Shown: one piece after another, positions 1 to 64,000 of the stretch | Layout of the letters: each line of letters begins with the position of its first letter | Numbering within the stretch: the stretch's first letter is position 1 | Assembly (NCBI GenBank): GCA_049651785.1 | Contig: JBASCT010000022.1 | Location: 44 to 64,043 of the forward strand | Length of the DNA stretch: 64,000 bases | Direction: 5' to 3' | Origin: Minisyncoccia bacterium | GTDB lineage: Bacteria > Patescibacteriota > Minisyncoccia > Phycocordibacterales > Zambryskibacteraceae | Made by a program: the position numbers and the translations under genes | The notes under the pieces: generated by a model | Seen by the model: only the letters and a program-made list of their open reading frames with translations | What the model was told of the DNA's origin: nothing | Database searches by the model: none

Positions 1-178
1 CTTTTTTAGGATCCTCGGACTGCAAGAAAAGAAGTTGGGCGATAACAGTGTTGGCAACGGCATCGTCAATGTGTCCACCCAAAAATATTATTCGCTCACG
101 CAAAAGGCGCGAGTAAATGTCGTAGGCGCGTTCGCCGAACTGGCTTTTCTCTATAACGGTCGGGATGAGGTAGGCCAT
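1..178 (-). CDS. clpP: ATP-dependent Clp protease proteolytic subunit, N-terminal portion (gene continues past window start)
   Basis: Reverse translation from ATG at 176-178 reads [59 protein letters not shown], a canonical ClpP N-terminus. It is absent from the ORF track because it is truncated at the window edge. Confidence 0.8.
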
Positions 179-198
179 GCGAGATAGCCTAACAGAAA

Positions 199-229
199 AG
201 AGCCCGCGGGTGCAACCCGACAGGGCTCT
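199..229 (-). terminator. Intrinsic terminator hairpin (GAGCCC...GGGCTC with inner GC stem) followed on the minus strand by a T-run
   Basis: Inverted repeat AGAGCCCGCGGGTGCAACCCGACAGGGCTCT downstream of the 251..508 minus-strand gene; the minus-strand reading ends in TTTTCTGTT. Confidence 0.5.
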
Positions 230-250
230 TCTCTCTGAGATTACGAGTGC

Positions 251-508
251 TTAGGAGGCGTTGAATTCCGCGTCGAGATTTTCAACGTCGGTAGACTCAA
301 GGTCCGATTCGATTGAGCTCGTATCGTCCGAAATACTCTGCTCACTGATGTTCTCGACGGCCTCGTTAAGAGCCGCCTCATCGCTCGCGCCCTGCTTATT
401 CCAGAAGTAGAGCCCGGCGAGAACAAGGAGCACGAGTATCACTATCACGGCCACTTTAAGGCCAGAGCCGCTTTTCTCTCCCCCCATTGGGTTTTGTCCT
501 TCGTCCAT
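251..508 (-). CDS. Small membrane-anchored protein with acidic C-terminal tail (hypothetical)
   Basis: 85-aa ORF with one hydrophobic helix (VAVIVILVLLVLAGLYFW) and a D/E/S-rich tail. No recognisable family. Confidence 0.4.
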   Translation of the reverse strand: MDEGQNPMGGEKSGSGLKVAVIVILVLLVLAGLYFWNKQGASDEAALNEAVENISEQSISDDTSSIESDLESTDVENLDAEFNAS

Positions 509-519
509 GTTTTTATTTG

Positions 520-1191
520 CTAGCTGTTATCTGAATCATCGTTGCTGCCGTCGTCTGAGTCGTCGCTAGAACCGTCGTCATCGGGCGACTTGCCAGAAAC
601 GAGGGAGCGGATGGCATGCATGAGGTTTTGTCGCGCCTCTTTGATAAGGTCTCTCGCTTCGCTTGCCGCGGCGCGGATTCTCTGGAAGTTGTCTTGAGCC
701 GTCTCGCCCGAGAGGTCTACTGACGAGAAAGCTTCGACTTTCACTTTGGCGGCGGCAAGATTTGCTTTAGCCGCGGCGACGAACTCCTTGCTCTCTCCTA
801 CCCTCTTGCCTTCAGCCTCCTGTTTAGCAATTCTCGATTCAATCCTTTCAATAATTGCCTCAAGGCGCTCGATGGTGGCAAGCATCACGCGTCGCACATG
901 CTCGACCTGGCGCTTGGCAATATTCTGCTGGACTTCAATGCGCCTGGCGGTGGCAGTTGCTCTGCGATCGTCGATGTTTTGCTTGACATTGGCCCGCCTA
1001 GCCTCCCGCTCTTCCGTCGTCGAAGCGCGTCTCAGGTCTATGTTGGCCCGAACGTCTGCGCGCGTCTTTGTCGGAGTAACTGTGGCATTGAGCGAGGCGC
1101 CGGCACCGGCACTTTGTGCCAAGGCAAGGGCGGGAAAGACAACCGCCAAAGTAAGGCCCGTCACAACAAGTCGTTTGTAATTCATTGACAC
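520..1191 (-). CDS. Secreted coiled-coil protein with Asp/Ser-rich C-terminus (hypothetical)
   Basis: N-terminal signal peptide (LTLAVVFPALALAQS), a long R/E/A-rich predicted coiled coil and a DDDGSSDDSDDGSNDDSDNS tail. An extended -10 TGGTATAAT lies upstream on the minus strand. Confidence 0.55.
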   Translation of the reverse strand: MSMNYKRLVVTGLTLAVVFPALALAQSAGAGASLNATVTPTKTRADVRANIDLRRASTTEEREARRANVKQNIDDRRATATARRIEVQQNIAKRQVEHVRRVMLATIERLEAIIERIESRIAKQEAEGKRVGESKEFVAAAKANLAAAKVKVEAFSSVDLSGETAQDNFQRIRAAASEARDLIKEARQNLMHAIRSLVSGKSPDDDGSSDDSDDGSNDDSDNS

Positions 1192-1212
1192 TTTAAATTT
1201 AGCTCCTAATTC

Positions 1213-1241
1213 CTGCCGTTTCCGTAGAGCTCAATTATACC
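1213..1241. repeat. 29-nt motif CTGCCGTTTCCGTAGAGCTCAATTATACC (partner of 8759-8787); overlaps the -10 element of the 520..1191 gene
   Basis: Direct comparison. Confidence 0.55.
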
Positions 1242-1242
1242 A
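1234..1242 (-). promoter_or_regulatory. Extended -10 promoter element (TGGTATAAT on minus strand) for the 520..1191 gene
   Basis: Reverse complement of 1234-1242 is TGGTATAAT; AGGAG and the ATG follow about 45 nt downstream. Confidence 0.45.
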
Positions 1243-1244
1243 AA

Positions 1245-1775
1245 CTAGGCACCGGGTTTATATTTGTTCCTATAGAGTTTAGTACCTTCTTCAAAAGCTT
1301 TTTCGGCCTCACTCTTGCCCTTGAAACCCTTTATTTCAACGACCTTTTTCTGAAGCTGTTTGTAGGTGGAGTAGAAGTGCTCAAGTTCTTTGAGAGTATG
1401 CGGGTTCACGTCCTTGAGGTCACGGACTTCCTGCCAACGGGGGTCGCCCACGGGAACGGCGATAATTTTGTCATCACCTTCGCCCGAGTCAATCATATTC
1501 ATAAGCGCCACGGGCCTTGCTCTCACCAAGACTCCCGGCAGAAGCGGGTGAGTGGTTAAGAGAACAACATCCAAAGGGTCGTCGTCATGCCAGAGAGTCT
1601 GCGGCACGAAGCCGTAGTCGAAAGGGAAGTCTTGCGCCGTATGAAGCACGCGGTCGAGGGCGATAAGACCTGTTGCCTTATCGACCTCAAACTTGTTTTT
1701 CGAGCCGCGATTTATTTCAACCACGACATTCATCTCGTCTTTATTACCCGGACTAAGATCGTGCCACAAATTCAT
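1245..1775 (-). CDS. ppa: Inorganic pyrophosphatase
   Basis: 176 aa; motifs NVVVEINRGSKNKFEVD, DGDPLDVVLL-like (DDDPLDVVLL) and IIAVPVGDPRW are typical of family I PPase. Confidence 0.9.
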   Translation of the reverse strand: MNLWHDLSPGNKDEMNVVVEINRGSKNKFEVDKATGLIALDRVLHTAQDFPFDYGFVPQTLWHDDDPLDVVLLTTHPLLPGVLVRARPVALMNMIDSGEGDDKIIAVPVGDPRWQEVRDLKDVNPHTLKELEHFYSTYKQLQKKVVEIKGFKGKSEAEKAFEEGTKLYRNKYKPGA

Positions 1776-1782
1776 ATTTCAA

Positions 1783-2940
1783 TTATAAACTATTTTCTTC
1801 TTTTTTCTCGAGAGAAGCTGCGGGGGCTTCGGCGATGGCAAGTTCTTCACCCTTGGCGGACTGAATGTCTATTCGCCAGCCCGTGAGTTTGGCCGCCAAG
1901 CGCACGTTCTGTCCGCCCTTACCGATGGCAAGCGATTGCTGGTCTTCGGAGACATTAACCGTCGCCGACTTCTCTTCTGCGTTTATGTCGATGTTGAGAA
2001 TCTTAGCGGGGGAGAGCGCTTCTTCGATAAACTTGGCAGGCTCAGGAGACCACTCGATAATATCTATTTTTTCTCCGCGAAGCTCCGACATAACCGTCGA
2101 GACACGCACGCCGCGCTGGCCGACGAGCGCTCCGACCGGATCGATGTGGCTGTCAACGGCCTGGGCCGCAATCTTTGAGCGGTAACCTGCCTCGCGAGCG
2201 ATGGCCTTAATCGTGACTGTGCCGTTGGCAAGCTCGGGTGACTCGGCTTCAAAAAGTTTTTCTATGAATTTCGGATGCGAGCGCGAGAGGCGCAAAAAGA
2301 CCCCCCGAGGACTCTCTTCCACTCTATAGAGATAGGCCCTGACCCGCTCGCCTTGATTGAAGCGCTCGCCGGGAATCTGTTCCTCGTACGGCAGAAGTCC
2401 GGTCGCCCGGCCCATGTCGACAAAAATGTTGCCCCGCTCAATCCTCTGAACGGAGCCCGTGACAATCTGGCCCTCGCGCTTGCCGAATTCGGCCACGACC
2501 GAAGTCTTTTCGGCCTCGCGAATCTTTTGCGTGATGACTTGCTTGGCGGTCTGGGCGGCAATGCGGCCATAGTCACCCTTGGACTCAATGGGGAAGACAA
2601 CTTCTTCGCCGACGGCGGCGTCCTTTTTTATTTTTCTCGCATCCTCAAGAAGAATGTGATGCTCCGGATTGTATAGGTCGCGCGTATCGCCTTCCTTGAT
2701 TTCTTCCGTCTCGTTAAAAATGACATTGGAGTCGTCTACGACGATTTTTACCTGGAAAAAGTTCGTTTCGCCCGTGTTCGGGTCGAAGGTGGTGCGGATA
2801 ATTTGCCCCTTTTTGCCGTACTCTTTTTTGTAGGCCGTAGCGAGCGCCGCTTCTATCGCCTCAATTATAGAGGCGCGCGGAATACCGCGCACTTCTTCAA
2901 GTTCGCCCAAGACTGAATTGATGACTTTTAGATCAAACAT
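1783..2940 (-). CDS. nusA: Transcription termination/antitermination factor NusA
   Basis: 385 aa; NusA N-terminal domain followed by S1 and tandem KH regions (GQIVTGSVQRIERGNIFVDMG; AIGKGGQNVRLAAKLTGWRIDI). Confidence 0.9.
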   Translation of the reverse strand: MFDLKVINSVLGELEEVRGIPRASIIEAIEAALATAYKKEYGKKGQIIRTTFDPNTGETNFFQVKIVVDDSNVIFNETEEIKEGDTRDLYNPEHHILLEDARKIKKDAAVGEEVVFPIESKGDYGRIAAQTAKQVITQKIREAEKTSVVAEFGKREGQIVTGSVQRIERGNIFVDMGRATGLLPYEEQIPGERFNQGERVRAYLYRVEESPRGVFLRLSRSHPKFIEKLFEAESPELANGTVTIKAIAREAGYRSKIAAQAVDSHIDPVGALVGQRGVRVSTVMSELRGEKIDIIEWSPEPAKFIEEALSPAKILNIDINAEEKSATVNVSEDQQSLAIGKGGQNVRLAAKLTGWRIDIQSAKGEELAIAEAPAASLEKKEENSL

Positions 2941-3032
2941 ATTTGTATTTTTATGAAAGAAGTCCGCCTTGCGGCGAACTTCCCTAACTAACCCATATTA
3001 CGCCCTTATCCTATGCGACTTGGCCCTCCTTG

Positions 3033-3935
3033 TCAAGCCCGGCGGCGAGAATGGAACTTTTTGTGCGTCTCCTTAAGCTGACGGTCGGTGACGTGAGTAT
3101 AAATCTGGGTGGTCGCGATATTGGCGTGGCCCAAAAAGACTTGAACGCTTCGGAGGTCGGCGCCGTTTGAGAGGAGGTCGGTCGCGAACATGTGGCGGAT
3201 GACGTGCGGAGTCACTTTCTTCGAAATGCCGGCTTTTATAGCGTAGTGCTTGATGATTCTCTGGGCCGTGCGCGTGGTGACGGGGAAAAGAAAATCGTTG
3301 TCGATATCTTTCCGTTTATCCAAACCTGCCTGCGCAGACAGGTATTTTTTTATCGCCGTCTTGGCCTCGGGAGAGAGAAAAACAAGGCGAACCTTATCGC
3401 CCTTGCCCCGAACACTGAATTCGTCGCCGGAAAGATCGAGGTCGCGCGGCAGGGAACAGAGCTCAGAGACACGAAGCCCGGTGGAAAAAAGAGTTTCCAA
3501 GAGTGCTCTGTCCCGAAGGCCGTTTTCTTCTGAGACATCGGGCGCCTCCAAGAGACGCGTAAGTTCTTCGGGGGTTATGAGGTCTATAGAGCGCTCGCCA
3601 ACCTTGGCCAGCTCTATGGCTTCGGGTGAAAGGGTTTTAAACCCGCGTTTGGCGAGATATTTAAGAAACGCGCGCAGGGCGATGAGATAGTAATTCTGGG
3701 TTTTTTTCTTGAGTGTGTCGTTTTTGGCGGGCTGTCTATTGAGCCAGAGCCGGTACTCGCGCAAGATGTTCGGCGTAATCTCGCTTGTTTTTTTCGCCTT
3801 GGAATAGGAGAGGAATCGAGAGAGATACCGGTCGTAATTTTCTACTGTCTTTAGGCTCCGGCCCTTTTCTATCTCGGTGTATTCCAAGAATTCGCGCTTG
3901 AGTTGTTCGAGCTCGAGTGTCGCCATGTCGCACAA
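3033..3935 (-). CDS. xerC: Tyrosine site-specific recombinase, XerC/XerD family
   Basis: 300 aa; C-terminal catalytic signature HVIRHMFATDLLSNGADLRSVQVFLGHANIATTQIYTH (R..H..R..Y). Confidence 0.85.
   Translation of the reverse strand: MCDMATLELEQLKREFLEYTEIEKGRSLKTVENYDRYLSRFLSYSKAKKTSEITPNILREYRLWLNRQPAKNDTLKKKTQNYYLIALRAFLKYLAKRGFKTLSPEAIELAKVGERSIDLITPEELTRLLEAPDVSEENGLRDRALLETLFSTGLRVSELCSLPRDLDLSGDEFSVRGKGDKVRLVFLSPEAKTAIKKYLSAQAGLDKRKDIDNDFLFPVTTRTAQRIIKHYAIKAGISKKVTPHVIRHMFATDLLSNGADLRSVQVFLGHANIATTQIYTHVTDRQLKETHKKFHSRRRA
3325..3342. repeat. Copy of dispersed GC palindrome (CCTGCCTGCGCAGACAGG, one arm mismatch), inside the xerC coding sequence
   Basis: Direct reading; shares the CTGCCTGCGCAG core with copies at 8715, 32488, 33704 and 54688. 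Confidence 0.6.
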
Positions 3936-3996
3936 TATTATAACACGCTGAGATGGGTGGGTTGCAAAGTGTCGAGAGTTGTGCTATTATCAATAA

Positions 3997-4263
3997 GTGA
4001 TTTCGAAAACCAAGAAAGCAAAGCTCATTTCGGAAACCCGTATTCACGAAAAGGATACCGGTTCTCCGGAGGTGCAAATTTCCATATTGACGAATCGCAT
4101 TGAGGAATTGGCCAAACACCTAAAGACTCATGCCAAAGACAACCACTCGAGACGAGGGCTCCTTGCCATGGTCGCAGACCGCCAAGCTCACATGAGATAT
4201 TTGGAAAGGAAGAATCCGAAACGCGCCTCGGCTCTGCAGAAAAAACTTGGTTTGAAGAAATAA
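3997..4263 (+). CDS. rpsO: 30S ribosomal protein S15
   Basis: 88 aa; TGSPEVQISILTNRIEELAKHLKTHAKDNHSRRGLLAMV matches the conserved S15 core. Confidence 0.9.
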   Translation: MISKTKKAKLISETRIHEKDTGSPEVQISILTNRIEELAKHLKTHAKDNHSRRGLLAMVADRQAHMRYLERKNPKRASALQKKLGLKK

Positions 4264-4316
4264 CACGGAAATTTTACTTAAAGCTTCCGGGAATTTATCA
4301 GTATTTAGAAATTTAA

Positions 4317-4859
4317 ATGACAGTAATAAAACACAAAGCCCAGCGGGTCGGAATTTTTATAGACACGCAGAATGTTTACCATAGCGCGAAGAACATTCAC
4401 CACGCCAAAGCCAATTTCTCGGCTATTGTCAAAGACGCCTTAGCCGGACGCGTCCTAATCCGCGCCCTAGCCTACGTCGTCACGACCGAGTCGGGTGAAG
4501 AGAGCGCCTTCTTCGGCGCCCTTGAAAAGGCGGGGATTGAAATCCGCTCCAAGCCCTTACAAGTCTTCTTGGGCGGCGCCAAGAAAGCCGACTGGGATGT
4601 CGGGCTCGCCATAGACGCCGTTATCATGGCGCCCAAAGTAGACAGCATCATCCTTCTCTCCGGCGACGGCGACTATGTGCCTCTGGTTGAATATCTTCAA
4701 AATACTCACGGCTGCCAGGTCGAAGTGGTCGCCTTCGGTAAATCGGCTTCGGCACGCCTCGTCGAGGCGGCCGACGACTTCCTCGACCTTGACCAGAATC
4801 CGAGAAAATATCTTCTCAACAGCGCCGGCCCCAGAGTTCGTGAAGGTGGCTCAAGATAA
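4317..4859 (+). CDS. NYN-domain (LabA/PIN-like) protein
   Basis: 180 aa; RVGIFIDTQNVYHSAK ... ILLSGDGDYVPLV ... QVEVVAFG is the NYN/LabA-like arrangement of conserved acidic residues. Confidence 0.7.
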   Translation: MTVIKHKAQRVGIFIDTQNVYHSAKNIHHAKANFSAIVKDALAGRVLIRALAYVVTTESGEESAFFGALEKAGIEIRSKPLQVFLGGAKKADWDVGLAIDAVIMAPKVDSIILLSGDGDYVPLVEYLQNTHGCQVEVVAFGKSASARLVEAADDFLDLDQNPRKYLLNSAGPRVREGGSR

Positions 4860-4873
4860 GTTAAAATAGAGAG

Positions 4874-5713
4874 ATGGATAAGGAAGAGTCTCCTCTCAAA
4901 CAAATCCGCACCTATCAGGGTGACGTCGCCGAAGCGCTCAAAAAACAACGCGAATCTCTTTTCTCCGTTCAGCAAAAGGAACAGGCCAAAAAATCGGGCA
5001 GTCTTCGAGTCGAGCTGAGTCCCGATCGGAGGCGCCAACTTATTTCTCTCTCGCTTTGGAGTCTCGTTTTAATAGGGCTTGGCAGTCTTGGCGGCTGGTT
5101 TGCCTACAACGAATTCGCGAGAAAGACCGTCGCGCCGCCTCTCGAAGTGCCGGCCTCAAGATTTATCTTCGCCGGTAATGAAATAGAACTAACTTTGGAA
5201 GAAATTACGAGAACAGCACTCGTACAAAAAGTTACCGAAGCCGCGCGAGGGACGCCAAGAGGTGAAATAAGACATGTCGTTATAAAAAGAGCCGACGGCA
5301 TCCTTCTTCCAACCGAAGAATTTTTGCGAGCTCTTGAAATAACGGCGCCCGGCTACCTCATCCGAGCTTTTGGACCGCTCTTTATGTTCGGCGCCCTGGG
5401 AGAAGATAACTTTTTGATGATAAAACTTGTTTCGTTTGAAAGCGCCTTCGCCGGTATGCTTGCTTGGGAGAAAACGCTGGGACAAGAAATCGGACCGCTC
5501 TTCTCGACGGCCAATCTGTTGTTAAATCTCCCGTCGGGAGAACCTTTCACTGACCTGACCGACAGAAATAAAGATATTAGAGTGCTCGCAATGGGCGAAA
5601 ACCGCATCTTGCTCTACACGTTTTTTGAAAGCGACACTTTGGTTATAACCGAGAGTCTCGAGGCCATAAGAACCTTGGTCGATCGTCTCACTCAGGAAAA
5701 ACTTTCGCGCTAA
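4874..5713 (+). CDS. Membrane-anchored hypothetical protein
   Basis: 279 aa; one TM helix (LISLSLWSLVLIGLGSLGGWFAY) after a charged N-terminal segment. No recognisable domain. Confidence 0.5.
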   Translation: MDKEESPLKQIRTYQGDVAEALKKQRESLFSVQQKEQAKKSGSLRVELSPDRRRQLISLSLWSLVLIGLGSLGGWFAYNEFARKTVAPPLEVPASRFIFAGNEIELTLEEITRTALVQKVTEAARGTPRGEIRHVVIKRADGILLPTEEFLRALEITAPGYLIRAFGPLFMFGALGEDNFLMIKLVSFESAFAGMLAWEKTLGQEIGPLFSTANLLLNLPSGEPFTDLTDRNKDIRVLAMGENRILLYTFFESDTLVITESLEAIRTLVDRLTQEKLSR

Positions 5714-5737
5714 GCTCCTCTCTGCTAATATTGGGGC

Positions 5738-6097
5738 ATGCAAAGAGACCCGGAACACTTCAAGAAGAAATTGGAGGCGGAGAAAAAGCTTTTGGCCGAA
5801 GAGCTGGAAAAGGTCGGCAGACGAAATCCCGATAACCTCTCGGACTGGGAGGCGACTCCGACCGACCGCGACAGCTCACAGGCGGATGAAAACACCTTGG
5901 CTGATTCCGTCGAGGAATATGAAGAGAACCTAGCAATCGTTAACACTCTGGAGAGACGCTACCAGGAGATTAGAGATGCCTTAGCCAAAATAGAGAAGGG
6001 TACATACGGCCTCTGCGAGGTCTGCAGTGAGCCCATAGATGACAAAAGGCTTGAGGCCAATCCGTCCGCAAGATTCTGTCGCCAGCACATGAAATGA
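5738..6097 (+). CDS. DksA/TraR-family C4 zinc-finger protein
   Basis: 119 aa; coiled-coil N-terminus and C-terminal CEVCSEPIDDKRLEANPSARFCRQH (CxxC-x17-CxxH/C) as in TraR/DksA. Confidence 0.7.
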   Translation: MQRDPEHFKKKLEAEKKLLAEELEKVGRRNPDNLSDWEATPTDRDSSQADENTLADSVEEYEENLAIVNTLERRYQEIRDALAKIEKGTYGLCEVCSEPIDDKRLEANPSARFCRQHMK

Positions 6098-7623
6098 GCT
6101 TTTCGAGAGTCTATAGCGCGCAAACAAATCTTTTATCGGTCGTGCCAGTCTCGGTTGAAACGGATATTTCCCGCGGGCTCAACGCCTTTGCCGTCGTGGG
6201 ATTGCCCGACAAGGCGGTAGAGGAGGCGCGCGACAGAGTTTCGGCCGCGATAAAAAACTCCGGCTTCGATTCTCCGAAATCGAAGAATCACAAGGTCGTG
6301 GTCTCGCTCGCCCCCGCCGACCTCAAGAAGGAGGGCCCGTCCTTCGACGTCGCCATCGCCCTCTCCTACCTCTTGGCCAATAAAGACATAGCTTTCGACC
6401 CGGAGAAAAAGTTATTTCTGGGCGAGCTGGCTTTAGACGGTAAGGTGCGAAGGGTCTCCGGCATCTTGCCAATCGCCCGCTTCGCCAAAAAGAATAATTT
6501 TAAAGAACTTTTCGTGCCACTTGAGAATGTCTCCGAGGCGGCGATTATCGACAGTATCGATATTTTCGGCGTCTCGACTCTCGCGGACCTCGTTGAGCAC
6601 CTCGGCAACAAGAAAAAAATTGAAAAAGCCAGAGAGACAAAGGTTGATAAAATAAAGGCAACGTCAGCCATAGACTTCTCTGACATCAAGGGGCAAGAGC
6701 GCGCCAAGCGCGGCCTCCTCATCGCCGCCGCGGGGGGACACAATGTCGCCATGTACGGACCACCGGGCACAGGGAAGACCATGCTTGCCAAGGCCTTCGC
6801 TGGAATTTTACCGGAACTCTCGTTCGAAGAAGCGCTCGAAGTTACAAGTATTCACTCTGTCGCGGGTACCTTGTCGGAAACTTTCATCACCAATCCGCCC
6901 TTTCGTGCGCCGCACCACACCTCCTCATATGTCTCACTTGTCGGCGGGGGAACGACGCCGAGACCGGGAGAGATAACCCTCGCGCATTACGGCGTCCTTT
7001 TCATGGACGAGTTTCCCGAATTTGACAGACGAGTTATCGAGAGTTTGCGCCAGCCCTTGGAAGACAAGCTTATCTCCGTCGCGCGCGCCAAGGGCACGGC
7101 GCATTTCCCGGCGAATGTCTCGCTCGTTGCCGCCATGAACCCCTGCCCTTGCGGCAATTTCGGCTTCAGAGGCAGGCCCTGCGTCTGCACGCCTTCGGCT
7201 CTCTCGAAATACAGAAGAAAAATGTCGGGACCGATTATGGACAGGATTGATATCTGGCTTGAAGTGGATCGGGTGGTGCCAAGCGAGCTTTCCGGAACAG
7301 TCTCCGGCGCGAGAAGCGAGGAGCTTCGTCAAAGGGTTGAAGAGGCGCGAGGGCGGCAGCGCGCGCGATTTGAAAAATTGGGCAAAAAAATTTTAAGGAA
7401 CGCGGAAATGTCGGCGCGCGACATGACCTCAATCGTCAATTTGGATAAAGAGTCAAGAAAAACTCTGGACCTCGCCGCCGAGCGGCTGGGCTTCTCGCCC
7501 CGTGTTTATCACCGGATGATAAAAGTTTCGCGCACTATCGCCGACCTTGAGGGAAGTGCCGAAATTAAAAATGCCCACATTCTCGAGGCGATAGAATACC
7601 GTCCGAAAAAGTTTGATCTCTAA
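6094..7623 (+). CDS. comM: Mg-chelatase-like AAA+ ATPase, YifB/ComM family
   Basis: 509 aa; N-terminal Lon-protease-like domain, Walker A GPPGTGKTMLA, Walker B VLFMDEFPEF, and a C-terminal ChlI-like domain. Confidence 0.9.
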   Translation: MSFSRVYSAQTNLLSVVPVSVETDISRGLNAFAVVGLPDKAVEEARDRVSAAIKNSGFDSPKSKNHKVVVSLAPADLKKEGPSFDVAIALSYLLANKDIAFDPEKKLFLGELALDGKVRRVSGILPIARFAKKNNFKELFVPLENVSEAAIIDSIDIFGVSTLADLVEHLGNKKKIEKARETKVDKIKATSAIDFSDIKGQERAKRGLLIAAAGGHNVAMYGPPGTGKTMLAKAFAGILPELSFEEALEVTSIHSVAGTLSETFITNPPFRAPHHTSSYVSLVGGGTTPRPGEITLAHYGVLFMDEFPEFDRRVIESLRQPLEDKLISVARAKGTAHFPANVSLVAAMNPCPCGNFGFRGRPCVCTPSALSKYRRKMSGPIMDRIDIWLEVDRVVPSELSGTVSGARSEELRQRVEEARGRQRARFEKLGKKILRNAEMSARDMTSIVNLDKESRKTLDLAAERLGFSPRVYHRMIKVSRTIADLEGSAEIKNAHILEAIEYRPKKFDL

Positions 7624-7665
7624 ATTAGAACGCCCTTCGATGGACTCAGGGCATTTTAGCTGGCG

Positions 7666-8508
7666 CTAAAATGGATTCTTCGCGCCACGAACTTCAAAGT
7701 GAACATGTGGCCCTGTTGAGCGACCGGAGCTACCGACGGCCCCGATAGTTTCTCCCTGTGATACGACTTGCCCAACCGAGACATTCACTTTCGAGAGATG
7801 GCCGTAGAGCGTTTGCGTGCCATTGTCATGTCGGACGACGATATAGAGACCGTAGCCACCGTTATAACCGGAGGGTCTGGAAACGATAACCGTGCCTGCG
7901 GCCGAAGCAAAAACGGGCGTTCCCATGGGGGCGGCGATGTCAACGGCGTTGTAGCCGTGTATATTCTGGCTTTTCTTCCCGCCGACGATGGGTCGCATAT
8001 AGTATCCCGCGTAGGTTGGGTAACTCGAAGAGCTACCGGATTGGGCGAGAGTCGTAGGGGCGTTTACGATACCGCCAGGAATAATGATGACATCTCCGGT
8101 TTTGAGTTTGGAGTCCGCGGCAAGACCGTTATATGAAAGGACGTCGTCAAGATCGGCCTTATATTTGGTAGTAATAGATTTGAGCGTGTCGCCCGACTTC
8201 ACGATGTGGCGGACACCCGAGATCGGCAGGATGACGAGCTCCTGACCCTCTTTAATAGTAGAGCCGCGAAGGCTGTTCGCCCAGATAATCGTGTTTCTTG
8301 ATACTCCGAACATCTCGGCGATCTCGCCAAGCGTATCACCCTTGCGGACGACATAGACGCTGATCTCGCCCGTGCCGGATTTGCCAAGGTCAATGAAGAT
8401 GTCGCCCGCGCCACCATAAGATTCGAGCGCCACTTCATCAACGATAATAATTTCGGCTCCGCCCGTGCCGGTCGGATTAATATTGAGATAGCCCTCAAGG
8501 AGGGCCAT
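7666..8508 (-). CDS. Peptidase M23 with two LysM domains. It probably extends upstream by about 45 codons encoding a signal anchor, with no canonical start codon.
   Basis: Two LysM motifs (GDTLGEIAEMFGVSRNTI; GDTLKSITTKYKADLDDV) and the M23 HxxxD...HxH core (GYNAVDIAAPMGTPV...GPHVHFEV). The in-frame upstream reading KKKGLKATVLVALFLFAPLSLAAF runs to 8640. Confidence 0.85.
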   Translation of the reverse strand: MALLEGYLNINPTGTGGAEIIIVDEVALESYGGAGDIFIDLGKSGTGEISVYVVRKGDTLGEIAEMFGVSRNTIIWANSLRGSTIKEGQELVILPISGVRHIVKSGDTLKSITTKYKADLDDVLSYNGLAADSKLKTGDVIIIPGGIVNAPTTLAQSGSSSSYPTYAGYYMRPIVGGKKSQNIHGYNAVDIAAPMGTPVFASAAGTVIVSRPSGYNGGYGLYIVVRHDNGTQTLYGHLSKVNVSVGQVVSQGETIGAVGSSGRSTGPHVHFEVRGAKNPF

Positions 8509-8714
8509 GGTCTGGGAATTAAAAATTGGCGCGATGTTTGTCGGGCGAATAAGCTTGCTCGTTTCTCGGTAGGAAAAGGCGGCAAGGGATAGCGGCGCAA
8601 AGAGAAAAAGCGCGACTAAGACTGTCGCCTTGAGACCTTTCTTTTTAGGGACTGTGTCTCGGTAACTTATATAGAAGGGCTAAACTGGTCAAAAATATTC
8701 GGTCAATCAGAAAT

Positions 8715-8735
8715 GCCTGCCTGCGCGGGCGGGGC
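8715..8735. repeat. Degenerate copy of the GC palindrome family (GCCTGCCTGCGCGGGCGGGGC)
   Basis: Direct reading; intergenic between the M23 peptidase and pcrA. Confidence 0.4.
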
Positions 8736-8758
8736 TCAAATAGAGCCCTACATCTTAT

Positions 8759-8787
8759 CTGCCGTTTCCGTAGGGCTTAATTCTACC
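8759..8787. repeat. 29-nt motif CTGCCGTTTCCGTAGGGCTTAATTCTACC (26/29 identical to 1213-1241)
   Basis: Direct comparison of the two intergenic stretches; both lie upstream of minus-strand genes for exported proteins. Confidence 0.55.
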
Positions 8788-8828
8788 TTAAAATCGCCCT
8801 TAGTCAATTCTTATTTCCACATGCTATA

Positions 8829-10823
8829 GTGTCGGAAATGGCCGGAAAAAAGGGCGAAAATCTTAACCCCGAGCAGAGACGGGCGGTGCTTTTGACCGAG
8901 GGACCGCTCTTAATCCTTGCCGGCGCGGGCGCCGGCAAGACCAAGACCATTGCCGAGAGAATCAGACACTTGGTAACAAAAGGGGTTGCGCCGTCAAAAA
9001 TTTTGGCCATCACCTTTACCAACAAAGCGGCGCGCGAGATGCGGGAGAGAGTGGAAAATATTTTGAAAGAAGACAAGGAATTAAACAGGCCGATATCAAG
9101 CGCCGAGCGGCCGTTCGTCAGCACTTTCCACTCGCTCGGGGTCCACATTCTTAGGGAGCAAGCCGCGAACCTTGGCATCAAAAAATATTTTTCCATTTTC
9201 GACCGTGATGATTCAAAAAAGGCGGTTAAAGAGGCGCTTCTCGCGCTCGGCTTTGACCCAAAAACACATGAACCGGGTAAAATTCTCTCGATAATCTCGA
9301 AAGAAAAGGGTGCCGGCAGGAACTTCGAGAACTATGAGGCCTCGCGGCACGGCTACTTCGGGAAAGTGGTCGCGGCAGTCTGGCCCGAATATGACAAGGC
9401 GCTCAAAAGAGAGGGGGCGCTCGACTTCGACGACCTTATTTTGAAAACCCGTGACCTCTTGCGGACCAGGGATGATGTCAGGGATTACTATCAGAATGTC
9501 TGGAGTCACATCCACATCGACGAATATCAGGACACCAACCGCGTTCAGTACGAGATCTCGCGCCTTCTTGCCGACAAACATAAAAATATTTGCGTTGTCG
9601 GGGACGCCGACCAGAATATTTACTCCTGGCGCGGTGCCGAGATAAAAAATATTCTTGATTTCGAGAAGGATTATTCGAATACCTCGGTGATTGTCCTCGA
9701 GGAGAACTACCGTTCAACGAAAAATATCCTTGAGGCGGCAAATAATGTGATAGAGAAGAATAAAATCAGGCGCGAAAAAAATCTTTTTACCGCCAATGAA
9801 GCTGGCGAGAGGATAAGTCTTCTCGCGGGCTTCGATGAGGCGAGCGAAGCGCTCTTGATCGCCGAGAAAACTGGCGAACTCATCCGTGGCGGCACCTTGC
9901 CGGGTGAGATTGCGGTACTCTTCAGGGCAAACTTCCAATCGCGGGCGCTCGAAGAGGCGTTCATGAATCTCTCAATTCCCTACGAGCTTGTCGGCACGCG
10001 CTTTTTCGAGCGCAAGGAAGTCAAAGACATAATTTCTTACCTGCGCCTCGCCCTCAATCCCGAGAGTCTCTCCGATTTTAAGCGGGTGGCGAACGTGCCG
10101 ACGCGGGGCTTGGGCAAAACAAGTATTCTTAAAATCGCGATGGGACAAGAGGGGACTCTGCCGCCCGCCACAAAGAGAAAATTAGAGAGTTTCAGGACCC
10201 TTCTTAAGAGAATCGAAAAGGTGGCGCAGGAGAAAAAACCTAGTGAAACAATCGCTTTTATCATCAAAGAGACGGGCCTTGAAGAGGAGTGGAGGCCCGC
10301 CCGACCGAACGGTCGTTCGGGCGGGGGGGGTGGAGACGAAGGACTTTCGCGCCTTGAAAACGCCTATGAGTTGGTGAATTTCGCTTCAAGGTACGATGAA
10401 GTTGGGCCAGAGCGTGGAGTCCTTGAGCTCCTCTCGGAGGTGGCTCTGCAGAGCGACCAAGATAATATGCGCGAAGACGGTAGTGCCGTGCGCCTTATGA
10501 CAGTACACGCCTCCAAGGGGCTCGAGTTCGATGTTGTTTTCATCACCGGTTTGGAAGAAGGGCTCTTCCCGCATTCAAAAGTCGATGATGACGAGACGGC
10601 GCCCGAAGAGGCCGAGGAGGAGCGGCGGCTTTTCTATGTGGCACTCACCCGCGCGAGGAAAAAGGTTTTCTTGACTTACGCCGAGACAAGAAATATTTTC
10701 GGCTCGCGTCAGGTGGGTCTGCCTTCCACATTTCTCTCGGACATTCCGAACAAACTTTTTGAAGAAACTCTTACTAGTGAGCATGGTGGCGAGAGAAGGC
10801 CGCTTCTCGAAATAGAATTTTAG
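8829..10823 (+). CDS. pcrA: ATP-dependent DNA helicase, UvrD/PcrA/Rep family
   Basis: 664 aa; motif I GAGAGKTKT, motif II DEYQDTN, and motifs V/VI (TVHASKGLEFDVVF; LFYVALTRARK). Confidence 0.9.
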   Translation: MSEMAGKKGENLNPEQRRAVLLTEGPLLILAGAGAGKTKTIAERIRHLVTKGVAPSKILAITFTNKAAREMRERVENILKEDKELNRPISSAERPFVSTFHSLGVHILREQAANLGIKKYFSIFDRDDSKKAVKEALLALGFDPKTHEPGKILSIISKEKGAGRNFENYEASRHGYFGKVVAAVWPEYDKALKREGALDFDDLILKTRDLLRTRDDVRDYYQNVWSHIHIDEYQDTNRVQYEISRLLADKHKNICVVGDADQNIYSWRGAEIKNILDFEKDYSNTSVIVLEENYRSTKNILEAANNVIEKNKIRREKNLFTANEAGERISLLAGFDEASEALLIAEKTGELIRGGTLPGEIAVLFRANFQSRALEEAFMNLSIPYELVGTRFFERKEVKDIISYLRLALNPESLSDFKRVANVPTRGLGKTSILKIAMGQEGTLPPATKRKLESFRTLLKRIEKVAQEKKPSETIAFIIKETGLEEEWRPARPNGRSGGGGGDEGLSRLENAYELVNFASRYDEVGPERGVLELLSEVALQSDQDNMREDGSAVRLMTVHASKGLEFDVVFITGLEEGLFPHSKVDDDETAPEEAEEERRLFYVALTRARKKVFLTYAETRNIFGSRQVGLPSTFLSDIPNKLFEETLTSEHGGERRPLLEIEF

Positions 10824-10842
10824 TAATCTAGCCAACGCCCCC

Positions 10843-11523
10843 GGTTGACACGGTTGACGCTCGGTGTCAACATGAGAGAATAAATTCATGAGAAATATCA
10901 GGTTGGCGGAAGGTGAGTTCTATCACGTCTATAACAGAGGCGTAGACAAGAGGGTGGTCTTTTCTAATAAAAAAGACTTTGATCGGTTCTTGGAGGGTAT
11001 GAAAATATTTAACACGAAAGAAAATGTGGGTAACTTAACTCGCCACAGCAGTACAGAGGGAGAAGAAAAATTGGTTGATTTTGTTGCTTATTGTATTAAC
11101 TCGAATCATTTCCATTTTCTAATTACACCTCTAACAGAAAAAGGGTTGGAAAAATTTATGCACAAATTGTGTATGGGGTATTCGAAATATTTCAACGCAA
11201 AATATCATAGATCAGGCGCTCTTTTCCAGGGAAAATTTAAGGCCATCCATGTTGATACCAATGAGTATTTGTTGCATCTCAGTGCTTATGTAAATTTGAA
11301 CGAAAAAGTTCATAGACATGAGGGGAACAGTAGGTCCAGTTGGGAAGAGTATGCAGAAAGCGCTACAACTGGTTTATGTAAAAAAGACATTATACTTGGT
11401 CAATTTAAAAATCGAGGCGAATATGTAACGTTTGCTAAAAAAGCACTAAAACATATTGTTGATAAAAAATTATCCTTAAAAGACTTGGAATCCAACTCAT
11501 ATCCGTTGACACTCGGTGTCAAC
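10843..11523 (+). mobile_element. IS200/IS605-like element: Y1 (HUH) transposase gene flanked by subterminal hairpins
   Basis: Left end GGTTGACACGGTTGACGCTCGGTGTCAAC (10843-10871); right end GTTGACACTCGGTGTCAAC (11505-11523). The roughly 680-bp size matches IS200. Confidence 0.6.
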
Positions 11524-11541
11524 ATAAAGATAAAGAAATGA
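10888..11541 (+). CDS. tnpA: IS200-like / REP-associated tyrosine (Y1, HUH) transposase
   Basis: 217 aa; HUH motif NSNHFHFLI and catalytic tyrosine region HLSAYVNLN. The stop overlaps the rsmA start (ATGA). Confidence 0.75.
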   Translation: MRNIRLAEGEFYHVYNRGVDKRVVFSNKKDFDRFLEGMKIFNTKENVGNLTRHSSTEGEEKLVDFVAYCINSNHFHFLITPLTEKGLEKFMHKLCMGYSKYFNAKYHRSGALFQGKFKAIHVDTNEYLLHLSAYVNLNEKVHRHEGNSRSSWEEYAESATTGLCKKDIILGQFKNRGEYVTFAKKALKHIVDKKLSLKDLESNSYPLTLGVNIKIKK

Positions 11542-12356
11542 GGGCAAAAAAATCACTCGGACAACATTTTCTAAAATCGGAGAGGGCTCTCGGAAAAATC
11601 GTAGAGGCGGGAGAACTTAAGTCGGGCGATGCGGTACTCGAAATCGGTCCGGGTATGGGAGCTCTGACACAAAAAATGTTGGAAACAGGAGCAAGAGTTA
11701 CCGCCGTTGAAAAAGATGATGGGTTGTTCGGATTTTTAAAAAATAAATTTGAAAAAGAAATCGTTGAAAAAAAATTAACCTTAACTCACGCCGACATTCT
11801 GGATTTAGAAATTTCTTACTCCTTACTTCCTGCTCCTTACTACAAGCTCATCTCCAACATTCCCTACAACATTACCGGCGCAATCCTGGAAAAATTCCTG
11901 TCGACAAAATATCAGCCGGAACGAATGGTTCTTCTCGTTCAGAAAGAAGTGGCGGAAAGAATTGTCGCAAAAGATGGCAAAGAAAGTATTTTGTCACTTT
12001 CCGTAAAAGTTTATGGCAAACCAAGATATGTTGAGACCGTCAAGGCCGGCTCATTTGCGCCGAGACCGAAGGTGGATTCGGCAATTATCGCCATAGAAAA
12101 TATTTCCAAAGAATTTTTCAGAAAATTTCCGGAAAAAGAGTTTTTCGCGCTCCTTAAGGCAGGTTTCAAATCCAAGCGTAAAAAACTCTCTTCAAACCTC
12201 TCCAATCTTTTCGGTAAAAGTGAAATTAATGAGATTTTCAAGAAACTTGGCATAGGCAAGAACGCTCGGGCGGAGGACTTGAATCTCGATTTGTGGCAAA
12301 AATTGGCTGAAAATCTGGAAAAAATGGAAAATAAGAAGAATTTGACGAGTGAATAG
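11538..12356 (+). CDS. rsmA: 16S rRNA (adenine1518/1519-N6)-dimethyltransferase
   Basis: 272 aa; LGQHFL, SAM-binding VLEIGPGMGALT, and NIPYNIT motifs. Confidence 0.9.
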   Translation: MRAKKSLGQHFLKSERALGKIVEAGELKSGDAVLEIGPGMGALTQKMLETGARVTAVEKDDGLFGFLKNKFEKEIVEKKLTLTHADILDLEISYSLLPAPYYKLISNIPYNITGAILEKFLSTKYQPERMVLLVQKEVAERIVAKDGKESILSLSVKVYGKPRYVETVKAGSFAPRPKVDSAIIAIENISKEFFRKFPEKEFFALLKAGFKSKRKKLSSNLSNLFGKSEINEIFKKLGIGKNARAEDLNLDLWQKLAENLEKMENKKNLTSE

Positions 12357-12423
12357 AACAATTTGCGCCTTATTTCTGCCCTTTGAGTCGGGATTTCCTT
12401 CCTAATCCACAATTTCGGTCATT

Positions 12424-12468
12424 TTGTCCTTTAGAGCCGAAAAATGCCTATATTCCGTGTGGTATAAT
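12424..12468 (+). promoter_or_regulatory. Candidate promoter of the T4SS-like operon (extended -10 TGGTATAAT at 12460-12468; weak upstream -35)
   Basis: Direct reading; the first gene's ATG is at 12479 with little or no leader. Confidence 0.45.
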
Positions 12469-12478
12469 TTTCACTAAC

Positions 12479-13264
12479 ATGCGATTCGGAACAATATTTG
12501 CCCTTCTGTTCTCGGTCGTAATCGTAGGACTGGCACTTTTATGGCGTTTCTCGGACACAAAAGAGAGTGAATCTGTCCTTTATTCGGTGGAAACAGAGAG
12601 GCCCGACGACTACGAAGAGGCCTTGGCCTACTTTACCCAGCCAGCTGCCCCGCAAGCGACCACCACCGAGCCCGCCGAACCGAAACCCCTTACGGAGACC
12701 GATATTATCAGCCGCAACCTGCTTCTTAGTTACCTCGGTGTCGCCGTCGGGAACGAGGATATTGAGAAAGAGGATATGGAAAAAGTGGCGGAGCGCTATC
12801 TGGATCAGGCCGTCGGACTCCACAAGTTTGAAAAAATCGGTGCCGAGAGTCTTAAGATGGTGGCGGATAGTGAAGCGAACGCGAGGACCTACGGCCTTGG
12901 GTTCGCAAATATTTACACTACTTACGCGGCCAGCATGGCAGGTGTGATGGGTGACCTTACCGCCACCGACCAGCCGGAGAATACTTACGCGCAGTTTGTC
13001 GCGCCAATAGCAGACTCCTACTCGGGGATCGCAACGGCGCTCAAGGTCCTGCCCGTACCCGTTTCTCTCTCGCTTCTTCACTTGGAGCTTATAAACATTT
13101 ATCTCTCGAATGCGGCCGCTATGAAATCGATTGGGAAAATGAATGAGGAGCCGCTGACTGCCATGTCAGGGCTTGTGGCAATCAAAGAGAACGGGGCGAA
13201 AGAAATGGCCATTCTTAAAGAGCTTATGGAAGTCTTTACCAGCAAGTGGGGCGTAATAGAATAA
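12479..13264 (+). CDS. Signal-anchored hypothetical protein (first gene of T4SS-like operon)
   Basis: Track ORF 12383..13264. I place the start at MRFGTIFALLFSVVIVGLALLW (12479) because it provides an N-terminal hydrophobic anchor and follows the promoter. Confidence 0.45.
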   Translation: MRFGTIFALLFSVVIVGLALLWRFSDTKESESVLYSVETERPDDYEEALAYFTQPAAPQATTTEPAEPKPLTETDIISRNLLLSYLGVAVGNEDIEKEDMEKVAERYLDQAVGLHKFEKIGAESLKMVADSEANARTYGLGFANIYTTYAASMAGVMGDLTATDQPENTYAQFVAPIADSYSGIATALKVLPVPVSLSLLHLELINIYLSNAAAMKSIGKMNEEPLTAMSGLVAIKENGAKEMAILKELMEVFTSKWGVIE

Positions 13265-13268
13265 AAAT

Positions 13269-14393
13269 ATGATACGCAAAAAATATATTACGGGTCTTCT
13301 GGTTCTCTCAATTTTCGCGACAAGTTTCCTGCCGGCCTTCGCTCCCAAGGCAAAGGCACTCTTCGGCGCCTCTATCGTCTTAGACCCCACAGTCAACATG
13401 TCGATTATTTTTGATACTGGCCTTACTCTTGCCAACATGGCCGCAAGAGTCCTGGCCCAAGCGATTTTACAAAGAATGATCGAATCAACTGTTCAGTGGG
13501 CTAATGACGGCTTCGAAGGCAACCCCGCCTATGTCACCGACCCGGATAGCTTCTTCACGAACATCGCCGACAGTGTCGCGGGTGAGATTATCAGGGGTTC
13601 TGACCTTGGCTATCTCTGCTCGCCCTTCCAGAACACCATAAGACGTTCCCTCCAACAAAATTATGTAAATCGAGGTAGCTGGATGCCGCAAAATCGTTAT
13701 CAATGTACTCTAACAAATGTTGTCGGCAATATTGAAGGATTCTATGACGACTTTAGTCAGGGCGGCTGGCAGGGATGGTTTGGCATGACCCAGCGCAGTT
13801 CAAATAATCCATACGGCGCATTTCTTCAGGCACAAGCGGACCTTGATGAAAGAATTGCCAAGAGACTTGACCTCCAAAGAGAGCAGCTAGGTTGGGACAG
13901 TGGATTCTTGAGCTGGAGAGAGTGTACAGGAGGAAGAGCCCCAGGTTCCGGAGAGTGTCTCGGGTTCGGACCGACAAAAACTCCCGGCTCTGTCATCGCC
14001 AATCAGCTCAATCAGGTCTTGCCTGCGAATATGCAGAGATTTATAAATGCCCAGAATCTTGAGGACCTTGTCGCCGCCTTCGTCTCGGGCGCTCTCAACC
14101 GCTATGTCTTCAGCTCCTCCGACGGTCTCTTTAGTTCCGCTCCGCCACCACCGAGAGTCCCCCCGTCGCCACCCCCGCCGACTTCCGGCGCCGGTGCGGT
14201 TCAGACCTGCATGAACAACTGCATCAACCTCTACTGCCCGTCGAGTGACCCAAATAGCGGAAACTGTAACCAGCCGGCACTCAACCGTTGTGTGAATGGG
14301 TGCGCCGGCTTCACACCGCCCGCCCCGGTACCGGGACCGGGCGGTCCATTCTTCCCTGGCCCAGGACCCGGACCAGGCAACCCGATACCCTAA
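13269..14393 (+). CDS. Secreted protein with Pro-rich linker and Cys-rich C-terminal module (hypothetical)
   Basis: Signal peptide LLVLSIFATSFLPAFAPKAKA; PPPPRVPPSPPPPTSG followed by CMNNCINLYCPSS...NCNQPALNRCVNGCAG. Confidence 0.5.
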   Translation: MIRKKYITGLLVLSIFATSFLPAFAPKAKALFGASIVLDPTVNMSIIFDTGLTLANMAARVLAQAILQRMIESTVQWANDGFEGNPAYVTDPDSFFTNIADSVAGEIIRGSDLGYLCSPFQNTIRRSLQQNYVNRGSWMPQNRYQCTLTNVVGNIEGFYDDFSQGGWQGWFGMTQRSSNNPYGAFLQAQADLDERIAKRLDLQREQLGWDSGFLSWRECTGGRAPGSGECLGFGPTKTPGSVIANQLNQVLPANMQRFINAQNLEDLVAAFVSGALNRYVFSSSDGLFSSAPPPPRVPPSPPPPTSGAGAVQTCMNNCINLYCPSSDPNSGNCNQPALNRCVNGCAGFTPPAPVPGPGGPFFPGPGPGPGNPIP

Positions 14394-14397
14394 TTAG

Positions 14398-16485
14398 TTG
14401 ATGAAAAGATACGCCAAGAGAATTTCCGCCTTTCTCCTCGTTTTTATCCTTGTCTTCGGGATAAGTGGCGTTATCGCACCCCAAACGGCTGATGCTTGGA
14501 TATTCGAATACATACAGTGTGCCCTGAGTAACAGCTCGTTTGCTTGCGCTCTACGAGGCTTGGTTACCGGGCTCATGGAGGCGGTGCTTGCAATTGCGGG
14601 TCTTATTACCGGTCTTGCTGGAGTCATGCTTAACGGTGTTGTTTATCACACTGTCGTTAACGTGGCACAGAACTACGCCAATATTCCCGCGATAGACGCG
14701 GCCTGGACCACCGTCCGAGACCTCGCCAATATGGTCTTTATCTTCCTGCTCCTTTACGCGGCAATACGCATCATCCTCGGCTGGGGCGAGGACAGTAAGC
14801 GTCTCATCGTCAATATCATCATCGTCGCCATTCTCATAAACTTCAGTCTCTTTTTCACAAGAATTGTCATAGATGCTTCGAACATGTTGGCGCTCTTCTT
14901 CTACGGCGCCATAAGCCCTGGCGCATCAGTTAATAACTTTTCGCTTGACCCGGGTTCCACGAGCATCGCCGATCAGTTTATGAGCCGGCTTGAATTAACA
15001 AACCTTTATAATGCTGAGGGTGTTGAGACCAGCACAATCTTTGTCATGGGAATAATGGGCACGATGATGCTCATGATAGCTGCGTTTGTCTTTTTCTCCA
15101 TATCTATCATGTTTATCGTGCGGTATGTGATGCTAATTTTCGTTCTTATCCTCTCACCATTGGCCTTTCTTTCATACGCGTTTCCCGCCCTAAGAGGGGC
15201 GGGAAGTAAGTGGCTCGACACGCTGATAGGACAATCGTTTTTTGCGCCAATATATTTCATGATTACTTGGATTGCCCTAAGAGTACTGGGAGATGTAGCG
15301 AGAGTATTGGGAATCGATACCGGAGATTTGCAAGATGCAAGAAACTCCATATCACAGATTGCCACGGCCCAACCCGGCCAGCTGACCATAGAACCCTTTA
15401 TGGTGATTTTGAATTTTCTAATAGTTATTGTCTTTCTCTTGGCTTCACTATCTATCGCAAAGAGTTGGGCCAATCGGGCGGGAAATAGTGCACAAAAGGC
15501 AAACAAGTGGCTTGCTGGGGCTGCCGTTGGAACTGCGGCATTTGCCGGCAGACAAACGGTCGGTAGATATGCCGCCAGAACAGCAGAAAGGGGTGATTTG
15601 AAAGAAAGAGCGCTCGCTGGAGATAGGGGTGCTCGTCTGCAACTTTGGGCGGCAAGAAAGGGGGCCGCCGCAAGTTTTGATGCTAGAGGAGCAGGTCTTG
15701 GTATTGGTGCCGCAATGGATATGGGCAAGGCTGGTGGCAAGGGTGGCTATGCTGAATTCAGAAAGAAACAGGATGATAAGCTAGAGAAAATTGCTAAATC
15801 TTACGGTCCTTCGGAAGTAGAAATTGATCAGGCAAAACAAGCCTTGGCGAGGGCAAAAGAGAGCGGAACAGAACAAGAAAGGAGAGAGGCGCAAGCAAGG
15901 GTGGATCAGCTAGTGGGTATAAAAGGAGGAAAAGAAGGGAAAAAAGAAATCGCATCAAGAAAAGAAGATTTAAGGAGGAGAAAGGAACAGGCATTAAAAA
16001 ATGATGCGAACCTACAATCCTCCATAAACAAAGAGTTGGATATTGAGGAACAAATAAGGGATCAGGAACGCGAGGTTTCCATTGCCGCCAATCCGCACCT
16101 GAAAAGAGAGCGCGAAATGAAGCTTGATGAACTTAAAACACAATTAGAAAAACAGAAACAGGCTTCTAAAGCATTGAGTTCGTCTATTACTGAGGCCTTT
16201 GACAAAGAAATTGAGGGAATAAAAGAAACGAGTAGTTTGGCAGAAAAACATAAGCTGGCCTATGCTTCAATGATTGAAAAAGATTTCATTCCAACAATCC
16301 TCGGCTACAACAAGACAGCGGCGGCCAAAATAAGGGCTGGTAAATCAAAGAAAGATCAAGCTGTAGAGGCATTAAAGGGGCTCCAAGAAGAAGGCGTGAT
16401 TGAAGGTGGTGCCGAAAAAGAGGCGGCGGAACCAGAAACTTCACCAGAAACAACTAATTCTGAAGGTAATCCAAAGGCCGCATGA
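14398..16485 (+). CDS. Polytopic membrane protein with long K/E-rich coiled-coil tail (VirB6/TrbL-like topology)
   Basis: 695 aa; N-terminal signal, about six hydrophobic helices over residues 50-350, then about 300 aa of charged coiled coil. Assigned by topology and its position next to the VirB4-like gene. Confidence 0.55.
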   Translation: MMKRYAKRISAFLLVFILVFGISGVIAPQTADAWIFEYIQCALSNSSFACALRGLVTGLMEAVLAIAGLITGLAGVMLNGVVYHTVVNVAQNYANIPAIDAAWTTVRDLANMVFIFLLLYAAIRIILGWGEDSKRLIVNIIIVAILINFSLFFTRIVIDASNMLALFFYGAISPGASVNNFSLDPGSTSIADQFMSRLELTNLYNAEGVETSTIFVMGIMGTMMLMIAAFVFFSISIMFIVRYVMLIFVLILSPLAFLSYAFPALRGAGSKWLDTLIGQSFFAPIYFMITWIALRVLGDVARVLGIDTGDLQDARNSISQIATAQPGQLTIEPFMVILNFLIVIVFLLASLSIAKSWANRAGNSAQKANKWLAGAAVGTAAFAGRQTVGRYAARTAERGDLKERALAGDRGARLQLWAARKGAAASFDARGAGLGIGAAMDMGKAGGKGGYAEFRKKQDDKLEKIAKSYGPSEVEIDQAKQALARAKESGTEQERREAQARVDQLVGIKGGKEGKKEIASRKEDLRRRKEQALKNDANLQSSINKELDIEEQIRDQEREVSIAANPHLKREREMKLDELKTQLEKQKQASKALSSSITEAFDKEIEGIKETSSLAEKHKLAYASMIEKDFIPTILGYNKTAAAKIRAGKSKKDQAVEALKGLQEEGVIEGGAEKEAAEPETSPETTNSEGNPKAA

Positions 16486-16973
16486 CCGAAGAAGAAAAGC
16501 TTATAAAAGAACAGTGGGACAAACTACCGCCGGCACTCCAGCGGGCGATTGAATCTCTGCCTTGGAAAAGTTTGGTGAAAGAAGTTGGCCAGGCGAATGC
16601 CTTAGACAACGAGCAGTTGGTCTCGCTTGAGAGAGAGGCGATGTTTATCCTATATGGCTTTGAGAACCCCGCTGATTTTGTCTCAAACATCACAAGAGAG
16701 GTTGGGGTTTCTGAAGAAAAAGCTCTGGCGGTAGCGGCAGCCATTGCCGAAAAGATTTTTGAACCTATTTCTACAAAAATTGCTGCTGGGTCTGGCTCAA
16801 ACGCAGCTCTACCCATGGTCGAGGAGGGGGAAAAAGTTCATGATGCTCCGCATGTTGAAGCGGCACCAACACAGCCTGCGCCGCAGGCACGGCCGGAACC
16901 GAAGATAAAAACTCCTTTACCAGATTATCGTTACCCCGACGGCACGGATCCCTACCGCGAACCTCTTAAGTAG
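16482..16973 (+). CDS. Hypothetical protein (operon member; start overlaps upstream stop)
   Basis: 163 aa; ATGA overlap at 16482-16485. Confidence 0.45.
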   Translation: MTEEEKLIKEQWDKLPPALQRAIESLPWKSLVKEVGQANALDNEQLVSLEREAMFILYGFENPADFVSNITREVGVSEEKALAVAAAIAEKIFEPISTKIAAGSGSNAALPMVEEGEKVHDAPHVEAAPTQPAPQARPEPKIKTPLPDYRYPDGTDPYREPLK

Positions 16974-16988
16974 GCTCGCGGGGAAGCA

Positions 16989-17008
16989 GGGAGTAAGAAG
17001 TAGGAAGT
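16989..17008. repeat. Left inverted repeat (GGGAGTAAGAAGTAGGAAGT) abutting the ATG of the four-helix-bundle gene
   Basis: Its reverse complement matches ACTTCTTACTTCCTAC-type units in 17396-17452. Confidence 0.6.
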
Positions 17009-17392
17009 ATGATAATTGATGCAAAAATCAAAACCTTTAGGGATCTAAAAGTCTGGCAAGAGGCTCATAAGTTAGTGCTGGAAATATACAAAGTTACCAA
17101 AAGTTTTCCCAAAGAAGAGTCGTTTGGTCTAACTAGCCAGCTTAGGCGAGCATCGGTGTCTATAACCTCGAACATTTCCGAAGGTTTTAACAGAAGTTCT
17201 GCCAAAGAAAAACTACAGTTTTATTACATTGCCCTCGGTTCGCTCGCCGAGGTTCAAAATCAATTACTAATAGCGAAAGACATAGGTTATATAAAGCCAG
17301 AAATGTCTGATAAAATAGAAGAGCAGTTGATCGTGGCACAAAAATTGCTTAACGGTTTTATAAAAAGTACCCGTTCATTCTCCGAATCATGA
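17009..17392 (+). CDS. Four-helix-bundle protein of the type encoded in 23S rRNA intervening sequences
   Basis: 127 aa; FRDLKVWQEAHKLVLEIYKVTKSFPKEESFGLTSQLRRASVSITSNISEG is the characteristic signature. Confidence 0.75.
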   Translation: MIIDAKIKTFRDLKVWQEAHKLVLEIYKVTKSFPKEESFGLTSQLRRASVSITSNISEGFNRSSAKEKLQFYYIALGSLAEVQNQLLIAKDIGYIKPEMSDKIEEQLIVAQKLLNGFIKSTRSFSES

Positions 17393-17395
17393 CCC

Positions 17396-17452
17396 ATCTT
17401 ACTCCTTACTCCTTCCTTCCTACTTCTTACTTCTTACTCCTTACTTCTTAAT
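17396..17452. repeat. Right inverted repeat with tandem CTTACTC/CTTCCTA heptamer-like units
   Basis: ATCTTACTCCTTACTCCTTCCTTCCTACTTCTTACTTCTTACTCCTTACTTCTTA; starts 4 nt after the stop and ends 4 nt before the next ATG. Confidence 0.6.
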
Positions 17453-17455
17453 TTC

Positions 17456-17884
17456 ATGCGCTTTCAAGTCCCACAATTCATAGAGGTGGAAGACAAAATT
17501 TTCGGACCACTTACCTTTAAGCAATTCGTCTACGCCGGCGGCGGTATCGGCGTCGCGGTCGTTCTCTTTTTCCTCATCCCGAAGTTTCTCGCCATTCTCA
17601 TCGGCCTGCCGATAATGGCTTTCGGCTTCGCCCTCGCGTTCTACAAGATTAACGGCAAGCCGTTCATCGCCGTCGTCGAAGCGTTTGCCAAATACACTTT
17701 CACCAACAAGCTCTATCTCTGGAAAAAGGAGGAGAAAGCGCCGGTCGCGGGCGAGAGAGACAAGCCCTTGGAGCAAGTTTATGTGCCGAAGCTCTCCGAT
17801 TCGAAACTTAGAGAGCTCACCTGGGGCCTCGGGGTCAAAGATGACATAAATTCAGAGAGCGATCGGAGAGAGGATAAGATATAA
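17456..17884 (+). CDS. Small two-TM protein (VirB3/PrgI-like candidate)
   Basis: 142 aa; two hydrophobic helices (IGVAVVLFFLIPKFLAILIGLPIMAFGFALAFY) and the position directly upstream of the VirB4-like ATPase. Confidence 0.45.
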   Translation: MRFQVPQFIEVEDKIFGPLTFKQFVYAGGGIGVAVVLFFLIPKFLAILIGLPIMAFGFALAFYKINGKPFIAVVEAFAKYTFTNKLYLWKKEEKAPVAGERDKPLEQVYVPKLSDSKLRELTWGLGVKDDINSESDRREDKI

Positions 17885-17891
17885 TTAGACA

Positions 17892-18545
17892 ATGGCCCAA
17901 GCTTCGAGCCCCACACAGGAGTTCATCCCGATAAAAGAGGTGCGCGACGGCGTCGTGATGCTCAAAGATGGCGGCATGCGCGCCATCCTCCTCTGCTCGT
18001 CCTTAAACTTCTCGCTCAAGTCGGAGGACGAGAGGCAGGCTATCCTTTACCAATTCCAGGATTTCCTGAATTCGCTCGACTTTTCTATAGAAATAATCAT
18101 TCAGTCGAGAAAGCTCGACATCCGCCCCTACATCGCCCTCCTCGAGACGCAGGAAAAGAATCAGGTAAACAATCTGATGAAAATACAGGTGAGAGAATAT
18201 ATCGAGTTCATAAAGAATTTCACCGAGTCGACAAGCATTATGACCAAACACTTCTTCATCGTCGTGCCCTACAGTCCTGCCCTCCTCTCGACGGGGAAGG
18301 CGGATGGGCTCGCCGGCGGTATTACTTCGAAGCTCGGGCTCGGCGGTAAGAAAGAAGGTCCAATAACAACCGAGACAAGCTTCGACGAGAACAGGAGCCA
18401 GCTCGAAGAGCGCTTGGGCGTCGTCGAACAGGGTCTCATAAGAAGCGGTATTAGGGTCGCGCGACTGGGAACGGAAGAGGCGATAGAACTGTTCTACAAA
18501 GCGTTTAACCCCGGCGAGACCGAGAAGCCGATTAAACTCCAATAA
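17892..18545 (+). CDS. Hypothetical protein; possibly the detached N-terminal domain of the VirB4-like ATPase
   Basis: 217 aa; ends 1 nt before the 18547 ATG in a different frame. Combined length 843 aa matches VirB4/TraC proteins. Confidence 0.45.
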   Translation: MAQASSPTQEFIPIKEVRDGVVMLKDGGMRAILLCSSLNFSLKSEDERQAILYQFQDFLNSLDFSIEIIIQSRKLDIRPYIALLETQEKNQVNNLMKIQVREYIEFIKNFTESTSIMTKHFFIVVPYSPALLSTGKADGLAGGITSKLGLGGKKEGPITTETSFDENRSQLEERLGVVEQGLIRSGIRVARLGTEEAIELFYKAFNPGETEKPIKLQ

Positions 18546-18546
18546 C

Positions 18547-20427
18547 ATGGGGCTCTTCGATACACTCTTCAATAAAAAGAAGGATGGGAAGCAGGACATT
18601 GCCTCTATCCTGCCTAAAGAGATTTTCGAAGCGGGCGCCTTGGAGCTCAAAGATATTATCGCCCCCTCCGCCCTCAAGGTCGGGCCGAAAGAAATAAATC
18701 TCGGTGAGAAGGTTTTGAGAAGTTTCTTTGTAATCTCCTATCCGCGCTTCCTCTCCGAGGGGTGGTTCAGTCCAATTATCAATATGGACAAGGTCTTCGA
18801 CGTCTCAATCTTCGTCCACCCGATAGAGACCTCCAAGGTTCTGCGCCAATTCCAAAGAAAGGTTGCCGAAGTGCAGTCCCAAATTCACGGCAGAGAGGAG
18901 AAGGGTCTTGTGCGCGATCCGGTCCTTGATGTCGCCTACCAAGACCTCGAGAACCTGCGCGACCAGCTCCAACAGGCGCAAGAAAAGCTTTTTGACGTCG
19001 GTCTCTACATCACAATCTACGGCGACAACTCCGATGATTTGGATAAAATCGAGTCGGAGATAAAATCCATTCTTGAAGCAAAACTCATCTACGTTAAGCC
19101 CGCCCTCTTCCAGCAGGAACAGGGCTTCAAAAGCACCTTACCCTTAGGAAACGACCTCTTGGAGGTTCACTCTAAGCTAAATTCCTCTCCACTCTCCTCT
19201 CTCTTTCCATTTACTTCATTTGACCTGACTTCCGACAAAGGCATCCTCTACGGTATTAATAGACATAACTCCTCCCTCGTCCTCTTCGACCGCTTCTCGC
19301 TTGAGAACTACAACTCAATAATGTTCGCGAAGTCCGGCGCCGGCAAATCCTACGCCACGAAGCTTGAAATCTTGAGGACTCTTATGTTCGACACGGAGGT
19401 TATCGTCATCGACCCGGAGCGAGAGTACGAATACATGGCGGAAGCGACGGGCGGCAGATATTTCAAGATCTCCCTTAACTCCGAGCACCACATCAACCCC
19501 TTCGACCTACCCGTCCCGGGCCCGGACGAGAGCACGGCCAATGTCCTTCGTTCAAATATTATCAACCTAGTCGGCCTCTTCCGCCTGATGATGGGCGGTC
19601 TCACGGCGGAAGAAGACGCCATAATAGATCGCGCCATCACCGAGACCTATGCTCTGAAGGACATTACGGCCGAGTCAGACTTCAGAAATGTCGAGCCGCC
19701 TCTCATGTCTGACTTCGAGCTCGTGCTCGCGGGCATGGAGGGTGGCGAGTCTCTGGCCCAAAGACTTTCAAAATACACCAAAGGCACGTGGTCGGGCTTC
19801 ATCAACCGCCCTTCGAATGTCGATATCAATAAAAAGTTCGTGGTCTTCTCGCTCCGAGACATGGAGGATGAACTGAAACCCATCGCCATGTACATCGTCA
19901 CGCACTACATCTGGAATTCGATTAGGAAAGATCTTAGAAAGCGCCTCCTCGTCATTGACGAAGCGTGGTGGATGATGAAGTCGGAGGACACCGCCTCTTT
20001 CCTCATGGGCCTCGTCAAGCGAGGCAGAAAATATTTCCTCGGGGTCGCCACGATAACGCAGGACGTCGGGGACTTCTTGAAGAGTCCTTATGGACTCCCG
20101 ATTATCACCAACTCGTCAATTCAGATTCTGATGAAGCAGTCGCCAACAATTATCGACGAGCTTCAGAAAACTTTCAACCTGACGGATGAGGAAAAGTTCT
20201 TATTGCTTGAGTCCGACAGGGGAGAAGGAATCTTCTTCGCCGGCCTCAAGCACGTCGCGATAAAAAACATTGCTTCCTACACCGAGGACCAGATTATCAC
20301 CTCCGACCCGTCGCAAGTCTTGGCCATCAAGCGCGCCAAGCAAGAAGAAGTGTGGAAACAGGATGCCGAAACGGAAGCCAAGAAAGCCGAGATCCTTGCG
20401 GCCAAGGCGCAACCGAATAAACAATGA
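18547..20427 (+). CDS. virB4: VirB4/TraC-family T4SS ATPase
   Basis: 626 aa; Walker A FAKSGAGKSY, Walker B RLLVIDEAWWMM, and C-terminal motifs typical of the CagE/TrbE/VirB4 family. Confidence 0.8.
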   Translation: MGLFDTLFNKKKDGKQDIASILPKEIFEAGALELKDIIAPSALKVGPKEINLGEKVLRSFFVISYPRFLSEGWFSPIINMDKVFDVSIFVHPIETSKVLRQFQRKVAEVQSQIHGREEKGLVRDPVLDVAYQDLENLRDQLQQAQEKLFDVGLYITIYGDNSDDLDKIESEIKSILEAKLIYVKPALFQQEQGFKSTLPLGNDLLEVHSKLNSSPLSSLFPFTSFDLTSDKGILYGINRHNSSLVLFDRFSLENYNSIMFAKSGAGKSYATKLEILRTLMFDTEVIVIDPEREYEYMAEATGGRYFKISLNSEHHINPFDLPVPGPDESTANVLRSNIINLVGLFRLMMGGLTAEEDAIIDRAITETYALKDITAESDFRNVEPPLMSDFELVLAGMEGGESLAQRLSKYTKGTWSGFINRPSNVDINKKFVVFSLRDMEDELKPIAMYIVTHYIWNSIRKDLRKRLLVIDEAWWMMKSEDTASFLMGLVKRGRKYFLGVATITQDVGDFLKSPYGLPIITNSSIQILMKQSPTIIDELQKTFNLTDEEKFLLLESDRGEGIFFAGLKHVAIKNIASYTEDQIITSDPSQVLAIKRAKQEEVWKQDAETEAKKAEILAAKAQPNKQ

Positions 20428-20810
20428 ACGAAGAAGGGGAACAAATACAGGAACAAGAGCTAGAGCACCATAAGAAGTTCGGAGGAGTAACCTTTATCCT
20501 GATGCTCATCGTGGCTCTGTTTTTCGACGGTATTCAGATTCTGGTCCAGCTCATTCCGGTCGCGGGACAGATTCTCGGAAGCGTCATCGGTCTTCTCGCT
20601 TTCATGACCTTTTTCCTCTGGTTTGCCATGAAGGGCATGAGGTTTCTGACCGCAGGAAGAATTATCACCATGACAGGAACCTTGTTCGTGGAAGTTATAC
20701 CTTTAGCCAGCGCCCTGCCCGTCTGGACCCTTTCGATTGTCCTTATGTTTATCACCAGTAAGTTTGGGCGAACTACCAAAGTTGCGAGTATAATAACATC
20801 AAGGAAATGA
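20424..20810 (+). CDS. Small polytopic membrane protein (operon member)
   Basis: 128 aa with 3-4 hydrophobic helices; ATGA overlap with the upstream stop. Confidence 0.5.
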   Translation: MNEEGEQIQEQELEHHKKFGGVTFILMLIVALFFDGIQILVQLIPVAGQILGSVIGLLAFMTFFLWFAMKGMRFLTAGRIITMTGTLFVEVIPLASALPVWTLSIVLMFITSKFGRTTKVASIITSRK

Positions 20811-21514
20811 AGCCATTTTACTCCCTTTTAATAGCCCTCCTACTTGCTCCGGCGTTTAGCGTCTCGGCGCAGGAGGTAGACATCCTCTGGCAAGGTGAGA
20901 CCTACACTCCGCCGTTTTACGAAGGTCGGGCCCTCTGGTCAAATCAGTCGAGAATTACCTTGGTCGCCATACCGCAAGGCTTAGGAAATCCGACAAGCCT
21001 CAACTATAAGTGGATAAAAAATGGCACGGTGCTTGGTAATGTGAGTGGAATCGGTAGAGGCTCTCTTTTCTTCATCGATACGGTGCTCTCAAGGCCGCAG
21101 ACGATAGAGGTGGAGATTATCGCGAGCGACAAGAGCGTTCTCGCCAAGAATTCGGTCTATGTCGTCCCGCGCCCGCCCGCCTTGGCGGTGTATGAAAATA
21201 ATCCGCTCTACGGCTTCATGTTCCACAAAGAAATCAGCGAGTATGATATGCAGAGTCCCGAAGTGGTTCTGGCCGCCTTCCCGCTATTCTTCAGCACTTC
21301 TGACCGTTCTGACTTTTCCTTGGAATACGACTGGGCGAGCAATGCCGGCGACAGAAATAAAGAAAGTTCGGTAACCTATCGTGCGCCCGAAGGGGGTTCC
21401 GGCTCGGCAAGTGTAACGGTGCGGGTCAAGAGCTTGGATAATCTTATGCAGTCGGCAAGTAAAAATTTGCTCTTAAAATTTAATAGCGAGAATATTAATA
21501 ACTTCGGATTATGA
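20807..21514 (+). CDS. Secreted hypothetical protein
   Basis: Signal peptide MKPFYSLLIALLLAPAFSVSA; translationally coupled. Confidence 0.5.
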   Translation: MKPFYSLLIALLLAPAFSVSAQEVDILWQGETYTPPFYEGRALWSNQSRITLVAIPQGLGNPTSLNYKWIKNGTVLGNVSGIGRGSLFFIDTVLSRPQTIEVEIIASDKSVLAKNSVYVVPRPPALAVYENNPLYGFMFHKEISEYDMQSPEVVLAAFPLFFSTSDRSDFSLEYDWASNAGDRNKESSVTYRAPEGGSGSASVTVRVKSLDNLMQSASKNLLLKFNSENINNFGL

Positions 21515-22353
21515 AATATTTAATTGGCGCCACGCTTTCTCTGTTCCTGTTTATCGGTCTAGCGAGTTTTTCATTCGCACAAGATTACCAGCTGCTTCAA
21601 CCCCTGCCCATAGGTACCGGTGGAACGGAAGCAAGGACAATCACGCCGACTCAATATATTTCAGGCATGTTCATGTTAATTATCGGCATTGCGGGAGTTC
21701 TTGCGGTCATTATGATTATCGTCGGCGGTATTAAGTACATGACGACCGATGCCATGGGGGCGAAAAGTGACGCCAAGAAAACAATCCAAAACGCTATTTT
21801 CGGTCTGCTCCTCGCTCTCGGTGCTTGGATAATTCTCTACAGCATCGGCGGCGATCGCTTGACGAACTTTACCATTTCTCTTGACGCAATCCCGGCCGCA
21901 AGCACAACTCCGCCAATCCAACGAGAACCCTGGCCCGATGACTCCGCGCTACGCCGAGCTTTGCTCCAGAATGGAATTACCGTCCAAAGAACAACCTCAT
22001 GTTTATGGGTAGGACAAACGGCGTGTACCTCTCTTTCTGACATAGGTGGCACCGTAATTGCCGGGCTAGGAACGCTTCGGGCAAATTGTCCTACTTGCAT
22101 GATTGTTATCAACGGCGGGACAGAGTATTGGCTTCATGGTAATGGATCAAGAGTGTTGGCAGACAACCCAACGGACCATAGGCCTGGAGGGGGCGCGGTT
22201 GATTTGGACAACACCACGACCCTAAACAGATTTGTACTTGACAACGGACAAGAAATAACCGGTAGAAACAATTGTAGTAACGTTGGCCCTGCTTACAGGA
22301 TTGGAAATGCAATTTATGTTAACGAGTTTAACCACTGGCATGTCTGCTACTAA
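21511..22353 (+). CDS. Pilin-like protein (signal peptide + two hydrophobic helices, VirB2/TrbC-like topology) fused to a Cys/His-containing C-terminal domain
   Basis: MKYLIGATLSLFLFIGLASFSFA, then FMLIIGIAGVLAVIMIIVGGIKYMTTDAMGAKSDAKKTIQNAIFGLLLALGAWIILYSI. C-terminal HGNGSRVLAD...DHRPGGGAVD...EFNH resembles metallopeptidase motifs (weak). Confidence 0.5.
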   Translation: MKYLIGATLSLFLFIGLASFSFAQDYQLLQPLPIGTGGTEARTITPTQYISGMFMLIIGIAGVLAVIMIIVGGIKYMTTDAMGAKSDAKKTIQNAIFGLLLALGAWIILYSIGGDRLTNFTISLDAIPAASTTPPIQREPWPDDSALRRALLQNGITVQRTTSCLWVGQTACTSLSDIGGTVIAGLGTLRANCPTCMIVINGGTEYWLHGNGSRVLADNPTDHRPGGGAVDLDNTTTLNRFVLDNGQEITGRNNCSNVGPAYRIGNAIYVNEFNHWHVCY

Positions 22354-22359
22354 CAAAAA

Positions 22360-23616
22360 ATGAAAAAAATATTATTAATTTCCGGTGGAGTAATTCTCGT
22401 AATCGTCTTGGGAATTTTTTCCTGGATTCTCGTCTCCAAAGATCCAGAGGTGCCGGTGGGTGAGGCCCTGAGGGACTTTTTGCCGTTCGGTTCGGGCGAT
22501 GACTTCGTCGTGCCTCCCGGTGGGGGCGGGTTCAGCGAGGGCGGGGGCGGTGAAGATTCTTCGGCGGGCGAGGGTGGTGCTCCTGAGAAAATTCTTTTCC
22601 GTATTACTGACGTTCCCGTCGCTGGCTTCGTCGCCCTTAATAGGGGCACCTCTTCTACGGCCGTGCGCTATGCCGAGCGCGCCACGGGCCATATCTACGA
22701 AGTGAATCTTGGGAATCTTGAGAGAGCAAGGCTGACGAACCAGACCCTGCCGAAAATTTATGAGGCGCACTTCCGAGCGGACGGGAGCGCCGTCCTCTTC
22801 AGATCACTTAAAGATGATTCTGATGTAGTAGAAAATATTTCTCTCGCTCTTACACCGCCGAAGGCGACGGCCACTTCTTCGGAAGAAGAGTTTTACTCCG
22901 TTTCATCAACGCCTCTGCGCGGCGAACTTGGCTCAACTGCGGCCGGTTCCACAAACACTCTTTTCTATGTTCTTGAGGACGCGGGCTCTGTCGTCTCGTC
23001 CGCCTTTGACGGCTCGGGTCAGAAGACTCTTCTTTCTTCGCAATTCACCGACTGGGCTCTTGCTCCTTACGGCAACACGGGTCTTCTCGTTTATACCAAG
23101 GCTGGCGGCGCCAATACTCCCGGATATGCCTACACTCTTGGCGGCTCAGGAGGTCTTACTAAAGTTATCGGACCGGTTCCGGATTTGACGGCCCTTATGA
23201 GTCACGACGGCAAGAGGTTGGTTCTTTCCCAGAGTTATGCCGGAAGCATCAGATCTTTTATAAGAAATGTGGAAGATGATACCAGCTTCGAAATGTCTTC
23301 TCCCACCTTTGCCGACAAATGTGTCTGGAGCAGAGCAAGGCTTGCGGTCGTTTTCTGCGCCACTCCTTCAAACAATATTGGCTCGGGTGAGCCGAGCAAT
23401 TGGTATTTGGGCCGCACCTCGTTCCAAGACAAGATTTGGGTCTTTGATGCCGAAACAGAACTCTCGGAGCTTCTCGCCGAGCCGGCAAATGTTGTCGGTT
23501 TGGATCTCGACGTTGTCGAGCTGAAACTTTCTCCCAGGGAAGACTACCTGGTGTTTATAAATAAAAAAGATCTGTCACTCTGGGCGCTTAAGCTTGAGCC
23601 GGCCCCCGAGGAGTAG
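22360..23616 (+). CDS. Signal-anchored extracellular protein (last gene of T4SS-like operon)
   Basis: 418 aa; N-terminal TM helix, Gly-rich linker (PPGGGGFSEGGGGEDSSAGEGG), then a large probably beta-rich domain. Confidence 0.5.
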   Translation: MKKILLISGGVILVIVLGIFSWILVSKDPEVPVGEALRDFLPFGSGDDFVVPPGGGGFSEGGGGEDSSAGEGGAPEKILFRITDVPVAGFVALNRGTSSTAVRYAERATGHIYEVNLGNLERARLTNQTLPKIYEAHFRADGSAVLFRSLKDDSDVVENISLALTPPKATATSSEEEFYSVSSTPLRGELGSTAAGSTNTLFYVLEDAGSVVSSAFDGSGQKTLLSSQFTDWALAPYGNTGLLVYTKAGGANTPGYAYTLGGSGGLTKVIGPVPDLTALMSHDGKRLVLSQSYAGSIRSFIRNVEDDTSFEMSSPTFADKCVWSRARLAVVFCATPSNNIGSGEPSNWYLGRTSFQDKIWVFDAETELSELLAEPANVVGLDLDVVELKLSPREDYLVFINKKDLSLWALKLEPAPEE

Positions 23617-24319
23617 CCCTCATTTTCTTTCTTATCACGAGTTCCTGGCCGATACCGAAAAGGTTGTTGGTAAGCCAGTAGAGCGCGATGGCGCCGGAGA
23701 TACTGTAGGAGACAAAGAAGACGATTACGGGAAGAAAATATTTCATTTGTAGCTGCATATTGCGGGCAAGGTTTGAGCCGAAGGAATTGCCTTGCGGCGG
23801 GGTCTGGTTTCTCATTGAAATACTGAATTGGAAAAATGTTGAGAGGCCGGCGAGAAGAGCAATAACAATGCTTTTATCGGTAATATCAACCAGACCGAGA
23901 AAGTTGGTATTGATGTATTCCGGCGCTGTCACAAAAGAGTACAAGAGAGACTTATTTACCTCTGGAAACTTGAGGAAAATTTGGTAGAGCGCGAAAATGA
24001 TCGGGATCTGTATTATGATAACGAAAATTCCAGAGAAAGGGTTAACCTTCTTGTCTTTGTAGAGCGAGAGAATTTGCTTGGCTTGCTCCTCCGACTTGTC
24101 TTTGTACTTTTCTTTTATTTTCTCAAGCTCGGGAGCAATCTCGGCCATCTTCACTTGGGTGTGGATGGCCTTTCTTGAGAGGGGAAAGATGATGAGGCGC
24201 ACGACAATCGTCAGGATAATAATGATAATGCCGGCGCCAGCCCAGGGAAGCGCGTTGAAAAGAAAGATGAGAAAGTTGTAGATAGGGTTAAAAATGAAGT
24301 TGTGGTAGAGGTCGGACAT
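23588..24319 (-). CDS. yidC: Membrane protein insertase YidC/Oxa1 (short form)
   Basis: 243 aa; conserved PLSRKAIHTQVKMAEIAPELEKIKEKYK and five TM segments. Confidence 0.9.
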   Translation of the reverse strand: MSDLYHNFIFNPIYNFLIFLFNALPWAGAGIIIIILTIVVRLIIFPLSRKAIHTQVKMAEIAPELEKIKEKYKDKSEEQAKQILSLYKDKKVNPFSGIFVIIIQIPIIFALYQIFLKFPEVNKSLLYSFVTAPEYINTNFLGLVDITDKSIVIALLAGLSTFFQFSISMRNQTPPQGNSFGSNLARNMQLQMKYFLPVIVFFVSYSISGAIALYWLTNNLFGIGQELVIRKKMRATPRGPAQA

Positions 24320-24328
24320 TGGGTAATT

Positions 24329-24646
24329 CTATCCTTTAGATAAAAGTTCTGCCAGTTCGTTTTTAAGCTCTTCTCCCCTAAGCTTATCCGTGCCCGGCTT
24401 GGCAATAAGTAAAAAAAGTTTCTTTGGAAGGGCTGGTAAGAGCTCGCGCACGACAGAATAGGTTCGGCGGCGAATTTTATTGCGCACCACCGCCTTTTTG
24501 GAAATCTTTTTTGACACGGAGACGGCGAGGCGGGCCGTCTTTGACGGTGCTGTTCTCAAGAAGAAATATTTTGAATCGACTTTTTTGCCGAATTTTAAAA
24601 TAACTTCAAAAAGTTCGCGCGAGATTCTCCTGTTTCGGGGAAGCAT
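24329..24646 (-). CDS. rnpA: Ribonuclease P protein component
   Basis: 105 aa; basic, with RLAVSVSKKISKKAVVRNKIRRR (RNR motif region). Confidence 0.85.
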   Translation of the reverse strand: MLPRNRRISRELFEVILKFGKKVDSKYFFLRTAPSKTARLAVSVSKKISKKAVVRNKIRRRTYSVVRELLPALPKKLFLLIAKPGTDKLRGEELKNELAELLSKG

Positions 24647-24781
24647 TTAGGCGGCGAGTCTCCTTCTGCCCTTTCTTCGTCTATTACGAACGGTCCTTCT
24701 GCCGGTGGAACTTTTGTGTCGCGATAAAAATCCGTGAGTTCTGGCTCTTTTCCTCTTTTTTGGTTGGTAAGTTCTCGACAT
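24647..24781 (-). CDS. rpmH: 50S ribosomal protein L34
   Basis: Manual translation [44 protein letters not shown] (44 aa); not in the track because it is under 60 aa. Confidence 0.9.
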
Positions 24782-24880
24782 TTATTATTAACAAGTTATA
24801 AACATATTATAAACATTTTTTGATGATTTAACAAGTTCTCGCGAGAGCCCTAAAAGATATACTATAGTACCGATATTCCC
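24782..24880. promoter_or_regulatory. dnaA upstream region with direct repeats (TTAACAAGTT x2, TTATAAACA x2); candidate DnaA-box cluster / oriC part
   Basis: Direct reading; AT-rich 99-bp spacer between divergent rpmH and dnaA. Confidence 0.45.
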
Positions 24881-26227
24881 ATGACTGACTATAAACAGCT
24901 CTGGCAAAGTGTCCTCGTCGAGATAGAGCTGGGTATTTCAAGCGCAAACTTCGCAACCTGGTTTAAAGACACAAAAATTGTCAAAGAAGATGCCGGCATA
25001 ATCATTCTCTCCGTGCCCAACGCCTTTGTGAAAGAGTGGCTTCTGACAAAATACCACAACACCATTCTTAAAAGCCTGAGAAACGTCAACGGCGCCATTC
25101 ATGCTGTTGAGTACGTGGTGAACAAGGAGGAGGTGAGGAGAAAAGAATCAAGGCCCGAGAGCGAAACTCACACCAAGGAGCTTCCTTTACCGGAAGTGCT
25201 GGTAAACAAGGACGATAATCTCAATCCGCGCTACACCTTCGAGACGTTTGTGGTTGGGCCGTTCAACGAGCTTGCCCACGCGGCGGCTCAAGCGGTGATA
25301 AAAAAACCGGGAATCATGTACAACCCACTTTTTATCTATGGTTCAACCGGCCACGGCAAAACACACCTGATCCAGGCGGTGGGAAATTACATAAAACAAA
25401 CCAGTCCGAGCAAAAGAGTCTACTACATGACCTCGGAACAGTTCGGCCAAGAGTGGATGAACGCGCTCCAGAACAATAAAATTGCGATTTTTAAGGATAA
25501 ATACAGGAAATATGACGTTTTTATCGTTGATGATATCCAGTTTTTCTCCGATAAACAAAAGTTGCAGGAGGAAATCTTCCACCTTTTTAACGCCCTCTAC
25601 GACAGCAACAAGCAAATAATCTTTTCTTCCGACAAACACCCCTATTTCATTACCGGTCTCGAGGAGCGCCTGAAGTCGCGGCTCTCGGCCGGGATGACGG
25701 TTGATATTCCGGTCCCGGACAAAGAGTCCCGGGTCGCAATAATATCTGCTAAGGCAAAACAACAGGGAATGAATCTTTCTGGAGAAATAATAGATTACCT
25801 GGCCCACACCATAAACGGCAACATCAGAGACCTTGAGGGCGCGGTGAACACCCTTCTCTGTCACGCCCAGCTTAAAAACAAGGAGATTAGCATGACCGAC
25901 GTTAGAAACTACATTAAAAACAACATAAAACCAAAGAAGGCGGTGGCGGTCAAAGATGTTGTTAAGGTTGTCTCCGATTTCTACAACATAAAAGAAGACA
26001 GTATTTACGAAAAAACCAGACATAAAGAGGTAATAAGACCAAGGCAAATAATCATGTACCTTTTAAGGGAAGATTTTAATATTTCTTACCCGTCCATCGG
26101 CCAGAAGCTCGGCGGCAGAGATCACACCACCGTGATTCATTCGTGTGAAAAAATAAAAAATGACATAAAAGCCGACCAAGGGCTCCTGGAAGAGGTCGTT
26201 AGAATTAGAAACCTTTTGGCTGTGTAA
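24881..26227 (+). CDS. dnaA: Chromosomal replication initiator protein DnaA
   Basis: 448 aa; AAA+ Walker A GSTGHGKTHL and C-terminal DNA-binding signature GGRDHTTVIHSCEKI. Confidence 0.95.
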   Translation: MTDYKQLWQSVLVEIELGISSANFATWFKDTKIVKEDAGIIILSVPNAFVKEWLLTKYHNTILKSLRNVNGAIHAVEYVVNKEEVRRKESRPESETHTKELPLPEVLVNKDDNLNPRYTFETFVVGPFNELAHAAAQAVIKKPGIMYNPLFIYGSTGHGKTHLIQAVGNYIKQTSPSKRVYYMTSEQFGQEWMNALQNNKIAIFKDKYRKYDVFIVDDIQFFSDKQKLQEEIFHLFNALYDSNKQIIFSSDKHPYFITGLEERLKSRLSAGMTVDIPVPDKESRVAIISAKAKQQGMNLSGEIIDYLAHTINGNIRDLEGAVNTLLCHAQLKNKEISMTDVRNYIKNNIKPKKAVAVKDVVKVVSDFYNIKEDSIYEKTRHKEVIRPRQIIMYLLREDFNISYPSIGQKLGGRDHTTVIHSCEKIKNDIKADQGLLEEVVRIRNLLAV

Positions 26228-26431
26228 AAGTATGTATATTAACTATGAAAAAGCTGTTAAGAAGATGTTGAGGATTTTATCTTTTTCTCGTCTGGCCAAG
26301 ATGTGTTCGTTTCTATCTATGGCTAATCCTCAAGTTATCAGAAATAAAAATTCAGGAAACGGCGCTGGTGTTGGATTTTTTGGTCTATGCACTTATTCAC
26401 ACTACTAATAGTATTAATATAATTTTTATAT
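26228..26431. promoter_or_regulatory. dnaA-dnaN intergenic region: candidate oriC / DNA-unwinding element
   Basis: 204-bp AT-rich spacer with the DnaA-box-like TTATTCACA (26393-26401) and an AT-only stretch at 26404-26433. Confidence 0.45.
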
Positions 26432-27535
26432 ATGAAAATAGAATGTATTAAAGAACAACTCGAGGAGGCCCTAAACAAAGCTAACAAAGTTTCCGCGAGA
26501 AGCAACGCCCTACCGGTTCTTTCCGGATTATACCTTAGTGCCAGACAAAACGCTCTTGCTATAAAAGCCACCAACTTGGACCTTGGAATCTCAATTAGCA
26601 TCCCCGTCAGAATAACCGAACCGGGAATTGCCGTGGTGCCGGCACAAATAATAACTTCTTTTATCTCCTCGTTATCAAGCGACAAAAGCATAAACATAAG
26701 CACCAAAGGACAAACCCTGGAGATAAAAACAAAAAACACAAAAACGGTTATCAAAACAATCCCGAACGAAGATTTTCCGGTTATTCCGGAAATAGAAGAC
26801 GAAAAAGCTTTTTCAATACAGGCGCGAGACCTTGTTTTTGGCATAAGGTCTGTTGTCTATGCTGCGGCCGTGGGCGGAGCAAGGCCGGAACTCTCGGCGG
26901 TCTCTCTTACTCACGAGGGAGACGCGCTTGTCTTTGCCGCAACGGACTCTTTTAGGCTTGCCGAGAAGAGAATTAGAGTGAAAAAGGCCCCAAGATTTAA
27001 ACAAATTCTTATTCCACAAAAAAATGCCGTCGAGATATCAAGAATTTTTGATAAAGGAGAAGAAGATGTTTCTATTTCTGTCGAAGAACACCAAATAGCC
27101 ATGAGGGCAGGCGGTGTTTATCTCACTTCTCGCATTGTTGACGGATCCTTTCCTGACTACAAACAAATTATTCCCAAGGAGATGAAGTCAAAAGCGATTG
27201 TTTTAAAGCAAGACCTCATAAACGCCCTTAAAACAAGCCTTATTTTCTCGGACAACTTTAACCAGCTCACTTTTAAGCTCATGCCGAAAGCAAAAAGCTT
27301 TGAGCTTGAGTCAAAAAACAACGCCGTCGGCGAAAACACCGACGCCGTTGACGCCGCGCTCGAGGGCGAAGATATTTCTGTAAATATAAACCACAGATAT
27401 TTTACCGACTGTTTTCAGTCCATAATCACCGACAGTGTTTCTCTCGAGTTTGGCGGAGAGGCGCGCCCCATTCTGGTGCGCGGTGTTGGGGACACGAGCT
27501 TCCTCTACCTTGTGATGCCAATGAATCAGTCTTAG
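26432..27535 (+). CDS. dnaN: DNA polymerase III beta sliding clamp
   Basis: 367 aa; three-domain clamp profile with N-terminal MKIECIKEQLEEALNKANKVSA....LPVLSG. Confidence 0.9.
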   Translation: MKIECIKEQLEEALNKANKVSARSNALPVLSGLYLSARQNALAIKATNLDLGISISIPVRITEPGIAVVPAQIITSFISSLSSDKSINISTKGQTLEIKTKNTKTVIKTIPNEDFPVIPEIEDEKAFSIQARDLVFGIRSVVYAAAVGGARPELSAVSLTHEGDALVFAATDSFRLAEKRIRVKKAPRFKQILIPQKNAVEISRIFDKGEEDVSISVEEHQIAMRAGGVYLTSRIVDGSFPDYKQIIPKEMKSKAIVLKQDLINALKTSLIFSDNFNQLTFKLMPKAKSFELESKNNAVGENTDAVDAALEGEDISVNINHRYFTDCFQSIITDSVSLEFGGEARPILVRGVGDTSFLYLVMPMNQS

Positions 27536-29604
27536 GGCCTTCTTGAGCTAAGCCAGAGCCTTGTCGCATACTCCCAATTATTGAACTGAGAATCGTTTGA
27601 CGGATTTTGGGGAACCGGACCCCTCGGATCTTCTTTATCAATCCAATATAGAAGAGAATGAATTTCTTGCCCCGGCTCACCCGCCTCTCCTCTTAGGACT
27701 GGTTTAAGAGAGTCGTCGTCTTCCGGTTCAGGACTAAGAAACGGCTCGACGGGGAGAGACGGAAGAATCTTGTCCATAAATTCCCGCCACATTGGAGAAA
27801 CAATGAATCCTGCCACCTTTTTCTCCATCTCTGAATTGTCGTTATTGCCGGCCCAGACACCAACGGCGATATTTGGTGTGTAGCCGATAATCCAAGCGTC
27901 TCGGTAATCGTTCGAGGTGCCGGTTTTCACCGCCACGTCTCTTGAGGCAATGTAAAGGGGAGAATTAAGGCCATAAGACGGCGCCCTTGCCTCGTTGTCC
28001 GAGAGAATGCTTGAGATAATCCTCGCCGTCTGTTCGGGGAGGGCTCTCGTTGGGTAGGCCGCGCGTCTGTCTATAATATTGCCGTCCTTATCCTCAATCC
28101 AGAGAAGGGGATTGTATTTATTTCTTATTCCGTCGTTTGCGAAAACAGAGTAGGCCGAAGTTATATCGAGAAGAGAAACGGCACCGCCGCCAAGAACAAG
28201 AGAGAGACCATAAGCATCGAGGTCTGTCAGGCTTTCGATGCCAAGGGTTTTTGCAAGGTCAACGGAGTTTTTGACCCCCGCCAGATAGAGCGCCTGAACG
28301 GCCGGAATGTTTATCGACTGCGCTAGAGCACTCCTCATTGTTATAGGGCCCCGGAAATTGTCGTCATAATTTACCGGCGAATAGCAGACGTCGTCGGTCT
28401 CAAATTTATCCGGCGGGCAGGCGGGAGAGAACTGCGTCGGAGCGTCAAAGAAAACTGTTTTATCGGTATAGCCGCGATTGAGAAGCACCGAATAAACAAA
28501 GGGCTTGAAAGTCGAGCCGGGCTGTCTGTATCCGGTCGCGGCGTTGAAGTTGCCGTCAATTTCCTGATCAAAATAATCCTTCGAGCCGACCATTGCAAGG
28601 ATATCGCCATTTTTTGGATCAAGGGCAACCATGGCGTTGTTTTCCGCCCGGAAGCGTTCTTTATTTATGACGCCGTATTTTTTGGCCACAGCTTCCGCCT
28701 CTTTTTGAATCTCATAATTTAAGGTCGTCACAACCTTAAAGCCGCTGCCCGAAAGAGTTTCTTCTCCATAGGCCCGAGCAAGCTCTTCGAGGACGAAGAA
28801 GACGAAGTGGGGCGCTTTAATACTTCCCGTGTCTTGCCTTGGCCTGAATTCAGCCGCCTCATTTATCGCCGAATCAAATTCTTCCTGTGACACGAAGCCG
28901 TTCTCGAGCATCTCCGTCAGAACAAGATTTTTTCTTGTCTCAAGCTCGGCCTTGTGTGAGCCGTAGGGAGAGTAGTAGGTGGGCGCTTTTGGCAGGGCGG
29001 CGAGATAAGCGGACTCGGCCAGCGTCAGGTCTTTGGCCGGCTTGCCGAAGAAGTTTTGAGAAGCCTCCTCTATGCCGTAGATTGTGCCGCCGTAAGGTAT
29101 TTCGTTTAAATACAGAGAAAGAATTTGGTCCTTGGTAAGAACCTTTTCAAGCTTAAGAGCAAGAATCAACTCCTTTAATTTTCTGGCCGGGGTCTTGTCT
29201 TTGGTGAGAATGGAATTTTTTACCACCTGTTGGGTAATGGTTGAGCCGCCCTGGCTAAAAGAAAGGCTGGTTATATTTATAAGCACCGCCCTAAGAAAGG
29301 AGCGTAGCTGAAAGCCGTTGTGGGAGTAGAAGTTTCTGTCTTCTATGGCCAGGGCCGCCAGTCTCGCGTAAGGAGAAATCTCGTCGAGGAGCACGGTCGC
29401 ACGCTTCGTGTCCCTCGAGGTGTCGTAGAGAAGAATTTCTCCCGTGCGGTCATATATTTTTATCGAGCGATCCACCTTGCGCTCAGAAATGTCTTCCAGG
29501 GCGGGGATGCGGAACGACGAGACCCAAAGAACAAGGGCGCCGGCAACAAAAAGAACTAGGGTGACCGAGATTAAAAAACGGTTGGAATGACGCAATTTCT
29601 TCAT
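27532..29604 (-). CDS. Class A penicillin-binding protein (glycosyltransferase + transpeptidase), PBP1A type
   Basis: 690 aa; GT51 motifs EDRNFYSHNGF, GGSTITQQ; transpeptidase SxxK (STFKP), SxN and KTG (KTGTS). Confidence 0.85.
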   Translation of the reverse strand: MKKLRHSNRFLISVTLVLFVAGALVLWVSSFRIPALEDISERKVDRSIKIYDRTGEILLYDTSRDTKRATVLLDEISPYARLAALAIEDRNFYSHNGFQLRSFLRAVLINITSLSFSQGGSTITQQVVKNSILTKDKTPARKLKELILALKLEKVLTKDQILSLYLNEIPYGGTIYGIEEASQNFFGKPAKDLTLAESAYLAALPKAPTYYSPYGSHKAELETRKNLVLTEMLENGFVSQEEFDSAINEAAEFRPRQDTGSIKAPHFVFFVLEELARAYGEETLSGSGFKVVTTLNYEIQKEAEAVAKKYGVINKERFRAENNAMVALDPKNGDILAMVGSKDYFDQEIDGNFNAATGYRQPGSTFKPFVYSVLLNRGYTDKTVFFDAPTQFSPACPPDKFETDDVCYSPVNYDDNFRGPITMRSALAQSINIPAVQALYLAGVKNSVDLAKTLGIESLTDLDAYGLSLVLGGGAVSLLDITSAYSVFANDGIRNKYNPLLWIEDKDGNIIDRRAAYPTRALPEQTARIISSILSDNEARAPSYGLNSPLYIASRDVAVKTGTSNDYRDAWIIGYTPNIAVGVWAGNNDNSEMEKKVAGFIVSPMWREFMDKILPSLPVEPFLSPEPEDDDSLKPVLRGEAGEPGQEIHSLLYWIDKEDPRGPVPQNPSNDSQFNNWEYATRLWLSSRRP

Positions 29605-29655
29605 TTTTTGGACCGCTAAAGGCCCATTTTAACACATTTCACTTTTAGGCCGAAC

Positions 29656-31077
29656 GTGTTAAATTGGCTCTATATGACTAAAGAGGTCGAGGAAGTACTC
29701 GCGCGCGGCGTCAGCGGACTCGTCGACCCCGGCGGCGTCTTTACGGAAAAACTTCTTAAAAAAGCGAAAGGAGAATACCAAAAAGACATTATTATAAAAC
29801 TCGGAGTGGACCCGAGCCGTCCCGATATCCACCTTGGGCACGCCGTTATTCTTAGGAAATTGCGCCAGCTTCAGGACCTGGGCTGCAAAACAGTGTTTCT
29901 TGTCGGTGATTTTACCGCGCGCATCGGCGACCCGTCGGGCAAGAGCAAAACGAGGCCCGAGCTCGAGCAGGCGGAGGTCGACCATAACGCCAAAACCTAT
30001 ATAGACCAGGTCGGCAAAATTTTAAGAACCGAACCGAAATATTTTTCTTGGATAAGAAATTCAGACTGGTTTACCAACATCACCGATCTTAATCTGCCGA
30101 ATGATTACGAAGTCAGTATGGACGTCACGGTAGAAAAAAAGACGGCCAAAATAAGAATCACCCCAAATTCTTTCGTCGGCAAAGCAATCGTTTTCGAAAA
30201 AACGAGAATGCAGGTGCGCGACCTCGGGCTCAAAGATCGTATCTCGGTTATCACCCTTCTAAACCTTCTCTGGGCTCTCAAGCACACGACGCACTCGCGT
30301 CTTATCGAGCGCGACATGTTCCAGGAAAGGCTCTCGGCCGGCCAGGAACTTTTCATGCACGAGATGCTCTATCCCGTTTTCCAAGGTATTGATTCTTTCG
30401 TTATCTCCCAAATTTACGGCTCCTGTGACCTTGAAATTGGCGGCACCGACCAGACCTTCAACATGCTCGTGGGGCGCGACGTTATGAAGGCCAACAAATC
30501 AGAACAACAGGCGGTAATGTCGTTGGAAATCTTGCCCGGTCTCGACGGCAAGGAAAAAATGTCAAAGAGCCTCGATAACTACATCGCCATCACCGACAAG
30601 CCCAGCGAGATGTTCGGCAAGGTTATGTCTCTTCCCGACTTTGCTATTGCGATTTATTTCAAACTCGCCACCTATGCGCCTCTCTCGGAAATAAAAGAGA
30701 TAGAGAAAAAACTCTCCGATTCCAAACATAATCCAAAAGATGTGAAAATGCGCTTGGCGCACGAAATAGTCTCGATCTATCACGGCGAAGCCGCCGCCAA
30801 AGAGGCCGAAAAAGAATTCACCAACACCTTTTCCAAAAGACAAAGTCCCCAAACCCCGGAGACGGTAAAAATTTCTCGCGGCACAAAACTTTCCGAAACT
30901 CTTCTGGCTCAAGGCATCGTTGAATCGAAGACCGAATGGCGTCGCCTTATCAAAGAGGGGGCAATCACCAATGTCGAGACAGGAAAAAAAATTTCCTCGG
31001 TCGACGAGACGCTCGGCGATAAACCAGTGACCCTAAGAGTAGGGAAACATCGGTTTATTAAAATTGAGCCTCTTTAA
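29656..31077 (+). CDS. tyrS: Tyrosine--tRNA ligase
   Basis: 473 aa; HIGH-like DIHLGHAV and KMSKS (KMSKSLDNYI) motifs. The C-terminal S4-like domain is replaced or extended. Confidence 0.85.
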   Translation: MLNWLYMTKEVEEVLARGVSGLVDPGGVFTEKLLKKAKGEYQKDIIIKLGVDPSRPDIHLGHAVILRKLRQLQDLGCKTVFLVGDFTARIGDPSGKSKTRPELEQAEVDHNAKTYIDQVGKILRTEPKYFSWIRNSDWFTNITDLNLPNDYEVSMDVTVEKKTAKIRITPNSFVGKAIVFEKTRMQVRDLGLKDRISVITLLNLLWALKHTTHSRLIERDMFQERLSAGQELFMHEMLYPVFQGIDSFVISQIYGSCDLEIGGTDQTFNMLVGRDVMKANKSEQQAVMSLEILPGLDGKEKMSKSLDNYIAITDKPSEMFGKVMSLPDFAIAIYFKLATYAPLSEIKEIEKKLSDSKHNPKDVKMRLAHEIVSIYHGEAAAKEAEKEFTNTFSKRQSPQTPETVKISRGTKLSETLLAQGIVESKTEWRRLIKEGAITNVETGKKISSVDETLGDKPVTLRVGKHRFIKIEPL

Positions 31078-31082
31078 GAAAA

Positions 31083-31111
31083 ATCCGCCCCGACGCAACT
31101 TCGGGGCGGAT
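31083..31111. terminator. Terminator hairpin ATCCGCCCCGA-CGCAAC-TTCGGGGCGGAT between convergent tyrS and the ruvC operon
   Basis: 10-bp GC-rich stem; a T-run follows on the minus strand. Confidence 0.7.
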
Positions 31112-31117
31112 AATCTT

Positions 31118-31285
31118 AGAGCGGATTGACGTCGTCGAACGGCTCCTCCTCTTCTTCCTCGTCTTCGGCGAGCTCCTCTAGACTTTCATGCTCTTCATCG
31201 AGGATATCGGCGTTCTTTTCGTCTTCCGGAAGCTTAGAATCAAGATCCCCTTCTTCTTCCAATCCTTCGTCAATTTCGTCCATTT
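31118..31285 (-). CDS. Candidate 55-aa highly acidic mini-protein downstream of ruvC
   Basis: Manual translation MDEIDEGLEEEGDLDSKLPEDEKNADILDEEHESLEELAEDEEEEEPFDDVNPL, same strand as ruvC and ending at the terminator. The opposite-strand 31126..31308 ORF is Ser-only low complexity. Confidence 0.3.
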
Positions 31286-31356
31286 TTAAAATTAAAACTA
31301 ATTTTTAATAAAAATGCTCGAAAAACTTCCGGCATTTTTGAATGCTAATATTTGTA

Positions 31357-31881
31357 TCAAATACCCCTTTCAGTTGCAAGATGAGTAATCCCCAGGGCAA
31401 TCGCATCGGTCTCATCATCCAGTATTTTCAATTGACCCTTCATGCCCAAAAGCTTTTTGACCATCAAGGCAACCTCTTTCTTACCCGCCTTGCCGTAGCC
31501 GGTAACGGCCACCTTTACCGTCTGCGGGCCGTACTCATATATTTCAAGCCCGGCCTTGTCCGCCTCGTAGAGAATAACGCCGCGCGCTTCAGCTACGCCT
31601 ATGGCGCTCGTCGCGTTGGTGTTGAAAAAAAGCGTTTCGATGGCGAGCGCCTCGGGGCGCCACTCCCGTATTGTTTTTTTAAGCCTCTTGCCTATTGAAG
31701 AAAGTCTTTCGGCCCCGGTTTTTTTCTTATTTGTTTTAAAACATTCCGAAAAGATAAGTTTGGGATTGCCGCGCTCCTTCGTAAGCAGGGCAATACCGAC
31801 CCTGTCGAAACCGGGGTCAACAGCGAGAATTTTCTTAGGCCGCGTTGGTGTAGACGTCTTGGACTTCATCATTTTCTTCAA
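31357..31881 (-). CDS. ruvC: Holliday junction resolvase RuvC
   Basis: ILAVDPGFDRVGIAL ... EALAIETLFF ... ETDAIALGITH. The true start is probably an internal Met, since the annotated start overlaps yebC by 47 nt. Confidence 0.9.
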   Translation of the reverse strand: MKKMMKSKTSTPTRPKKILAVDPGFDRVGIALLTKERGNPKLIFSECFKTNKKKTGAERLSSIGKRLKKTIREWRPEALAIETLFFNTNATSAIGVAEARGVILYEADKAGLEIYEYGPQTVKVAVTGYGKAGKKEVALMVKKLLGMKGQLKILDDETDAIALGITHLATERGI

Positions 31882-32365
31882 GGGCCTCTATAAGTTTTTC
31901 AAGATTTTTCTCGTCTTCTTCGGAGAGGGCGACGGTCGTTGTCGGTCGCCATTCGCGCCCGTCTTTGACGAAGGCCCAAGTGACGGAGCCCGGTGTTGCG
32001 AGACCAAGGGCGTGTTGCGACAAAATAAATTTTACTTCTTGCGCCGCCTTATTTCTGTTTGCCGTAAGGGCCTCGATTATCAGGGCCGCCCCTCCCGGGC
32101 CGTAGGTTTCGTAAGTCACCGTCTCGAGGTTCTCGTTATCTCCGCCGGCACCCTTCTTGATTGCGCGCTCAATGTTTGAGGCCGGCATATTATATTCGCG
32201 CGCCTTCTCCACCACTGCCCGCAGGGCGGGGGAACTAGTGTCGCCTCCCGCCTCCCTTGAGGCGACGGAGATTAGGCGAGCCATTTTTGAGAAGATTTTA
32301 GACTTAGCCGCATCCGTAACCGCCTTTTTATTTTTTATTTTTGACCATTTGTTGTGGCCACTCAT
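31835..32365 (-). CDS. yebC: YebC/PmpR-family transcriptional regulator (compact form)
   Basis: MSGHNKWSKIKNKKAVTDAAKSKIFSKMARLI...VTYETYGPGGAALIIEALTANRN; 176 aa, shorter than typical YebC. Confidence 0.85.
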   Translation of the reverse strand: MSGHNKWSKIKNKKAVTDAAKSKIFSKMARLISVASREAGGDTSSPALRAVVEKAREYNMPASNIERAIKKGAGGDNENLETVTYETYGPGGAALIIEALTANRNKAAQEVKFILSQHALGLATPGSVTWAFVKDGREWRPTTTVALSEEDEKNLEKLIEALEENDEVQDVYTNAA

Positions 32366-32448
32366 CCCGTTAGAGATTAATCATGTTGTTCTAATAAGAG
32401 GCATTATATAACTTCGGAAGCGCTAGCGCTTCCTATCTCTAACGGGAC

Positions 32449-33498
32449 TCATAGGAGTTTCTTCTGGCGCCTGGTCGGAACGGTTTTGCCTGCCTGCGCA
32501 GGCAGGCCAAGGTGTTTATAAGCATGCTCCGTCAGCACTCGTCCCCTGGGACTGCGCTCTAAGAGGCCAAGCTGCAAGAGATAGGGCTCATTAAACTCCT
32601 CAACGGTCGCTTCTTCTTCCGAAAGGGCGGCGGCAAGAGTTGAGAGCCCCACCGGTCCGCCGCCAAACTTCTCCGCCACCGTTTCAAGAAGCTTTCTGTC
32701 CGAGGGCGAGAGACCCTTCTCGTCTATACCGAGAAGTTTGAGGGCAAGCTCAACGGTTTCCTTGTCCAAAGAGCGATTCTCGACCTGCGCGAAGTCGCGG
32801 GCCCGTTTGAGGAAGTAGTTTGCCGTGCGCGGCGTGAAGCGCGAGCGTTTGGCGATTTCTTTTTCGGCATTTTTTGCCATTTCGACACCGATTATTTTTG
32901 CCGAACGGCGCAAAATCTCGGCAATCTCTTCTTCGGTGTAAAAATCAAGACGAAAAACTCCGCCGGAAAATCGGCTTCTTAATGGCGAAGAGATCATTGC
33001 CACTCTTGTTGTTGCCGCCAGGAGCGTAAAGGGCGGCAACTCTAGCTGGATGGTGCGCGCCGAAGGTCCTTTGCCGATAATAATATCGAGCACTCCCGAC
33101 TCCATGGCGGGATAGAGGACCTCTTCAACCGTTTTGTTTAATCGGTGAATTTCGTCTATGAAAAGGATGTCGCCCCCAGAGAGGTTGGTGAGGATAGAGG
33201 CCAAGTCTCCGACGCGCTCTATGGCCGGGCCGGAGGTAATCTTTATCGCTCGGCCCGTTTCTTTCGCCACCAAGTGGGCCAAGGTCGTTTTACCGAGCCC
33301 CGGCGGCCCGTAGAAGAGGACGTGCTCGGGCGGAGTGCCACGCTCCATGGCCGCCCGGAGAAGAATCTTGAGATTGTCTTTGACCGCCTTCTGGCCGATG
33401 TATTCGTCCCAGCGGGACGGCCTCAACTCATTATCGAGAAAAGAAGCATAGGCACCCTCTTCTTTGTCCTTAGGCTCCTTACTTCCTTTACTTGACAT
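32449..33498 (-). CDS. ruvB: Holliday junction branch-migration ATPase RuvB
   Basis: 349 aa; Walker A GPPGLGKTTLA, Walker B ILFIDEIHRL, sensor TTRVAMISSPLRSRF. Confidence 0.95.
   Translation of the reverse strand: MSSKGSKEPKDKEEGAYASFLDNELRPSRWDEYIGQKAVKDNLKILLRAAMERGTPPEHVLFYGPPGLGKTTLAHLVAKETGRAIKITSGPAIERVGDLASILTNLSGGDILFIDEIHRLNKTVEEVLYPAMESGVLDIIIGKGPSARTIQLELPPFTLLAATTRVAMISSPLRSRFSGGVFRLDFYTEEEIAEILRRSAKIIGVEMAKNAEKEIAKRSRFTPRTANYFLKRARDFAQVENRSLDKETVELALKLLGIDEKGLSPSDRKLLETVAEKFGGGPVGLSTLAAALSEEEATVEEFNEPYLLQLGLLERSPRGRVLTEHAYKHLGLPAQAGKTVPTRRQKKLL
32488..32507. repeat. Perfect 20-nt GC palindrome GCCTGCCTGCGCAGGCAGGC inside the 3' end of the ruvB coding sequence
   Basis: Direct reading; encodes ...PAQAGKT... 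of RuvB. Confidence 0.7.
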
Positions 33499-33550
33499 AA
33501 AAATTTTTATGTGATAGACTATTTTCCAGCAAATCCGTTCTTATCCAGAG

Positions 33551-33695
33551 CATAAATCTCTAAGCAACGTGCCTCTCGGGGCATTTGGACTTTTCTCTAA
33601 GGACACTCTTGGTATCCCTTGGGATTTCTGAAGCCATCCTCAAAAGAATCGTTTAGCTTTTGGTGTATTCTGAAAGTGTTGCTTAGAGATTTATG
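33551..33695. repeat. 18-bp perfect inverted repeat pair (CATAAATCTCTAAGCAAC / GTTGCTTAGAGATTTATG) enclosing about 109 nt: structured RNA or MITE-like element
   Basis: Direct reading; lies in the 305-bp spacer between pilB and ruvB and contains the inner hairpin ATCCCTTGGGAT. Confidence 0.5.
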
Positions 33696-33703
33696 TGCTG
33701 GAC

Positions 33704-33720
33704 TCGCCTGCGCAGTCAGG
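33704..33720. repeat. Degenerate copy of GC palindrome (CGCCTGCGCAGTCAGG)
   Basis: Direct reading. Confidence 0.4.
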
Positions 33721-33803
33721 ACTCCAGACCCAATTATTCATTCTCCAAGAAACTAATCAATATTGACTAATACAATTTTAATACTTTTAGAGTTTCGCCA
33801 CAA

Positions 33804-35486
33804 TTAATCTATTGACGAAAGGTCCACCACGCGGTCGAGTTCTTCGAGCGTCGTAACACCCTTTAGCACTTTAATTACTCCATCCTCCACGAGACCCAGA
33901 AGCTTTTGTCCCTTAGCTGCCTCACGAATATCGCGTTCGGAAGGATTTTGTATAACCGCTTTTTCTATCTCATTGTCTATCAAAACAGCTTCAAAGACGC
34001 CAATTCGGCCAAGAAAGCCGATATTATTGCACTTGCCACAGCCCAGCGCCTCCCAAACGTGGGCTCTCTGAACCCCCTCTAAATAGGCGGGGTCGGGAAC
34101 ATTGGCAAGAATTTTGTCTATAATTTCCTTCTTTTTACCCTCAAGAGGCACCTCCTTTTTGCAATTCTCGCAGAGCTTACGCACGAGTCTCTGGGCGAGC
34201 GAGATGTTGAGGGCGGAGCTTATAACTTTGGAATTGACTCCGAGATCGAGCAATCTCGGGAAGGCGCCCGCGGCGTTGTTCGTGTGGAGGGTCGAGAACA
34301 CGAGGTGACCGGTGAGCGCGGCGTTGATTGCCGTTGTCGCCGTTTCCTCGTCTCTGATTTCTCCCACCATGATGATGTCGGGGTCCTGGCGCAGGGCGCT
34401 TCTGAGCCCCTCGGCGAAGCTGTAGCCCTTGTCCTCTTCGGCTTGTGTCTGGACGATGCCCTTGAGGTGGTACTCAATCGGATTTTCAATCGTGACTATT
34501 TTTATGTCCGGAGTGTAGATGTGTCTCAAAAAAGCGTAAAGAGTCGTCGTTTTACCCGAACCGGTGGGCCCCGTGGTGAGAATCATGCCGTTGGGTCTTC
34601 TAATCTGTTGCTTAATTATTTCCAAGAGACGCGGGTCAAGACCCAGAGTCTCGAGTTCCACCGCAATCGCGTTCGGGTTGAGGACTCGGAGCACTACAGA
34701 CTCGCCGTAGGGTCCGGGGAGAAGCGAGGTGCGCACCTCGATATCCTCTTCGCCGACCTTAATGGAGAATCTGCCGTCCTGAGCTTTTTCCTTGACGTTG
34801 AGTTTTAATTCGCTCACAAGTTTGATGCGCGAGAGCAAGAGTTCAAAAGTCTCCGAATCGAAGTGGAGAATGTCGGTTAAGACGCCGTCGAGTCTGTAAC
34901 GCAGACGCACCTCTTTTTCTTCCGGCTCGAGGTGGATGTCGGAGGCCTTGAGACTGATGGCACCGGCGAGAATGATTTCAAGAATTTTTGAGATCCGGTA
35001 GGCGCGCTTCAGAGACAGGACATTCTTAATCATCTTAGTGATGTCCTCAAGAGAGTTAACGCTTTTGATTATCTCGAGAATCTCTTCGTTCGAAATGTCG
35101 AGAGAGCCGGACTTGGTCTCGAAGGAGTACGACATATCTTTATAGCGCTCCCAGACCTTCTCAAGACTCTGGTGCGAGGCCATGAAGATTTCCGGTATGT
35201 AGCCCTTGGACTCGAGGAGCGCTATTGCCTCTCGCGTCTTTTCGTTCTCGGGGGAGATGACCGCAACGGCGATGCGCTTATCGGTGGCGTTGAAGACCGC
35301 CAAATCCGCCGCCCTAGCGTCGGCCTCCTTAATCACCCGCAGAGCGTCGATGTTTATAGGGTGGGAGGAAAGGTCGACATAGGTGACGCCGTGACGCCCC
35401 GACAGGGCAGAGGCGAGCTCTTCCTCTTCTCGTTCGAGAAGGGCCTTGAGCTTCTCCTTCTGCTTTTCTTCGTCGAATTTAACCAT
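33804..35486 (-). CDS. pilB: Type IV pilus / type II secretion assembly ATPase (GspE/PilB family)
   Basis: 560 aa; Walker A TGPTGSGKTTT, Asp box, Walker B IIMVGEIRD, His box TLHTN, tetracysteine CENCKK...CGKC. Confidence 0.85.
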   Translation of the reverse strand: MVKFDEEKQKEKLKALLEREEEELASALSGRHGVTYVDLSSHPINIDALRVIKEADARAADLAVFNATDKRIAVAVISPENEKTREAIALLESKGYIPEIFMASHQSLEKVWERYKDMSYSFETKSGSLDISNEEILEIIKSVNSLEDITKMIKNVLSLKRAYRISKILEIILAGAISLKASDIHLEPEEKEVRLRYRLDGVLTDILHFDSETFELLLSRIKLVSELKLNVKEKAQDGRFSIKVGEEDIEVRTSLLPGPYGESVVLRVLNPNAIAVELETLGLDPRLLEIIKQQIRRPNGMILTTGPTGSGKTTTLYAFLRHIYTPDIKIVTIENPIEYHLKGIVQTQAEEDKGYSFAEGLRSALRQDPDIIMVGEIRDEETATTAINAALTGHLVFSTLHTNNAAGAFPRLLDLGVNSKVISSALNISLAQRLVRKLCENCKKEVPLEGKKKEIIDKILANVPDPAYLEGVQRAHVWEALGCGKCNNIGFLGRIGVFEAVLIDNEIEKAVIQNPSERDIREAAKGQKLLGLVEDGVIKVLKGVTTLEELDRVVDLSSID

Positions 35487-35554
35487 CCCCCTATTATAAG
35501 CCCTAAAGCCGAGAGCTCCTAGTTTAAGCCCAATTCTAGCCCCATTTTAGCCCT

Positions 35555-35583
35555 TGACTTTTACCTACCTCTTATGGTATAAT
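35555..35583 (+). promoter_or_regulatory. Near-consensus sigma70-type promoter (TTGACT-17 bp-TATAAT with TG extension) plus AAGGAGG RBS for the lipoprotein gene
   Basis: Direct reading of 35555-35560 TTGACT and 35578-35583 TATAAT. Confidence 0.6.
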
Positions 35584-35618
35584 GGCAACAGGTTAAACGA
35601 AGGCCCAAAGGAGGGTCT

Positions 35619-36080
35619 ATGAACAGGTTCTTTACAATCATCGCAGCCGTTCTTGTGTCGGGCTGCACCGGCCTGGGTTACACGACCGTGCCGACCGTGC
35701 CGTCGTCGACTCAGTACGAGGTCAAACCCGTTTGGTTTCTCCAGCGTGGAGTCAATGCTCAAGTGATCAACTTCTGCAGCTCGCGCGCGGTGCTTTACCC
35801 GACGTATCCTTTCCCGACGAATGGTGAGGCGATTGAGTTGCCGCCCGGCCAGCCGGTCTGGGTTGCGATGGCACCGAACCTTCTTGAAATGTCGCGTGGT
35901 CTCGCGGCCACCGTCGTTTTCTATGAGAAAGGTATCCAGATGGGTACGGTTAGCCGGTCTTTCCGGATTGATCAGTACTCGACGCAGAGGGTCCAGTGGA
36001 TTCTCGGCGGCGACCGCGGCGGTGGTGGGCAGAACGTTTTCGTCGACCGCTGCCCGCGCTCACTCGACCGGAGTCGGTAA
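35619..36080 (+). CDS. Lipoprotein (hypothetical), GC-rich stand-alone cassette
   Basis: Lipobox LVSGC after the signal peptide; bracketed by a consensus promoter and a terminator. Noticeably GC-richer than its neighbours. Confidence 0.5.
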   Translation: MNRFFTIIAAVLVSGCTGLGYTTVPTVPSSTQYEVKPVWFLQRGVNAQVINFCSSRAVLYPTYPFPTNGEAIELPPGQPVWVAMAPNLLEMSRGLAATVVFYEKGIQMGTVSRSFRIDQYSTQRVQWILGGDRGGGGQNVFVDRCPRSLDRSR

Positions 36081-36100
36081 CGCCATGTGTTACCCCAACA

Positions 36101-36133
36101 AGGGCAGAGAGAAATCTCTGCCCTTTCTTTTTG
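36101..36133 (+). terminator. Rho-independent terminator AGGGCAGAGA-GAAA-TCTCTGCCCT + TTCTTTTT
   Basis: Direct reading. Confidence 0.75.
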
Positions 36134-36155
36134 CCTAAAGTGCTAAAATGCTTTT

Positions 36156-36587
36156 ATGAAATATATCTCAAAGAGTCTTATCGAAACAGGGGAGATCGCC
36201 GAGAATTTTCTCGGGAGCCTGAGGTCCTCTTCAGGAGCAACGGTCGTCGCCCTCTCCGGAGATCTCGGCTCGGGCAAAACTACTTTCGCGCAAGCGCTTG
36301 GGCAGGCGCTCGGTGTCACGGAAAGTATCCAGAGCCCAACCTTTGTCATAGAAAAAATTTACGATATTGATTTCAAAAACTTCCGCCGTCTTATACACAT
36401 TGATGCGTACCGCTTGGAAGGCGACAAAGAACTTCTACACCTCGGCTGGGAGGAAATTACCAAAGAGCCGGAAAATTTGATTCTGATAGAATGGCCCGAG
36501 AATGTCCGAGGTATTATTCCCGAGGACGCGAAGACTATCCGGTTCAGGTTTGTGGACGAACACACGCGCGAAATTTCTTATGACTAA
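36156..36587 (+). CDS. tsaE: tRNA threonylcarbamoyladenosine biosynthesis protein TsaE
   Basis: 143 aa; P-loop LSGDLGSGKTTF and a conserved HxDxYR-like HIDAYR motif. Confidence 0.85.
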   Translation: MKYISKSLIETGEIAENFLGSLRSSSGATVVALSGDLGSGKTTFAQALGQALGVTESIQSPTFVIEKIYDIDFKNFRRLIHIDAYRLEGDKELLHLGWEEITKEPENLILIEWPENVRGIIPEDAKTIRFRFVDEHTREISYD

Positions 36588-38997
36588 AGACAAAGCCAAA
36601 AAAGAGGGGAAGAAGAGATTGGTGCTTCTTGACGCGCACGCGATAATCCACCGCGCCTATCACGCCCTGCCGGAGTTTGCCGCCTCATCTGGCGAGCCGA
36701 CTGGCGCTCTCTACGGTCTCTCCACGATGCTTCTTAAAATTATTAATGAACTTAAGCCGGACTTTATTATCGCCTGTCTTGATCTCCCCGGACCGACACA
36801 TCGGCACGAAGCGTATGAAACTTATAAAGCCGGCCGGGCCAAAACCGAGGACGCTCTTGTCCTTCAGCTCGGACGCGCCAAAGAAGTTTTTGACGCCTTC
36901 GATATCCCGACCTACTCACATCCGGGCTTTGAAGCGGATGACGTTCTCGGGACGATTGTCTCAGATCTGAAAGAGAACAAAGATTTGGAAATTATTATCG
37001 CCACGGGCGACATGGACGCGCTCCAGCTCGTCGAGCCGGAGCGGGTTAAGGTCTATACTCTCAAAAAGGGTATAAGTGACACCATTCTCTATGATGAGAA
37101 AAAGGTTGAGACGCGTTTCGGCTTCGGGCCCAAACTTCTTGTGGATTACAAAGGACTGCGCGGTGATCCTTCCGACAACATCGTGGGCGTCAAAGGTATC
37201 GGAGAGAAAACGGCGACGGCCCTTATCACGACTTTCGGCACGGTAGAAGATATTTATAAAGCCCTTAAGAAAGACAAAGACGCTTATAAAAAAGCGAGCA
37301 TTACCGAAAGGATAAAAAATTTACTTCTCGACAACGAAGAAGAGGCGCTCTTTTCTAAAACCCTTGCTACTATCCGCACCGACGCGCCGATAAACTTCGC
37401 TCTGCCGGCCGCTTGGCGCGAGAGCGTGAACATAGAAAAATTGGAAGAGCTATTCAAGAAACTTGAATTTAGAACGATGGGAGAGAGGGTAAAAAATATT
37501 TTGGGGGACAGCCATGTCGAGCGGAAAACCGCGGACAATTTTCTACCCTCACAAGAAAATTCTTTGGAAGAGAAGGAGCTTTGTCTCGCGCTCTGGGTTG
37601 TAGACTCTAATCTTAGTAATCCAACCCTTGAAGAGGTGTTTCGATTTACGAAAACGAAAGATATTAAGGAGGCAAGGCAAGTTCTTGAAAAGGAACTTGA
37701 AAAGAGGGGTGCCAAAAAACTTTTTGAAGAAATAGAGAAGCCGCTCATTCCGATCGTGGGCGCCATGAACGCCCGGGGCATCAAAATTGACAAGAAAAAT
37801 CTCGGAAAGCTCTCTCTTGAATACCACAAGGAACTCGCGCGCCTTGAAGAAGCGATTTGGCGCGCGGCGGGGGAGGAACCCGCCCGAACGGCTGAAGGTG
37901 TTCAGTCGGGCGGGTTCAACATCAATTCGCCCAAGGTACTTGGCGGTATTCTCTTCGAAAAATTGGGCCTAGCCGGCAAAAACCAGAAAAAGACTCCGAC
38001 CGGAGCACTCTCAACGAAGGAGTCGGAGCTCGAGAAACTAAAAGACAAACATCCGATAGTGAAAATGATTCTTGAATACCGAGAGCTCGCCAAACTCCTC
38101 TCGACTTACATCGACGCTATCCCGCCGCTCTTGGATAAAGATTCTCGGCTCCACTCCACCTTTCTCGCGGCGGGTACGACCACGGGCCGTATGGCCTCCA
38201 ACTCGCCCAATCTCCAGAACATTCCGAATAAAACGGCGCTGGGCCGCGCCATCCGCCACGCGTTTGTCGCCGAGAAAGGCTTTCGGCTCGTTTCTTTCGA
38301 CTATTCGCAAATTGAACTTCGTATCGCCGCCATTCTCTCGAAAGACAAAAAACTTATTGAAATCTTTAAGTTAGGTACGGACGTCCACGCCGGTGTGGCC
38401 GCAAGAATCTTCAAGGTGGGGGAGAAAGATGTCGACAAGGGCATGCGCATCAAGGCGAAGACCATCAATTTCGGCATTCTCTACGGTATGGGGGTTAATG
38501 CCTTAAAGACCAATCTTGGTGTTGACCGCAAGGAAGCGCAAGAATTTTACAACGAATACTTTAAAACCTTTCACGGACTCTCGAACTATCTTGACCGCGT
38601 TAAGGCCGAGGCGGAGCGCCGTGGTTATACCGAAACGATGTTCGGAAGGCGGCGTTATTTCTCCGGTTTCCGCTCACCCCTGCCTTATGTGAAGGCGCAG
38701 GCGGAACGCATGGCGATAAATGCGCCGATCCAAGGAACGCAAGCCGATCTGACGAAACTTGCCATGAAGCAAATTGATGATTTTATAAAGAAGAATAAAT
38801 ATGGAGAGGATGTCCGCCTCCTTCTTCAAGTCCATGACGAACTTGTTTATGAAGTGAAAGACTCGCTTGTCGGCAAGGTCGCTCCCGAAATCAGAAAGAT
38901 AATGGAAAAAGCTTTCCCCGAAAAAGAGACCCTCGGAGTGCCGATAACGGTTGAAGCGCAGGCGGGGGACAATTGGGGTGAGATGAAAAAGATATGA
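36580..38997 (+). CDS. polA: DNA polymerase I (5'-3' exonuclease + polymerase domains)
   Basis: N-terminal FEN domain (LVLLDAHAIIHRAYHAL...GFEADDVLGT) and polymerase motifs A (LVSFDYSQIELRI), B (RIKAKTINFGILYG) and C (LLQVHDELV). Start reassigned to ATG 36580 (MTKDK), overlapping the tsaE stop. Confidence 0.9.
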   Translation: MTKDKAKKEGKKRLVLLDAHAIIHRAYHALPEFAASSGEPTGALYGLSTMLLKIINELKPDFIIACLDLPGPTHRHEAYETYKAGRAKTEDALVLQLGRAKEVFDAFDIPTYSHPGFEADDVLGTIVSDLKENKDLEIIIATGDMDALQLVEPERVKVYTLKKGISDTILYDEKKVETRFGFGPKLLVDYKGLRGDPSDNIVGVKGIGEKTATALITTFGTVEDIYKALKKDKDAYKKASITERIKNLLLDNEEEALFSKTLATIRTDAPINFALPAAWRESVNIEKLEELFKKLEFRTMGERVKNILGDSHVERKTADNFLPSQENSLEEKELCLALWVVDSNLSNPTLEEVFRFTKTKDIKEARQVLEKELEKRGAKKLFEEIEKPLIPIVGAMNARGIKIDKKNLGKLSLEYHKELARLEEAIWRAAGEEPARTAEGVQSGGFNINSPKVLGGILFEKLGLAGKNQKKTPTGALSTKESELEKLKDKHPIVKMILEYRELAKLLSTYIDAIPPLLDKDSRLHSTFLAAGTTTGRMASNSPNLQNIPNKTALGRAIRHAFVAEKGFRLVSFDYSQIELRIAAILSKDKKLIEIFKLGTDVHAGVAARIFKVGEKDVDKGMRIKAKTINFGILYGMGVNALKTNLGVDRKEAQEFYNEYFKTFHGLSNYLDRVKAEAERRGYTETMFGRRRYFSGFRSPLPYVKAQAERMAINAPIQGTQADLTKLAMKQIDDFIKKNKYGEDVRLLLQVHDELVYEVKDSLVGKVAPEIRKIMEKAFPEKETLGVPITVEAQAGDNWGEMKKI

Positions 38998-39434
38998 GAG
39001 ACGAGTTTTATCACAAAGACCTTTTCGGCGCGGTTGTGGACTTCTCTCCCAAAGAGGAAGAAGAAAAGCCCCTTTTTGACAAAAAGGGCAGAGAATTTAA
39101 TATTTTTATCCTAACGGACGCCTTGGGTGCCAGAAATAAAAAAGAAGCTTGGACTCTTTACCAGAAGGCCTTGGCGGCCGGGGTCTCGGTCGATGAAATA
39201 TTTTTCAAAATTTTCTGGCAAGTGAAATCTATGCTTCTGGCTTCAAAAACGAAGGGTGTCGCCGAGACCGATATGAAGCCATTCCCCTACAACAAAGCCA
39301 AAGGTTACGCCAAAAACTATTCTCCCGAGGAGCTAGAAAACCTCTCACAAAGTCTTGTCGAGGGCTATCTCCTGGCCCGCCGCGGCGAAGGGGAGATTGA
39401 GACCCTGCTCGAAAAAATACTTCTTAAACTATGA
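38994..39434 (+). CDS. Hypothetical protein coupled to polA
   Basis: 146 aa; ATGA overlap with the polA stop; no confident family. Confidence 0.4.
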   Translation: MRDEFYHKDLFGAVVDFSPKEEEEKPLFDKKGREFNIFILTDALGARNKKEAWTLYQKALAAGVSVDEIFFKIFWQVKSMLLASKTKGVAETDMKPFPYNKAKGYAKNYSPEELENLSQSLVEGYLLARRGEGEIETLLEKILLKL

Positions 39435-39452
39435 AAATGCTATGATTGTTGT

Positions 39453-40646
39453 ATGAATAACGACCCCATTGGCAAGAATGGTAACGGGCTAGCTGATGTG
39501 GAACCAACTATTTTCAACCGTAATCAAAAATTAAAGAAACTTTTAATAATACTCTCTGCTTCTGTGTTGTTGAGTGTATTTATTTTATTTAAAAACGATA
39601 CCCCCTTTTCCTCTCGGCTTGTGCCGTCTGAGAAATTAGCACCACAATTACAAGAAGGCATCGACAATGCTAGTACTAGCGAACCTATAATACTAACCGC
39701 CCGAGGCGAGGGCGGCTATGTGATTAAGGATGGAATTCTTTATTACTTTTCTCGCGAGGTGCCCGGTGTTGATATTGCGACCCTTGAAGTTATTAACGAT
39801 TATTGGGTTAGGGATAAAAATAATGCCTATAATGGAGAAAAAATTTTTGACCATGATGAGGTAGATGTTGGGTCTCTTGAAATTCTTGATGGATATGTCA
39901 TCAAAGATAACAAAAATGTTTATTCCACTATTGGTGACAAACTACAAATTGTTCCAAATGTTGATATAACAAGCTTCCAATATGTTGGAACTTGTAAAGG
40001 GTTTTCAGGTGCCCGCGGCGAAAACTATTTTCGAGACAAGTTTAATATATACCATGCAACATATGGACAAGATTTCGCTCCAAATTTTTCGATTAAAAAA
40101 TTAGATTATATAGATACTTCATCGTTTCAATATTTAGGTTTTTACTCCCCCTTTGGACCAGGGGAGATACAGCCCTCGGTGCCCTACGCGAAGGATAAAA
40201 ACAATATCTACTATGCCTGCGGCGAGATTTTAAAAGACGCGGATCCAAATAGTTTTATAGACTTTACAGACGGTTATGCCAAGGATAAGTTAACGGTTTG
40301 GTATTTGGGCGAATTGATTGAGGGAGCAGATTCGGCGACATTTCAACCATTAACTACTAAATATTACCATAACGGATATTACTGGGGTGATTTTTACGCC
40401 AAAGACAAATCAAATGTTTACGTTGGAGGCCACGTTCTTGGTGACCTTGATCCCGCGACACTTGTAATTGTTGAAGGGTGGCTCCTGGAGGACCAAGTAT
40501 TTACTATCTACTTAAAAGATAAAAATTATGTTTACGCAGCTGCTGGTTACAAAGTAACTGGAGTTAATCCCACAGACTGTACTCCAGAAACATTCTCAAA
40601 GTGCAAAAACGATGATTACCAGAGATACAATCTAGGGCCCTTCTAG
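39453..40646 (+). CDS. DKNYY-repeat membrane-anchored protein
   Basis: N-terminal TM helix; at least seven repeats of (K/R)DKNN(I/V)YY-type units (KDKNNIYYA, KDKSNVYVG, KDKNYVYAA...). AT-richer than the flanking core genes. Confidence 0.65.
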   Translation: MNNDPIGKNGNGLADVEPTIFNRNQKLKKLLIILSASVLLSVFILFKNDTPFSSRLVPSEKLAPQLQEGIDNASTSEPIILTARGEGGYVIKDGILYYFSREVPGVDIATLEVINDYWVRDKNNAYNGEKIFDHDEVDVGSLEILDGYVIKDNKNVYSTIGDKLQIVPNVDITSFQYVGTCKGFSGARGENYFRDKFNIYHATYGQDFAPNFSIKKLDYIDTSSFQYLGFYSPFGPGEIQPSVPYAKDKNNIYYACGEILKDADPNSFIDFTDGYAKDKLTVWYLGELIEGADSATFQPLTTKYYHNGYYWGDFYAKDKSNVYVGGHVLGDLDPATLVIVEGWLLEDQVFTIYLKDKNYVYAAAGYKVTGVNPTDCTPETFSKCKNDDYQRYNLGPF

Positions 40647-40667
40647 TGCGCCCAGTAGCGGTCGAAC

Positions 40668-41498
40668 CTAGTTTTTAAAGGATTTAATTGCTTGAGCAAG
40701 CAGAATTTGTTTTTCCAAGGGTTTCTTCCAAACGCTATTTAAGCGTCTCCCATTCAATCTAACTCCCGGAGAAAAATTAATTTCTTCCTGAAACTTCTGC
40801 ATATTTTCTTTTCTGCTGATTACCACCTCGTTTGGTCTTAACACTCTCGATTCAATATTAAATTCCGAAAGAAGTTTTTGGATCAGAAAAAGTCTCGAGA
40901 CATCTTTTTGGTAGCCCCTTATTTGTCTTAAATTTCTCTTAGGCCTGAAATCCATGCAACCCTCATCATCAAAAAAAGCCCTAACAAACTCTTTTTTCAA
41001 AGCTTTGGGTAGTCGATAAATAACTTTCAGCAATTCTTTTGATTTTATTTGTAAATAAGCTCCTAGGGCCACGTTATGATAACTAATACGAGATACTCCC
41101 GTTGTTGTATTCACCCACCGCCGAGGCGGGTAATTGTAAATCTCTTTCATACAGTTTTCTACCATGTCGAGCAACGACTGATTTCGGTTGTTATAGACAC
41201 AGCTAGTCCTGCTTATTGTCCCATCAAAAATTAGATGAGCCACAAGCAAGACAGTTTTCTTCTCCCATCGGTCAAATTTCTTGAAATCCCTATCACTTTT
41301 TCCCCTTCTAGCTAAGGCAAGATTTTTTGCTCTGACACCACTAGCAGTACGAATTGATTTTATCTTTTCTGCGCCCAAGGGGATGTGGTGAATGTGAGAA
41401 TAAACTGAAGTTTTAGAGCGTCCGGTAATTTTTACTATTTCTGTTAAGGTGTGGCCCGACTTGCGTAAATTGAGGCAGCGCTTCTTAAAATTATTCAT
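40668..41498 (-). CDS. HTH + double-motif LAGLIDADG-like homing endonuclease family protein
   Basis: N-terminal HTH (LRKSGHTLTEIVKITGRSKTSVYSHI) and two LAGLIDADG-like motifs (LVAHLIFDGTIS; VRAFFDDEGCMDF). Start codon 2 nt from the tRNA-Lys 3' end. Confidence 0.65.
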   Translation of the reverse strand: MNNFKKRCLNLRKSGHTLTEIVKITGRSKTSVYSHIHHIPLGAEKIKSIRTASGVRAKNLALARRGKSDRDFKKFDRWEKKTVLLVAHLIFDGTISRTSCVYNNRNQSLLDMVENCMKEIYNYPPRRWVNTTTGVSRISYHNVALGAYLQIKSKELLKVIYRLPKALKKEFVRAFFDDEGCMDFRPKRNLRQIRGYQKDVSRLFLIQKLLSEFNIESRVLRPNEVVISRKENMQKFQEEINFSPGVRLNGRRLNSVWKKPLEKQILLAQAIKSFKN

Positions 41499-41499
41499 G

Positions 41500-41570
41500 T
41501 CCCCCCACCAGGAATCGAACCTGGATCAGCGGATTAAAAGTCCGTTGCTCTACCACTGAGCTATGGAGGG
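41500..41570 (-). tRNA. tRNA-Lys (anticodon UUU)
   Basis: Manual cloverleaf CCCTCCA-TA-GCTC-AGTGGTA-GAGC-A-ACGGA-CTTTTAA-TCCGC-TGAT-CCAGG-TTCGATT-CCTGG-TGGGGGG-A; no encoded CCA. Confidence 0.8.
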
Positions 41571-41673
41571 TTACCTTAATAGGATAACAGACGCAGGTTC
41601 TATTAATCTCACTTTCTGTGGATAATCACAAAAAGTTTTAAAACTATACCTAAAAACAAGACTTCTGTCGATA

Positions 41674-42078
41674 TTAAAGCGGTATATCTAGGGCGTAGCC
41701 ACCGGCTCCAGTTACAAGAAGAGAAAGCGAGATGACGAAAATGAATAGGTAGAAAACGACATCGCGTTTAAGAATCTCGCGCGCCTTCCATTCTATGTAA
41801 AGCTCAAGCCCTGAAAAAACTACGAAAGCAAGGGCCACCACTTGGGTCCAGAGGCCGATGATAAGAAAGAAGCCGCCGACAATCTGGAGCACTGCGTAGA
41901 AAGGCACGAAAAAATTTGCTGGTCGCAAGCCCAGAGCATCAAAACTCGAGAGCCAGCCCTCTTTTTCCCCGCGGAGCTTAAGAATACCGAGGTCGATGAA
42001 CAGAAGTCCGAGCACGAGGCGCAAAATAAGCGGCGCCAGAGCCGAATACATCAGGAGTTCGGGGAAAGGATTAAGCAT
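41674..42078 (-). CDS. DoxX-family membrane protein
   Basis: 134 aa, 4 TM; N-terminal LILRLVLGLLFIDLGILKL is typical of DoxX. Confidence 0.75.
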   Translation of the reverse strand: MLNPFPELLMYSALAPLILRLVLGLLFIDLGILKLRGEKEGWLSSFDALGLRPANFFVPFYAVLQIVGGFFLIIGLWTQVVALAFVVFSGLELYIEWKAREILKRDVVFYLFIFVISLSLLVTGAGGYALDIPL

Positions 42079-42103
42079 GTTATTTATAGTGAGCTTGTCG
42101 AAT

Positions 42104-42574
42104 CTATTTTAGCACAAAGAGGGCAACGCCCGCCGCAACCGAGACATTGAGCGAAAGGGAGTTGCCCGGCGTGCCTATTTCTACAATCTCATCGGAAAGT
42201 TCGAGCGTCTTTTTCTCGACACCCGCAACCTCGCTACCTACTATTAGGGCGAATTTTTCTTTGGCTTTGAAATTTTTAAGCTGTCCCGCCCGCAGGTCTT
42301 GTTCAAGAGCAATGATTTGGAAGCCGTCTTGTTTCAATTTTTTTACCGCCGATTCTGCCGTCTTCTCGTATTCCCAAGGCACTCTTTTTTCCGCGCCCAA
42401 GGACACCTTGGCGAAATCTTGGCGCGCCCTCCGGAAGCGGTCGAGGGGCGCGGGGGTTGTACCGACCAGAACTATTTTTGAGACTCCAAAACGGTCGGCG
42501 GTGCGGAAGATTGAGGCCGTATTCTCAACACTCCTGATATTTTCAAGCACCAAGATGGAAGTTCGGTTTGTCAT
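42104..42574 (-). CDS. SpoU/TrmH-family RNA 2'-O-methyltransferase
   Basis: SPOUT motifs LENIRSVENTASIFRTADRFG, LEQDL, LIVGSEVAGV and EIGTPGNSLSLNVSVAAGVALF. Start reassigned to internal Met so that the stop/start couples with mutM. Confidence 0.8.
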   Translation of the reverse strand: MTNRTSILVLENIRSVENTASIFRTADRFGVSKIVLVGTTPAPLDRFRRARQDFAKVSLGAEKRVPWEYEKTAESAVKKLKQDGFQIIALEQDLRAGQLKNFKAKEKFALIVGSEVAGVEKKTLELSDEIVEIGTPGNSLSLNVSVAAGVALFVLK

Positions 42575-43473
42575 TTGCCTGCCCGCCGACGAGGCGGGTA
42601 GAGTTTCTGGTGCTTGTTGCAGAAGTGAGTACTTCTCGAACCAATTACGAGGCGCTCCATTTTTCCTCGGCAGCCGGGTTTCAGACATCTTTCTCCCGTT
42701 CGCTGATAGGCCCTGTGATGGTTCTGAAACTTGCCCTTGCCACCCTCAATATTTCGGTAATCGGAGGTTGAGTCTCCACCAAGATCTAGGCCCTTGCGCA
42801 AAAGCTCTTTCATCGCCCGAAAAGAGAGCTTCAAATTTGTTTCCGGAATTTTATCCGGGTGGGAGAGAGGGTGAATTCCCGCCCGCCAGAGAATTTCGTC
42901 GGAATAAATATTACCGATGCCCGAGATTAAGCTCTGGTCGAGAAGAACCTGCTTAATTTTCCCCCTTGGGCGCAAGAGGAGACGCCTCCTGAAATCCGGG
43001 AAGCCAAAATTTTTATCCAAGGGTTCGGGTCCGAGGTTTTGGAGGTGCGGGGAACGGTGGAGCGCCTCTGTTCTGACAACAGTCACTTTGGCGAATTTTC
43101 GCAGGTCGGAGAATAACAGATCTTTGCTGTTGTCGAGGGCGAATTTCAGACGGACAAACTTGGTTTCCGGCCTGTCGTAGACGAAGTGCCCTGTCATTTT
43201 CATATGGACGATGATAGTTTCTCCGCCTGCTTGCCCCGAGCCCGGTTGAGGGGAGAGATGGATTAAGATGTTTTTTGCCCTTCTTTCTGCTCTAAGAATC
43301 TTTTTGCCCACGATGCGTCTCCTAAAATTTAGAAAAAACTTTGGATCCTTAATATTATCTTTGCCTTTGTGATACTCACTTCGGTAGTCAGTAGTAACGC
43401 TAAGGATTTTCTTTCCTTTTACCGTTCTGTTTAGTCCTTTGACCGTAGTTTCTACTTCCGGCAGCTCAGGCAT
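42571..43473 (-). CDS. mutM: Formamidopyrimidine-DNA glycosylase
   Basis: MPELPEVETT N-terminus (catalytic P2/E3) and C-terminal zinc finger CLKPGCRGKMERLVIGSRSTHFC. Confidence 0.9.
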   Translation of the reverse strand: MPELPEVETTVKGLNRTVKGKKILSVTTDYRSEYHKGKDNIKDPKFFLNFRRRIVGKKILRAERRAKNILIHLSPQPGSGQAGGETIIVHMKMTGHFVYDRPETKFVRLKFALDNSKDLLFSDLRKFAKVTVVRTEALHRSPHLQNLGPEPLDKNFGFPDFRRRLLLRPRGKIKQVLLDQSLISGIGNIYSDEILWRAGIHPLSHPDKIPETNLKLSFRAMKELLRKGLDLGGDSTSDYRNIEGGKGKFQNHHRAYQRTGERCLKPGCRGKMERLVIGSRSTHFCNKHQKLYPPRRRAGK

Positions 43474-43479
43474 ATACTT

Positions 43480-44082
43480 TTAACTCTTCTTAACTCCGAT
43501 GTAGGATTTGATCTTGCGATCACCGCTTACAGCGAAAGCAATGGATCTCATATTGCCGTCGTCAAGCTCCCAGCGCATTTTTTTCAACCCTTTTCTATTG
43601 ACCGGACTCGGACCTCTTTCGATCACTATGGGCAAGGAATATCGGTCTTTTTTTATAATCTTTTTGAGATTAATAATAATTGGAACGACGCGCCTGGCTC
43701 TTTTGTTAAGAAGCCCGCTACCTGACTCAAGAGCTTTTCTAACCATTTTTCCAGTATGCGCCAGTGAATTATCTGTCCAAGAAACAGGGAGTCCGCCAGC
43801 TCTTTTCCAAACCCCCACTTCTTTGGTTAAAAGCTCACCTACATACCAGTCAACTTTTTGATAAGCAACAAGCCTCTTTTTCCAGCTGCCGATAATTTTA
43901 TCCAGTTTTTTCTCCGGCAGTTTTCTTAGCGCCTTGTAGGCTCGGGCTCTTGCCAGCAAATATTTTTTAACTGGGGGAATTTTTTTATCATTTTTTTTAG
44001 CAACACCGTATTTCCGGAGAAATTCTGTTAAAAGAAAAGTTCTCTTAACCTCAATACCGCCAACTCTTCTCATTAACTTCAT
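43480..44082 (-). CDS. Lys-rich hypothetical protein between ruvA and mutM
   Basis: 200 aa, coupled to ruvA (overlapping stop/start); no confident family. Confidence 0.45.
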   Translation of the reverse strand: MKLMRRVGGIEVKRTFLLTEFLRKYGVAKKNDKKIPPVKKYLLARARAYKALRKLPEKKLDKIIGSWKKRLVAYQKVDWYVGELLTKEVGVWKRAGGLPVSWTDNSLAHTGKMVRKALESGSGLLNKRARRVVPIIINLKKIIKKDRYSLPIVIERGPSPVNRKGLKKMRWELDDGNMRSIAFAVSGDRKIKSYIGVKKS

Positions 44083-44654
44083 GATCTTGCAGAAAGCAGT
44101 TTGAGGGCGGCGCGGACTCGCTCAGAGACACCCTTAATATCCTTAGAAACTTTTTTCAACGCCTCGCGAGCATCACGTTCGCTGTAGCCGAGAGAGACCA
44201 GAGCCTCGAGGGCGTCTCCTTCCGAGCGGGTGTCGAGGCCGCCGTCCTCTTTGGTTATCTTCAGCTTGTCTTTGAGCTCCAAGACAATTTTCTCCGCGTT
44301 CTTTTTACCGATACCGGAGACGCGCGTCAGGTATGAAGTGTCGGAGCTCGCCACGGCCTGCCGAAGCGTTTGCGGACTCGCAACGTTGAGAATGTTTAGC
44401 GCCGTCTTCGGCCCAATGCCCGAAATCGTTATCAGAAGCTCAAAAGTATCCAAGGTTTCTTTGTCGATAAACCCGTACAAATCAAGAGCGTTTTCCCGCA
44501 CGGCCAAATGCGTCCAGAGAAAAATTGGCGCCCCCACCGTTGCCTCAAGCGCGGTCTCAGCCGTGACGGCCGTGCGGTAGCCGACCCCCGAGACCTCCAC
44601 TACCAGCGAGCCGAGACCTCTGCTTTTTACCGTACCGTTAAGCGAGCCTATCAT
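44079..44654 (-). CDS. ruvA: Holliday junction DNA helicase RuvA
   Basis: 191 aa; MIGSLNG N-terminus, HhH motifs (LITISGIGPKTALNIL; LTRVSGIGKKNAEKIVLEL). Confidence 0.9.
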   Translation of the reverse strand: MIGSLNGTVKSRGLGSLVVEVSGVGYRTAVTAETALEATVGAPIFLWTHLAVRENALDLYGFIDKETLDTFELLITISGIGPKTALNILNVASPQTLRQAVASSDTSYLTRVSGIGKKNAEKIVLELKDKLKITKEDGGLDTRSEGDALEALVSLGYSERDAREALKKVSKDIKGVSERVRAALKLLSARS

Positions 44655-44697
44655 CGTCTTGTCATTATAAATGAAAGTCTGCTAAGATGCTCTCACT

Positions 44698-44958
44698 ATG
44701 GCAATTACGCAAAGCGCGAAGAAAGCCCTGCGAGTCTCGAAAAGGAGGCGAGTCTTTAATCTGCGCCGTAAAAGCGAAGTCGAGCGCGCCGTAAAATCTT
44801 TCAAAAAACTCCTAGCTTCTGGCGATAAAAAGGGGACTCTGGAAGCCATGCGCCAGGTTCAGAGTGCTCTGGATAAGGCGGTCAAAGGCAAAACCTTGAA
44901 GAAAAACAACGCCGCGCGCAAAAAGTCTCGCCTTTCAAAGCTCTTGAAGAAGCTATAA
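44698..44958 (+). CDS. rpsT: 30S ribosomal protein S20
   Basis: 86 aa; MAITQSAKKALRVSKRRRVFNLRRKSEVERAVK is S20-like. Confidence 0.85.
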   Translation: MAITQSAKKALRVSKRRRVFNLRRKSEVERAVKSFKKLLASGDKKGTLEAMRQVQSALDKAVKGKTLKKNNAARKKSRLSKLLKKL

Positions 44959-44992
44959 ACTGGAACTGTTCATCTGCGTCTACCAGAGACAA

Positions 44993-45066
44993 GCTCTCAT
45001 CGTTCAATGGATAGGACATAACTTTGCGGAAGTTAAAATGTAGGTTCGATTCCTACTGAGAGCACC
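44993..45066 (+). tRNA. tRNA with anticodon GCG (Arg, decoding CGC/CGU)
   Basis: Manual cloverleaf GCTCTCA-TC-GTTC-AATGGATA-GGAC-A-TAACT-TTGCGGA-AGTTA-AAAT-GTAGG-TTCGATT-CCTAC-TGAGAGC-A-CC; G37 is consistent with a CGN decoder. Confidence 0.65.
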
Positions 45067-45537
45067 TTAGAATCCGAAATACTCGAGAATTTTTTCTACA
45101 AACGGGAGAGCGTGGAACTCTTCTTTTAGAACCGAAGAAAGATTCTCGTGGAGTTCGTCGGCGTCGATTTCATCATTTAAGGGTACGATGATAAGGGGCA
45201 TGAGCATTTTTTGCGACTTGAGAATTATCTTTTTATGAGGATGCTCGACATCTATCCAAAAAGATTCGAGGGTGGAATAAGGATAAAATACCTTGCCGCG
45301 CACAAGACCCTTCTCGTCGACCGCCACATGGACATTGTTCGGCGGACGCTTGGCAAAGAGGGAGAGGGCGAAGGCGCCGACCAGAATCAGAATACCGAGG
45401 ATAATATTTTTGAAAATTATTGCGGCAACCGCGAGAGCAACAGCGACAATTCCGACCGCCCAGAACCAGTCTGAACTCCTAACTTTATGTTCGTATTCGT
45501 GGGCGTCCCACTCCATTCTGAAAGAGGGTCGTGGCAT
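45067..45537 (-). CDS. Membrane hypothetical protein
   Basis: 156 aa; two TM helices after HEYEHK; no family recognised. Confidence 0.45.
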   Translation of the reverse strand: MPRPSFRMEWDAHEYEHKVRSSDWFWAVGIVAVALAVAAIIFKNIILGILILVGAFALSLFAKRPPNNVHVAVDEKGLVRGKVFYPYSTLESFWIDVEHPHKKIILKSQKMLMPLIIVPLNDEIDADELHENLSSVLKEEFHALPFVEKILEYFGF

Positions 45538-45580
45538 AGATGGAAAAATTATATCATAATCAATATAACAAGATTACAGC

Positions 45581-46336
45581 ATGACCGAAGTACTTCTTTA
45601 TTCCGTCCTCGTGATGCTTGCCTCCCTTGTCGGCGTTTTCGCTGTCTGGCGCAACGTCGGCCGCCTTATCGAGCGCAATCTTAGCCTTTTGGTAAGTCTC
45701 TCGGCGGGCGTCTTTGTTGTCATAACTTACAACCTGATGAAGGAAACCATGGAGCACTCGAGCGGAGTGACAGAGGGGCTCGCCTGGATTCTCGGCGGAG
45801 CTTTCTTCTTCTGGCTGCTTTTTAAACTGGCACCCCTCTTCCACCACCACCACGATGCCAGCAGAGAAACGACTCCGCACTCTCGGATAGATGCGCGCCG
45901 GGTTATGGCCGGAGATGCCCTGCACAATTTCAGCGACGGCCTTCTGCTTGCCGCCTCTTTTGGGGTCAGCTCTGCCTTCGGTGTCTTAACCGCCTTGAGT
46001 ATTTTTGTTCACGAACTGGTGCAGGAGATGTCGGAGTTTTTTGTTTTGAAGCAGGCGGGCTACCAGACCAAGAAAGCGCTTATTTCCAATTTCGCCATAT
46101 CCTCGACAATTTTACTCGGCTCGCTTGTTGGGTTTTTCCTTATAGATAATTTTGAAATGTTCGAGGTACCGCTTCTGGGGCTGACAGCTGGCGCCTTCCT
46201 TGTTGTCGTCCTCGATGACCTTATTCCGCATTCAATCCGCGCCTCTAGATTAACTCAATTCTATGCCAGACACCTCGCTTGGTTTGTCATCGGGCTCGTT
46301 TTAATGTTTGTTGTTAGCTCTTTTGTTACACCCTAA
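45581..46336 (+). CDS. ZIP-family divalent metal transporter (ZupT-like)
   Basis: 251 aa; His-rich loop LFHHHHDA, conserved HNFSDGL and HELVQE motifs. Confidence 0.8.
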   Translation: MTEVLLYSVLVMLASLVGVFAVWRNVGRLIERNLSLLVSLSAGVFVVITYNLMKETMEHSSGVTEGLAWILGGAFFFWLLFKLAPLFHHHHDASRETTPHSRIDARRVMAGDALHNFSDGLLLAASFGVSSAFGVLTALSIFVHELVQEMSEFFVLKQAGYQTKKALISNFAISSTILLGSLVGFFLIDNFEMFEVPLLGLTAGAFLVVVLDDLIPHSIRASRLTQFYARHLAWFVIGLVLMFVVSSFVTP

Positions 46337-46337
46337 C

Positions 46338-46422
46338 TGGCGGAGGGTAGAGGACTCGAACCTCTAAGGGCTTTCACCCGCCGGTTTTCAAGACCGGTGC
46401 CATACCGTTAGGCGAACCCTCC
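46338..46422 (-). tRNA. tRNA-Ser (anticodon UGA), CCA encoded
   Basis: Manual fold GGAGGGT...CCGGT-CTTGAAA-ACCGG, long variable arm, T-arm AGAGG-TTCGAGT-CCTCT, ACCCTCC-G-CCA. Confidence 0.8.
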
Positions 46423-46434
46423 AATTAAGTTACT

Positions 46435-46671
46435 TTACTCGGTTTTTTCAATTACTTCCACCTTATATTTTCGTGCCACAAGAGAGTAGTAAATAATTTC
46501 GAGAACGCCGAAAGTGTTGATTATGAAAATAGCAACGAACCAATATTTATGTCTCAGACCTGCCGCGGTCCATAAAGCGAACCCCTTCCAGGCAAGAGAC
46601 CAGATTACCAGTAGAGCAATTGCCGCAAGCTCCGTCGGGCTGAACTGGGACAAAATTTCGAGCAAATTCAT
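46435..46671 (-). CDS. Small two-TM membrane protein (hypothetical)
   Basis: 78 aa; two hydrophobic helices. Confidence 0.4.
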   Translation of the reverse strand: MNLLEILSQFSPTELAAIALLVIWSLAWKGFALWTAAGLRHKYWFVAIFIINTFGVLEIIYYSLVARKYKVEVIEKTE

Positions 46672-46703
46672 GTTAATTCCCCAATTGTACTATAATTTCC
46701 CTA

Positions 46704-47078
46704 ATGAGACTTATGGCGATAGATTATGGCTCCAAGCGCGTCGGTATCGCCTCAACCGATGAGACCGGGAGGTTTGCTCTGCCGCGCGCCGTCTGGCCAA
46801 ACGACGACAAGCTTCTTGATAAGATTCTTGAGTTTAAGGAGAAAGAGGGGGTAGAGAAGATCGTCATCGGCGAATCTAAAAATTTTAAAGGTGGGCCCAA
46901 CCCCATTCAGAAAGAAATAGAAGAATTTAAAAAAACTCTTGAGGCGCTGGGAATCTCCGCGGTCTACCATCCCGAAATAATGACAACAGTTGAAGCAAGA
47001 CGGATTCAGGGTAATACGGAGTTCACGGACGCCTCGGCCGCCGCGCTTATCCTCAGGAATTTCCTTGATGCTGTATAA
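46704..47078 (+). CDS. ruvX: YqgF/RuvX RNase H-fold nuclease (putative pre-16S rRNA nuclease)
   Basis: 124 aa; MRLMAIDYGSKRVGIA with conserved D/E residues. Confidence 0.85.
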   Translation: MRLMAIDYGSKRVGIASTDETGRFALPRAVWPNDDKLLDKILEFKEKEGVEKIVIGESKNFKGGPNPIQKEIEEFKKTLEALGISAVYHPEIMTTVEARRIQGNTEFTDASAAALILRNFLDAV

Positions 47079-47087
47079 TAAATCCGT

Positions 47088-48086
47088 ATGGCGGTACTTT
47101 TGAGACGCAGAAGTTTAATGGACTTTTTCCCCGTGCCCGAGTTCATGCTTCTCTCGATGACGGGGATTGTTATAACCGACGACGACACTCGTTTTGTCGA
47201 GCTGAAGCGAGGCCTTTTCGGCGACGGCTTCGAGCTGGTGCACGCAAGCAAGGCCGCCAACCCCAAGGGTGCTGTTGAGTCGGGGCTTATTGTTAGTCCG
47301 CAAAATCTTGCCCCAGTGGTCAAAAAGCTCTCTGAGCACTACGGGGTACGATACGCCCGAGCCGTCCTACCGGAAGAGCGGGCCTACCTTTTCACCACCA
47401 CGATAGACTGGGTCCCGCGCGAAGGTTTGAGAGATGCCGTGGCTTTCATTATCGAAGAAAATGCGCCGGTGTCTCTCGCTGAATCCGTATTTGATTTCGA
47501 AGTAATAAATTCCGACCGAGGAGCGGGGGAGATAAAGCTTGCCGTCTCCGTTGTGCCGAAAGAGATTACAAAAAGTTACGAAGGCCTTCTGGAATCCGTG
47601 AACATCACCCCAATCTCTTTTGAGCTCGAATCGCAAGCTGTTGCCCGCGCGGTTATTCACCGCGAGGATAAGCGCCCGCAACTTATAATAAATTTGTCTC
47701 TCAAGAAAACAGGTTTTTATGTCGTCGAGGACGGCGTGGCCCAGTTCAGCACCACACCGGTATTTGGCATCGGTGCCGACGGTGCTTACGCCAATCTGGC
47801 AGACCTTCGAGCCGAGATGAGGAAGGTTATTACTTTCTGGAATGTTCGTACCGACAAAGAAGGCCGGCCGGGGAAGAAAATAGAACAAATCGTTCTCTGC
47901 GGCCAAGGAACAAATGACCCGGCCTTTGTCGACAAGCTCATGGAAGGAAGTGAAGTGGATCACCAGCTTGCTGACGTCTGGCTCAACCTCTCTTCTTCAC
48001 GCGACGCGACCCCGCCGATCCCTTTTGAGGAATCGCTTGGCTACACTCCGGCTATCGGTCTGGTCCTGCCGCGTCGAAACGAATAA
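47088..48086 (+). CDS. pilM: PilM-like type IV pilus assembly protein (actin-like fold candidate)
   Basis: 332 aa; cytoplasmic protein directly upstream of two bitopic PilN/PilO-like genes. Assigned mainly by context. Confidence 0.55.
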   Translation: MAVLLRRRSLMDFFPVPEFMLLSMTGIVITDDDTRFVELKRGLFGDGFELVHASKAANPKGAVESGLIVSPQNLAPVVKKLSEHYGVRYARAVLPEERAYLFTTTIDWVPREGLRDAVAFIIEENAPVSLAESVFDFEVINSDRGAGEIKLAVSVVPKEITKSYEGLLESVNITPISFELESQAVARAVIHREDKRPQLIINLSLKKTGFYVVEDGVAQFSTTPVFGIGADGAYANLADLRAEMRKVITFWNVRTDKEGRPGKKIEQIVLCGQGTNDPAFVDKLMEGSEVDHQLADVWLNLSSSRDATPPIPFEESLGYTPAIGLVLPRRNE

Positions 48087-48088
48087 AT

Positions 48089-48619
48089 ATGCTTAAACTC
48101 TTAACAGACGAGGGCAGAGAAAAAGTTTCCGAGGAGTACAAAGTACGCCGAGTGGTCGTTATTATTTTGGCGCTTATCGTCATTACGATTATAACTATTA
48201 TCGGACTTTTGCCGTCATATGTTCTCTCAGACAGCCGCGAAGAAGAAGCACTCGCTCGTCTGCGACTCACCGAATCTGGCGGCCAGAAAGAGGGACAAGA
48301 GCTTCGCACCTGGCTTGCCGAGACCAATAAAAGACTCTCAACCATCGCGCCGAACCTTGACACCGACAAGCCCTCCAATTTCATCGCGCGCGCCATAGCC
48401 CTAAAGCCCTCGGGTATAAAAATCACCAGTTTTTCCTGGACCAAGGCAAAGGACAAAGTCACCCTTTCTCTTAGTGGTACGGCCCTGGACCGACAGACTT
48501 TGGTACGCTTCGAAAACGAGATAGAGGCGTCGGGTCTTTTCTCTGACATTACTCTGCCGATTTCTGATCTCGCCAAGGATCGCAATATCGGTTTCCAGAT
48601 AAAATTCTCGCCGATATGA
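48089..48619 (+). CDS. PilN-like bitopic pilus assembly protein
   Basis: 176 aa; N-terminal TM helix then periplasmic domain. Confidence 0.5.
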   Translation: MLKLLTDEGREKVSEEYKVRRVVVIILALIVITIITIIGLLPSYVLSDSREEEALARLRLTESGGQKEGQELRTWLAETNKRLSTIAPNLDTDKPSNFIARAIALKPSGIKITSFSWTKAKDKVTLSLSGTALDRQTLVRFENEIEASGLFSDITLPISDLAKDRNIGFQIKFSPI

Positions 48620-49137
48620 CAAACAAAAGCTCAAAACCGATTCTCATTCTCCTCCTAATTATTTTTGCCGCCCTCATTGCGGTATTGGTCTTCGGCATTC
48701 TTGACATCAGGACAAAGAACACGGAAATCTCAAGATTGGTCAACGAGGCGGATCAGGCGGTCGAGAATGAAAGACTCATCCAGTCCATAAAGGAACTCCA
48801 GAACGAAGCGGCCGGGAATCTTGAAGCCTTTGGTCAGGCGGTCTTTATGGACGACAAGCTTGTCCCTCTTATCGAGATGATAGAGGGGCTAGGCAGAAGT
48901 TTGGGCCTCGAGACGAGGATTGCTTCCGTTTCAGAGATAGAAGATAAAAAGTCGGCCGAGCCCAAAATTATTAAAATTACAATTGAGGCAACCGATGGTT
49001 CTTGGAGTTCGGCCTTCTCTTTTTTGAGAGCGATAGAAAACTTGCCGCATAGAGTTATGGTAGAAGACGCCAGTCTTTCTAAAGAAGGGGATGACTGGCG
49101 CCTGCGCCTGACCATCTCTCTCTACTCATTCAAATAA
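48616..49137 (+). CDS. PilO-like bitopic pilus assembly protein
   Basis: 173 aa; TM helix + coiled coil + C-terminal domain; overlapping stop/start. Confidence 0.45.
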   Translation: MTNKSSKPILILLLIIFAALIAVLVFGILDIRTKNTEISRLVNEADQAVENERLIQSIKELQNEAAGNLEAFGQAVFMDDKLVPLIEMIEGLGRSLGLETRIASVSEIEDKKSAEPKIIKITIEATDGSWSSAFSFLRAIENLPHRVMVEDASLSKEGDDWRLRLTISLYSFK

Positions 49138-49138
49138 C

Positions 49139-49462
49139 ATGGAAGAAAAGAAAAACATATTTAACATAAGCGGCAAACTCCACATCCATTTTCTCCATTG
49201 GGGGAGGAGTCCGGAGAGGGATTGGAAGATAATATTTGTCTTTGCCACCATTTTCGTTTTCTGCTCCATCGCCACGAGCGCTTTTATCTTCGTCAAAATA
49301 GACAGAGGCGAAATATTCCTTGCTGAAAAAGTTAACGAAGAATCTGGAGAAACTCTCGACTTTAAAAAACTCGAAGAAACGGCTTCGTACTATAAAAACA
49401 AAGAACTCGAATTGGAAAAAATTATAAGGTCAAAACCGCAGTACGTTGACCCGTCGCTCTGA
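49139..49462 (+). CDS. Small membrane protein (PilP-position gene)
   Basis: 107 aa; one TM helix. Confidence 0.4.
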   Translation: MEEKKNIFNISGKLHIHFLHWGRSPERDWKIIFVFATIFVFCSIATSAFIFVKIDRGEIFLAEKVNEESGETLDFKKLEETASYYKNKELELEKIIRSKPQYVDPSL

Positions 49463-49484
49463 TAAAGCTACGATTGAGGCACCT

Positions 49485-49556
49485 GTCCCCGTAGCTTAAT
49501 GGATAAAGTAGAGCTCTTCTAAGGCTTTGATGCAGGTTCGATTCCTGCCGGGGACA
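49485..49556 (+). tRNA. tRNA-Arg (anticodon UCU)
   Basis: Manual fold GTCCCCG-TA-GCTT-AATGGATA-AAGT-A-GAGCT-CTTCTAA-GGCTT-TGAT-GCAGG-TTCGATT-CCTGC-CGGGGAC-A. Confidence 0.75.
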
Positions 49557-49622
49557 CAAATTGACTTCTCTCTTCCAGAGTGCTATTTTCGCCTCTAGCC
49601 TAACTATTTTGGGGAGAGACAA

Positions 49623-50261
49623 ATGGAATCTCCGAATGTGTTACCGTTCTTTGACGATCCCGGAAAATTTTTCGGCAATTGTGATATCGGCGATAAGGAG
49701 GCGCCACGCCACATAGTCGAGGCCCAAGAGCCCCGGTACCAGTACCACGCGATTCTGACAAAGGATGTTGGGCAAGTTTCTGGAGAAGACTTCCTTCGAT
49801 ACACGAGACGCCTTGTTGCAATCTGCTACCGCGTTTACCGAAGGGCGGAATGGGAACTGACCGCCGATTCAAGGGGTCCGATTAGTTTCTATATTTCCTC
49901 GAGTGGGAAGTATCAGAAACCGCCGTACTTTACGAATGACGTGAGCCAGCTCAACGAGAAGGTTTTCTTGGCGATGTTCAGGATGTCGTACTTCATGAAG
50001 CTTCGTGTCAATCAGAGGCCTATCTCTGGTCGGCAACCAAGCTCTTACGCCAAGATTTTCTGGCATTGTTACAAACCCGACATGCTCTTCGTGGCGGCCA
50101 GGCGCGACCATCGTGATGACTATCGAGGTACGGCCGCCGCCCTTGAGGGTCTGCTTTCTCGGAAATTTCTCTATGTTCCGAAAATGGCACCAACCGATGG
50201 CTTCTCCGTGGATCTCGGCATGGACATCTACAACAGGGAAGAAATGGAATTGCCTTCCTGA
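49623..50261 (+). CDS. Hypothetical protein immediately downstream of tRNA-Arg
   Basis: 212 aa; no recognisable family. Confidence 0.45.
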   Translation: MESPNVLPFFDDPGKFFGNCDIGDKEAPRHIVEAQEPRYQYHAILTKDVGQVSGEDFLRYTRRLVAICYRVYRRAEWELTADSRGPISFYISSSGKYQKPPYFTNDVSQLNEKVFLAMFRMSYFMKLRVNQRPISGRQPSSYAKIFWHCYKPDMLFVAARRDHRDDYRGTAAALEGLLSRKFLYVPKMAPTDGFSVDLGMDIYNREEMELPS

Positions 50262-50302
50262 TTTTCGACACAGGGCGTCCAACGATAGGGCGCTCTTTCT
50301 TT

Positions 50303-51004
50303 TTACAAACTTATCTCTCGAACGGATTGATTGCGATGAATTAGTTCGTCATTTCTGACGGAGAGGAAAAATTCGTACTGGTTTCTTGGGTTCCTGCCGT
50401 ACCAACGCAGGAATTCGCTCTCAACCGGTTTTTTCTTCAGCTCCTCGCCTCGGGTTTCGAGAAATTTTGAGTATTGTTCAAATGCGTGTTGTTCGAAAAG
50501 ATAATTAAGCTCGAGAGACGCCCTGGGGCTGAAAAGGTACAAAAGGTAAGAGGTCCAGAAATAGAAGAAAGCGAAAAGCATCGGCACAAAAGTGTGTCTA
50601 AGGAAGCCGGCCCTCTTCTCTTTTTTTGCCAATTGCGTTATGACGATTACATGCATGGTCTCGTTGTCTTGCGCTAGGCGGGCGTAGCGCGTGACATTTG
50701 AGAGTCGGAGGGCGCGTTTCTCATCCGAATAAAACATTGTAAGAAGTGTATAGGCGACCGAGGACCAAGAGTGGTAGGGAACACGGGCGATAACTTCCAC
50801 GGCACGAAATTTCAGATAAGACGGCTTGAAGCCGTAGAAAAGATTGCCGCAATTAACGAGAAAACCCCCGAGAATCTGGGGCAGGAATCCGGGGCGGTAG
50901 CTGTCGAAAGGTTTTTTATAAGCTTCGAGTTGTTCCGGGTTATTGAGTTCTAGGTTGAGCGCTTCTAACCCTGGTTTATCTTTTGGTGTATCCATTAGAA
51001 ACAT
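50303..51004 (-). CDS. Alternative oxidase / plastid terminal oxidase family di-iron carboxylate protein
   Basis: All four AOX iron-binding helices are present: EVIARVP (LETVAAVPG-like), NETMHV (NERMHL-like), EQHAFEQY (EEEAIHSY-like), RNDELIHRN (RADEAHHRDVNH-like). The track's longer GTG start at 51106 lies inside tRNA-Leu and is rejected. Confidence 0.75.
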   Translation of the reverse strand: MFLMDTPKDKPGLEALNLELNNPEQLEAYKKPFDSYRPGFLPQILGGFLVNCGNLFYGFKPSYLKFRAVEVIARVPYHSWSSVAYTLLTMFYSDEKRALRLSNVTRYARLAQDNETMHVIVITQLAKKEKRAGFLRHTFVPMLFAFFYFWTSYLLYLFSPRASLELNYLFEQHAFEQYSKFLETRGEELKKKPVESEFLRWYGRNPRNQYEFFLSVRNDELIHRNQSVREISL

Positions 51005-51025
51005 TATAACTGACAAAGTTACTAC

Positions 51026-51112
51026 TGGTGCCGAGGAGGAGATTTGAACTCCTACGAGGGTTCCCTCACTGCGTTCTGAACACAGCGTGTCTACCAATTT
51101 CACCACCTCGGC
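51026..51112 (-). tRNA. tRNA-Leu (anticodon CAG)
   Basis: Manual fold GCCGAGG-TG-GTG-AAATTGGTAGA-CAC-G-CTGTG-TTCAGAA-CGCAG-long variable arm-AGGAG-TTCAAAT-CTCCT-CCTCGGC-A-CCA. Confidence 0.8.
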
Positions 51113-51120
51113 TTTGCTAG

Positions 51121-51194
51121 TGCGCGCTGAGGGATTTGAACCCCCGGCCTACTGTGTGTAAAACAGTCGCTCTAACCAACTGAGCTAAGCGCGC
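51121..51194 (-). tRNA. tRNA-Val (anticodon UAC)
   Basis: Manual fold GCGCGCT-TA-GCTC-AGTTGGTTA-GAGC-G-ACTGT-TTTACAC-ACAGT-AGGCC-GGGGG-TTCAAAT-CCCTC-AGCGCGC-A. Confidence 0.8.
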
Positions 51195-51275
51195 GTGCTT
51201 CAGTTATACACTATTATTCTTAAAGCAACAATATTAGACTGGAGTAACTCATACTAGGTATGTTATACTTTACTT

Positions 51276-51944
51276 ATGAAAGTTAAAGAAAGAGAACATG
51301 CTCGTAAGTTGCGGAAAAAAGGCAAGTCAATGAACCAAATTATTGAAGAAACTGGATATTCTAAGGCTAGTGTAAGTTTTTGGACTCGTGACATTAAGCT
51401 AACTCCTTATCAAAAAAATAAGATATCGTTGCGAGGAAGGAGTATTGAATCAATTGAGAGAAGAAGAGAGAGTCGCCTTGCAAATATAGCAAATAAAAGG
51501 CGGGAGATAATAGACTTGGCAAAAGGAGATTTTACGAGTCTAACCATAAGGGAACTAAAATTAGTAGGAGCTATGATTTACTGGGGGGAAGGTAGAAAGG
51601 CCGGAAACTGGACTGTTAGTTTGGCAAATAGCGATCCGTTAATTATTAAGGTTATGATGAGATTTTTTCGGGAAGTGTGCAAGGTGCCGGAGGAAAAATT
51701 TCGTGGACATATACACACTTTTGAAAATGCTACGATATCTAAGACTGAAAGATACTGGTCCGAAATATCTGGTATACAACGAAAACAGTTTTATAAAACA
51801 TATACAAAGCCAAGCAAAGGAGGTTTGCAAAAAAGACAAACATTACCCTACGGGACCCTAGACATATATGTCAATGACACAAAATTATTTCTTACAATTA
51901 AGGGGTGGATTGAGAAAATTGCTGAATTAGCCATAAATTCATGA
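51276..51944 (+). CDS. HTH + LAGLIDADG-like protein, paralogue of the 40668..41498 gene
   Basis: N-terminus LRKKGKSMNQIIEETGYSKASVSFW aligns with LRKSGHTLTEIVKITGRSKTSVYSHI of the tRNA-Lys-adjacent gene. Motif LVGAMIYWGEG corresponds to LVAHLIFDGTI. Confidence 0.5.
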   Translation: MKVKEREHARKLRKKGKSMNQIIEETGYSKASVSFWTRDIKLTPYQKNKISLRGRSIESIERRRESRLANIANKRREIIDLAKGDFTSLTIRELKLVGAMIYWGEGRKAGNWTVSLANSDPLIIKVMMRFFREVCKVPEEKFRGHIHTFENATISKTERYWSEISGIQRKQFYKTYTKPSKGGLQKRQTLPYGTLDIYVNDTKLFLTIKGWIEKIAELAINS

Positions 51945-52699
51945 TTGACCTATCTAAAAATATTCTTTACGAAGACTCCGACTTGCTGGTGATAAACAAG
52001 CCAGCTGGACTCGTGGTGCACCCAGACGGTAGGACCAAAGAGCCGAGTGTCTCGGAGTGGTTTGAGAAAAAATTTCCCGAAGCGCGCAGCGTGGGCGAGC
52101 CCTTAGAGCTTGAAACAGGAGAAATTTTAGAACGCACGGGGGTGGTACATCGGATAGACCGAGAAACTTCTGGGGCCCTAATTCTTGCTAAAACAAAAAA
52201 AGGACACGCGGCGCTCAAAAAACAATTCCAAAATAGAGAGGTTTCAAAAATTTACCACCTTTTTGTCGCGGGCGACCTCAAGCGTGACCAAGGCACGATT
52301 GATTTGGCGATAGGCAGAAGTATTAATGACTTCCGCAAACGCTCGGCAGAACGCATTACTCGAGGCGAGAAAAGAGAAGCCCTGACGCACTTCAGAGTGC
52401 TTAGGAAACCATCCGATAAGACCTCCACTTTCGTGGAAGCAAGACCAAAAACAGGTCGAACCCATCAGATTAGAGTTCATTTCAAAGCTATTGGACACCC
52501 GGTTGTTGCCGATAAACTTTACGCGCCGAAAGGGAAATCGATTCTTGGATTCAAGAGACTAGCACTCCACGCTCGTGCCGTAACTTTCAAAAATCTCTCC
52601 GGTCAAGAAGTTGCCGTCGAAGCGCCGTACCCAGAAGATTTCGAACAAGCACTTTCTGGTCTAAAAGAAAACGCCCCGCATCACTTGGGGGCGTCTTGA
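51941..52699 (+). CDS. RluA-family pseudouridine synthase
   Basis: 252 aa; LVINKPAGLVVHP and catalytic HRIDRETSGALILAKT motif. Confidence 0.85.
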   Translation: MIDLSKNILYEDSDLLVINKPAGLVVHPDGRTKEPSVSEWFEKKFPEARSVGEPLELETGEILERTGVVHRIDRETSGALILAKTKKGHAALKKQFQNREVSKIYHLFVAGDLKRDQGTIDLAIGRSINDFRKRSAERITRGEKREALTHFRVLRKPSDKTSTFVEARPKTGRTHQIRVHFKAIGHPVVADKLYAPKGKSILGFKRLALHARAVTFKNLSGQEVAVEAPYPEDFEQALSGLKENAPHHLGAS

Positions 52700-53379
52700 G
52701 GAGCGAGTTCAAGCTCGCACTGAGTATGATTGTCGGAATGGAGACATCCGGCGAAGTGCTCAGAGGCGATGCTGTAGGCGGCTCTAGCCGCTTTACGAGG
52801 GGGTCGCTTGTGACCGTCTCGTGCGCGTTCGCCAGTTAGAACAATGTTATTTTCCGTCTTCGTTACCCGGAGCTCACCACTCGGGTGCAAATAAAAGCCG
52901 AAGAGGTACGGGGACCAGGCGCGTCTTTTGAACCTGACTGTGACTTTTGACTTATCTTTCGGATCAACGGTCAGCACGTGCTCATGAAGAGACTTGATGC
53001 TATCCAGGTCCTTTTCAACCTCAAGAAAACCAAGAACTTCTGCGAGCATCTTTTGGTACAGTTCGTACGGCACATCTACCGCCACCCGTAGGCCGGACGG
53101 CTCGATGCGCCCATGACGGCGTCTTTCTATGTCTTCACCGCTCTCGCTGTCCTCATTGACGAGCCAGTTGATGAAATAGTAATCGCCAAGACACTCTCCC
53201 ACGACTTCTATCATGCTCATGAGGTCGCCATAGCCAGGCAGCTTGAAGCGGCGCTCGACAAACTTCACCCCAACTGCTGGAGGCCAGTTTTCCGATTTCA
53301 CAAAGTACTCCTCTAAAACCGTTCCGCTCGCCAATATAGCAGAAACGGCTTCCGCCGAGTAATGGACACTGGCGGCCAA
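52681..53379 (-). CDS. Hypothetical protein
   Basis: 232 aa; no confident family. Confidence 0.4.
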   Translation of the reverse strand: MAASVHYSAEAVSAILASGTVLEEYFVKSENWPPAVGVKFVERRFKLPGYGDLMSMIEVVGECLGDYYFINWLVNEDSESGEDIERRRHGRIEPSGLRVAVDVPYELYQKMLAEVLGFLEVEKDLDSIKSLHEHVLTVDPKDKSKVTVRFKRRAWSPYLFGFYLHPSGELRVTKTENNIVLTGERARDGHKRPPRKAARAAYSIASEHFAGCLHSDNHTQCELELAPQDAPK

Positions 53380-53393
53380 AATGTGTTAGATTA

Positions 53394-53795
53394 TTGCCCA
53401 CTGCCGTTATGAAAATAATGAGTCCAGTCAATATCGAAGAGAGGCAAAAACTCGACATCCGAGCGGGCGACACTGTCCGTGTCTGGCAAAAAATATTGGA
53501 AAAGGGCAAGACCCGCTTGCAGGCCTTTGAGGGCCTGGTTCTTGCCACTAAACACGGCAAGGAGGCAGGGGCAACCCTAACTTTACGCCGTACTGCCTCG
53601 GGCGTTGGGGTTGAGAAAATTTTCCCGCTCTACTCTCCCGTAATCGACAAAATTGAAATCGTTAAGCGCTCAAAGGTCCGCCGAGCCAAGCTCTATCACA
53701 TCAGAGAAAAGGCGACCAAGGAGATCAGTCGCCAGATGAGAAATGTCCGCATGGCGAAAGACGAAGAGGTGGCAGCTGAGGCGGAAGCGAAGTAA
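53394..53795 (+). CDS. rplS: 50S ribosomal protein L19
   Basis: 133 aa; FRAGDTVRV...RLQAFEGLV...HGKEAGATLTLRR...GVEKIFPLYSP signature. Confidence 0.9.
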   Translation: MPTAVMKIMSPVNIEERQKLDIRAGDTVRVWQKILEKGKTRLQAFEGLVLATKHGKEAGATLTLRRTASGVGVEKIFPLYSPVIDKIEIVKRSKVRRAKLYHIREKATKEISRQMRNVRMAKDEEVAAEAEAK

Positions 53796-53827
53796 GATTG
53801 AAACACGCCCTCCTTCGCCGAGGCTTC

Positions 53828-53911
53828 GGACGGGCAATGCGCGGGTGGCGAAATTGGTAGACGCACTACCTTGAGGTGGTAGCGCTGGCAACGGCGTGGA
53901 GGTTCAAATCC
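53828..53911 (+). tRNA. tRNA-Leu (anticodon GAG)
   Basis: Manual fold GCGCGGG-TG-GCG-AAATTGGTAGA-CGC-A-CTACC-TTGAGGT-GGTAG-long variable arm-GGAGG-TTCAAAT-CCTCT-CCCGCGC-A. Confidence 0.75.
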
Positions 53912-53924
53912 TCTCCCGCGCACT

Positions 53925-54473
53925 ATGTTTTTTACCGGTAAGGGTGATAAGGGTACCACGAAGTTTTTCGGCACGGATGCCAGGCGTGTTTCGAAAAGCT
54001 CGAATGTGGCGGAAGCGCTCGGGAGTTTAGACGAGCTCAATTCTCTTCTCGGGCTTGTAAAGGTGAAATGTCTTGAGAAAAAGACCGAGGTTTATGACAA
54101 CTTGGCTGAGACGGTAGAAAACGTTCAGGAAAATATTTTTATCATCTCGGCCAATATCGCTGGGGCGAACAAAAATATCACGGAGGAGAAAGTGAAGGAA
54201 ATGGAGGAGATTATCCGCCAGTGCGAAAAGACTCTGCCGCCGATAAAAACTTTTACCGTTGCCGGCGGCACGGAGCTCTCGGCACTCTTTGATTTCGCCA
54301 GAACCCTGGCGCGCCGGGCCGAGAGGCGAGTGGTCTCAGTCAATGAAGAGCTTCCTATCGCGCCACCCGAAATTCTGAAGTATATGAATCGACTCTCAAG
54401 TCTTCTTTTTGCCCTCGCTCGACTCTCGAATCACCTTTCTGGTATAAAAGAGCGCGCTCCGCGATATACTTAA
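53925..54473 (+). CDS. ATP:cob(I)alamin adenosyltransferase, PduO type
   Basis: 182 aa; N-terminus TGKGDKGTTKFFGTDARRVSKSSNVAEALGSLDELNSLLG matches the PduO/MMAB family signature. Confidence 0.8.
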   Translation: MFFTGKGDKGTTKFFGTDARRVSKSSNVAEALGSLDELNSLLGLVKVKCLEKKTEVYDNLAETVENVQENIFIISANIAGANKNITEEKVKEMEEIIRQCEKTLPPIKTFTVAGGTELSALFDFARTLARRAERRVVSVNEELPIAPPEILKYMNRLSSLLFALARLSNHLSGIKERAPRYT

Positions 54474-54487
54474 AACGGAGAATTAAT

Positions 54488-54560
54488 GGCGGCTATAGTT
54501 TAGTGGTAGAACTCCAGCTTGTGGAGCTGGTCGCGAGAGTTCGATTCTCTCTAGCCGCCC
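54488..54560 (+). tRNA. tRNA-His (anticodon GUG) with genomically encoded G-1
   Basis: Manual fold G(-1)-GCGGCTA-TA-GTTT-AGTGGTA-GAAC-T-CCAGC-TTGTGGA-GCTGG-TCGCG-AGAGT-TCGATTC-TCTCT-AGCCGCC-C; G-1 pairs with discriminator C. Confidence 0.8.
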
Positions 54561-54570
54561 AAGATACAAA

Positions 54571-54600
54571 AATGTCTGTTCTTACGACAGGCATTTTTGT
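54571..54600 (+). terminator. Terminator hairpin AATGTCTGT-TCTTACG-ACAGGCATT + TTTTGTT after tRNA-His
   Basis: Direct reading. Confidence 0.6.
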
Positions 54601-54617
54601 TATCTTTGTCTTGTTTA

Positions 54618-54635
54618 GGAGAGAGAATCGAACTC
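54618..54635. repeat. Inverted partial copy of the tRNA-His T-arm (GGAGAGAGAATCGAACTC)
   Basis: Reverse complement GAGTTCGATTCTCTCTCC matches tRNA-His 54536-54552 at 16/17 positions. Confidence 0.6.
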
Positions 54636-54687
54636 GGGAAGGGGGTCGGGGAAACTCTAGTTTCCCCGTGGAGGAAGGCAGGGCGAT

Positions 54688-54703
54688 CTGCCTGCGCAGG
54701 CAG
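54688..54703. repeat. Perfect 16-nt GC palindrome CTGCCTGCGCAGGCAG
   Basis: Direct reading. Confidence 0.7.
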
Positions 54704-54752
54704 GAGCCCGTCGGAAAACCGAGGGTTTCCGAGGAGTGAGATAGCGGAGCGT

Positions 54753-54767
54753 CTCTCTAGCCGCCCA
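54753..54767. repeat. Direct repeat of the tRNA-His 3' end (CTCTCTAGCCGCCCA), about 190 bp downstream of the gene
   Basis: Identical 15-mer to 54547-54561. Confidence 0.7.
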
Positions 54768-54837
54768 CGTCAAACGTGGCCTTGCCCGTGCAGACGTGTC
54801 CCGTTCGACGGGACCCGTCAATCTATATATTATTTAA

Positions 54838-54860
54838 GTAGCGACGTCAGACGTCGCTAC
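54838..54860 (+). promoter_or_regulatory. Perfect 11-bp-arm hairpin GTAGCGACGTC-A-GACGTCGCTAC ending 4 nt before the GIY-YIG start codon
   Basis: Direct reading; preceded by two more palindromes (CCACGTCAAACGTGG 54768-54782; GTCCCGTTCGACGGGAC 54798-54814). Confidence 0.55.
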
Positions 54861-54863
54861 GAG

Positions 54864-55130
54864 ATGCAACACTTCTACATTTACGTATTATTAAGTCGTA
54901 GGGATAAAAAACTTTATATTGGCTATACCAATAATCTAAAAAGACGGCTGACAGAACACGCAAACGGGGAAGTGAAATCAACCAAAAACCGCAGACCACT
55001 AAGACTCATTCATTATGAATATTTTATTGATGAAAGAGATGCTAAATCGCGAGAGATATTTTTAAAAAGTGGGGCAGGACACAAGCAACTTAAAGATAAG
55101 TTAAAACAAACTTTCACTAACCTATCCTGA
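54864..55130 (+). CDS. Stand-alone GIY-YIG nuclease domain protein
   Basis: 88 aa; FYIYVLLSRRDKKLYIGYTNNLKRRLTEH...N has the GIY/YIG, Arg and Glu/Asn catalytic positions. The track's longer 54597 start runs through the hairpin array and is rejected. Confidence 0.7.
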   Translation: MQHFYIYVLLSRRDKKLYIGYTNNLKRRLTEHANGEVKSTKNRRPLRLIHYEYFIDERDAKSREIFLKSGAGHKQLKDKLKQTFTNLS

Positions 55131-55397
55131 CCGTCGAATTTTATTGATTTGACAAGATAGGTAAATAAGTAGATAACGATAGAGGTAGTTCGTTGACTGT
55201 GCTACTTCCTCCTCGGATTAGAGGGCAATATCTTTAGGGCAAATTAGCCCAAAAGGAACAAAATAATGAGCGCACAATTCGCAATCGCGGAGGTTTTACC
55301 GGGCAAATTGAACGCGCTGGTGAAAAACATCATGAGTCCGACTTGAGAAGCTGACCCAAATAAGGCTGTCCGACTTGTCAACTCAGGCGAGTGGATA

Positions 55398-55916
55398 GTG
55401 GTTTCAAAACCAGCGCGCCCGTGGCGTGATGAAGGGGGTATTCTCTACTTCTCGGTCACGAGTAATGGAACAACTGGCGAGGAGTGGGTCGAACGACTCC
55501 AGAAGAAAGGTTTCCGATTAGGAGACTACGCGAAGAGAGCACTTCTTTCACCGGGCTTTAAGCCAACTTTTGGCATCACGATCGAAGTTGCTGTTCTCCA
55601 TGGCTTAATCTTCGAGGATGACAATCGGCTCACTCAAAAGATTCGCACATTTGCAGCCGAGCGTAAGCTCGAAGCTCCGAGCGCCGAGATTGCCTGTCTA
55701 ATTCGTGAGAAGTTCACGGACAAGGAAATCAAGGAGATGGGTCTGTGGTACATCGTTGCCATGCACGAACCCTTCGGCTTTGACGGCGACATGTTCTTGC
55801 TCGATGCAAACCGTGACGATGGTGGGCGATGGCTCGGCACCTCCTATGGCTGGTCTGACGACTCATGGGAATGGGACAGCGGGTTCGCGTTCGTCGTGTC
55901 GCAAACGAGTAGCTGA
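55398..55916 (+). CDS. Hypothetical cytoplasmic protein (GC-rich, GTG start)
   Basis: 172 aa; followed by a strong terminator. Confidence 0.45.
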   Translation: MVSKPARPWRDEGGILYFSVTSNGTTGEEWVERLQKKGFRLGDYAKRALLSPGFKPTFGITIEVAVLHGLIFEDDNRLTQKIRTFAAERKLEAPSAEIACLIREKFTDKEIKEMGLWYIVAMHEPFGFDGDMFLLDANRDDGGRWLGTSYGWSDDSWEWDSGFAFVVSQTSS

Positions 55917-55930
55917 AGACAGTTCCCTTC

Positions 55931-55960
55931 GGGCCCCGCAATCGTTGCGGGGCCCTTTTC
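55931..55960 (+). terminator. Rho-independent terminator GGGCCCCGCAA-TCG-TTGCGGGGCCC + TTTTC
   Basis: Direct reading. Confidence 0.8.
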
Positions 55961-56011
55961 TATAAACAAAGGTTCAAATGTTATACTTTTAGTGTGAAGT
56001 AATACGCATTA

Positions 56012-56746
56012 GTGATTTTCGATTTGGATGGTACCTTGGCACCATCTAAATCGCCGATGGAGCCGGATATGACCAGGCTCTTGGCAAAACTCCTTGAGAA
56101 AACGGGGGTGGTGGTAATTTCCGGCGGCTCTTGGAGCCAGTTTGAAAAACAGTTTCTTGCGAGCGCCAATTTCTCTTCGGGACAACTGGAGCGGCTGTTT
56201 CTTGCGCCCACAAGCGGTGCCAGTTTTTTTAGATTCGCGAATGGCAAGTGGCACAGAGTTTATGCCGAAGTTTTATCTCGAGAAGAGAAAAAAAGAATCT
56301 TTGAAGCTTTCGACTACGCTCTGCCGAAGGGAGGATACGTGCCGCCGAAAAATCCCCACGGTGAACTTATCGAAGACCGCGTGACACAAGTAAGTTTCTC
56401 CGCCTTGGGACAGCAAGCACCATTGGCGCTCAAAGAAAAATGGGACCCGGATAAAAAGAGACGCCTCAAAATTGTTCCGTTTCTTAAAGAAAAACTCCCA
56501 GACCTTGAGGTACGCATCGGCGGCACCACCACCATAGACATAACCAAAAAGGGTATCGACAAAGCCTACGGCATCCAGAAGATTTCCGAAGAACTCGGGC
56601 TTTCGATAGATAGAATGCTCTTCGTCGGCGACGCCCTCTTTGAAGGGGGCAATGACGAGGCGGCCAAAAAGACCGGTATAGACTGCCGGGCCGTCCGTGA
56701 CACGGCAGATACGAAGCAACTCATACGCGAACTCATTGGTCAATAG
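56012..56746 (+). CDS. HAD-superfamily subfamily IIB hydrolase (phosphomannomutase-like candidate)
   Basis: Motif I IFDLDGTLAPS, motif II VVVISGGS, C-terminal FVGDALFEGGNDEAA (motif IV). Confidence 0.65.
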   Translation: MIFDLDGTLAPSKSPMEPDMTRLLAKLLEKTGVVVISGGSWSQFEKQFLASANFSSGQLERLFLAPTSGASFFRFANGKWHRVYAEVLSREEKKRIFEAFDYALPKGGYVPPKNPHGELIEDRVTQVSFSALGQQAPLALKEKWDPDKKRRLKIVPFLKEKLPDLEVRIGGTTTIDITKKGIDKAYGIQKISEELGLSIDRMLFVGDALFEGGNDEAAKKTGIDCRAVRDTADTKQLIRELIGQ

Positions 56747-56768
56747 GAAGTGCTACAATATTGCCATC

Positions 56769-57119
56769 ATGAAAGAATTAAAACCTTTTACTGACAATCG
56801 CCCTTGGGGCTGGTTTCGGGACTTCATAGACAATAAGTCCTGCACGGTCAAAATCCTTTTTGTAAAGAAAGGCGAAGCTTTCAGCCTTCAGAAGCACCTA
56901 AGACGCGACGAATTCTGGCGAGTCTTGAAAGGGGAGCCGGAAATCACTCTGGGAGATAAAATCATTGAGGCCAAGCCGGGCGATGAGTTTGAAGTTTCAA
57001 GGAAAACCATTCACCGAATTTATTCGCCCAATACCGACTCGGAAATTTTAGAGATCTCAAGAGGTAAATTCGACGAGAACGATATAATTAGAATCGAAGA
57101 CAAGTATGGCCGCGCCTAA
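56769..57119 (+). CDS. Cupin-2 protein resembling the cupin domain of type II mannose-6-phosphate isomerases
   Basis: RPWGWF...FSLQKHLRRDEFWRVLKGEPEITLGD...GDEFEVSRKTIHRIYSP. Start placed at internal MKELK; the track start is at 56697. Confidence 0.6.
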   Translation: MKELKPFTDNRPWGWFRDFIDNKSCTVKILFVKKGEAFSLQKHLRRDEFWRVLKGEPEITLGDKIIEAKPGDEFEVSRKTIHRIYSPNTDSEILEISRGKFDENDIIRIEDKYGRA

Positions 57120-58269
57120 AAAGAAAATTAAGAAAAAAGTTTCCAAGAAAACCCGCCCGAATGACCGGAATCATTCGGTCGGGCGAGAACCCGCGAGAAA
57201 GGTTCTCAAAAGAGCGGTTACACGTCGGGTGAAGAGGTCGGGTCAATTAGCCCCAAGAATCCTCCGTAAGTCGGAAGGGAATCCCATCATCATGCCGATT
57301 ACTACCGATTCTTGGCAGTCGAAGGCCACCTTTAACCCCGCGGCGCTCTACCACGACGGCAAGGTTCATATTATTTATCGTGCGATAGGCGATTCGGACG
57401 AGTCAGTCTTGGGTTACGCCAAAAGTTCCGACGGGCTCTCGGTTGATTCTCGCTTCGGCCACCCCGTTTTTTCCCACACGCGGCCGCGTGAAAGCTCTGA
57501 GGCTTTACCAAAAATTTCTTATACCTCCGGGGGTGGCTGGGGCGGCGGCTCGGAGGACCCGCGCCTGACGCTAATAGACGACCAAGTCTACCTTATTTAC
57601 ACCGCCTTTGACGGTTGGGGTTCTGTAAGAATCGCCCTGTCTTCCATCACCCTCGATGATTTTATTTCAAACCGCTGGAAGTGGAAAAAGCCGGTTCTAA
57701 TCTCGCCCCCGAACGAGATAAACAAAAACTGGGTACTCTTTTCCGACAAGATTAACAACAGATTTGCCATTCTTCACAGTCTTTCGCCGGAAATTCTTGT
57801 TGATTACTTTAGCGATCTTGACGAACTTGACGGCAGCCGCTTCATAAAAAGCATCCACCAAGGCAGCCCTTCTTGGTACAAGCGCGACAAGGGGATTCGC
57901 GGCGTCGGTCCTACGCCCATCAAGACAAAGTACGGCTGGCTCGTTCTCTACCACGCCATGGAGGAAGGCAACCCCAACCACTACAAGCTCTGGGCCATGA
58001 TTCTTGATCTCAATAATCCCAAAAAGATTCTTTACCGCGGTGTTGAACCCGTTCTTGAGCCGGATCAATCGTACGAGAACGACGGCTTTAAGTCTGGCGT
58101 GGTCTACTCCTGCGGTGCCGTGGTCAAAGACGGGGAACTCTTTGTCTACTATGGCGGCGCTGACACGGTTTCCTGCGTTGCCACGGCCAATTTTGAAAAG
58201 TTTCTTGAAGAAGTGGTCTCGTCCAAGCCCGCGAGACTCACCAAGAGAAAAATAAAATCAAGAACATAA
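57106..58269 (+). CDS. Glycoside hydrolase family 130 (beta-mannoside phosphorylase-like) protein with Lys-rich N-terminal tail
   Basis: NPIIMPITTDSWQSKATFNPAALYHDGKVHIIYRAIGD...DPRLTLIDDQVYLIYTAFDGW...YYGGADTVSCVATAN is the GH130/DUF377 pattern. Confidence 0.8.
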   Translation: MAAPKKKIKKKVSKKTRPNDRNHSVGREPARKVLKRAVTRRVKRSGQLAPRILRKSEGNPIIMPITTDSWQSKATFNPAALYHDGKVHIIYRAIGDSDESVLGYAKSSDGLSVDSRFGHPVFSHTRPRESSEALPKISYTSGGGWGGGSEDPRLTLIDDQVYLIYTAFDGWGSVRIALSSITLDDFISNRWKWKKPVLISPPNEINKNWVLFSDKINNRFAILHSLSPEILVDYFSDLDELDGSRFIKSIHQGSPSWYKRDKGIRGVGPTPIKTKYGWLVLYHAMEEGNPNHYKLWAMILDLNNPKKILYRGVEPVLEPDQSYENDGFKSGVVYSCGAVVKDGELFVYYGGADTVSCVATANFEKFLEEVVSSKPARLTKRKIKSRT

Positions 58270-60186
58270 ATGTTCATCACCAAGCGCTCACACCACAATC
58301 CGATCCTGACACCGACCCAAGAACACTACTGGGAAGCGTTCGCCACCTTTAACATGTCTCCCATAAAGCACGGGAAGGCGACCTACGGCCTTTACCGCGC
58401 CATATCGTCGCGCGACTCGCTGAGGGTACCCGACAGAATCTCGACGATCGGGATTGCGAAAAGTACCGACGGCACCCATTTCAGCGATCGCAAAATTTTT
58501 ATTGAACCCTCGGAGGAATGGGATAAATTCGGATGCGAAGATCCCCGAGTGACCTACTTTGAAGGGAAGTTCTATATTTTCTACACGGCCATTTCCACTT
58601 TTCCCCCTTCTCCGGATGGCATCAGGGTAGCGGTTGCCATATCAAAGGATCTCAAACATGTGGATGAAAAGCATCTTATAACCCCATTTAATGCTAAGGC
58701 GATGGCTCTTTTCCCCGAGCGCATTAACGGAAAAATCACCGCAATTTTAAGCGCCCATACCGACAGTCCGCCGACCAAAATGTCTTTTGCCCAAGTCGAT
58801 AACATCGAGCAATTGTGGGACGAGAAATTTTGGAATTCTTGGCACTCGGAAATTAACAGCCATTCCATAGATCCGCGTCGGGGCGACAAGGATCAGGTGG
58901 AAGTCGGGGCGGTACCCCTTAAGACCAAATACGGCTGGTTACTTGTCTATTCGCATATCGAAGACTATTTTTCTGACAATAAGCGATTCGGGATTGAGGT
59001 CCTGCTTCTCGAGCTCGGCAATCCGCAGAAAATCGTCGGGCACACGAAGGGTCCGATTGTTGTGCCAGAAGAGCCGTACGAAACCTCCGGCCATATCGGC
59101 AACATCGTGTTTCCGTCGGGCGCGCTTGTTGATAAAGATCTCCTTACAATTTACTACGGCGCCTCGGATACCACCGTTTGTAAAATTCGCGTCAATCTCG
59201 AGGATTTAATTTCGAGTGTTTTTGTCGAGACGGAGGCTAGGTGGCACTTCAAGCGTCTGAAAAATAATCCGATTATCGTACCCAACCCGAATCATAAGTG
59301 GGAATCAAAGGCCACCTTTAACCCGGCCGCCATAGACCTTGGCGGCAAGGTCCACATTCTCTACCGCGCCCTCTCGGATGACAACACTTCTTCCATGGGC
59401 TATGCCATAAGCGAAGATGCCGCCTTTATTAGCGAGAAGTCGAATGAGCCGATCTATGTGCCGCGCGAAAATTTTGAGATTAAAAAAGTTGAAGGAGCAA
59501 ACTCCGGTTGCGAAGACCCGCGTCTTACGAAAATGGGTAAGGACATCTTCATGTGCTACACCGCCTTTGACGGTGTCGGCCCGCCGAGAGTCGCCGTCAC
59601 TTCAATCAAAGAAGCTGATTTTTTGGCGCGTAATTGGAAGTGGACCAAACCCAGACTGATTACTCCGGAAAATGTTGACGATAAGGATGCCTGCATTTTG
59701 CCGGAGAAGATTAAGGGTTCCTACCTCATTCTCCACAGAATCGGCACGGACATCTGTGCCGACTTTCTCAAGACGCTTGATTTCAAAACGGAGACTGTTA
59801 AGAAGTGCATCAGAATTTTCGGACCGCGACCGGGCGCTTGGGACGGCACCAAGGTGGGCATCGCCGCGCCGCCGGTAAAGACCAAAAAGGGCTGGCTCCT
59901 TATTTACCACGCGGTCTCCGAACATCACCACACCTACCGCATCGGAGCCGTGCTTCTGGATCTTAAAGACCCGACGGTGGTTCTCGCGCGCTCGACTGAT
60001 CCAATTTTTAGTCCGGAAGAAGAATTCGAAAAAATCGGTATCGTAAACGGTGTTGTTTTCCCCTGCGGCATGGTTGTGCGTGACGGTCTTCTCTATATTT
60101 ACTACGGTGGCGCCGACAGAGTAACGGGTGTGGCCACCATGGAAATCGACGTTCTTGTCAATGCTCTGACAAGAAATTTGTACTAA
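58270..60186 (+). CDS. Tandem double GH130-domain protein
   Basis: Two repeats of NPI(L/I)xP...(K/E)ATFN...YRA(I/L)S...CEDPR(V/L)T...YYG(A/G)(S/A)D across 638 aa. Confidence 0.8.
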   Translation: MFITKRSHHNPILTPTQEHYWEAFATFNMSPIKHGKATYGLYRAISSRDSLRVPDRISTIGIAKSTDGTHFSDRKIFIEPSEEWDKFGCEDPRVTYFEGKFYIFYTAISTFPPSPDGIRVAVAISKDLKHVDEKHLITPFNAKAMALFPERINGKITAILSAHTDSPPTKMSFAQVDNIEQLWDEKFWNSWHSEINSHSIDPRRGDKDQVEVGAVPLKTKYGWLLVYSHIEDYFSDNKRFGIEVLLLELGNPQKIVGHTKGPIVVPEEPYETSGHIGNIVFPSGALVDKDLLTIYYGASDTTVCKIRVNLEDLISSVFVETEARWHFKRLKNNPIIVPNPNHKWESKATFNPAAIDLGGKVHILYRALSDDNTSSMGYAISEDAAFISEKSNEPIYVPRENFEIKKVEGANSGCEDPRLTKMGKDIFMCYTAFDGVGPPRVAVTSIKEADFLARNWKWTKPRLITPENVDDKDACILPEKIKGSYLILHRIGTDICADFLKTLDFKTETVKKCIRIFGPRPGAWDGTKVGIAAPPVKTKKGWLLIYHAVSEHHHTYRIGAVLLDLKDPTVVLARSTDPIFSPEEEFEKIGIVNGVVFPCGMVVRDGLLYIYYGGADRVTGVATMEIDVLVNALTRNLY

Positions 60187-60219
60187 GTATAATGGTCTCC
60201 TTATGATAGGCTTAATCCA

Positions 60220-60882
60220 ATGATATTTCCGAACTGGGCTAAAAATATTTTGTTTCTTTTGGTTCTGATGATTTCAGGACTTCTTCTTATTATCATCATT
60301 GAGGGTTTGATTTCCGGCAACGAGCTTATTCCCCTCAATACCGCAATCGAGAGTGCCATAACTCGCATGAGAACTCCGCTTTGGACCAACTTTTTTGTCG
60401 CTGTTACCAAAATCGGCAACCCGTTTGTTCTAACTTTTGCCTCAGCCCTCATGGCCTTCTTCCTCATTCTCCGCGGACGGCTCTACGACGCCGCCCTTTT
60501 CGTTACGGCCCTTGTCATAGCGATAGTCTCCCTCGTAGTTCTCAAAGAAACTTTCCAGATTGCCCGCCCGGCTTCCGACCTTCTTGCGACCGAGGGTTGG
60601 AGCTTCCCTTCGGGGCACGTCGCGGTCGCCACCGCCTTCTTTTTCATGTTTGCATACTCGTTTTACGGCAAGATGAAGACAATCAGACACAAAACTATCC
60701 TAATTCTTTCCTCATTTACAGCGACGCTCCTCATCTCGCTCTCGCGACTTTATTTGGGCGCCCACTGGACGCTTGATGTCTTGGCGGGCATTGCCTTAGG
60801 GCTCTTGTCTGTAAGCTTCACCATCCTCGTCTTCAGTTTGTTTCTTGACGGCAGGCGCTCGTTTAGAGATAGGCTCGGCTAG
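60220..60882 (+). CDS. PAP2-family phosphatase (undecaprenyl-diphosphatase-like)
   Basis: KETFQIARP ... SFPSGH ... SRLYLGAHWTLDV (KxxxxxxRP / PSGH / SRxxxxxHxxxD). Confidence 0.8.
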   Translation: MIFPNWAKNILFLLVLMISGLLLIIIIEGLISGNELIPLNTAIESAITRMRTPLWTNFFVAVTKIGNPFVLTFASALMAFFLILRGRLYDAALFVTALVIAIVSLVVLKETFQIARPASDLLATEGWSFPSGHVAVATAFFFMFAYSFYGKMKTIRHKTILILSSFTATLLISLSRLYLGAHWTLDVLAGIALGLLSVSFTILVFSLFLDGRRSFRDRLG

Positions 60883-60934
60883 AAAGAGTCCAGGAGGTTG
60901 CGCGTCTCCTACTCTGTAATATAATTCAGTAATT

Positions 60935-61723
60935 ATGATGAACACAGAATCAACACAAAACGTTTTTAAGTGGGGGAAAATTGTACTTATAGTTTTAGCA
61001 GTATTTCTTGCCGCCGAGGCTCTGGGCTCTCTCAAGGGGCTTAAGGCCATTGATCCGGCCTATAACTCGATTTCCGTCTCGGGCGAAGGGGAAATAGTCG
61101 CACCGCCGGATGTTGCTGTCTTTTCTTTCTCGGTTTCAGCCGATGCCAAATCGGTTAGTGACGCTCAAGGCGAGGTAACCGAGAAAATGAACTCGATTCT
61201 TGATGGGCTTGAAACCATGGGTGTTGAAGAAAAAGATATCAAGACTACCGATTATTCCATCTGGCCGAAGTATAAGTACGAACCCCTTATTTGTACCACG
61301 ATGTATTGCCCCCCCTCGCGACAAGTTGAAGACGGTTATACCGTGACCCACAGTGTTTCCGTCAAAGTAAGAAAAACGGAACAAGCTGGCGAAGCGCTGG
61401 CTCTGGTCGGGGAGAAAGGGGCCACCAATCTATCTGGCATTTCTTTCGTGGTTGATGATCCAGATAAAATTCTTGAAGAAGCAAGAGCCATGGCTATTGC
61501 CGATGCCAAGGAAAAGGCGAAAGCTCTTTCCAAGGATCTTGGTGTTCGCCTGGTAAGGGTGGTCAGCTTCTATGACAACACTGGTGGCGGTATTCCATCT
61601 TACGGCGAGGCGATGGGTATGGGTGGCGACATGGTAAGGAATATCAAAGCTCCTGCTCCAACAATTCCTATGGGTGAGAACAAGATTACGGTTAACGTCA
61701 CAGTGGTCTACGAAATCAGATAA
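60935..61723 (+). CDS. SIMPL-domain (DUF541) exported protein
   Basis: 262 aa; signal anchor then the SIMPL fold signature (SVSGEGEIVAPPDVAVFSFSV...ITVNVTVVYEI). Confidence 0.75.
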   Translation: MMNTESTQNVFKWGKIVLIVLAVFLAAEALGSLKGLKAIDPAYNSISVSGEGEIVAPPDVAVFSFSVSADAKSVSDAQGEVTEKMNSILDGLETMGVEEKDIKTTDYSIWPKYKYEPLICTTMYCPPSRQVEDGYTVTHSVSVKVRKTEQAGEALALVGEKGATNLSGISFVVDDPDKILEEARAMAIADAKEKAKALSKDLGVRLVRVVSFYDNTGGGIPSYGEAMGMGGDMVRNIKAPAPTIPMGENKITVNVTVVYEIR

Positions 61724-61763
61724 TAGTTGACTCGCGGCGCGAACCTATAGTATTATCAAAAGG

Positions 61764-61783
61764 CACCCCCAGGGGTGTTTTTT
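61764..61783 (+). terminator. Terminator CACCCCC-A-GGGGTG + TTTTTT
   Basis: Direct reading; separates the SIMPL gene from secE-nusG-rplK. Confidence 0.6.
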
Positions 61784-61792
61784 GTAACAGCA

Positions 61793-61975
61793 ATGTCACG
61801 ACTAACAGACTATCTCAAAGAGACTCGCGAGGAGCTAAGACACGTCTCCTGGCCAACGAGGCGTCAGTCCATCGCCTTTACCGTGGGAGTCATTGCCATC
61901 TCCCTTCTGGCCGCCGCCTATCTCGGCTTTTTCGACTTTCTCTTTTCGCAGATTCTTAAAAAGTTCATTCTCTAG
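61793..61975 (+). CDS. secE: Preprotein translocase subunit SecE
   Basis: 60 aa; ETREELRHVSWPTRRQ then a single TM helix; immediately upstream of nusG. Start placed after the terminator T-run. Confidence 0.7.
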   Translation: MSRLTDYLKETREELRHVSWPTRRQSIAFTVGVIAISLLAAAYLGFFDFLFSQILKKFIL

Positions 61976-61999
61976 TTCGATAAGCTCACTATAAATAAA

Positions 62000-62545
62000 A
62001 TGACGAAGCAACAGCTCTCCGAAGGCCGAAATTGGTACGTTATTCATACCTACGCGGGGTATGAGAATGCCGTGATGCGAAACCTCAAGCAACGCATAGA
62101 GTCACTCGGCATGGAGGACAAAATCTTTAATGTTATTGTCCCGACCGAAAAGAAAATAAAAATCAAAGGCGGTAAACGGGTCGAGGAAGAGGAGAAGATC
62201 TACCCGGGCTATATTCTCGTCGATATGATTGTGACGGACGATTCCTGGTACGTGGTCAGAAACACTCCGCGCGTAACCGGCTTCGTCGGTTCCGGAGTTT
62301 TCCCTGTGCCAATAGATAAGAAAGAGGTTGACTCACTTTTCGCCAGAATGTCTGCCGACAAGGTCATGCACACCATCAATCTTCAGGAAAATGACGCCGT
62401 CCTTGTCGTTGACGGACCATTTAAGGAACTTGAAGGCAAAGTCTCCGACATTGACGAAGAGCGGGGCAAGGTTAAGGTCCTCGTCAACATGTTCGGTCGA
62501 GAAACACCCGTTGAGCTTGATTTCTTGCAAGTCAAAAAAATTTGA
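62000..62545 (+). CDS. nusG: Transcription termination/antitermination factor NusG
   Basis: 181 aa; NGN domain WYVIHTYAGYENAV and C-terminal KOW (GKVKVLVNMFGRETPVELDF). Confidence 0.9.
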   Translation: MTKQQLSEGRNWYVIHTYAGYENAVMRNLKQRIESLGMEDKIFNVIVPTEKKIKIKGGKRVEEEEKIYPGYILVDMIVTDDSWYVVRNTPRVTGFVGSGVFPVPIDKKEVDSLFARMSADKVMHTINLQENDAVLVVDGPFKELEGKVSDIDEERGKVKVLVNMFGRETPVELDFLQVKKI

Positions 62546-62567
62546 AGTATTGTAGTTTCCTAAAACC

Positions 62568-62990
62568 ATGGCTAGAAAAGTCGTAAAAATTCTCAAACTC
62601 CAGATCCCCGGCGGACAAGCCGTGCCCGGTCAGCAATTGGGTCCCGTCTTGGGCGGTGCGGGTATTCCCATCGGAGAATTTGTTAAGCGCTTTAACGACG
62701 AGACTAAAGACCGCAAGGGCGAGATTGTACCGACAGTCGTTCACGTCTTTGAGGACAAGAAATATTCTCTGACCTATAAAACCGAACCCGCCTCGGCCAT
62801 GATTCTTAAGGCGCTGGGGAAAGAAAAAGGTTCCGGCACGCCGAACACTTCTAAAATCGGCACCCTTTCAAAAGTGAAACTAAAAGAAATCGCCGAGAAA
62901 AAGATGCCCGATTTAAACGCAGGGAGCCAAGAGGCGGCTGAAAAAATTATCGCCGGCACAGCTCGAAGCATGGGGGTCGATATAAAATAA
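62568..62990 (+). CDS. rplK: 50S ribosomal protein L11
   Basis: 140 aa; KLQIPGGQAVPGQQLGPVLGGAGI...EFVKRFND signature. Confidence 0.9.
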   Translation: MARKVVKILKLQIPGGQAVPGQQLGPVLGGAGIPIGEFVKRFNDETKDRKGEIVPTVVHVFEDKKYSLTYKTEPASAMILKALGKEKGSGTPNTSKIGTLSKVKLKEIAEKKMPDLNAGSQEAAEKIIAGTARSMGVDIK

Positions 62991-63011
62991 AGGTTTTAGT
63001 AGGAAAAAATT

Positions 63012-63039
63012 AGCCCCGTGACGCATGCGTCACGGGGCT
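63012..63039. terminator. Bidirectional terminator AGCCCCGTGACGCATGCGTCACGGGGCT between convergent rplK and thyX
   Basis: 12-bp stem; T-rich on both flanks when read from either strand. Confidence 0.75.
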
Positions 63040-63046
63040 TTGAGTT

Positions 63047-63955
63047 TCAGACCTTGCGGTACTTGGTCTTGACCGCTCTGGTCCCGTCACCCAAGGTTAC
63101 TTCTTCGTAATCCTCGAGGAGCACGGGCCAGACCTTCTTGAGGAGAGTGAAGCAAAGAAAGATGAGTGCGCGAATTTCCGTTTCGGCGCCCTCGGACGCT
63201 CTCATCTCGAAGATGTGGCGCCAGGCCCGGGTGTTGCCGGTGAAAAGAACGATGGTCTCGGTCTCGTTCGGCAGGCACGAGCGGGCCGCTTGATTGACCC
63301 TCTTCCTCGCATCGGTCTTGCGCTCGGCGGACATATCTTCGTCTCCACGCTCCTGCTTAAGGAGAAGCAGAGAAGCCCGCTCTTCGTATTCTCGAGCCGA
63401 CAGATCAATCCAGTCCTCGAAGCGACTGTGAAGCGCCTCGTCGTTCTGATATTCCGGCCGCTCGACGAAGCGCACGAGCTTTCCCGAGACGTACCTCTGG
63501 GAGAGTTGTGAGAAAGCGGTACCCGCCCGGTGACGCACCAGCTCGTGCGTGAGACTCCGGCTTACACCGTAGACGAGAACGGAAGCAGAAGCGTGCTCGA
63601 GAACCGAGCCATGCCCCGACTCCTTGAGGTGTTCGAAATACTTCGAGGCCCCTTCGTTCTTTGTCCGTTTCTCGCCTAGACTCATATAGCAGATCTGGCC
63701 GCCGACCTTGGTGATGGCTTCGCCGCTCGGGATGAGCGTTGGGTCGAGGAGATAACCATCGAACCCGAACTCTTCGAGAAACTCTGCGATGCCGTCAATG
63801 TTGGTCATGGTCTGTCCGACCACGGCGGCACCGGGCTCCTTCAAGTAACGGGTTCCAGCTTTGGTGGTGAAGACTTTCGGATGGTGGCGAGGCCACGCGA
63901 GAGTGGGATCCACAAAATACTTCGGCACAAAGACTCCTTTGTTTCCTAAGAACAA
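63047..63955 (-). CDS. thyX: FAD-dependent thymidylate synthase ThyX
   Basis: 302 aa; ThyX signature RHRAGTAFSQLSQRY (RHRxxxxxS...SxRY). Confidence 0.85.
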   Translation of the reverse strand: MFLGNKGVFVPKYFVDPTLAWPRHHPKVFTTKAGTRYLKEPGAAVVGQTMTNIDGIAEFLEEFGFDGYLLDPTLIPSGEAITKVGGQICYMSLGEKRTKNEGASKYFEHLKESGHGSVLEHASASVLVYGVSRSLTHELVRHRAGTAFSQLSQRYVSGKLVRFVERPEYQNDEALHSRFEDWIDLSAREYEERASLLLLKQERGDEDMSAERKTDARKRVNQAARSCLPNETETIVLFTGNTRAWRHIFEMRASEGAETEIRALIFLCFTLLKKVWPVLLEDYEEVTLGDGTRAVKTKYRKV

Positions 63956-64000
63956 GTTGTTCTGGCGCCCATACTATTCTTCTCTTCTCGAGAGTCAAGA

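What the first reader, a model, noticed from the sequence alone, without database searches (positions are those of the whole stretch)
49485..51944. Alternative-oxidase-family gene in a tRNA-bracketed accessory segment with a second HTH-LAGLIDADG paralogue
Between tRNA-Arg(UCU) and the tRNA-Leu(CAG)/tRNA-Val(UAC) pair lie an orphan 212-aa gene and a 233-aa protein with all four di-iron helices of the alternative oxidase / plastid terminal oxidase family (EVIARVP, NETMHV, EQHAFEQY, RNDELIHRN). Immediately beyond the tRNAs is a second HTH + LAGLIDADG-like gene whose N-terminus aligns with the tRNA-Lys-associated one. A quinol-oxidising AOX is unexpected if this is a fermentative reduced-genome organism without a quinone-based respiratory chain. 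It may instead serve O2 scavenging, use a host- or partner-derived quinol, or be a recent horizontal acquisition. The two tRNA-adjacent homing-endonuclease-like paralogues suggest a family of elements that target tRNA loci.
Basis: partly seen in the sequence, partly recalled or inferred. Interest (0 to 1): 0.7.

Follow-up and report, generated by a model that had tools for sequence, protein, structure and literature searches.

The report
Conserved di-iron oxidase in ultra-small bacteria
The gene is a genuine alternative-oxidase/plastid-terminal-oxidase-type oxygen-reducing enzyme, but it is not a recent foreign import: it belongs to a strongly conserved clade found in at least 586 species of reduced-genome Patescibacteria, organisms that are reported to lack quinone synthesis and a respiratory chain.

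Summary
Three tRNAs bracket a lineage-restricted 212-aa gene and an AOX-family gene at 50303-50995(-) (230 aa, or 233 aa from 51004).

The protein passes Pfam AOX. It keeps all six iron ligands and the catalytic Tyr. Its AlphaFold model matches only trypanosome AOX among solved structures. Its motifs and tree position put it nearer PTOX than mitochondrial AOX, in a separate clade with its own ligand spacing.

- At least 586 species genomes carry it, and the best 80 all appear to be Patescibacteria.
- It is better conserved than RuvA or ribosomal protein S20 in the same syntenic block.
- Its composition is typical of the window.
- No integrase or att-like repeats flank it.

Only its position is lineage-specific: a local move into the tRNA-Arg/Leu/Val cluster.

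The most likely function is a non-pumping quinol:O2 oxidase that scavenges O2 or vents reducing power, probably using scavenged quinone. This is inferred, not shown.

The neighbouring 222-aa HTH protein is only weakly LAGLIDADG-like.

The parts
49485..49557 (+). tRNA-Arg(UCU); one edge of the inter-tRNA slot that holds the orphan and the oxidase
   Evidence: ARAGORN; Rfam tRNA, 68.8 bits. In L090 and many metagenome loci this tRNA lies directly beside tRNA-Leu(cag) or tRNA-Val(tac).
49623..50261 (+). Lineage-restricted 212-aa gene of unknown function, convergent with the oxidase
   Evidence: No family hit. Only 2 database proteins match. Syntenic 39-41% copies in L001 and L007, and absent in L008. 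dN 0.56. Typical GC of 0.513.
50272..50296 (.). Terminator-like hairpin between the two convergent genes
   Evidence: Consensus scan: 9-bp stem, 6 G-C pairs, T-rich tail. This is a pattern match only.
50303..50995 (-). AOX/PTOX-superfamily di-iron oxidase, 230 aa (an alternative start at 51004 gives 233 aa)
   Evidence: Pfam PF01786, 36.9 bits. Identical to an NCBI protein named 'alternative oxidase [Minisyncoccia bacterium]'. Invariant E70, E115, H118, E171, E220, H223 and Y178. AlphaFold pLDDT 93. The 14 best PDB fold matches are all trypanosome AOX, TM 0.61-0.66.
51003..51008 (-). TATAAT box 7 nt upstream of the Met4 ATG; a possible leaderless promoter for the oxidase
   Evidence: Read directly from the sequence. 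Inference only. The gene could instead be co-transcribed with the upstream tRNAs.
51026..51112 (-). tRNA-Leu(CAG), co-directional with the oxidase and about 30 nt upstream of it
   Evidence: ARAGORN; Rfam.
51120..51194 (-). tRNA-Val(UAC), the constant divergent partner of the 222-aa HTH gene
   Evidence: ARAGORN; Rfam, 74.7 bits. The same tRNA lies 75-111 nt upstream of the gene in 69 of 70 loci.
51195..51275 (.). Conserved divergent promoter region between tRNA-Val and the HTH gene
   Evidence: Alignment of 58 distinct intergenic regions shows conserved TTATACA next to the tRNA, and TAGACT-N17/18-TATACT-N6-ATG. The spacing implies a leaderless mRNA; this is an inference.
51276..51944 (+). 222-aa protein: N-terminal HTH plus one weakly LAGLIDADG-like domain; its stop overlaps the RluD start
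40668..41498 (-). 276-aa HTH plus two-motif LAGLIDADG protein abutting tRNA-Lys(UUU) (41499-41570). With the DKNYY gene at 39453-40646 it forms a low-GC stretch that related loci lack.
   Evidence: Pfam LAGLIDADG_3, 28.5 bits. GC 0.381, z = -2.15. L051, L059 and L064 have no relative of either gene by tblastn; unk146 is followed by tRNA-Lys in L059 and L064 and by TrmH in all three. DKNYY family.
44993..45537 (.). tRNA-Arg(GCG) plus a DUF5673 membrane protein: the slot where the oxidase sits in many other genomes
   Evidence: RuvA-S20-tRNA-Arg(gcg)-DUF5673-AOX-...-RuvX-PilM is seen in L024, L034, L036, L042, L051, L052, L053, L059, L061 and L064. The window has a ZIP transporter there instead.

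Best explanation
What it is. The 230-aa gene encodes a functional member of the membrane-associated di-iron carboxylate oxidase superfamily (AOX/PTOX, Pfam PF01786). It belongs to a distinct clade that is widespread in Patescibacteria of the Paceibacteria/Parcubacteria type. That clade is closer to PTOX than to mitochondrial AOX, and sister to a second, poorly known bacterial group.

How it was inherited. It has been inherited mainly vertically and is under strong purifying selection. In the window's lineage it has only shifted a few kilobases, into the tRNA-Arg(UCU)/tRNA-Leu(CAG)/tRNA-Val(UAC) cluster.

How it most likely works (inferred, not shown). The protein sits on the cytoplasmic face of the membrane through hydrophobic helices. 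It takes electrons from a lipid-soluble quinol and reduces O2 to water at the di-iron centre, without pumping protons. These organisms are reported to lack quinone synthesis and a respiratory chain. The quinone is therefore probably scavenged from a host or partner, and reduced by a flavoenzyme. The physiological role would be O2 removal and disposal of excess reducing power, not energy conservation.

Shown: family membership, intact active-site residues, fold, breadth, conservation and synteny.
Inferred: the quinol substrate, the source of the quinone, the electron donor and the physiological role.
For: Family membership:
- Pfam AOX scores above its cut-off.
- In 26 clade and out-clade sequences E70, N114-E115-H118, E171-H173, D219-E220-H223 and Y178 are invariant.
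- A clade profile finds only trypanosome AOX in the PDB. It aligns NEtMH to NERMH (E162/H165), the third-helix E to E213, the Tyr to Y220, and DEliH to DEAEH (E266/H269).
- AlphaFold pLDDT is 93 and pTM 0.90.
- The 14 best fold matches are all TAO. The next matches (COQ7, bacterioferritin) have E near 1.

PTOX-side placement:
- All 112 representatives with a first-helix motif have AR.PY, and most have E-x-HA.
- One neighbouring cluster contains a Nannochloropsis 'immutans' protein.
- A neighbour-joining tree gives three clades.
- Ligand spacing is 45/56/49 in this clade, against 39/52/~74 in PTOX.

Breadth and inheritance:
- 1191 relatives at 90% clustering.
- At least 586 GTDB species genomes.
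- Within a shared block RuvA-S20-tRNA-Arg-DUF5673-AOX-...-RuvX-PilM, AOX is 62-68% identical to the window's copy. RuvA is 47-51%, S20 42-49%, TrmH 45-51%, RuvX 36-45% and PilM 28%.
- dN is 0.125-0.15 with dS saturated.
- GC and codon usage are typical of the window.

Role:
- An FAD-linked D-2-hydroxyacid-dehydrogenase-like gene (PF01565 + PF02913; best NCBIfam matches YdiJ and GlcD) is next to the oxidase in 10 of about 80 loci. It occurs in two different orientations and at 46-78% identity.
- A member of the sister group lies in a Fur-rubrerythrin-rubredoxin-MsrAB oxidative-stress cluster.
- C7867-001 carries a homologue and was reported to lack quinone biosynthesis.
Against: - No activity, substrate or expression data exist.
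- No conserved operon partner was found. The commonest neighbour family occurs in only 12 of 79 loci.
- No quinone-related gene lies in the 64-kb window apart from a DoxX-family membrane protein.
- The rest of the genome could not be searched, so both 'no quinone pathway' and 'a quinone reductase exists' rest on literature about related genomes.
- Similarity to the only solved AOX is low (16-19% identity; profile E about 0.02-0.04). Pfam aligns only the C-terminal half.
- The tree is neighbour-joining without support values and without a true AOX outgroup.
- High conservation could partly reflect transfer among Patescibacteria. The gene's position does vary.
Confidence: 0.55

Rival explanations
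1. One reading: the oxidase and the orphan form a recently acquired accessory island, inserted between tRNA genes from an unrelated donor.
For: - The tRNA-Arg(tct)/Leu(cag)/Val(tac) genes are contiguous in L090 and close together in many loci. AOX lies between them only in the window, L001, L007 and L008.
- The adjacent orphan is lineage-specific.
- One published survey read a single CPR AOX hit as a transfer from Proteobacteria (PMC9540462).
Against: - At least 586 species genomes carry a relative. All 80 best loci have Patescibacteria-type gene neighbourhoods or names.
- The gene sits in the same collinear chromosomal region in more than 10 distant genomes, and is more conserved than neighbouring housekeeping genes.
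- GC 0.468 (z = -0.47) and unremarkable codon usage (rank 49 of 64).
- No integrase, and no att-like repeat of a tRNA end.
- No relatives in viral contigs.
- Its nearest non-Patescibacterial relatives are only 27-37% identical.
Confidence: 0.06
2. The protein is a di-iron enzyme of the AOX fold that does not oxidise a quinol. It might accept electrons directly from a reduced flavoprotein, such as the adjacent FAD-linked dehydrogenase, or act as an oxygenase or hydroxylase on a lipid or other small molecule.
For: - The organisms are reported to lack quinone synthesis.
- The clade has its own ligand spacing (45/56/49) and its own conserved N-terminal extension.
- TAO T219, which contacts inhibitors [own knowledge], is Gln in this clade.
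- The FAD-linked oxidase neighbour lacks the Fe-S/CCG half that links E. coli YdiJ to quinones: the match covers only model positions 22-539 of 1018.
- Related di-iron four-helix enzymes such as COQ7 are hydroxylases [own knowledge].
Against: - Every characterised PF01786 member is a quinol oxidase [own knowledge].
- The ligands, the Tyr and the Asp before the fourth-helix Glu are all retained.
- The long hydrophobic helix at 134-158, typical of the membrane-facing surface, is retained.
- The best fold match is specifically TAO, not COQ7.
Confidence: 0.22
3. The oxidase is an ordinary terminal oxidase of a short but complete endogenous chain. These bacteria make or remodel their own quinone by genes not yet recognised, and use the enzyme for routine aerobic redox balance.
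For: - Some Parcubacteria carry quinone-dependent enzymes: cytochrome bd in C7867-001 and cytochrome bo3 in C7867-007 and -008, and a VKOR-family protein in L089.
- A DoxX-family protein is in the window.
- The very strong conservation suggests a central role.
Against: - Published genome surveys of these lineages report no quinone biosynthesis genes and no NADH:quinone dehydrogenase.
- Nothing of the kind is in the 64-kb window or within about 4 genes of the oxidase in 79 loci.
Confidence: 0.12

Closest known systems
Plastid (plastoquinol) terminal oxidase, PTOX/IMMUTANS, of plastids, cyanobacteria and cyanophages
   Same: - Same Pfam family.
- Same six iron ligands and Tyr.
- Shared PTOX-type signatures: E-x-x-ARVPY in helix 1 and E-x-HA in helix 3 (His where AOX has Glu).
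- The local similarity extends to '...SPR...E.HA..(Q/T)Y.KFL...GEELK' [comparison with the Arabidopsis sequence is from memory].
- The nearest named relatives are PTOX.
   Different: - Only about 30-37% identical.
- A separate clade in the tree.
- Helix 2 reads QDNETMHV, not SWNE(L/M)HHL.
- Ligand spacing is 45/56/49 against 39/52/~74, so it lacks the long PTOX insertion before helix 4.
- The host is non-photosynthetic and has no plastoquinone.
Mitochondrial and proteobacterial alternative oxidase (AOX), e.g. trypanosome TAO (PDB 3VV9)
   Same: - Same fold (TM 0.61-0.66).
- Ligands align to E162/H165, E213 and E266/H269, and the Tyr aligns to Y220.
- A long hydrophobic helix, as expected for a protein bound to one face of the membrane.
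- Presumably the same non-pumping four-electron reduction of O2.
   Different: - 16-19% identity.
- phmmer with the single sequence misses TAO.
- Helix 1 is ARVPY, not AGVPG, and helix 3 is E-x-HA, not EEEA.
- Spacing is 45/56/49 against 39/51/53 for TAO.
- Different N-terminal region.
Unnamed bacterial 'group II' AOX-like proteins (QDNEQWHL / FEDHAEHEY / DERxHK)
   Same: - Sister clade in the tree.
- Nearly identical ligand spacing, 45/57/47.
- Similar size (about 230-280 aa).
   Different: - 27-37% identity.
- Found in larger genomes in varied contexts: a Fur-rubrerythrin-rubredoxin-Msr cluster, beside rubrerythrin and G6PD, or between luciferase-like oxidoreductases.
- Its taxonomy was not established here.
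Cytochrome bo3 and bd quinol oxidases reported in some CPR bacteria
   Same: They are O2-reducing, quinol-dependent enzymes found in genomes without quinone synthesis. They are interpreted as O2 scavengers or adaptations to oxic habitats (PMC4508563, PMC8407418).
   Different: - Unrelated haem proteins made of several subunits.
- Rare and attributed to lateral transfer. One survey found oxygen reductases in 0.6% of Patescibacteria single-cell genomes, and it searched only for those two families (PMC7507113).
- The di-iron oxidase is a single gene, is widespread in this lineage, and was not covered by those surveys.
LAGLIDADG homing endonucleases and their domesticated relatives such as WhiA (for the 222-aa and 276-aa genes)
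   Same: - N-terminal HTH followed by a helix ending in an acidic residue plus Gly (GEG in the 222-aa protein; DG and EG in the 276-aa protein).
- The 276-aa protein passes Pfam LAGLIDADG_3.
   Different: - It is free-standing: not in an intron or intein.
- It sits at a fixed site next to tRNA-Val(UAC) with a conserved promoter, which fits a resident gene at least as well as a mobile one.

Membership tests
AOX/PTOX di-iron carboxylate oxidase superfamily (Pfam PF01786) | Sequence match to the family model above the curated threshold | tested here: met
   36.9 bits against a gathering score of 22.7, E = 3.9e-9, covering residues 111-225 only. All 120 listed homologues carry PF01786.
AOX/PTOX di-iron carboxylate oxidase superfamily (Pfam PF01786) | Six iron ligands on four helices: E, E-x-x-H, E, E-x-x-H | tested here: met
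   E70, E115/H118, E171 and E220/H223 are invariant in 26 sequences. Helices 2-4 align to TAO E162/H165, E213 and E266/H269. Helix 1 was assigned by motif and by the structural match.
AOX/PTOX di-iron carboxylate oxidase superfamily (Pfam PF01786) | Conserved active-site Tyr (TAO Y220) | tested here: met
   Y178 is invariant and aligns to TAO Y220.
AOX/PTOX di-iron carboxylate oxidase superfamily (Pfam PF01786) | Helical-bundle fold of the solved AOX | tested here: met
   pLDDT 93. The 14 top PDB matches are all TAO chains (TM 0.61-0.66, about 213 aligned columns); other ferritin-like folds have E near 1.
AOX/PTOX di-iron carboxylate oxidase superfamily (Pfam PF01786) | Binding to one face of the membrane through hydrophobic or amphipathic helices | tested here: inconclusive
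   One strongly hydrophobic stretch is centred on residues 147-151 (Kyte-Doolittle 1.3-1.5, below a typical transmembrane value), within predicted helix 134-158. This is consistent but was not tested directly. Some homologues add a C-terminal hydrophobic tail.
AOX/PTOX di-iron carboxylate oxidase superfamily (Pfam PF01786) | Quinol:O2 oxidoreductase activity, insensitive to cyanide | not testable with these tools
   Needs biochemistry or complementation.
AOX/PTOX di-iron carboxylate oxidase superfamily (Pfam PF01786) | A quinone pool in the same cell | not testable with these tools
   Only 64 kb of the genome is available and it holds no quinone genes. The literature reports none in related genomes, including C7867-001, which carries a homologue.
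Mitochondrial-type AOX in the strict sense | AOX-type motifs (helix 1 ...A(A/G)VPG..., helix 3 LEEEA) and ligand spacing of about 39/51/53 | tested here: not met
   Helix 1 is ARVPY, helix 3 is E-Q-H-A, and spacing is 45/56/49. phmmer does not find TAO.
PTOX in the strict sense | PTOX-type helix 1 and helix 3 signatures (ARVPY; E-x-HA) | tested here: met
PTOX in the strict sense | Placement inside the PTOX clade, the helix 2 signature SWNE(L/M)HHL, and the long insertion before helix 4 | tested here: not met
   Separate clade, sister to group II. Helix 2 is QDNETMHV. The helix 3 to helix 4 ligand distance is 49, against a PTOX median of 74.5. The tree has no support values.
LAGLIDADG homing endonuclease (222-aa protein, 51276-51944) | Match to a LAGLIDADG family model | tested here: not met
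   No Pfam, NCBIfam or PDB-sequence hit. There is only an indirect link through hhalign to the 276-aa protein (probability 74%).
LAGLIDADG homing endonuclease (222-aa protein, 51276-51944) | The alpha-beta-beta-alpha-beta-beta-alpha core fold | tested here: inconclusive
   [not shown]
LAGLIDADG homing endonuclease (222-aa protein, 51276-51944) | Acidic catalytic residue followed by Gly at the end of the motif helix | tested here: met
   G104-E105-G106 and K108 are invariant in 22 sequences. The equivalence to the catalytic Asp of I-CreI is my own alignment by eye.
LAGLIDADG homing endonuclease (222-aa protein, 51276-51944) | Mobility: presence/absence polymorphism at a defined target site | tested here: inconclusive
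   The gene is absent from the closest relatives L001, L007 and L008, which keep tRNA-Val(tac), but those loci are rearranged. Elsewhere it is at a fixed site in 69 of 70 loci. Its GC is lower than the flanks in 29 of 29 loci but tracks host GC.
LAGLIDADG homing endonuclease (276-aa protein, 40668-41498) | Match to a LAGLIDADG family model | tested here: met
   PF14528 LAGLIDADG_3 scores 28.5 bits against 22.5 over residues 168-241. There are weak hits to intein-containing proteins.

The most novel reading that the evidence does not exclude
A third, previously undescribed branch of the AOX/PTOX superfamily is a near-core, vertically inherited gene of Paceibacteria-type Patescibacteria, and has at least one relative in an archaeal genome. 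In cells that make no quinone and have no respiratory chain, it would be the main way these ultra-small symbionts deal with O2. It would run either on quinone taken from the host membrane or on a non-quinone donor such as a partner flavoprotein. If so, surveys that looked only for haem-copper and bd oxidases have underestimated the oxygen metabolism of these lineages.
Probability: 0.3. Interest if true: 0.75.

Novelty: new member of a known kind. Interest (0 to 1): 0.5.

Why it matters
Patescibacteria (CPR) are usually described as fermentative symbionts without electron transport. Published searches for oxygen reductases in them looked only for haem-copper and cytochrome bd oxidases, and found almost none (PMC7507113).

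A single-gene di-iron oxidase that is present in hundreds of species, and is more conserved than a ribosomal protein, would make O2 handling a common and strongly selected trait in this lineage. It also gives a concrete, testable question: where does the electron carrier come from in a cell that cannot make quinone?

In the searched literature I found no paper that discusses this clade. One survey saw a single CPR hit and read it as a transfer from Proteobacteria (PMC9540462).

The tight pairing of an HTH/LAGLIDADG-like gene with tRNA-Val(UAC) is a separate small puzzle. It bears on how homing-endonuclease-derived proteins persist in reduced genomes.

Tried and rejected
- Single-sequence search of the PDB found no AOX. 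A clade profile and a fold search were needed.
- NCBIfam has no model for the oxidase.
- Looking up the window's own contig by exact protein failed for the oxidase. For the 222-aa protein it returned only short contigs, so the rest of the genome could not be screened for quinone or respiratory genes.
- A search for a conserved operon partner found no family in more than 12 of 79 loci. VKOR is not near the oxidase in any fetched locus. DoxX is only syntenic at about 5 kb.
- Viral contigs hold no relative of the oxidase or of the 222-aa protein, so a phage auxiliary-gene origin was dropped.
- No att-like direct repeats flank 49558-51025, so an integrative-island reading was dropped.
- The low GC of the 222-aa gene looked like evidence of recent transfer. 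This was rejected as decisive because the gene is lower than its flanks in 29 of 29 loci and tracks host GC.
- dN/dS could not be computed properly because dS is saturated.
- Foldseek and a PDB profile search gave nothing for the 222-aa protein. PHROGs gave only a weak HTH match.
- Literature searches pairing 'alternative oxidase' or 'AOX' with Parcubacteria, Patescibacteria or CPR found nothing relevant apart from one passing mention. 'Ubiquinol oxidase' papers deal with cyo and cyd only.
- Cluster look-ups for the nearest non-Patescibacterial relatives returned almost no names, so the taxonomy of 'group II' remains open.

Full report
**1. What is at the coordinates**

ARAGORN and Rfam agree on three tRNAs: tRNA-Arg(UCU) at 49485-49557(+), tRNA-Leu(CAG) at 51026-51112(-) and tRNA-Val(UAC) at 51120-51194(-). 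No other RNA family is found in 48500-53000.

Two convergent genes lie between them:
- A 212-aa ORF at 49623-50261(+).
- An ORF at 50303-51106(-) whose upstream end overlaps tRNA-Leu. The latter is the NCBI start and the position where all homologues begin.

A terminator-like hairpin (50272-50296) separates the two stop codons. Beyond the tRNAs lies a 222-aa gene (51276-51944, +). Its stop overlaps the start of an RluD-type pseudouridine synthase.

By eye, the window is from a reduced-genome Patescibacterium. It carries dnaA/dnaN, ribosomal proteins, pilM/N/O and RuvABX, and no respiratory genes. The identical oxidase protein is recorded from a 'Minisyncoccia bacterium' MAG.

**2. The oxidase is a real AOX/PTOX-family protein**

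- Pfam AOX scores 36.9 bits against a cut-off of 22.7, though only over residues 111-225.
- In an alignment of 26 sequences reaching down to 27% identity, these residues are invariant: E70, N114-E115-H118, E171-H173-A174, Y178 and D219-E220-H223.
- A profile of that alignment finds only trypanosome alternative oxidase (TAO) in the PDB. It aligns these residues to TAO E162/H165, E213, Y220 and E266/H269.
- The AlphaFold model is confident (pLDDT 93, pTM 0.90).
- Its 14 best matches among solved structures are all TAO chains (TM 0.61-0.66). COQ7 and bacterioferritins follow far behind.

**3. It is not a typical AOX, and not a typical PTOX**

All 112 representatives with a recognisable first helix have AR.PY. 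Most have E-x-HA in helix 3. These are PTOX-type rather than AOX-type signatures. One neighbouring cluster contains a Nannochloropsis 'immutans' protein.

A neighbour-joining tree (no support values, midpoint rooted) gives three clades:
- Photosynthetic-type PTOX.
- An unnamed bacterial 'group II'.
- The Patescibacterial clade, sister to group II.

Spacing between the four ligand glutamates supports the split:

| Clade | Spacing |
|---|---|
| Patescibacterial clade | 45/56/49 |
| Group II | 45/57/47 |
| PTOX | 39/52/~74 |
| TAO (from its residue numbers) | 39/51/53 |

I therefore file it in the superfamily, but in neither named subfamily.

**4. It is widespread, conserved and mostly vertically inherited**

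Breadth:
- 1191 relatives were found at 90% clustering. The top 120 are 66-86% identical and 228-272 aa long. Where named, they come from Kaiser-, Adler- and Yonath-bacteria, Paceibacterota and Parcubacteria.
- At 50% clustering the crown of the clade collapses to essentially one cluster.
The best 80 are all Patescibacteria-type. They include C7867-001, C7867-004 and a complete 721-kb genome.
- Some record titles ('uncultured Candidatus Saccharibacteria', 'Bdellovibrionales') look like catch-all labels, and I did not verify them.

Synteny:
- In L001 and L007 (oxidase 80-83% identical) the whole neighbourhood matches the window.
- In at least 10 more distant genomes the gene lies in the block RuvA-S20-tRNA-Arg(gcg)-DUF5673-AOX-...-RuvX-PilM.
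- There the oxidase is 62-68% identical to the window's copy. RuvA is 47-51%, S20 42-49%, TrmH 45-51%, RuvX 36-45% and PilM 28%.
- It is thus about as conserved as ribosomal protein L19.

Selection and composition:
- dN is 0.125-0.15 against the nearest relatives, with dS saturated.
- GC (0.468, z = -0.47) and codon usage are ordinary for the window.
- No att-like repeats flank the segment.
- No relative is in viral contigs.

Recent foreign acquisition is therefore not supported.

**5. What is true about the 'tRNA-bracketed segment'**

The gene's position varies within one tRNA-rich region of about 12 kb. Three arrangements were seen:
- After tRNA-Arg(gcg)-DUF5673.
- Between the cobalamin adenosyltransferase gene and tRNA-His (L021, L044, L027).
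- Between tRNA-Arg(tct) and tRNA-Leu(cag)/Val(tac), as in the window. This occurs only in the window, L001, L007 and L008.

L090 keeps the three tRNAs contiguous. None of 80 metagenome loci centred on the 222-aa gene has the oxidase within 3 kb. L008 has the oxidase alone between the tRNAs, without the orphan.

The window's arrangement is therefore a local relocation, and the orphan is a later, lineage-specific addition. The orphan is a real gene (39-41% syntenic copies) with no detectable relatives elsewhere.

**6. Function**

No conserved operon partner exists; the commonest neighbour family is in 12 of 79 loci. Two leads bear on the role.

- An FAD-linked oxidase (PF01565 + PF02913; best NCBIfam matches are the N-terminal half of D-2-hydroxyglutarate dehydrogenase YdiJ, and GlcD) is adjacent in 10 loci.
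  - It is co-directional in seven loci, with gaps of 0-23 bp in three of them. It is divergent in three others.
  - The two sets are only 46-48% identical to each other.
  - Adjacency kept in two orientations suggests a functional link to a flavin dehydrogenase that could feed electrons in.
- A group II member lies between a Fur-family regulator with four rubrerythrin-domain genes (one fused to a SpoIIE phosphatase domain) and a rubredoxin on one side, and MsrAB on the other. This is a classic oxidative-stress cluster. Another lies near a rubrerythrin gene.

Related genomes are reported to lack quinone synthesis. C7867-001, which carries a homologue, is explicitly described that way (PMC4508563; PMC8407418).

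Taken together, the best-supported reading is a non-pumping quinol:O2 oxidase used for O2 removal and redox relief with scavenged quinone. Bacteria that respire on exogenous quinone are known (my own knowledge).

The substrate, donor and role are inferences. A non-quinol substrate cannot be excluded. I could not screen the rest of this genome.

**7. The HTH/LAGLIDADG-like genes**

*The 276-aa protein.* It lies next to tRNA-Lys and passes Pfam LAGLIDADG_3.

*The 222-aa protein, evidence on fold and relatedness:*
- No family hit.
- 564 homologues at 60-93% identity.
- Invariant G104-E105-G106.
- A model with pLDDT 82.
- Its link to the 276-aa protein is weak but reproducible.

*The 222-aa protein, genomic setting:*
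- In 69 of 70 metagenome loci with enough upstream sequence, the gene is preceded at 75-111 nt (median 92) by a divergent tRNA-Val(UAC).
- RluD follows within 400 nt in only 44 of 65 loci. The tRNA link is thus tighter than the general synteny.
- The intergenic region carries a conserved TAGACT-N17/18-TATACT-N6-ATG, which implies a leaderless mRNA.
- More distant homologues lie next to tRNA-Met and tRNA-Ile.
- The gene is missing from the closest relatives L001, L007 and L008.
- It is AT-rich relative to its flanks in 29 of 29 loci, but it tracks host GC. This argues for long residence rather than recent arrival.

*The window's 276-aa gene and its neighbour.* This gene and the neighbouring DKNYY-family gene are both low-GC. 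L051, L059 and L064 have no relative of either gene; unk146 is followed by tRNA-Lys in L059 and L064 and by TrmH in all three.

Whether the 222-aa protein is an active homing endonuclease or a domesticated DNA-binding protein remains open.

**8. Comparison with the literature, and novelty**

No paper in the searched library pairs 'alternative oxidase' with Parcubacteria. For CPR and Patescibacteria the only relevant item is an AOX survey that found one CPR hit and called it a transfer from Proteobacteria.

Work on oxygen metabolism in these lineages deals with cytochrome bo3 and bd only. One survey that searched only those families found oxygen reductases in 0.6% of Patescibacteria single-cell genomes.

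The gene itself is already named 'alternative oxidase' in NCBI records. It is therefore a new member of a known kind. The under-reported points are the size, conservation and distinctness of its clade, and the missing electron carrier.

A relative at 45% identity lies beside an archaeal RNA polymerase operon: RpoH, split RpoB and RpoA'. This hints that the clade reaches into small archaea.

**9. Verdict**

- 'Recent acquisition' is rejected.
- Interest is moderate. The family is known and annotated, but its prevalence in organisms thought to lack any such chemistry is worth following up.

Noticed in passing
L092:5001-5696 (protein P0124): A relative of the oxidase (45% identical, basal in the Patescibacterial clade) lies beside an archaeal-type RNA polymerase operon (Rpb5/RpoH, split RpoB, RpoA'). 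The clade apparently extends to an archaeon, possibly one of the ultra-small DPANN type.
   Followed up: partly
L093:3949-4833 (protein P0143): A member of the sister 'group II' sits between a Fur-family regulator with four rubrerythrin-domain genes (one fused to a SpoIIE phosphatase domain) and a rubredoxin on one side, and a fused MsrA/MsrB on the other. This is an oxidative-stress cluster. Other group II members sit near rubrerythrin/G6PD (L095) or between two luciferase-like oxidoreductases (L094).
   Followed up: partly
L069, L079, L085, L077, L078, L083, L086 (upstream, same strand); L048, L068, L073 (divergent): An FAD-linked oxidase of about 550 aa (GlcD/YdiJ-N-terminal type) is adjacent to the oxidase in 10 of about 80 loci, in two orientations and at 46-78% identity. 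It is a candidate electron-donating partner.
   Followed up: partly
window 44993-46422, 49485-51194 and 53839-54560, compared with L021, L027, L034-L064: The oxidase gene occupies at least three different slots, each flanked by tRNA genes, within the same collinear region of about 12 kb in different lineages. The surrounding housekeeping order is kept.
   Followed up: partly
window 39453-41570: Two low-GC genes (a 397-aa DKNYY-family protein, GC 0.388, and the 276-aa LAGLIDADG protein, GC 0.381) sit in the window between the DNA polymerase III delta-C-like gene and tRNA-Lys. L051, L059 and L064 have no relative of either gene there; tRNA-Lys was confirmed only in L059 and L064.
   Followed up: partly
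window 51195-51290 and 50990-51010: Both the 222-aa gene and the oxidase have a -10-like box 6-7 nt before the ATG and no room for a ribosome-binding site, which suggests leaderless mRNAs. The box before the 222-aa gene is conserved across 58 distinct loci.
   Followed up: partly
window 10888-11541: A 217-aa ORF with the lowest GC in the window (0.355). By eye it resembles an IS200/REP-associated tyrosine transposase. It was not tested against any family library.
   Followed up: no
L089:1547-2644: A 365-aa VKOR-family membrane protein (a quinone-dependent disulfide oxidoreductase family) lies in a Parcubacterial locus near the tRNA/222-aa-gene region. It shows that quinone-using enzymes occur in these lineages. 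None was found near the oxidase in the fetched loci.
   Followed up: partly
window 52681-53379: A 232-aa gene without family hits lies between RluD and ribosomal protein L19. It is kept in position in L001 and L007 but at only 33-35% identity, so it is another fast-evolving lineage-specific gene next to highly conserved ones.
   Followed up: no
window 13269-23616: A run of about ten same-strand genes encodes membrane or secreted proteins and, by eye, a VirB4-like ATPase (18547-20427). It looks like a type IV secretion or conjugation-like cluster beside yidC/rnpA/dnaA/dnaN. It was not tested.
   Followed up: no
L007-L086 record titles: Many genomes that carry the oxidase are titled 'uncultured Candidatus Saccharibacteria bacterium' or 'uncultured Bdellovibrionales bacterium', although their gene neighbourhoods match Parcubacteria or Moranbacteria loci. 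The labels look unreliable.
   Followed up: no

Follow-up and report, generated by a model that had tools for sequence, protein, structure and literature searches.

Integrative elements that target tRNA genes, and their miniature derivatives, carry direct repeats made of the tRNA 3' end, and T-loop-type integrases have their att sites in the stretch from the T-loop to the 3' end of the tRNA. T4-like phages carry homing endonuclease genes of the free-standing GIY-YIG kind, an example being SegB in the tRNA gene cluster of T4 (PMC2330249). The Ssn proteins are single-domain GIY-YIG site-specific nucleases of single-stranded DNA (ssDNA; cd10448) whose genes are flanked by cognate hairpin repeats; the authors of that study themselves remark on a resemblance to mobile elements, discuss the hairpin-based single-strand DNA elements IS200/IS605 and REP/RAYT, and mention tRNA 0 times (Chenal et al. 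2025, PMC11893778).

Here we describe a locus from a Minisyncoccia bacterium (Patescibacteriota; assembly GCA_049651785.1, contig JBASCT010000022.1) that shares features with all of these systems and departs from each. The window, that is, the whole stretch of DNA analyzed, comprises 64,000 nt, and the locus occupies positions 54488-55130. We consider it probable that an intact tRNA-His gene is followed here by two independent insertion modules in series, each from a recurrent Patescibacteria family that targets the 3' tails of tRNA genes. The two modules are unrelated to one another: module A is a non-coding structured element, and module B is a tiny nuclease gene with its own conserved hairpins, for which the nearest known system is the Ssn/NTS family of hairpin-guided ssDNA nucleases. 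The features are as follows (L numbers denote the loci used for comparison).

54488-54561, plus strand: intact tRNA-His(GUG) with encoded G-1 (54488) and C73 (54559), then CA (ARAGORN, Rfam, relatives)
54562-54751, plus strand: unique part of the tRNA-tail module (module A), 190 bp, an insertion relative to L160, L164 and L166 and orthologous to the module of L161
54566-54600, no strand assigned: terminator hairpin separating the tRNA from the module core, preceded by an A-tract and followed by a T-tract (bidirectional design)
54620-54635, minus strand: antisense copy of the T-loop and T-stem of tRNA-His, matching 54537-54552 at 16/16 positions
54634-54737, plus strand: conserved module core, composed of GGGGTC, S1 (54647-54668), GTGGAGGAAGGCA, S2 (54681-54684/54706-54709), S3 (54712-54731) and AG
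54688-54703, no strand assigned: small palindrome CTGCCTGCGCAGGCAG, a secondary insertion in the S2 loop, missing at that position in L003, L095 and L161
54752-54767, plus strand: right copy of the 16-nt direct repeat, equal to tRNA positions 60-73 plus CA
54765-54779, plus strand: H1 hairpin CCAC-GTCAAAC-GTGG, the first of the cassette
54798-54814, plus strand: H2 hairpin GTCCC-GTTCGAC-GGGAC
54822-54835, plus strand: AT-rich box resembling TATA(T/A)AT, located between H2 and H3; candidate promoter -10 element
54838-54860, plus strand: H3 hairpin GTAGCGAC-GTCAGAC-GTCGCTAC, ending 3 nt before the ATG
54864-55130, plus strand: single-domain GIY-YIG nuclease gene, 88 aa (Pfam, homolog alignment)
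55131-55957, plus strand: remainder of the block missing from L161, with an AT-rich spacer, a broken gene resembling a diversity-generating retroelement (DGR) target and a GC hairpin terminator

ARAGORN places the body of tRNA-His(GUG) at 54489-54559, with an Rfam score of 67.4 bits, and since the G at 54488 lies opposite C73, G-1 is encoded, in agreement with the original prediction made from the sequence. The T-arm and the 3' strand of the acceptor stem are identical in the relatives L160, L161, L164 and L166. The direct repeat of the tRNA 3' end, TCTCTCTAGCCGCCCA, is real and, at 16 nt (54546-54561 and 54752-54767), one nucleotide longer than had been predicted; with as many as 2 mismatches allowed, 0.02 matches are expected in shuffled sequence. 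The inverted T-arm copy is equally real, the 18 nt assigned to it resolving into 16 perfect positions and two non-matching bases, with 0.14 matches expected by chance, and together with the right repeat it forms a closing helix, AGAGAGA/TCTCTCT. Every sequence feature of that prediction is present and exceeds the chance level. The palindromes behind its count of at least five perfect ones are all found (54647-54668, 54688-54703, 54712-54731, 54765-54779, 54798-54814 and 54838-54860), that at 54712-54731 (S3) being imperfect by one bulged A. Perfect hairpins with a stem of at least 8 bp number 20 in the whole 64 kb, three of them inside 54647-54860.

Module A is a non-coding element of about 206 bp (54562-54767), built of a bidirectional terminator, the antisense T-arm copy, the core and the repeat of the tRNA 3' end. 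The terminator-like hairpin had been foreseen downstream of the tRNA; the same arrangement of A-tract, hairpin and T-tract recurs in other modules with unrelated stem sequences. A covariance model of the core (R1) scores 93.4 bits (E 1e-22), its sole strong match in 64 kb. Rfam searches at E up to 10 returned no family covering the module core or H1-H3 in the window, a search with an uninterrupted module copy from L150 likewise gave no family match, and we found no description of the tRNA-tail module in Rfam or in the literature searched. An intron-containing or tmRNA-like gene on either module strand was considered and rejected, ARAGORN reporting only normal tRNAs with introns of up to 200 nt allowed and relaxed scores.

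The module belongs to a wider family. A pattern scan of metagenomes yielded 77 loci, corresponding to about 40 distinct true modules, which adjoin more than 10 tRNA types, including His, Gly, Leu, Arg, Ser, Met, Phe, Pro, Glu and Lys. The copies share an architecture of about 150-200 bp and a near-invariant three-hairpin core of 85 nt, and the core of the window is 95-97% identical to the copy behind tRNA-Leu in L003. The ends follow the local tRNA: direct repeats of 16-18 nt in 11 other modules each match the adjacent gene, as do the antisense T-arm copies, of 10-17 nt, that occupy the equivalent segment, and contigs from a single sample carry identical cores at different tRNAs with ends matching each. 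No recurrent transposase, integrase, reverse transcriptase or other enzyme family was found near 38 module loci. Of the 40 modules, about 6 have a GIY-YIG homolog within 1 kb; because just 3 of 70 cassette loci hold a module, we read this proximity as a shared preference for tRNA clusters.

Comparison with relatives reveals a series of three states at this locus. L160, L164 and L166 are empty, L161 has the module alone, and the window has both the module and the GIY block. The three empty loci supply the uninterrupted tRNA-His context, with the same tRNA tail and nothing inserted behind it. In L161 the insertion is flanked by a 15-nt direct repeat, with the original downstream flank following the right copy, and the duplicated tRNA 3' end thus marks an insertion, as predicted; relative to the tRNA-His-linked loci L002, L003, L004 and L009, the window has a 206-bp insertion. 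The right repeat copy is the original tRNA 3' end, displaced by module A and now a pseudo-3' end. The GIY block of the window is missing from L161, as it is from the empty loci. Module B arrived after module A in this lineage, in a block of about 1.19 kb, on the pseudo-3' end, and the junction there, CCC joined to ACGTCAAACGTGG, is the one seen where real tRNA-His genes end. The insertion in the window also includes 830 bp of unrelated DNA, which counts against defining the cassette as the unit that moved. This DNA contains the broken gene (55268-55916), which resembles the variable-protein target of a DGR, and the GC hairpin terminator (55931-55955); homology to the leader of the relatives' HAD gene picks up again at about 55958. 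A 172-aa ORF was rejected as a part of the cassette, since its family adjoins bAvd and reverse-transcriptase genes (DGR loci) and was not found in other cassette loci.

The product of module B was recognized in the original prediction as an 88-aa GIY-YIG nuclease, and Pfam assigns it to that superfamily (PF01541, E 5e-16), with no second domain or DNA-binding domain found. Residues Y5, Y7, Y18, G20, R28, H32 and E64 are invariant among 33 homologs. Profile comparison by hhalign with an Ssn-type protein of Azospirillum, flanked by the Ssn-related motif (SRM), gave a probability of 98.2% and an E value of 2.7e-14, with 40% identity over 68 columns, and comparison with the UPF0213 protein 1ywl gave an E value of 3e-11. 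The uncharacterised UPF0213 proteins (PDB 1ywl/1zg2) are about as near to the 88-aa protein as the Ssn-type protein is, which counts against our preferred reading of it. The NCBIfam model of group I intron endonucleases scores 22.7 bits, below its cut-off of 56.

What had been taken for a single hairpin array consists of two unrelated sets, S1-S3 of the module core and H1-H3 of the nuclease cassette. In module B (54765-55130) the nuclease gene is preceded by H1, H2 and H3, which share a conserved GTYNGAC apex; the first bases of H1 are the discriminator C and the next C of the pseudo-3' end, and H3 stands one nucleotide closer to the ATG than the 4 nt first proposed. In some homologs H3 lies inside the first codons and is read as the peptide ETSDVS. 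The array recurs in 80 homologous Patescibacteria loci and is conserved in nearly all of them, which bears out the suggestion that the hairpin before the gene is specifically tied to the gene family. In 404 kb from these loci, 206 of 213 motif hairpins fall between -250 and 0 from the gene start, and stem position 4, left free in the search, is Watson-Crick paired in 94%, with four different pair types. No conserved hairpin or repeat was found beyond the stop codon of the GIY-YIG gene, and the hairpins stand only 5' of the gene. The 64-kb window holds no second GIY-YIG gene. It has just three motif hairpins, all in this cassette, H3 being unique, and a REP-like, genome-wide dispersal of the hairpins was rejected for that reason.

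The cassette family has a characteristic position. A tRNA or tmRNA gene on the same strand lies directly upstream in about 63 of the 72 loci with enough upstream sequence, and the center of H1 begins 0-5 nt past the called tRNA/tmRNA end in 46 of 54, which puts the start of H1 immediately behind the discriminator base; cassette-free tRNAs in the same loci have no encoded CC. The partners represent thirteen different anticodons plus tmRNA.

How far does module B conform to the Ssn system? The 88-aa protein is built like the Ssn nucleases, with about 90 aa in a single GIY-YIG domain and no domain for DNA binding. It has homology to a family member flanked by SRM, and its gene stands immediately beside short hairpin repeats specific to the gene family. 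The published SRM pattern, HGTCWYN(0-2)YYVSBRHN(0-5)WNVSBRGN(0-2)RNCYNB, has 0 matches in the window and 3 in the 404 kb of homologous loci, against 4 at the Azospirillum control gene, a mismatch that counts against our preferred reading. Unlike in the Neisseria NTS repeat, where the conserved GTC is in the 5' flank, here it is at the hairpin apex; three hairpins on the 5' side replace the NTS-ssnA-NTS layout and are not dispersed over the genome (3 in 64 kb, all at the cassette); the C-terminal third of the protein differs from that of the Azospirillum protein; and the cassette has a fixed position after the discriminator of tRNA/tmRNA genes. The place of the GTC, the one-sided layout and the divergent C-terminus likewise weigh against that reading. 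Beyond the Ssn paper, literature searches on the core sequence and on GIY-YIG proteins with tRNA, tmRNA or Patescibacteria returned nothing relevant.

The other systems are less close. SegB-type genes (PMC2330249) resemble module B in lying between conserved genes and adjoining tRNA genes, in being present or absent among relatives (the window as against L161, L160, L164 and L166), and in bringing extra flanking DNA along with the gene. Seg proteins have about 200 or more residues with C-terminal DNA-binding modules, whereas the protein here has 88 aa and the catalytic domain only; module B resides in a cellular genome rather than in a phage; and a conserved hairpin array precedes the gene, with the junction exactly at the discriminator. 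With IS200/IS605 and REP/RAYT, the locus shares putative recognition of DNA hairpins whose loops are conserved and whose stems vary, and insertion beside a specific short target with no terminal inverted repeats of the classic kind. It differs in having no HUH/Y1 transposase, the nuclease coming from a different superfamily, in having hairpins at one end only, upstream of the GIY-YIG gene, and in its target, the end of a tRNA gene. Integrative elements resemble module A in the direct repeat of 15-20 nt, which spans the T-loop and the sequence up to a point shortly beyond the 3' end of the tRNA, and in leaving the tRNA intact; module A differs in its size of about 200 bp without a tyrosine or serine recombinase gene, in the presence of identical cores at many tRNA species with ends matching each local tRNA, and in its extra antisense T-arm copy and conserved three-hairpin core.

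We propose the following model. Module A would have inserted in the T-loop/3'-end region, duplicating tRNA positions 60-73 (plus 1-2 nt); the left repeat copy would complete a functional tRNA, now with its own terminator, the right copy would be left as the pseudo-3' end, and the 85-nt core would sit at the tip of a helix made of sequences matching the local tRNA. Module B may be a selfish mini-cassette, made of H1, H2, the TATA box, H3 and the 88-aa GIY-YIG gene, whose position across the family is exactly after the discriminator base of tRNA/tmRNA genes. By analogy with Ssn/NTS, we infer that the three GTYNGAC-apex hairpins are putative recognition sites of the nuclease in single-stranded DNA. 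Binding or nicking at the hairpins might drive or protect the position of the cassette behind tRNA genes, and H3, at the start of transcription and translation, would also permit self-regulation. The comparisons show the anatomy and its conservation, the exact junction, the series of presence and absence and the sequence in which the modules arrived; the pairing of nuclease and hairpins, the activity on ssDNA and the means of mobility are inferred.

The mechanism by which module A spreads is constrained by its ends. The original prediction saw nested fragments left by repeated integration and excision. Scars of larger genomic islands, carried in and out of tRNA-His by an integrase, would account for a 16-nt repeat well above chance that spans the T-loop to the tRNA 3' end, but the T-arm copy, the GC-rich palindromes and the repeat are parts of one conserved module that recurs with the same architecture and near-invariant core in about 40 distinct copies at many tRNA types, there is no integrase in or near the modules, and the closest relative, L161, carries the same compact module; we regard this origin as highly improbable. 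Since identical cores at different tRNAs have matching ends, an element with a fixed attP cannot be the source, and conservative site-specific integration of that kind fails to explain them. A simple target-site duplication fails to explain the antisense arm or the non-conserved terminator, and reverse transcription of a mature tRNA, with a stop in the T-loop, was rejected for the direct repeat, as the repeats carry genomic flank and not CCA. The locus-matched antisense arm and the variable terminator in fact fit no standard scheme of transposition or integration, which, like the absence of a transposase or integrase near the modules, also counts against our preferred explanation. A different view would make module A primarily a structured non-coding RNA gene, ribozyme-like or regulatory for example, acting on the neighboring tRNA through the antisense T-arm, and not mobile DNA. 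Compensatory base changes in S1 and S2 beside invariant single-stranded stretches speak for an RNA fold, as do the bracketing terminators and a circularly permuted variant (type 2) that retains the same helices, as is typical where the fold outweighs connectivity. We nevertheless find it rather doubtful as the primary identity of the element: cores pointing either way with respect to the adjacent tRNA are found (L114, L154-L156), which also weighs against our own explanation; the direct repeat can run on into non-tRNA flank (L124, L150, L152); close relatives include empty and filled sites; a dedicated promoter would fit on neither strand of many copies; and G-U pair counts favor neither strand. 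The RNA and mobile-element readings are compatible, and module A could be a mobile element carrying a functional RNA.

For module B, the main competing account holds that H1-H3 are RNA or transcription signals (a hairpin for processing or terminating the tRNA 3' trailer, a promoter, and a stem in the 5' UTR) of a domesticated, vertically inherited host gene, the GIY-YIG protein being a housekeeping, tRNA/tmRNA-linked function and the hairpins not its sites. H1 does begin exactly at the discriminator, the start of the tRNA 3' trailer, H3 is always at the start-codon region, and the box between H2 and H3 matches TATAAT at five or more of six positions in 27 of 52 loci; its spacing to the H2 apex, however, varies from 14 to 20 nt, and we do not claim that apex as a fixed -35 element. 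Inheritance is similarly two-sided. Identity of 60-80% between the proteins of distant lineages indicates purifying selection, and nearest-neighbor proteins are mostly of the same tRNA isotype (35 versus 15), yet the tRNA type switches between proteins that are 81-95% identical, and the cassette is missing at the same locus in the closest relatives. Coupling to tRNA maturation cannot be required, since the cassette in the window follows a 16-nt pseudo-3' end and not a functional tRNA, and one apex motif in all three hairpins, in both polarities, is unexpected for three different functions. We judge host signals distinctly unlikely, and retain the selfish cassette as the preferred reading of module B.

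More speculatively, and with more doubt than belief, Patescibacteria might harbor two previously undescribed classes of mobile element that recognize the ends of tRNA/tmRNA genes. One would be a minimal cassette for which a hairpin-guided ssDNA nuclease of 88 aa and three cognate hairpins are enough to place it, or keep it, precisely behind the discriminator base; a pseudo-3' end of 16 nt would be an adequate target. The other would be an element of about 200 bp with a ribozyme-like core tolerating circular permutation, which would insert at the T-loop and make copies, in both orientations, of the tail of the local tRNA; the mechanism would fit no known transposition or integration scheme.

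What would these modules mean for the biology of Patescibacteria? The tRNA-tail module is compact, structured and strongly conserved, with no Rfam match in the copies searched (the window and L150), and its locus-matched sense and antisense tRNA ends suggest an unusual mechanism of insertion or copying. Both modules account for the "tRNA fragments" and spurious ORFs annotated behind tRNA genes in such genomes. If the hairpins are the sites of the nuclease, module B would be an unusually small, self-contained unit of nuclease plus site, extending the Ssn family of ssDNA nucleases to candidate-phyla bacteria with a new recognition motif, which would bear on the ssDNA tools proposed for this family. 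It would also be the first link of the Ssn family to a defined genomic target, the discriminator position of tRNA/tmRNA genes, and would make the role of Ssn-like proteins outside Neisseria a testable question.

Two independent modules stand behind the tRNA-His gene of this Minisyncoccia (Patescibacteria/CPR) metagenome-assembled genome, a non-coding tRNA-tail module and a hairpin–nuclease cassette. The locus reads as follows.

54489-54559: tRNA-His(GUG), with G-1 at 54488 facing C73
54546-54561 and 54752-54767: 16-nt direct repeat, TCTCTCTAGCCGCCCA
54620-54635: inverted copy of the T-arm, 16 nt, perfect
54634-54737: the one window copy found by the module's covariance model, 93 bits
54765-54779: hairpin H1 (family form CCnnGTCAAACnnGG)
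54798-54814: hairpin H2 (family form stem-GTYWGAC-stem)
between H2 and H3 in the family architecture: AT-rich TATA box
54838-54860: hairpin H3 (family form stem-ACGTCWGACGT-stem, at or over the start codon)
54864-55130: GIY-YIG ORF, 88 aa, domain E 5e-16
55268-55916: broken gene, a 26-aa ORF and a 172-aa ORF
55931-55955: 11-bp GC hairpin after the broken gene's stop codon

The tRNA repeats described in the original prediction are real, with 0.02 matches to the direct repeat and 0.14 to the inverted copy in shuffled sequence, and every palindrome it listed is present; the window has 20 perfect hairpins whose stems measure at least 8 bp, three of them inside 54647-54860. The 13 kb of 41499-54560 contain eight tRNA genes, of which tRNA-His alone bears either module.

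Presence and absence in close relatives, which were found via the upstream neighbor, cobalamin adenosyltransferase, show the order of insertion. The sites in L160 (87% amino acid identity), L164, and L166 are empty, with an identical tRNA-His T-arm and acceptor 3' strand and the next conserved gene after 25–40 nt. L161 (91% amino acid identity) is a module-only site, in which tRNA-His is followed by the module with its 15-nt direct repeat and then by the original downstream flank. In the window, a block of ~1.19 kb (54768 to ~55957) directly follows the module's right repeat, and homology to the relatives' HAD-gene leader restarts beyond it. By this series the module came before the GIY-YIG block. 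That block sits behind a 16-nt pseudo-3' end, and its junction (...CCC/ACGTCAAACGTGG) is that seen at real tRNA-His genes (L002, L013, L038). It also carries the broken gene, which resembles a target of a diversity-generating retroelement and is not a cassette part elsewhere. Since members of this gene's family (~207–211 aa, Patescibacteria, 665 matches) adjoin bAvd and reverse-transcriptase genes in other contigs, the family is that of a retroelement variable-protein gene; no reverse transcriptase, Avd, or template repeat was found in the 64-kb window.

What is the tRNA-tail module? In alignment with relatives that have the cassette directly after tRNA-His, the window shows 206 bp of inserted sequence separating the tRNA from H1. 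The core of this insertion is 95–97% identical to sequence behind tRNA-Leu in L003, where it is flanked by an antisense Leu T-arm copy and a sense Leu 3'-end copy, and in L017 a module lies between tRNA-Gly and a cassette. A metagenome scan with the pattern AGGAAGGCAGG-N(5-35)-CCGTCGGAAA yielded 77 loci, reduced to ~40 distinct modules once a recurrent human-gut gene and chance matches in ORFs had been dropped. A typical module contains, in order:

a tRNA, whatever its type
a bidirectional-looking terminator, its stem sequence unrelated from copy to copy
an antisense T-arm that fits the local tRNA
GGGGTC and helix S1
GTGGAGGAAGGCA
helix S2, a variable hairpin
GT and helix S3
AG, then a hexamer resembling the T-loop
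tRNA positions ~60–73 copied in sense orientation, with 1–8 nt of flank

S1 and S2 show compensatory changes, and ~50 of the core's 85 positions do not vary. In a permuted "type 2" module the GGGGGTCGGGG strand is placed after the core rather than before it, and opposite-orientation cores lie directly 3' of tRNAs in L114 and L154–L156. Copies occur in just two of 69 cassette loci searched with the covariance model. The module copies run against Rfam match no family, and no recurrent enzyme gene was found near modules.

Insertion of the module left tRNA positions 60–73 in two copies. Of the origins considered, neither conservative integration through a fixed attP, nor a plain duplication of the target, nor reverse transcription from mature tRNA explains all of the module's features. 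Some copies have odd repeats: in L152 (~40-330) a 30-nt repeat takes in non-tRNA flank, and the tRNA tail on the right side of the L103 and L136 modules mismatches the upstream tRNA. Such repeats point to tandem duplication, or to recombination of modules that sit at different tRNAs. Between the two closest genomes, those of the window (54566-54600) and L161 (700-735), the terminator's A- and T-tracts and outer flanks are kept while the inner stem-loop is entirely different, despite an identical tRNA and, palindrome insertions aside, a near-identical module core.

These palindromes belong to a family, CCTGCCTGCGCAGGCAGG, with five window copies (3326-3341, 8717-8732, 32490-32505, 33704-33719, 54688-54703) against 0.14 expected, and one in L161 (859-876). 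Two copies are in frame within long ORFs and encode ..AQAG.., the module's copy differs in position between the window and the orthologous L161 module, and modules of L097, L101, L103, and L108 are broken by similar palindromes. The family has the look of a very small, invasive palindromic element favoring hairpin loops. The window's longest perfect stem is that of a 28-nt perfect palindrome, AGCCCCGTGACGCATGCGTCACGGGGCT (63012-63039).

Homologs of the cassette protein occur across Patescibacteria at 60–80% identity, forming 909 clusters (50% identity) at E 1e-10 or better. In 80 loci taken from species-representative genomes we find a single upstream architecture of H1, H2, AT-rich TATA box, and H3; no conserved feature was found 3' of the stop codon in cassette loci. 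The 404 kb scanned contain 213 such hairpins, 206 of them no more than 250 nt upstream of the gene, and the window holds only its own three. Apices are kept while stems vary: H1 usually has GTCAAAC, and H2 has its complement GTTTGAC or the symmetric GTCWGAC. The fourth stem pair, left unconstrained by the hairpin search, comes in four types and is Watson–Crick in 94% of 193 hairpins, showing that structure is maintained through stem covariation.

A same-strand tRNA or tmRNA end lies just upstream in ~63 of the 72 loci with enough upstream sequence (Gly 23, His 14, tmRNA 12, Lys 6; also Thr, Ala, Glu, Arg, Ile, and Tyr). The junction is exact and adjoins the discriminator. In 46 of 54 loci the H1 center starts 0–5 nt past the called end of the tRNA, which makes the first two stem bases the CC after the discriminator; encoded CC is absent from cassette-less tRNAs of the same loci. 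Nearest-neighbor proteins usually have the tRNA isotype in common (35 versus 15), yet partners switch between Gly-CCC and Gly-GCC at 95% protein identity, tmRNA and Ala at 82%, and His and Gly at 81%. For one cassette-linked tRNA (L004, 2810-2884), ARAGORN's His call has the anticodon ATG in place of GTG.

Among described systems, the nearest is the Ssn/NTS family of single-domain, ~94-aa GIY-YIG proteins (cd10448), which cleave only ssDNA, beside a cognate hairpin repeat, and whose genes are usually flanked by such repeats (PMC11893778). As a control for the published repeat pattern (SRM) we used a plasmid-borne homolog from Azospirillum lipoferum 4B (AZO_p3, NC_016623.1, 255506-255799), a 97-aa GIY-YIG gene between sufB and sufC. 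Each side of the gene has two canonical NTS-like repeats in inverted arrangement, CGTCATCCCCGCGAAGGCGGGGATCCAG, and all four fit the pattern; this is a textbook SRM-ssn-SRM unit within an operon. The Patescibacteria family matches this Ssn-type protein (98.2% probability, E 2.7e-14); it aligns about equally well to UPF0213 proteins, and its cassette hairpins do not match the published pattern. We therefore call it Ssn-like without claiming membership: by this comparison the protein probably works like Ssn. One cassette locus (L055, ~2481, minus strand) has an SRM-pattern match in a genuine-looking hairpin repeat, TGTCATGCCAGCGCAGGCTGGCATCCAG.

The original prediction thus stands in its real insertion at a tRNA gene and its gene-specific hairpin, but not in its reading of the array as scars of integration and excision; the parts are instead functional-looking, conserved components of two recurrent families. 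We see a roughly even chance that the cassette hairpins are the nuclease's ssDNA recognition sites. The nuclease would then be what places the cassette behind tDNAs or keeps it there, and H3 could provide self-regulation. Neither tRNA, tmRNA, nor Patescibacteria is mentioned in PMC11893778, and no description of the cassette arrangement was found in the other literature searched. The cassette is an Ssn-like system with a specificity for tRNA and tmRNA tails not found described in that literature, and the module may represent an entirely new kind.
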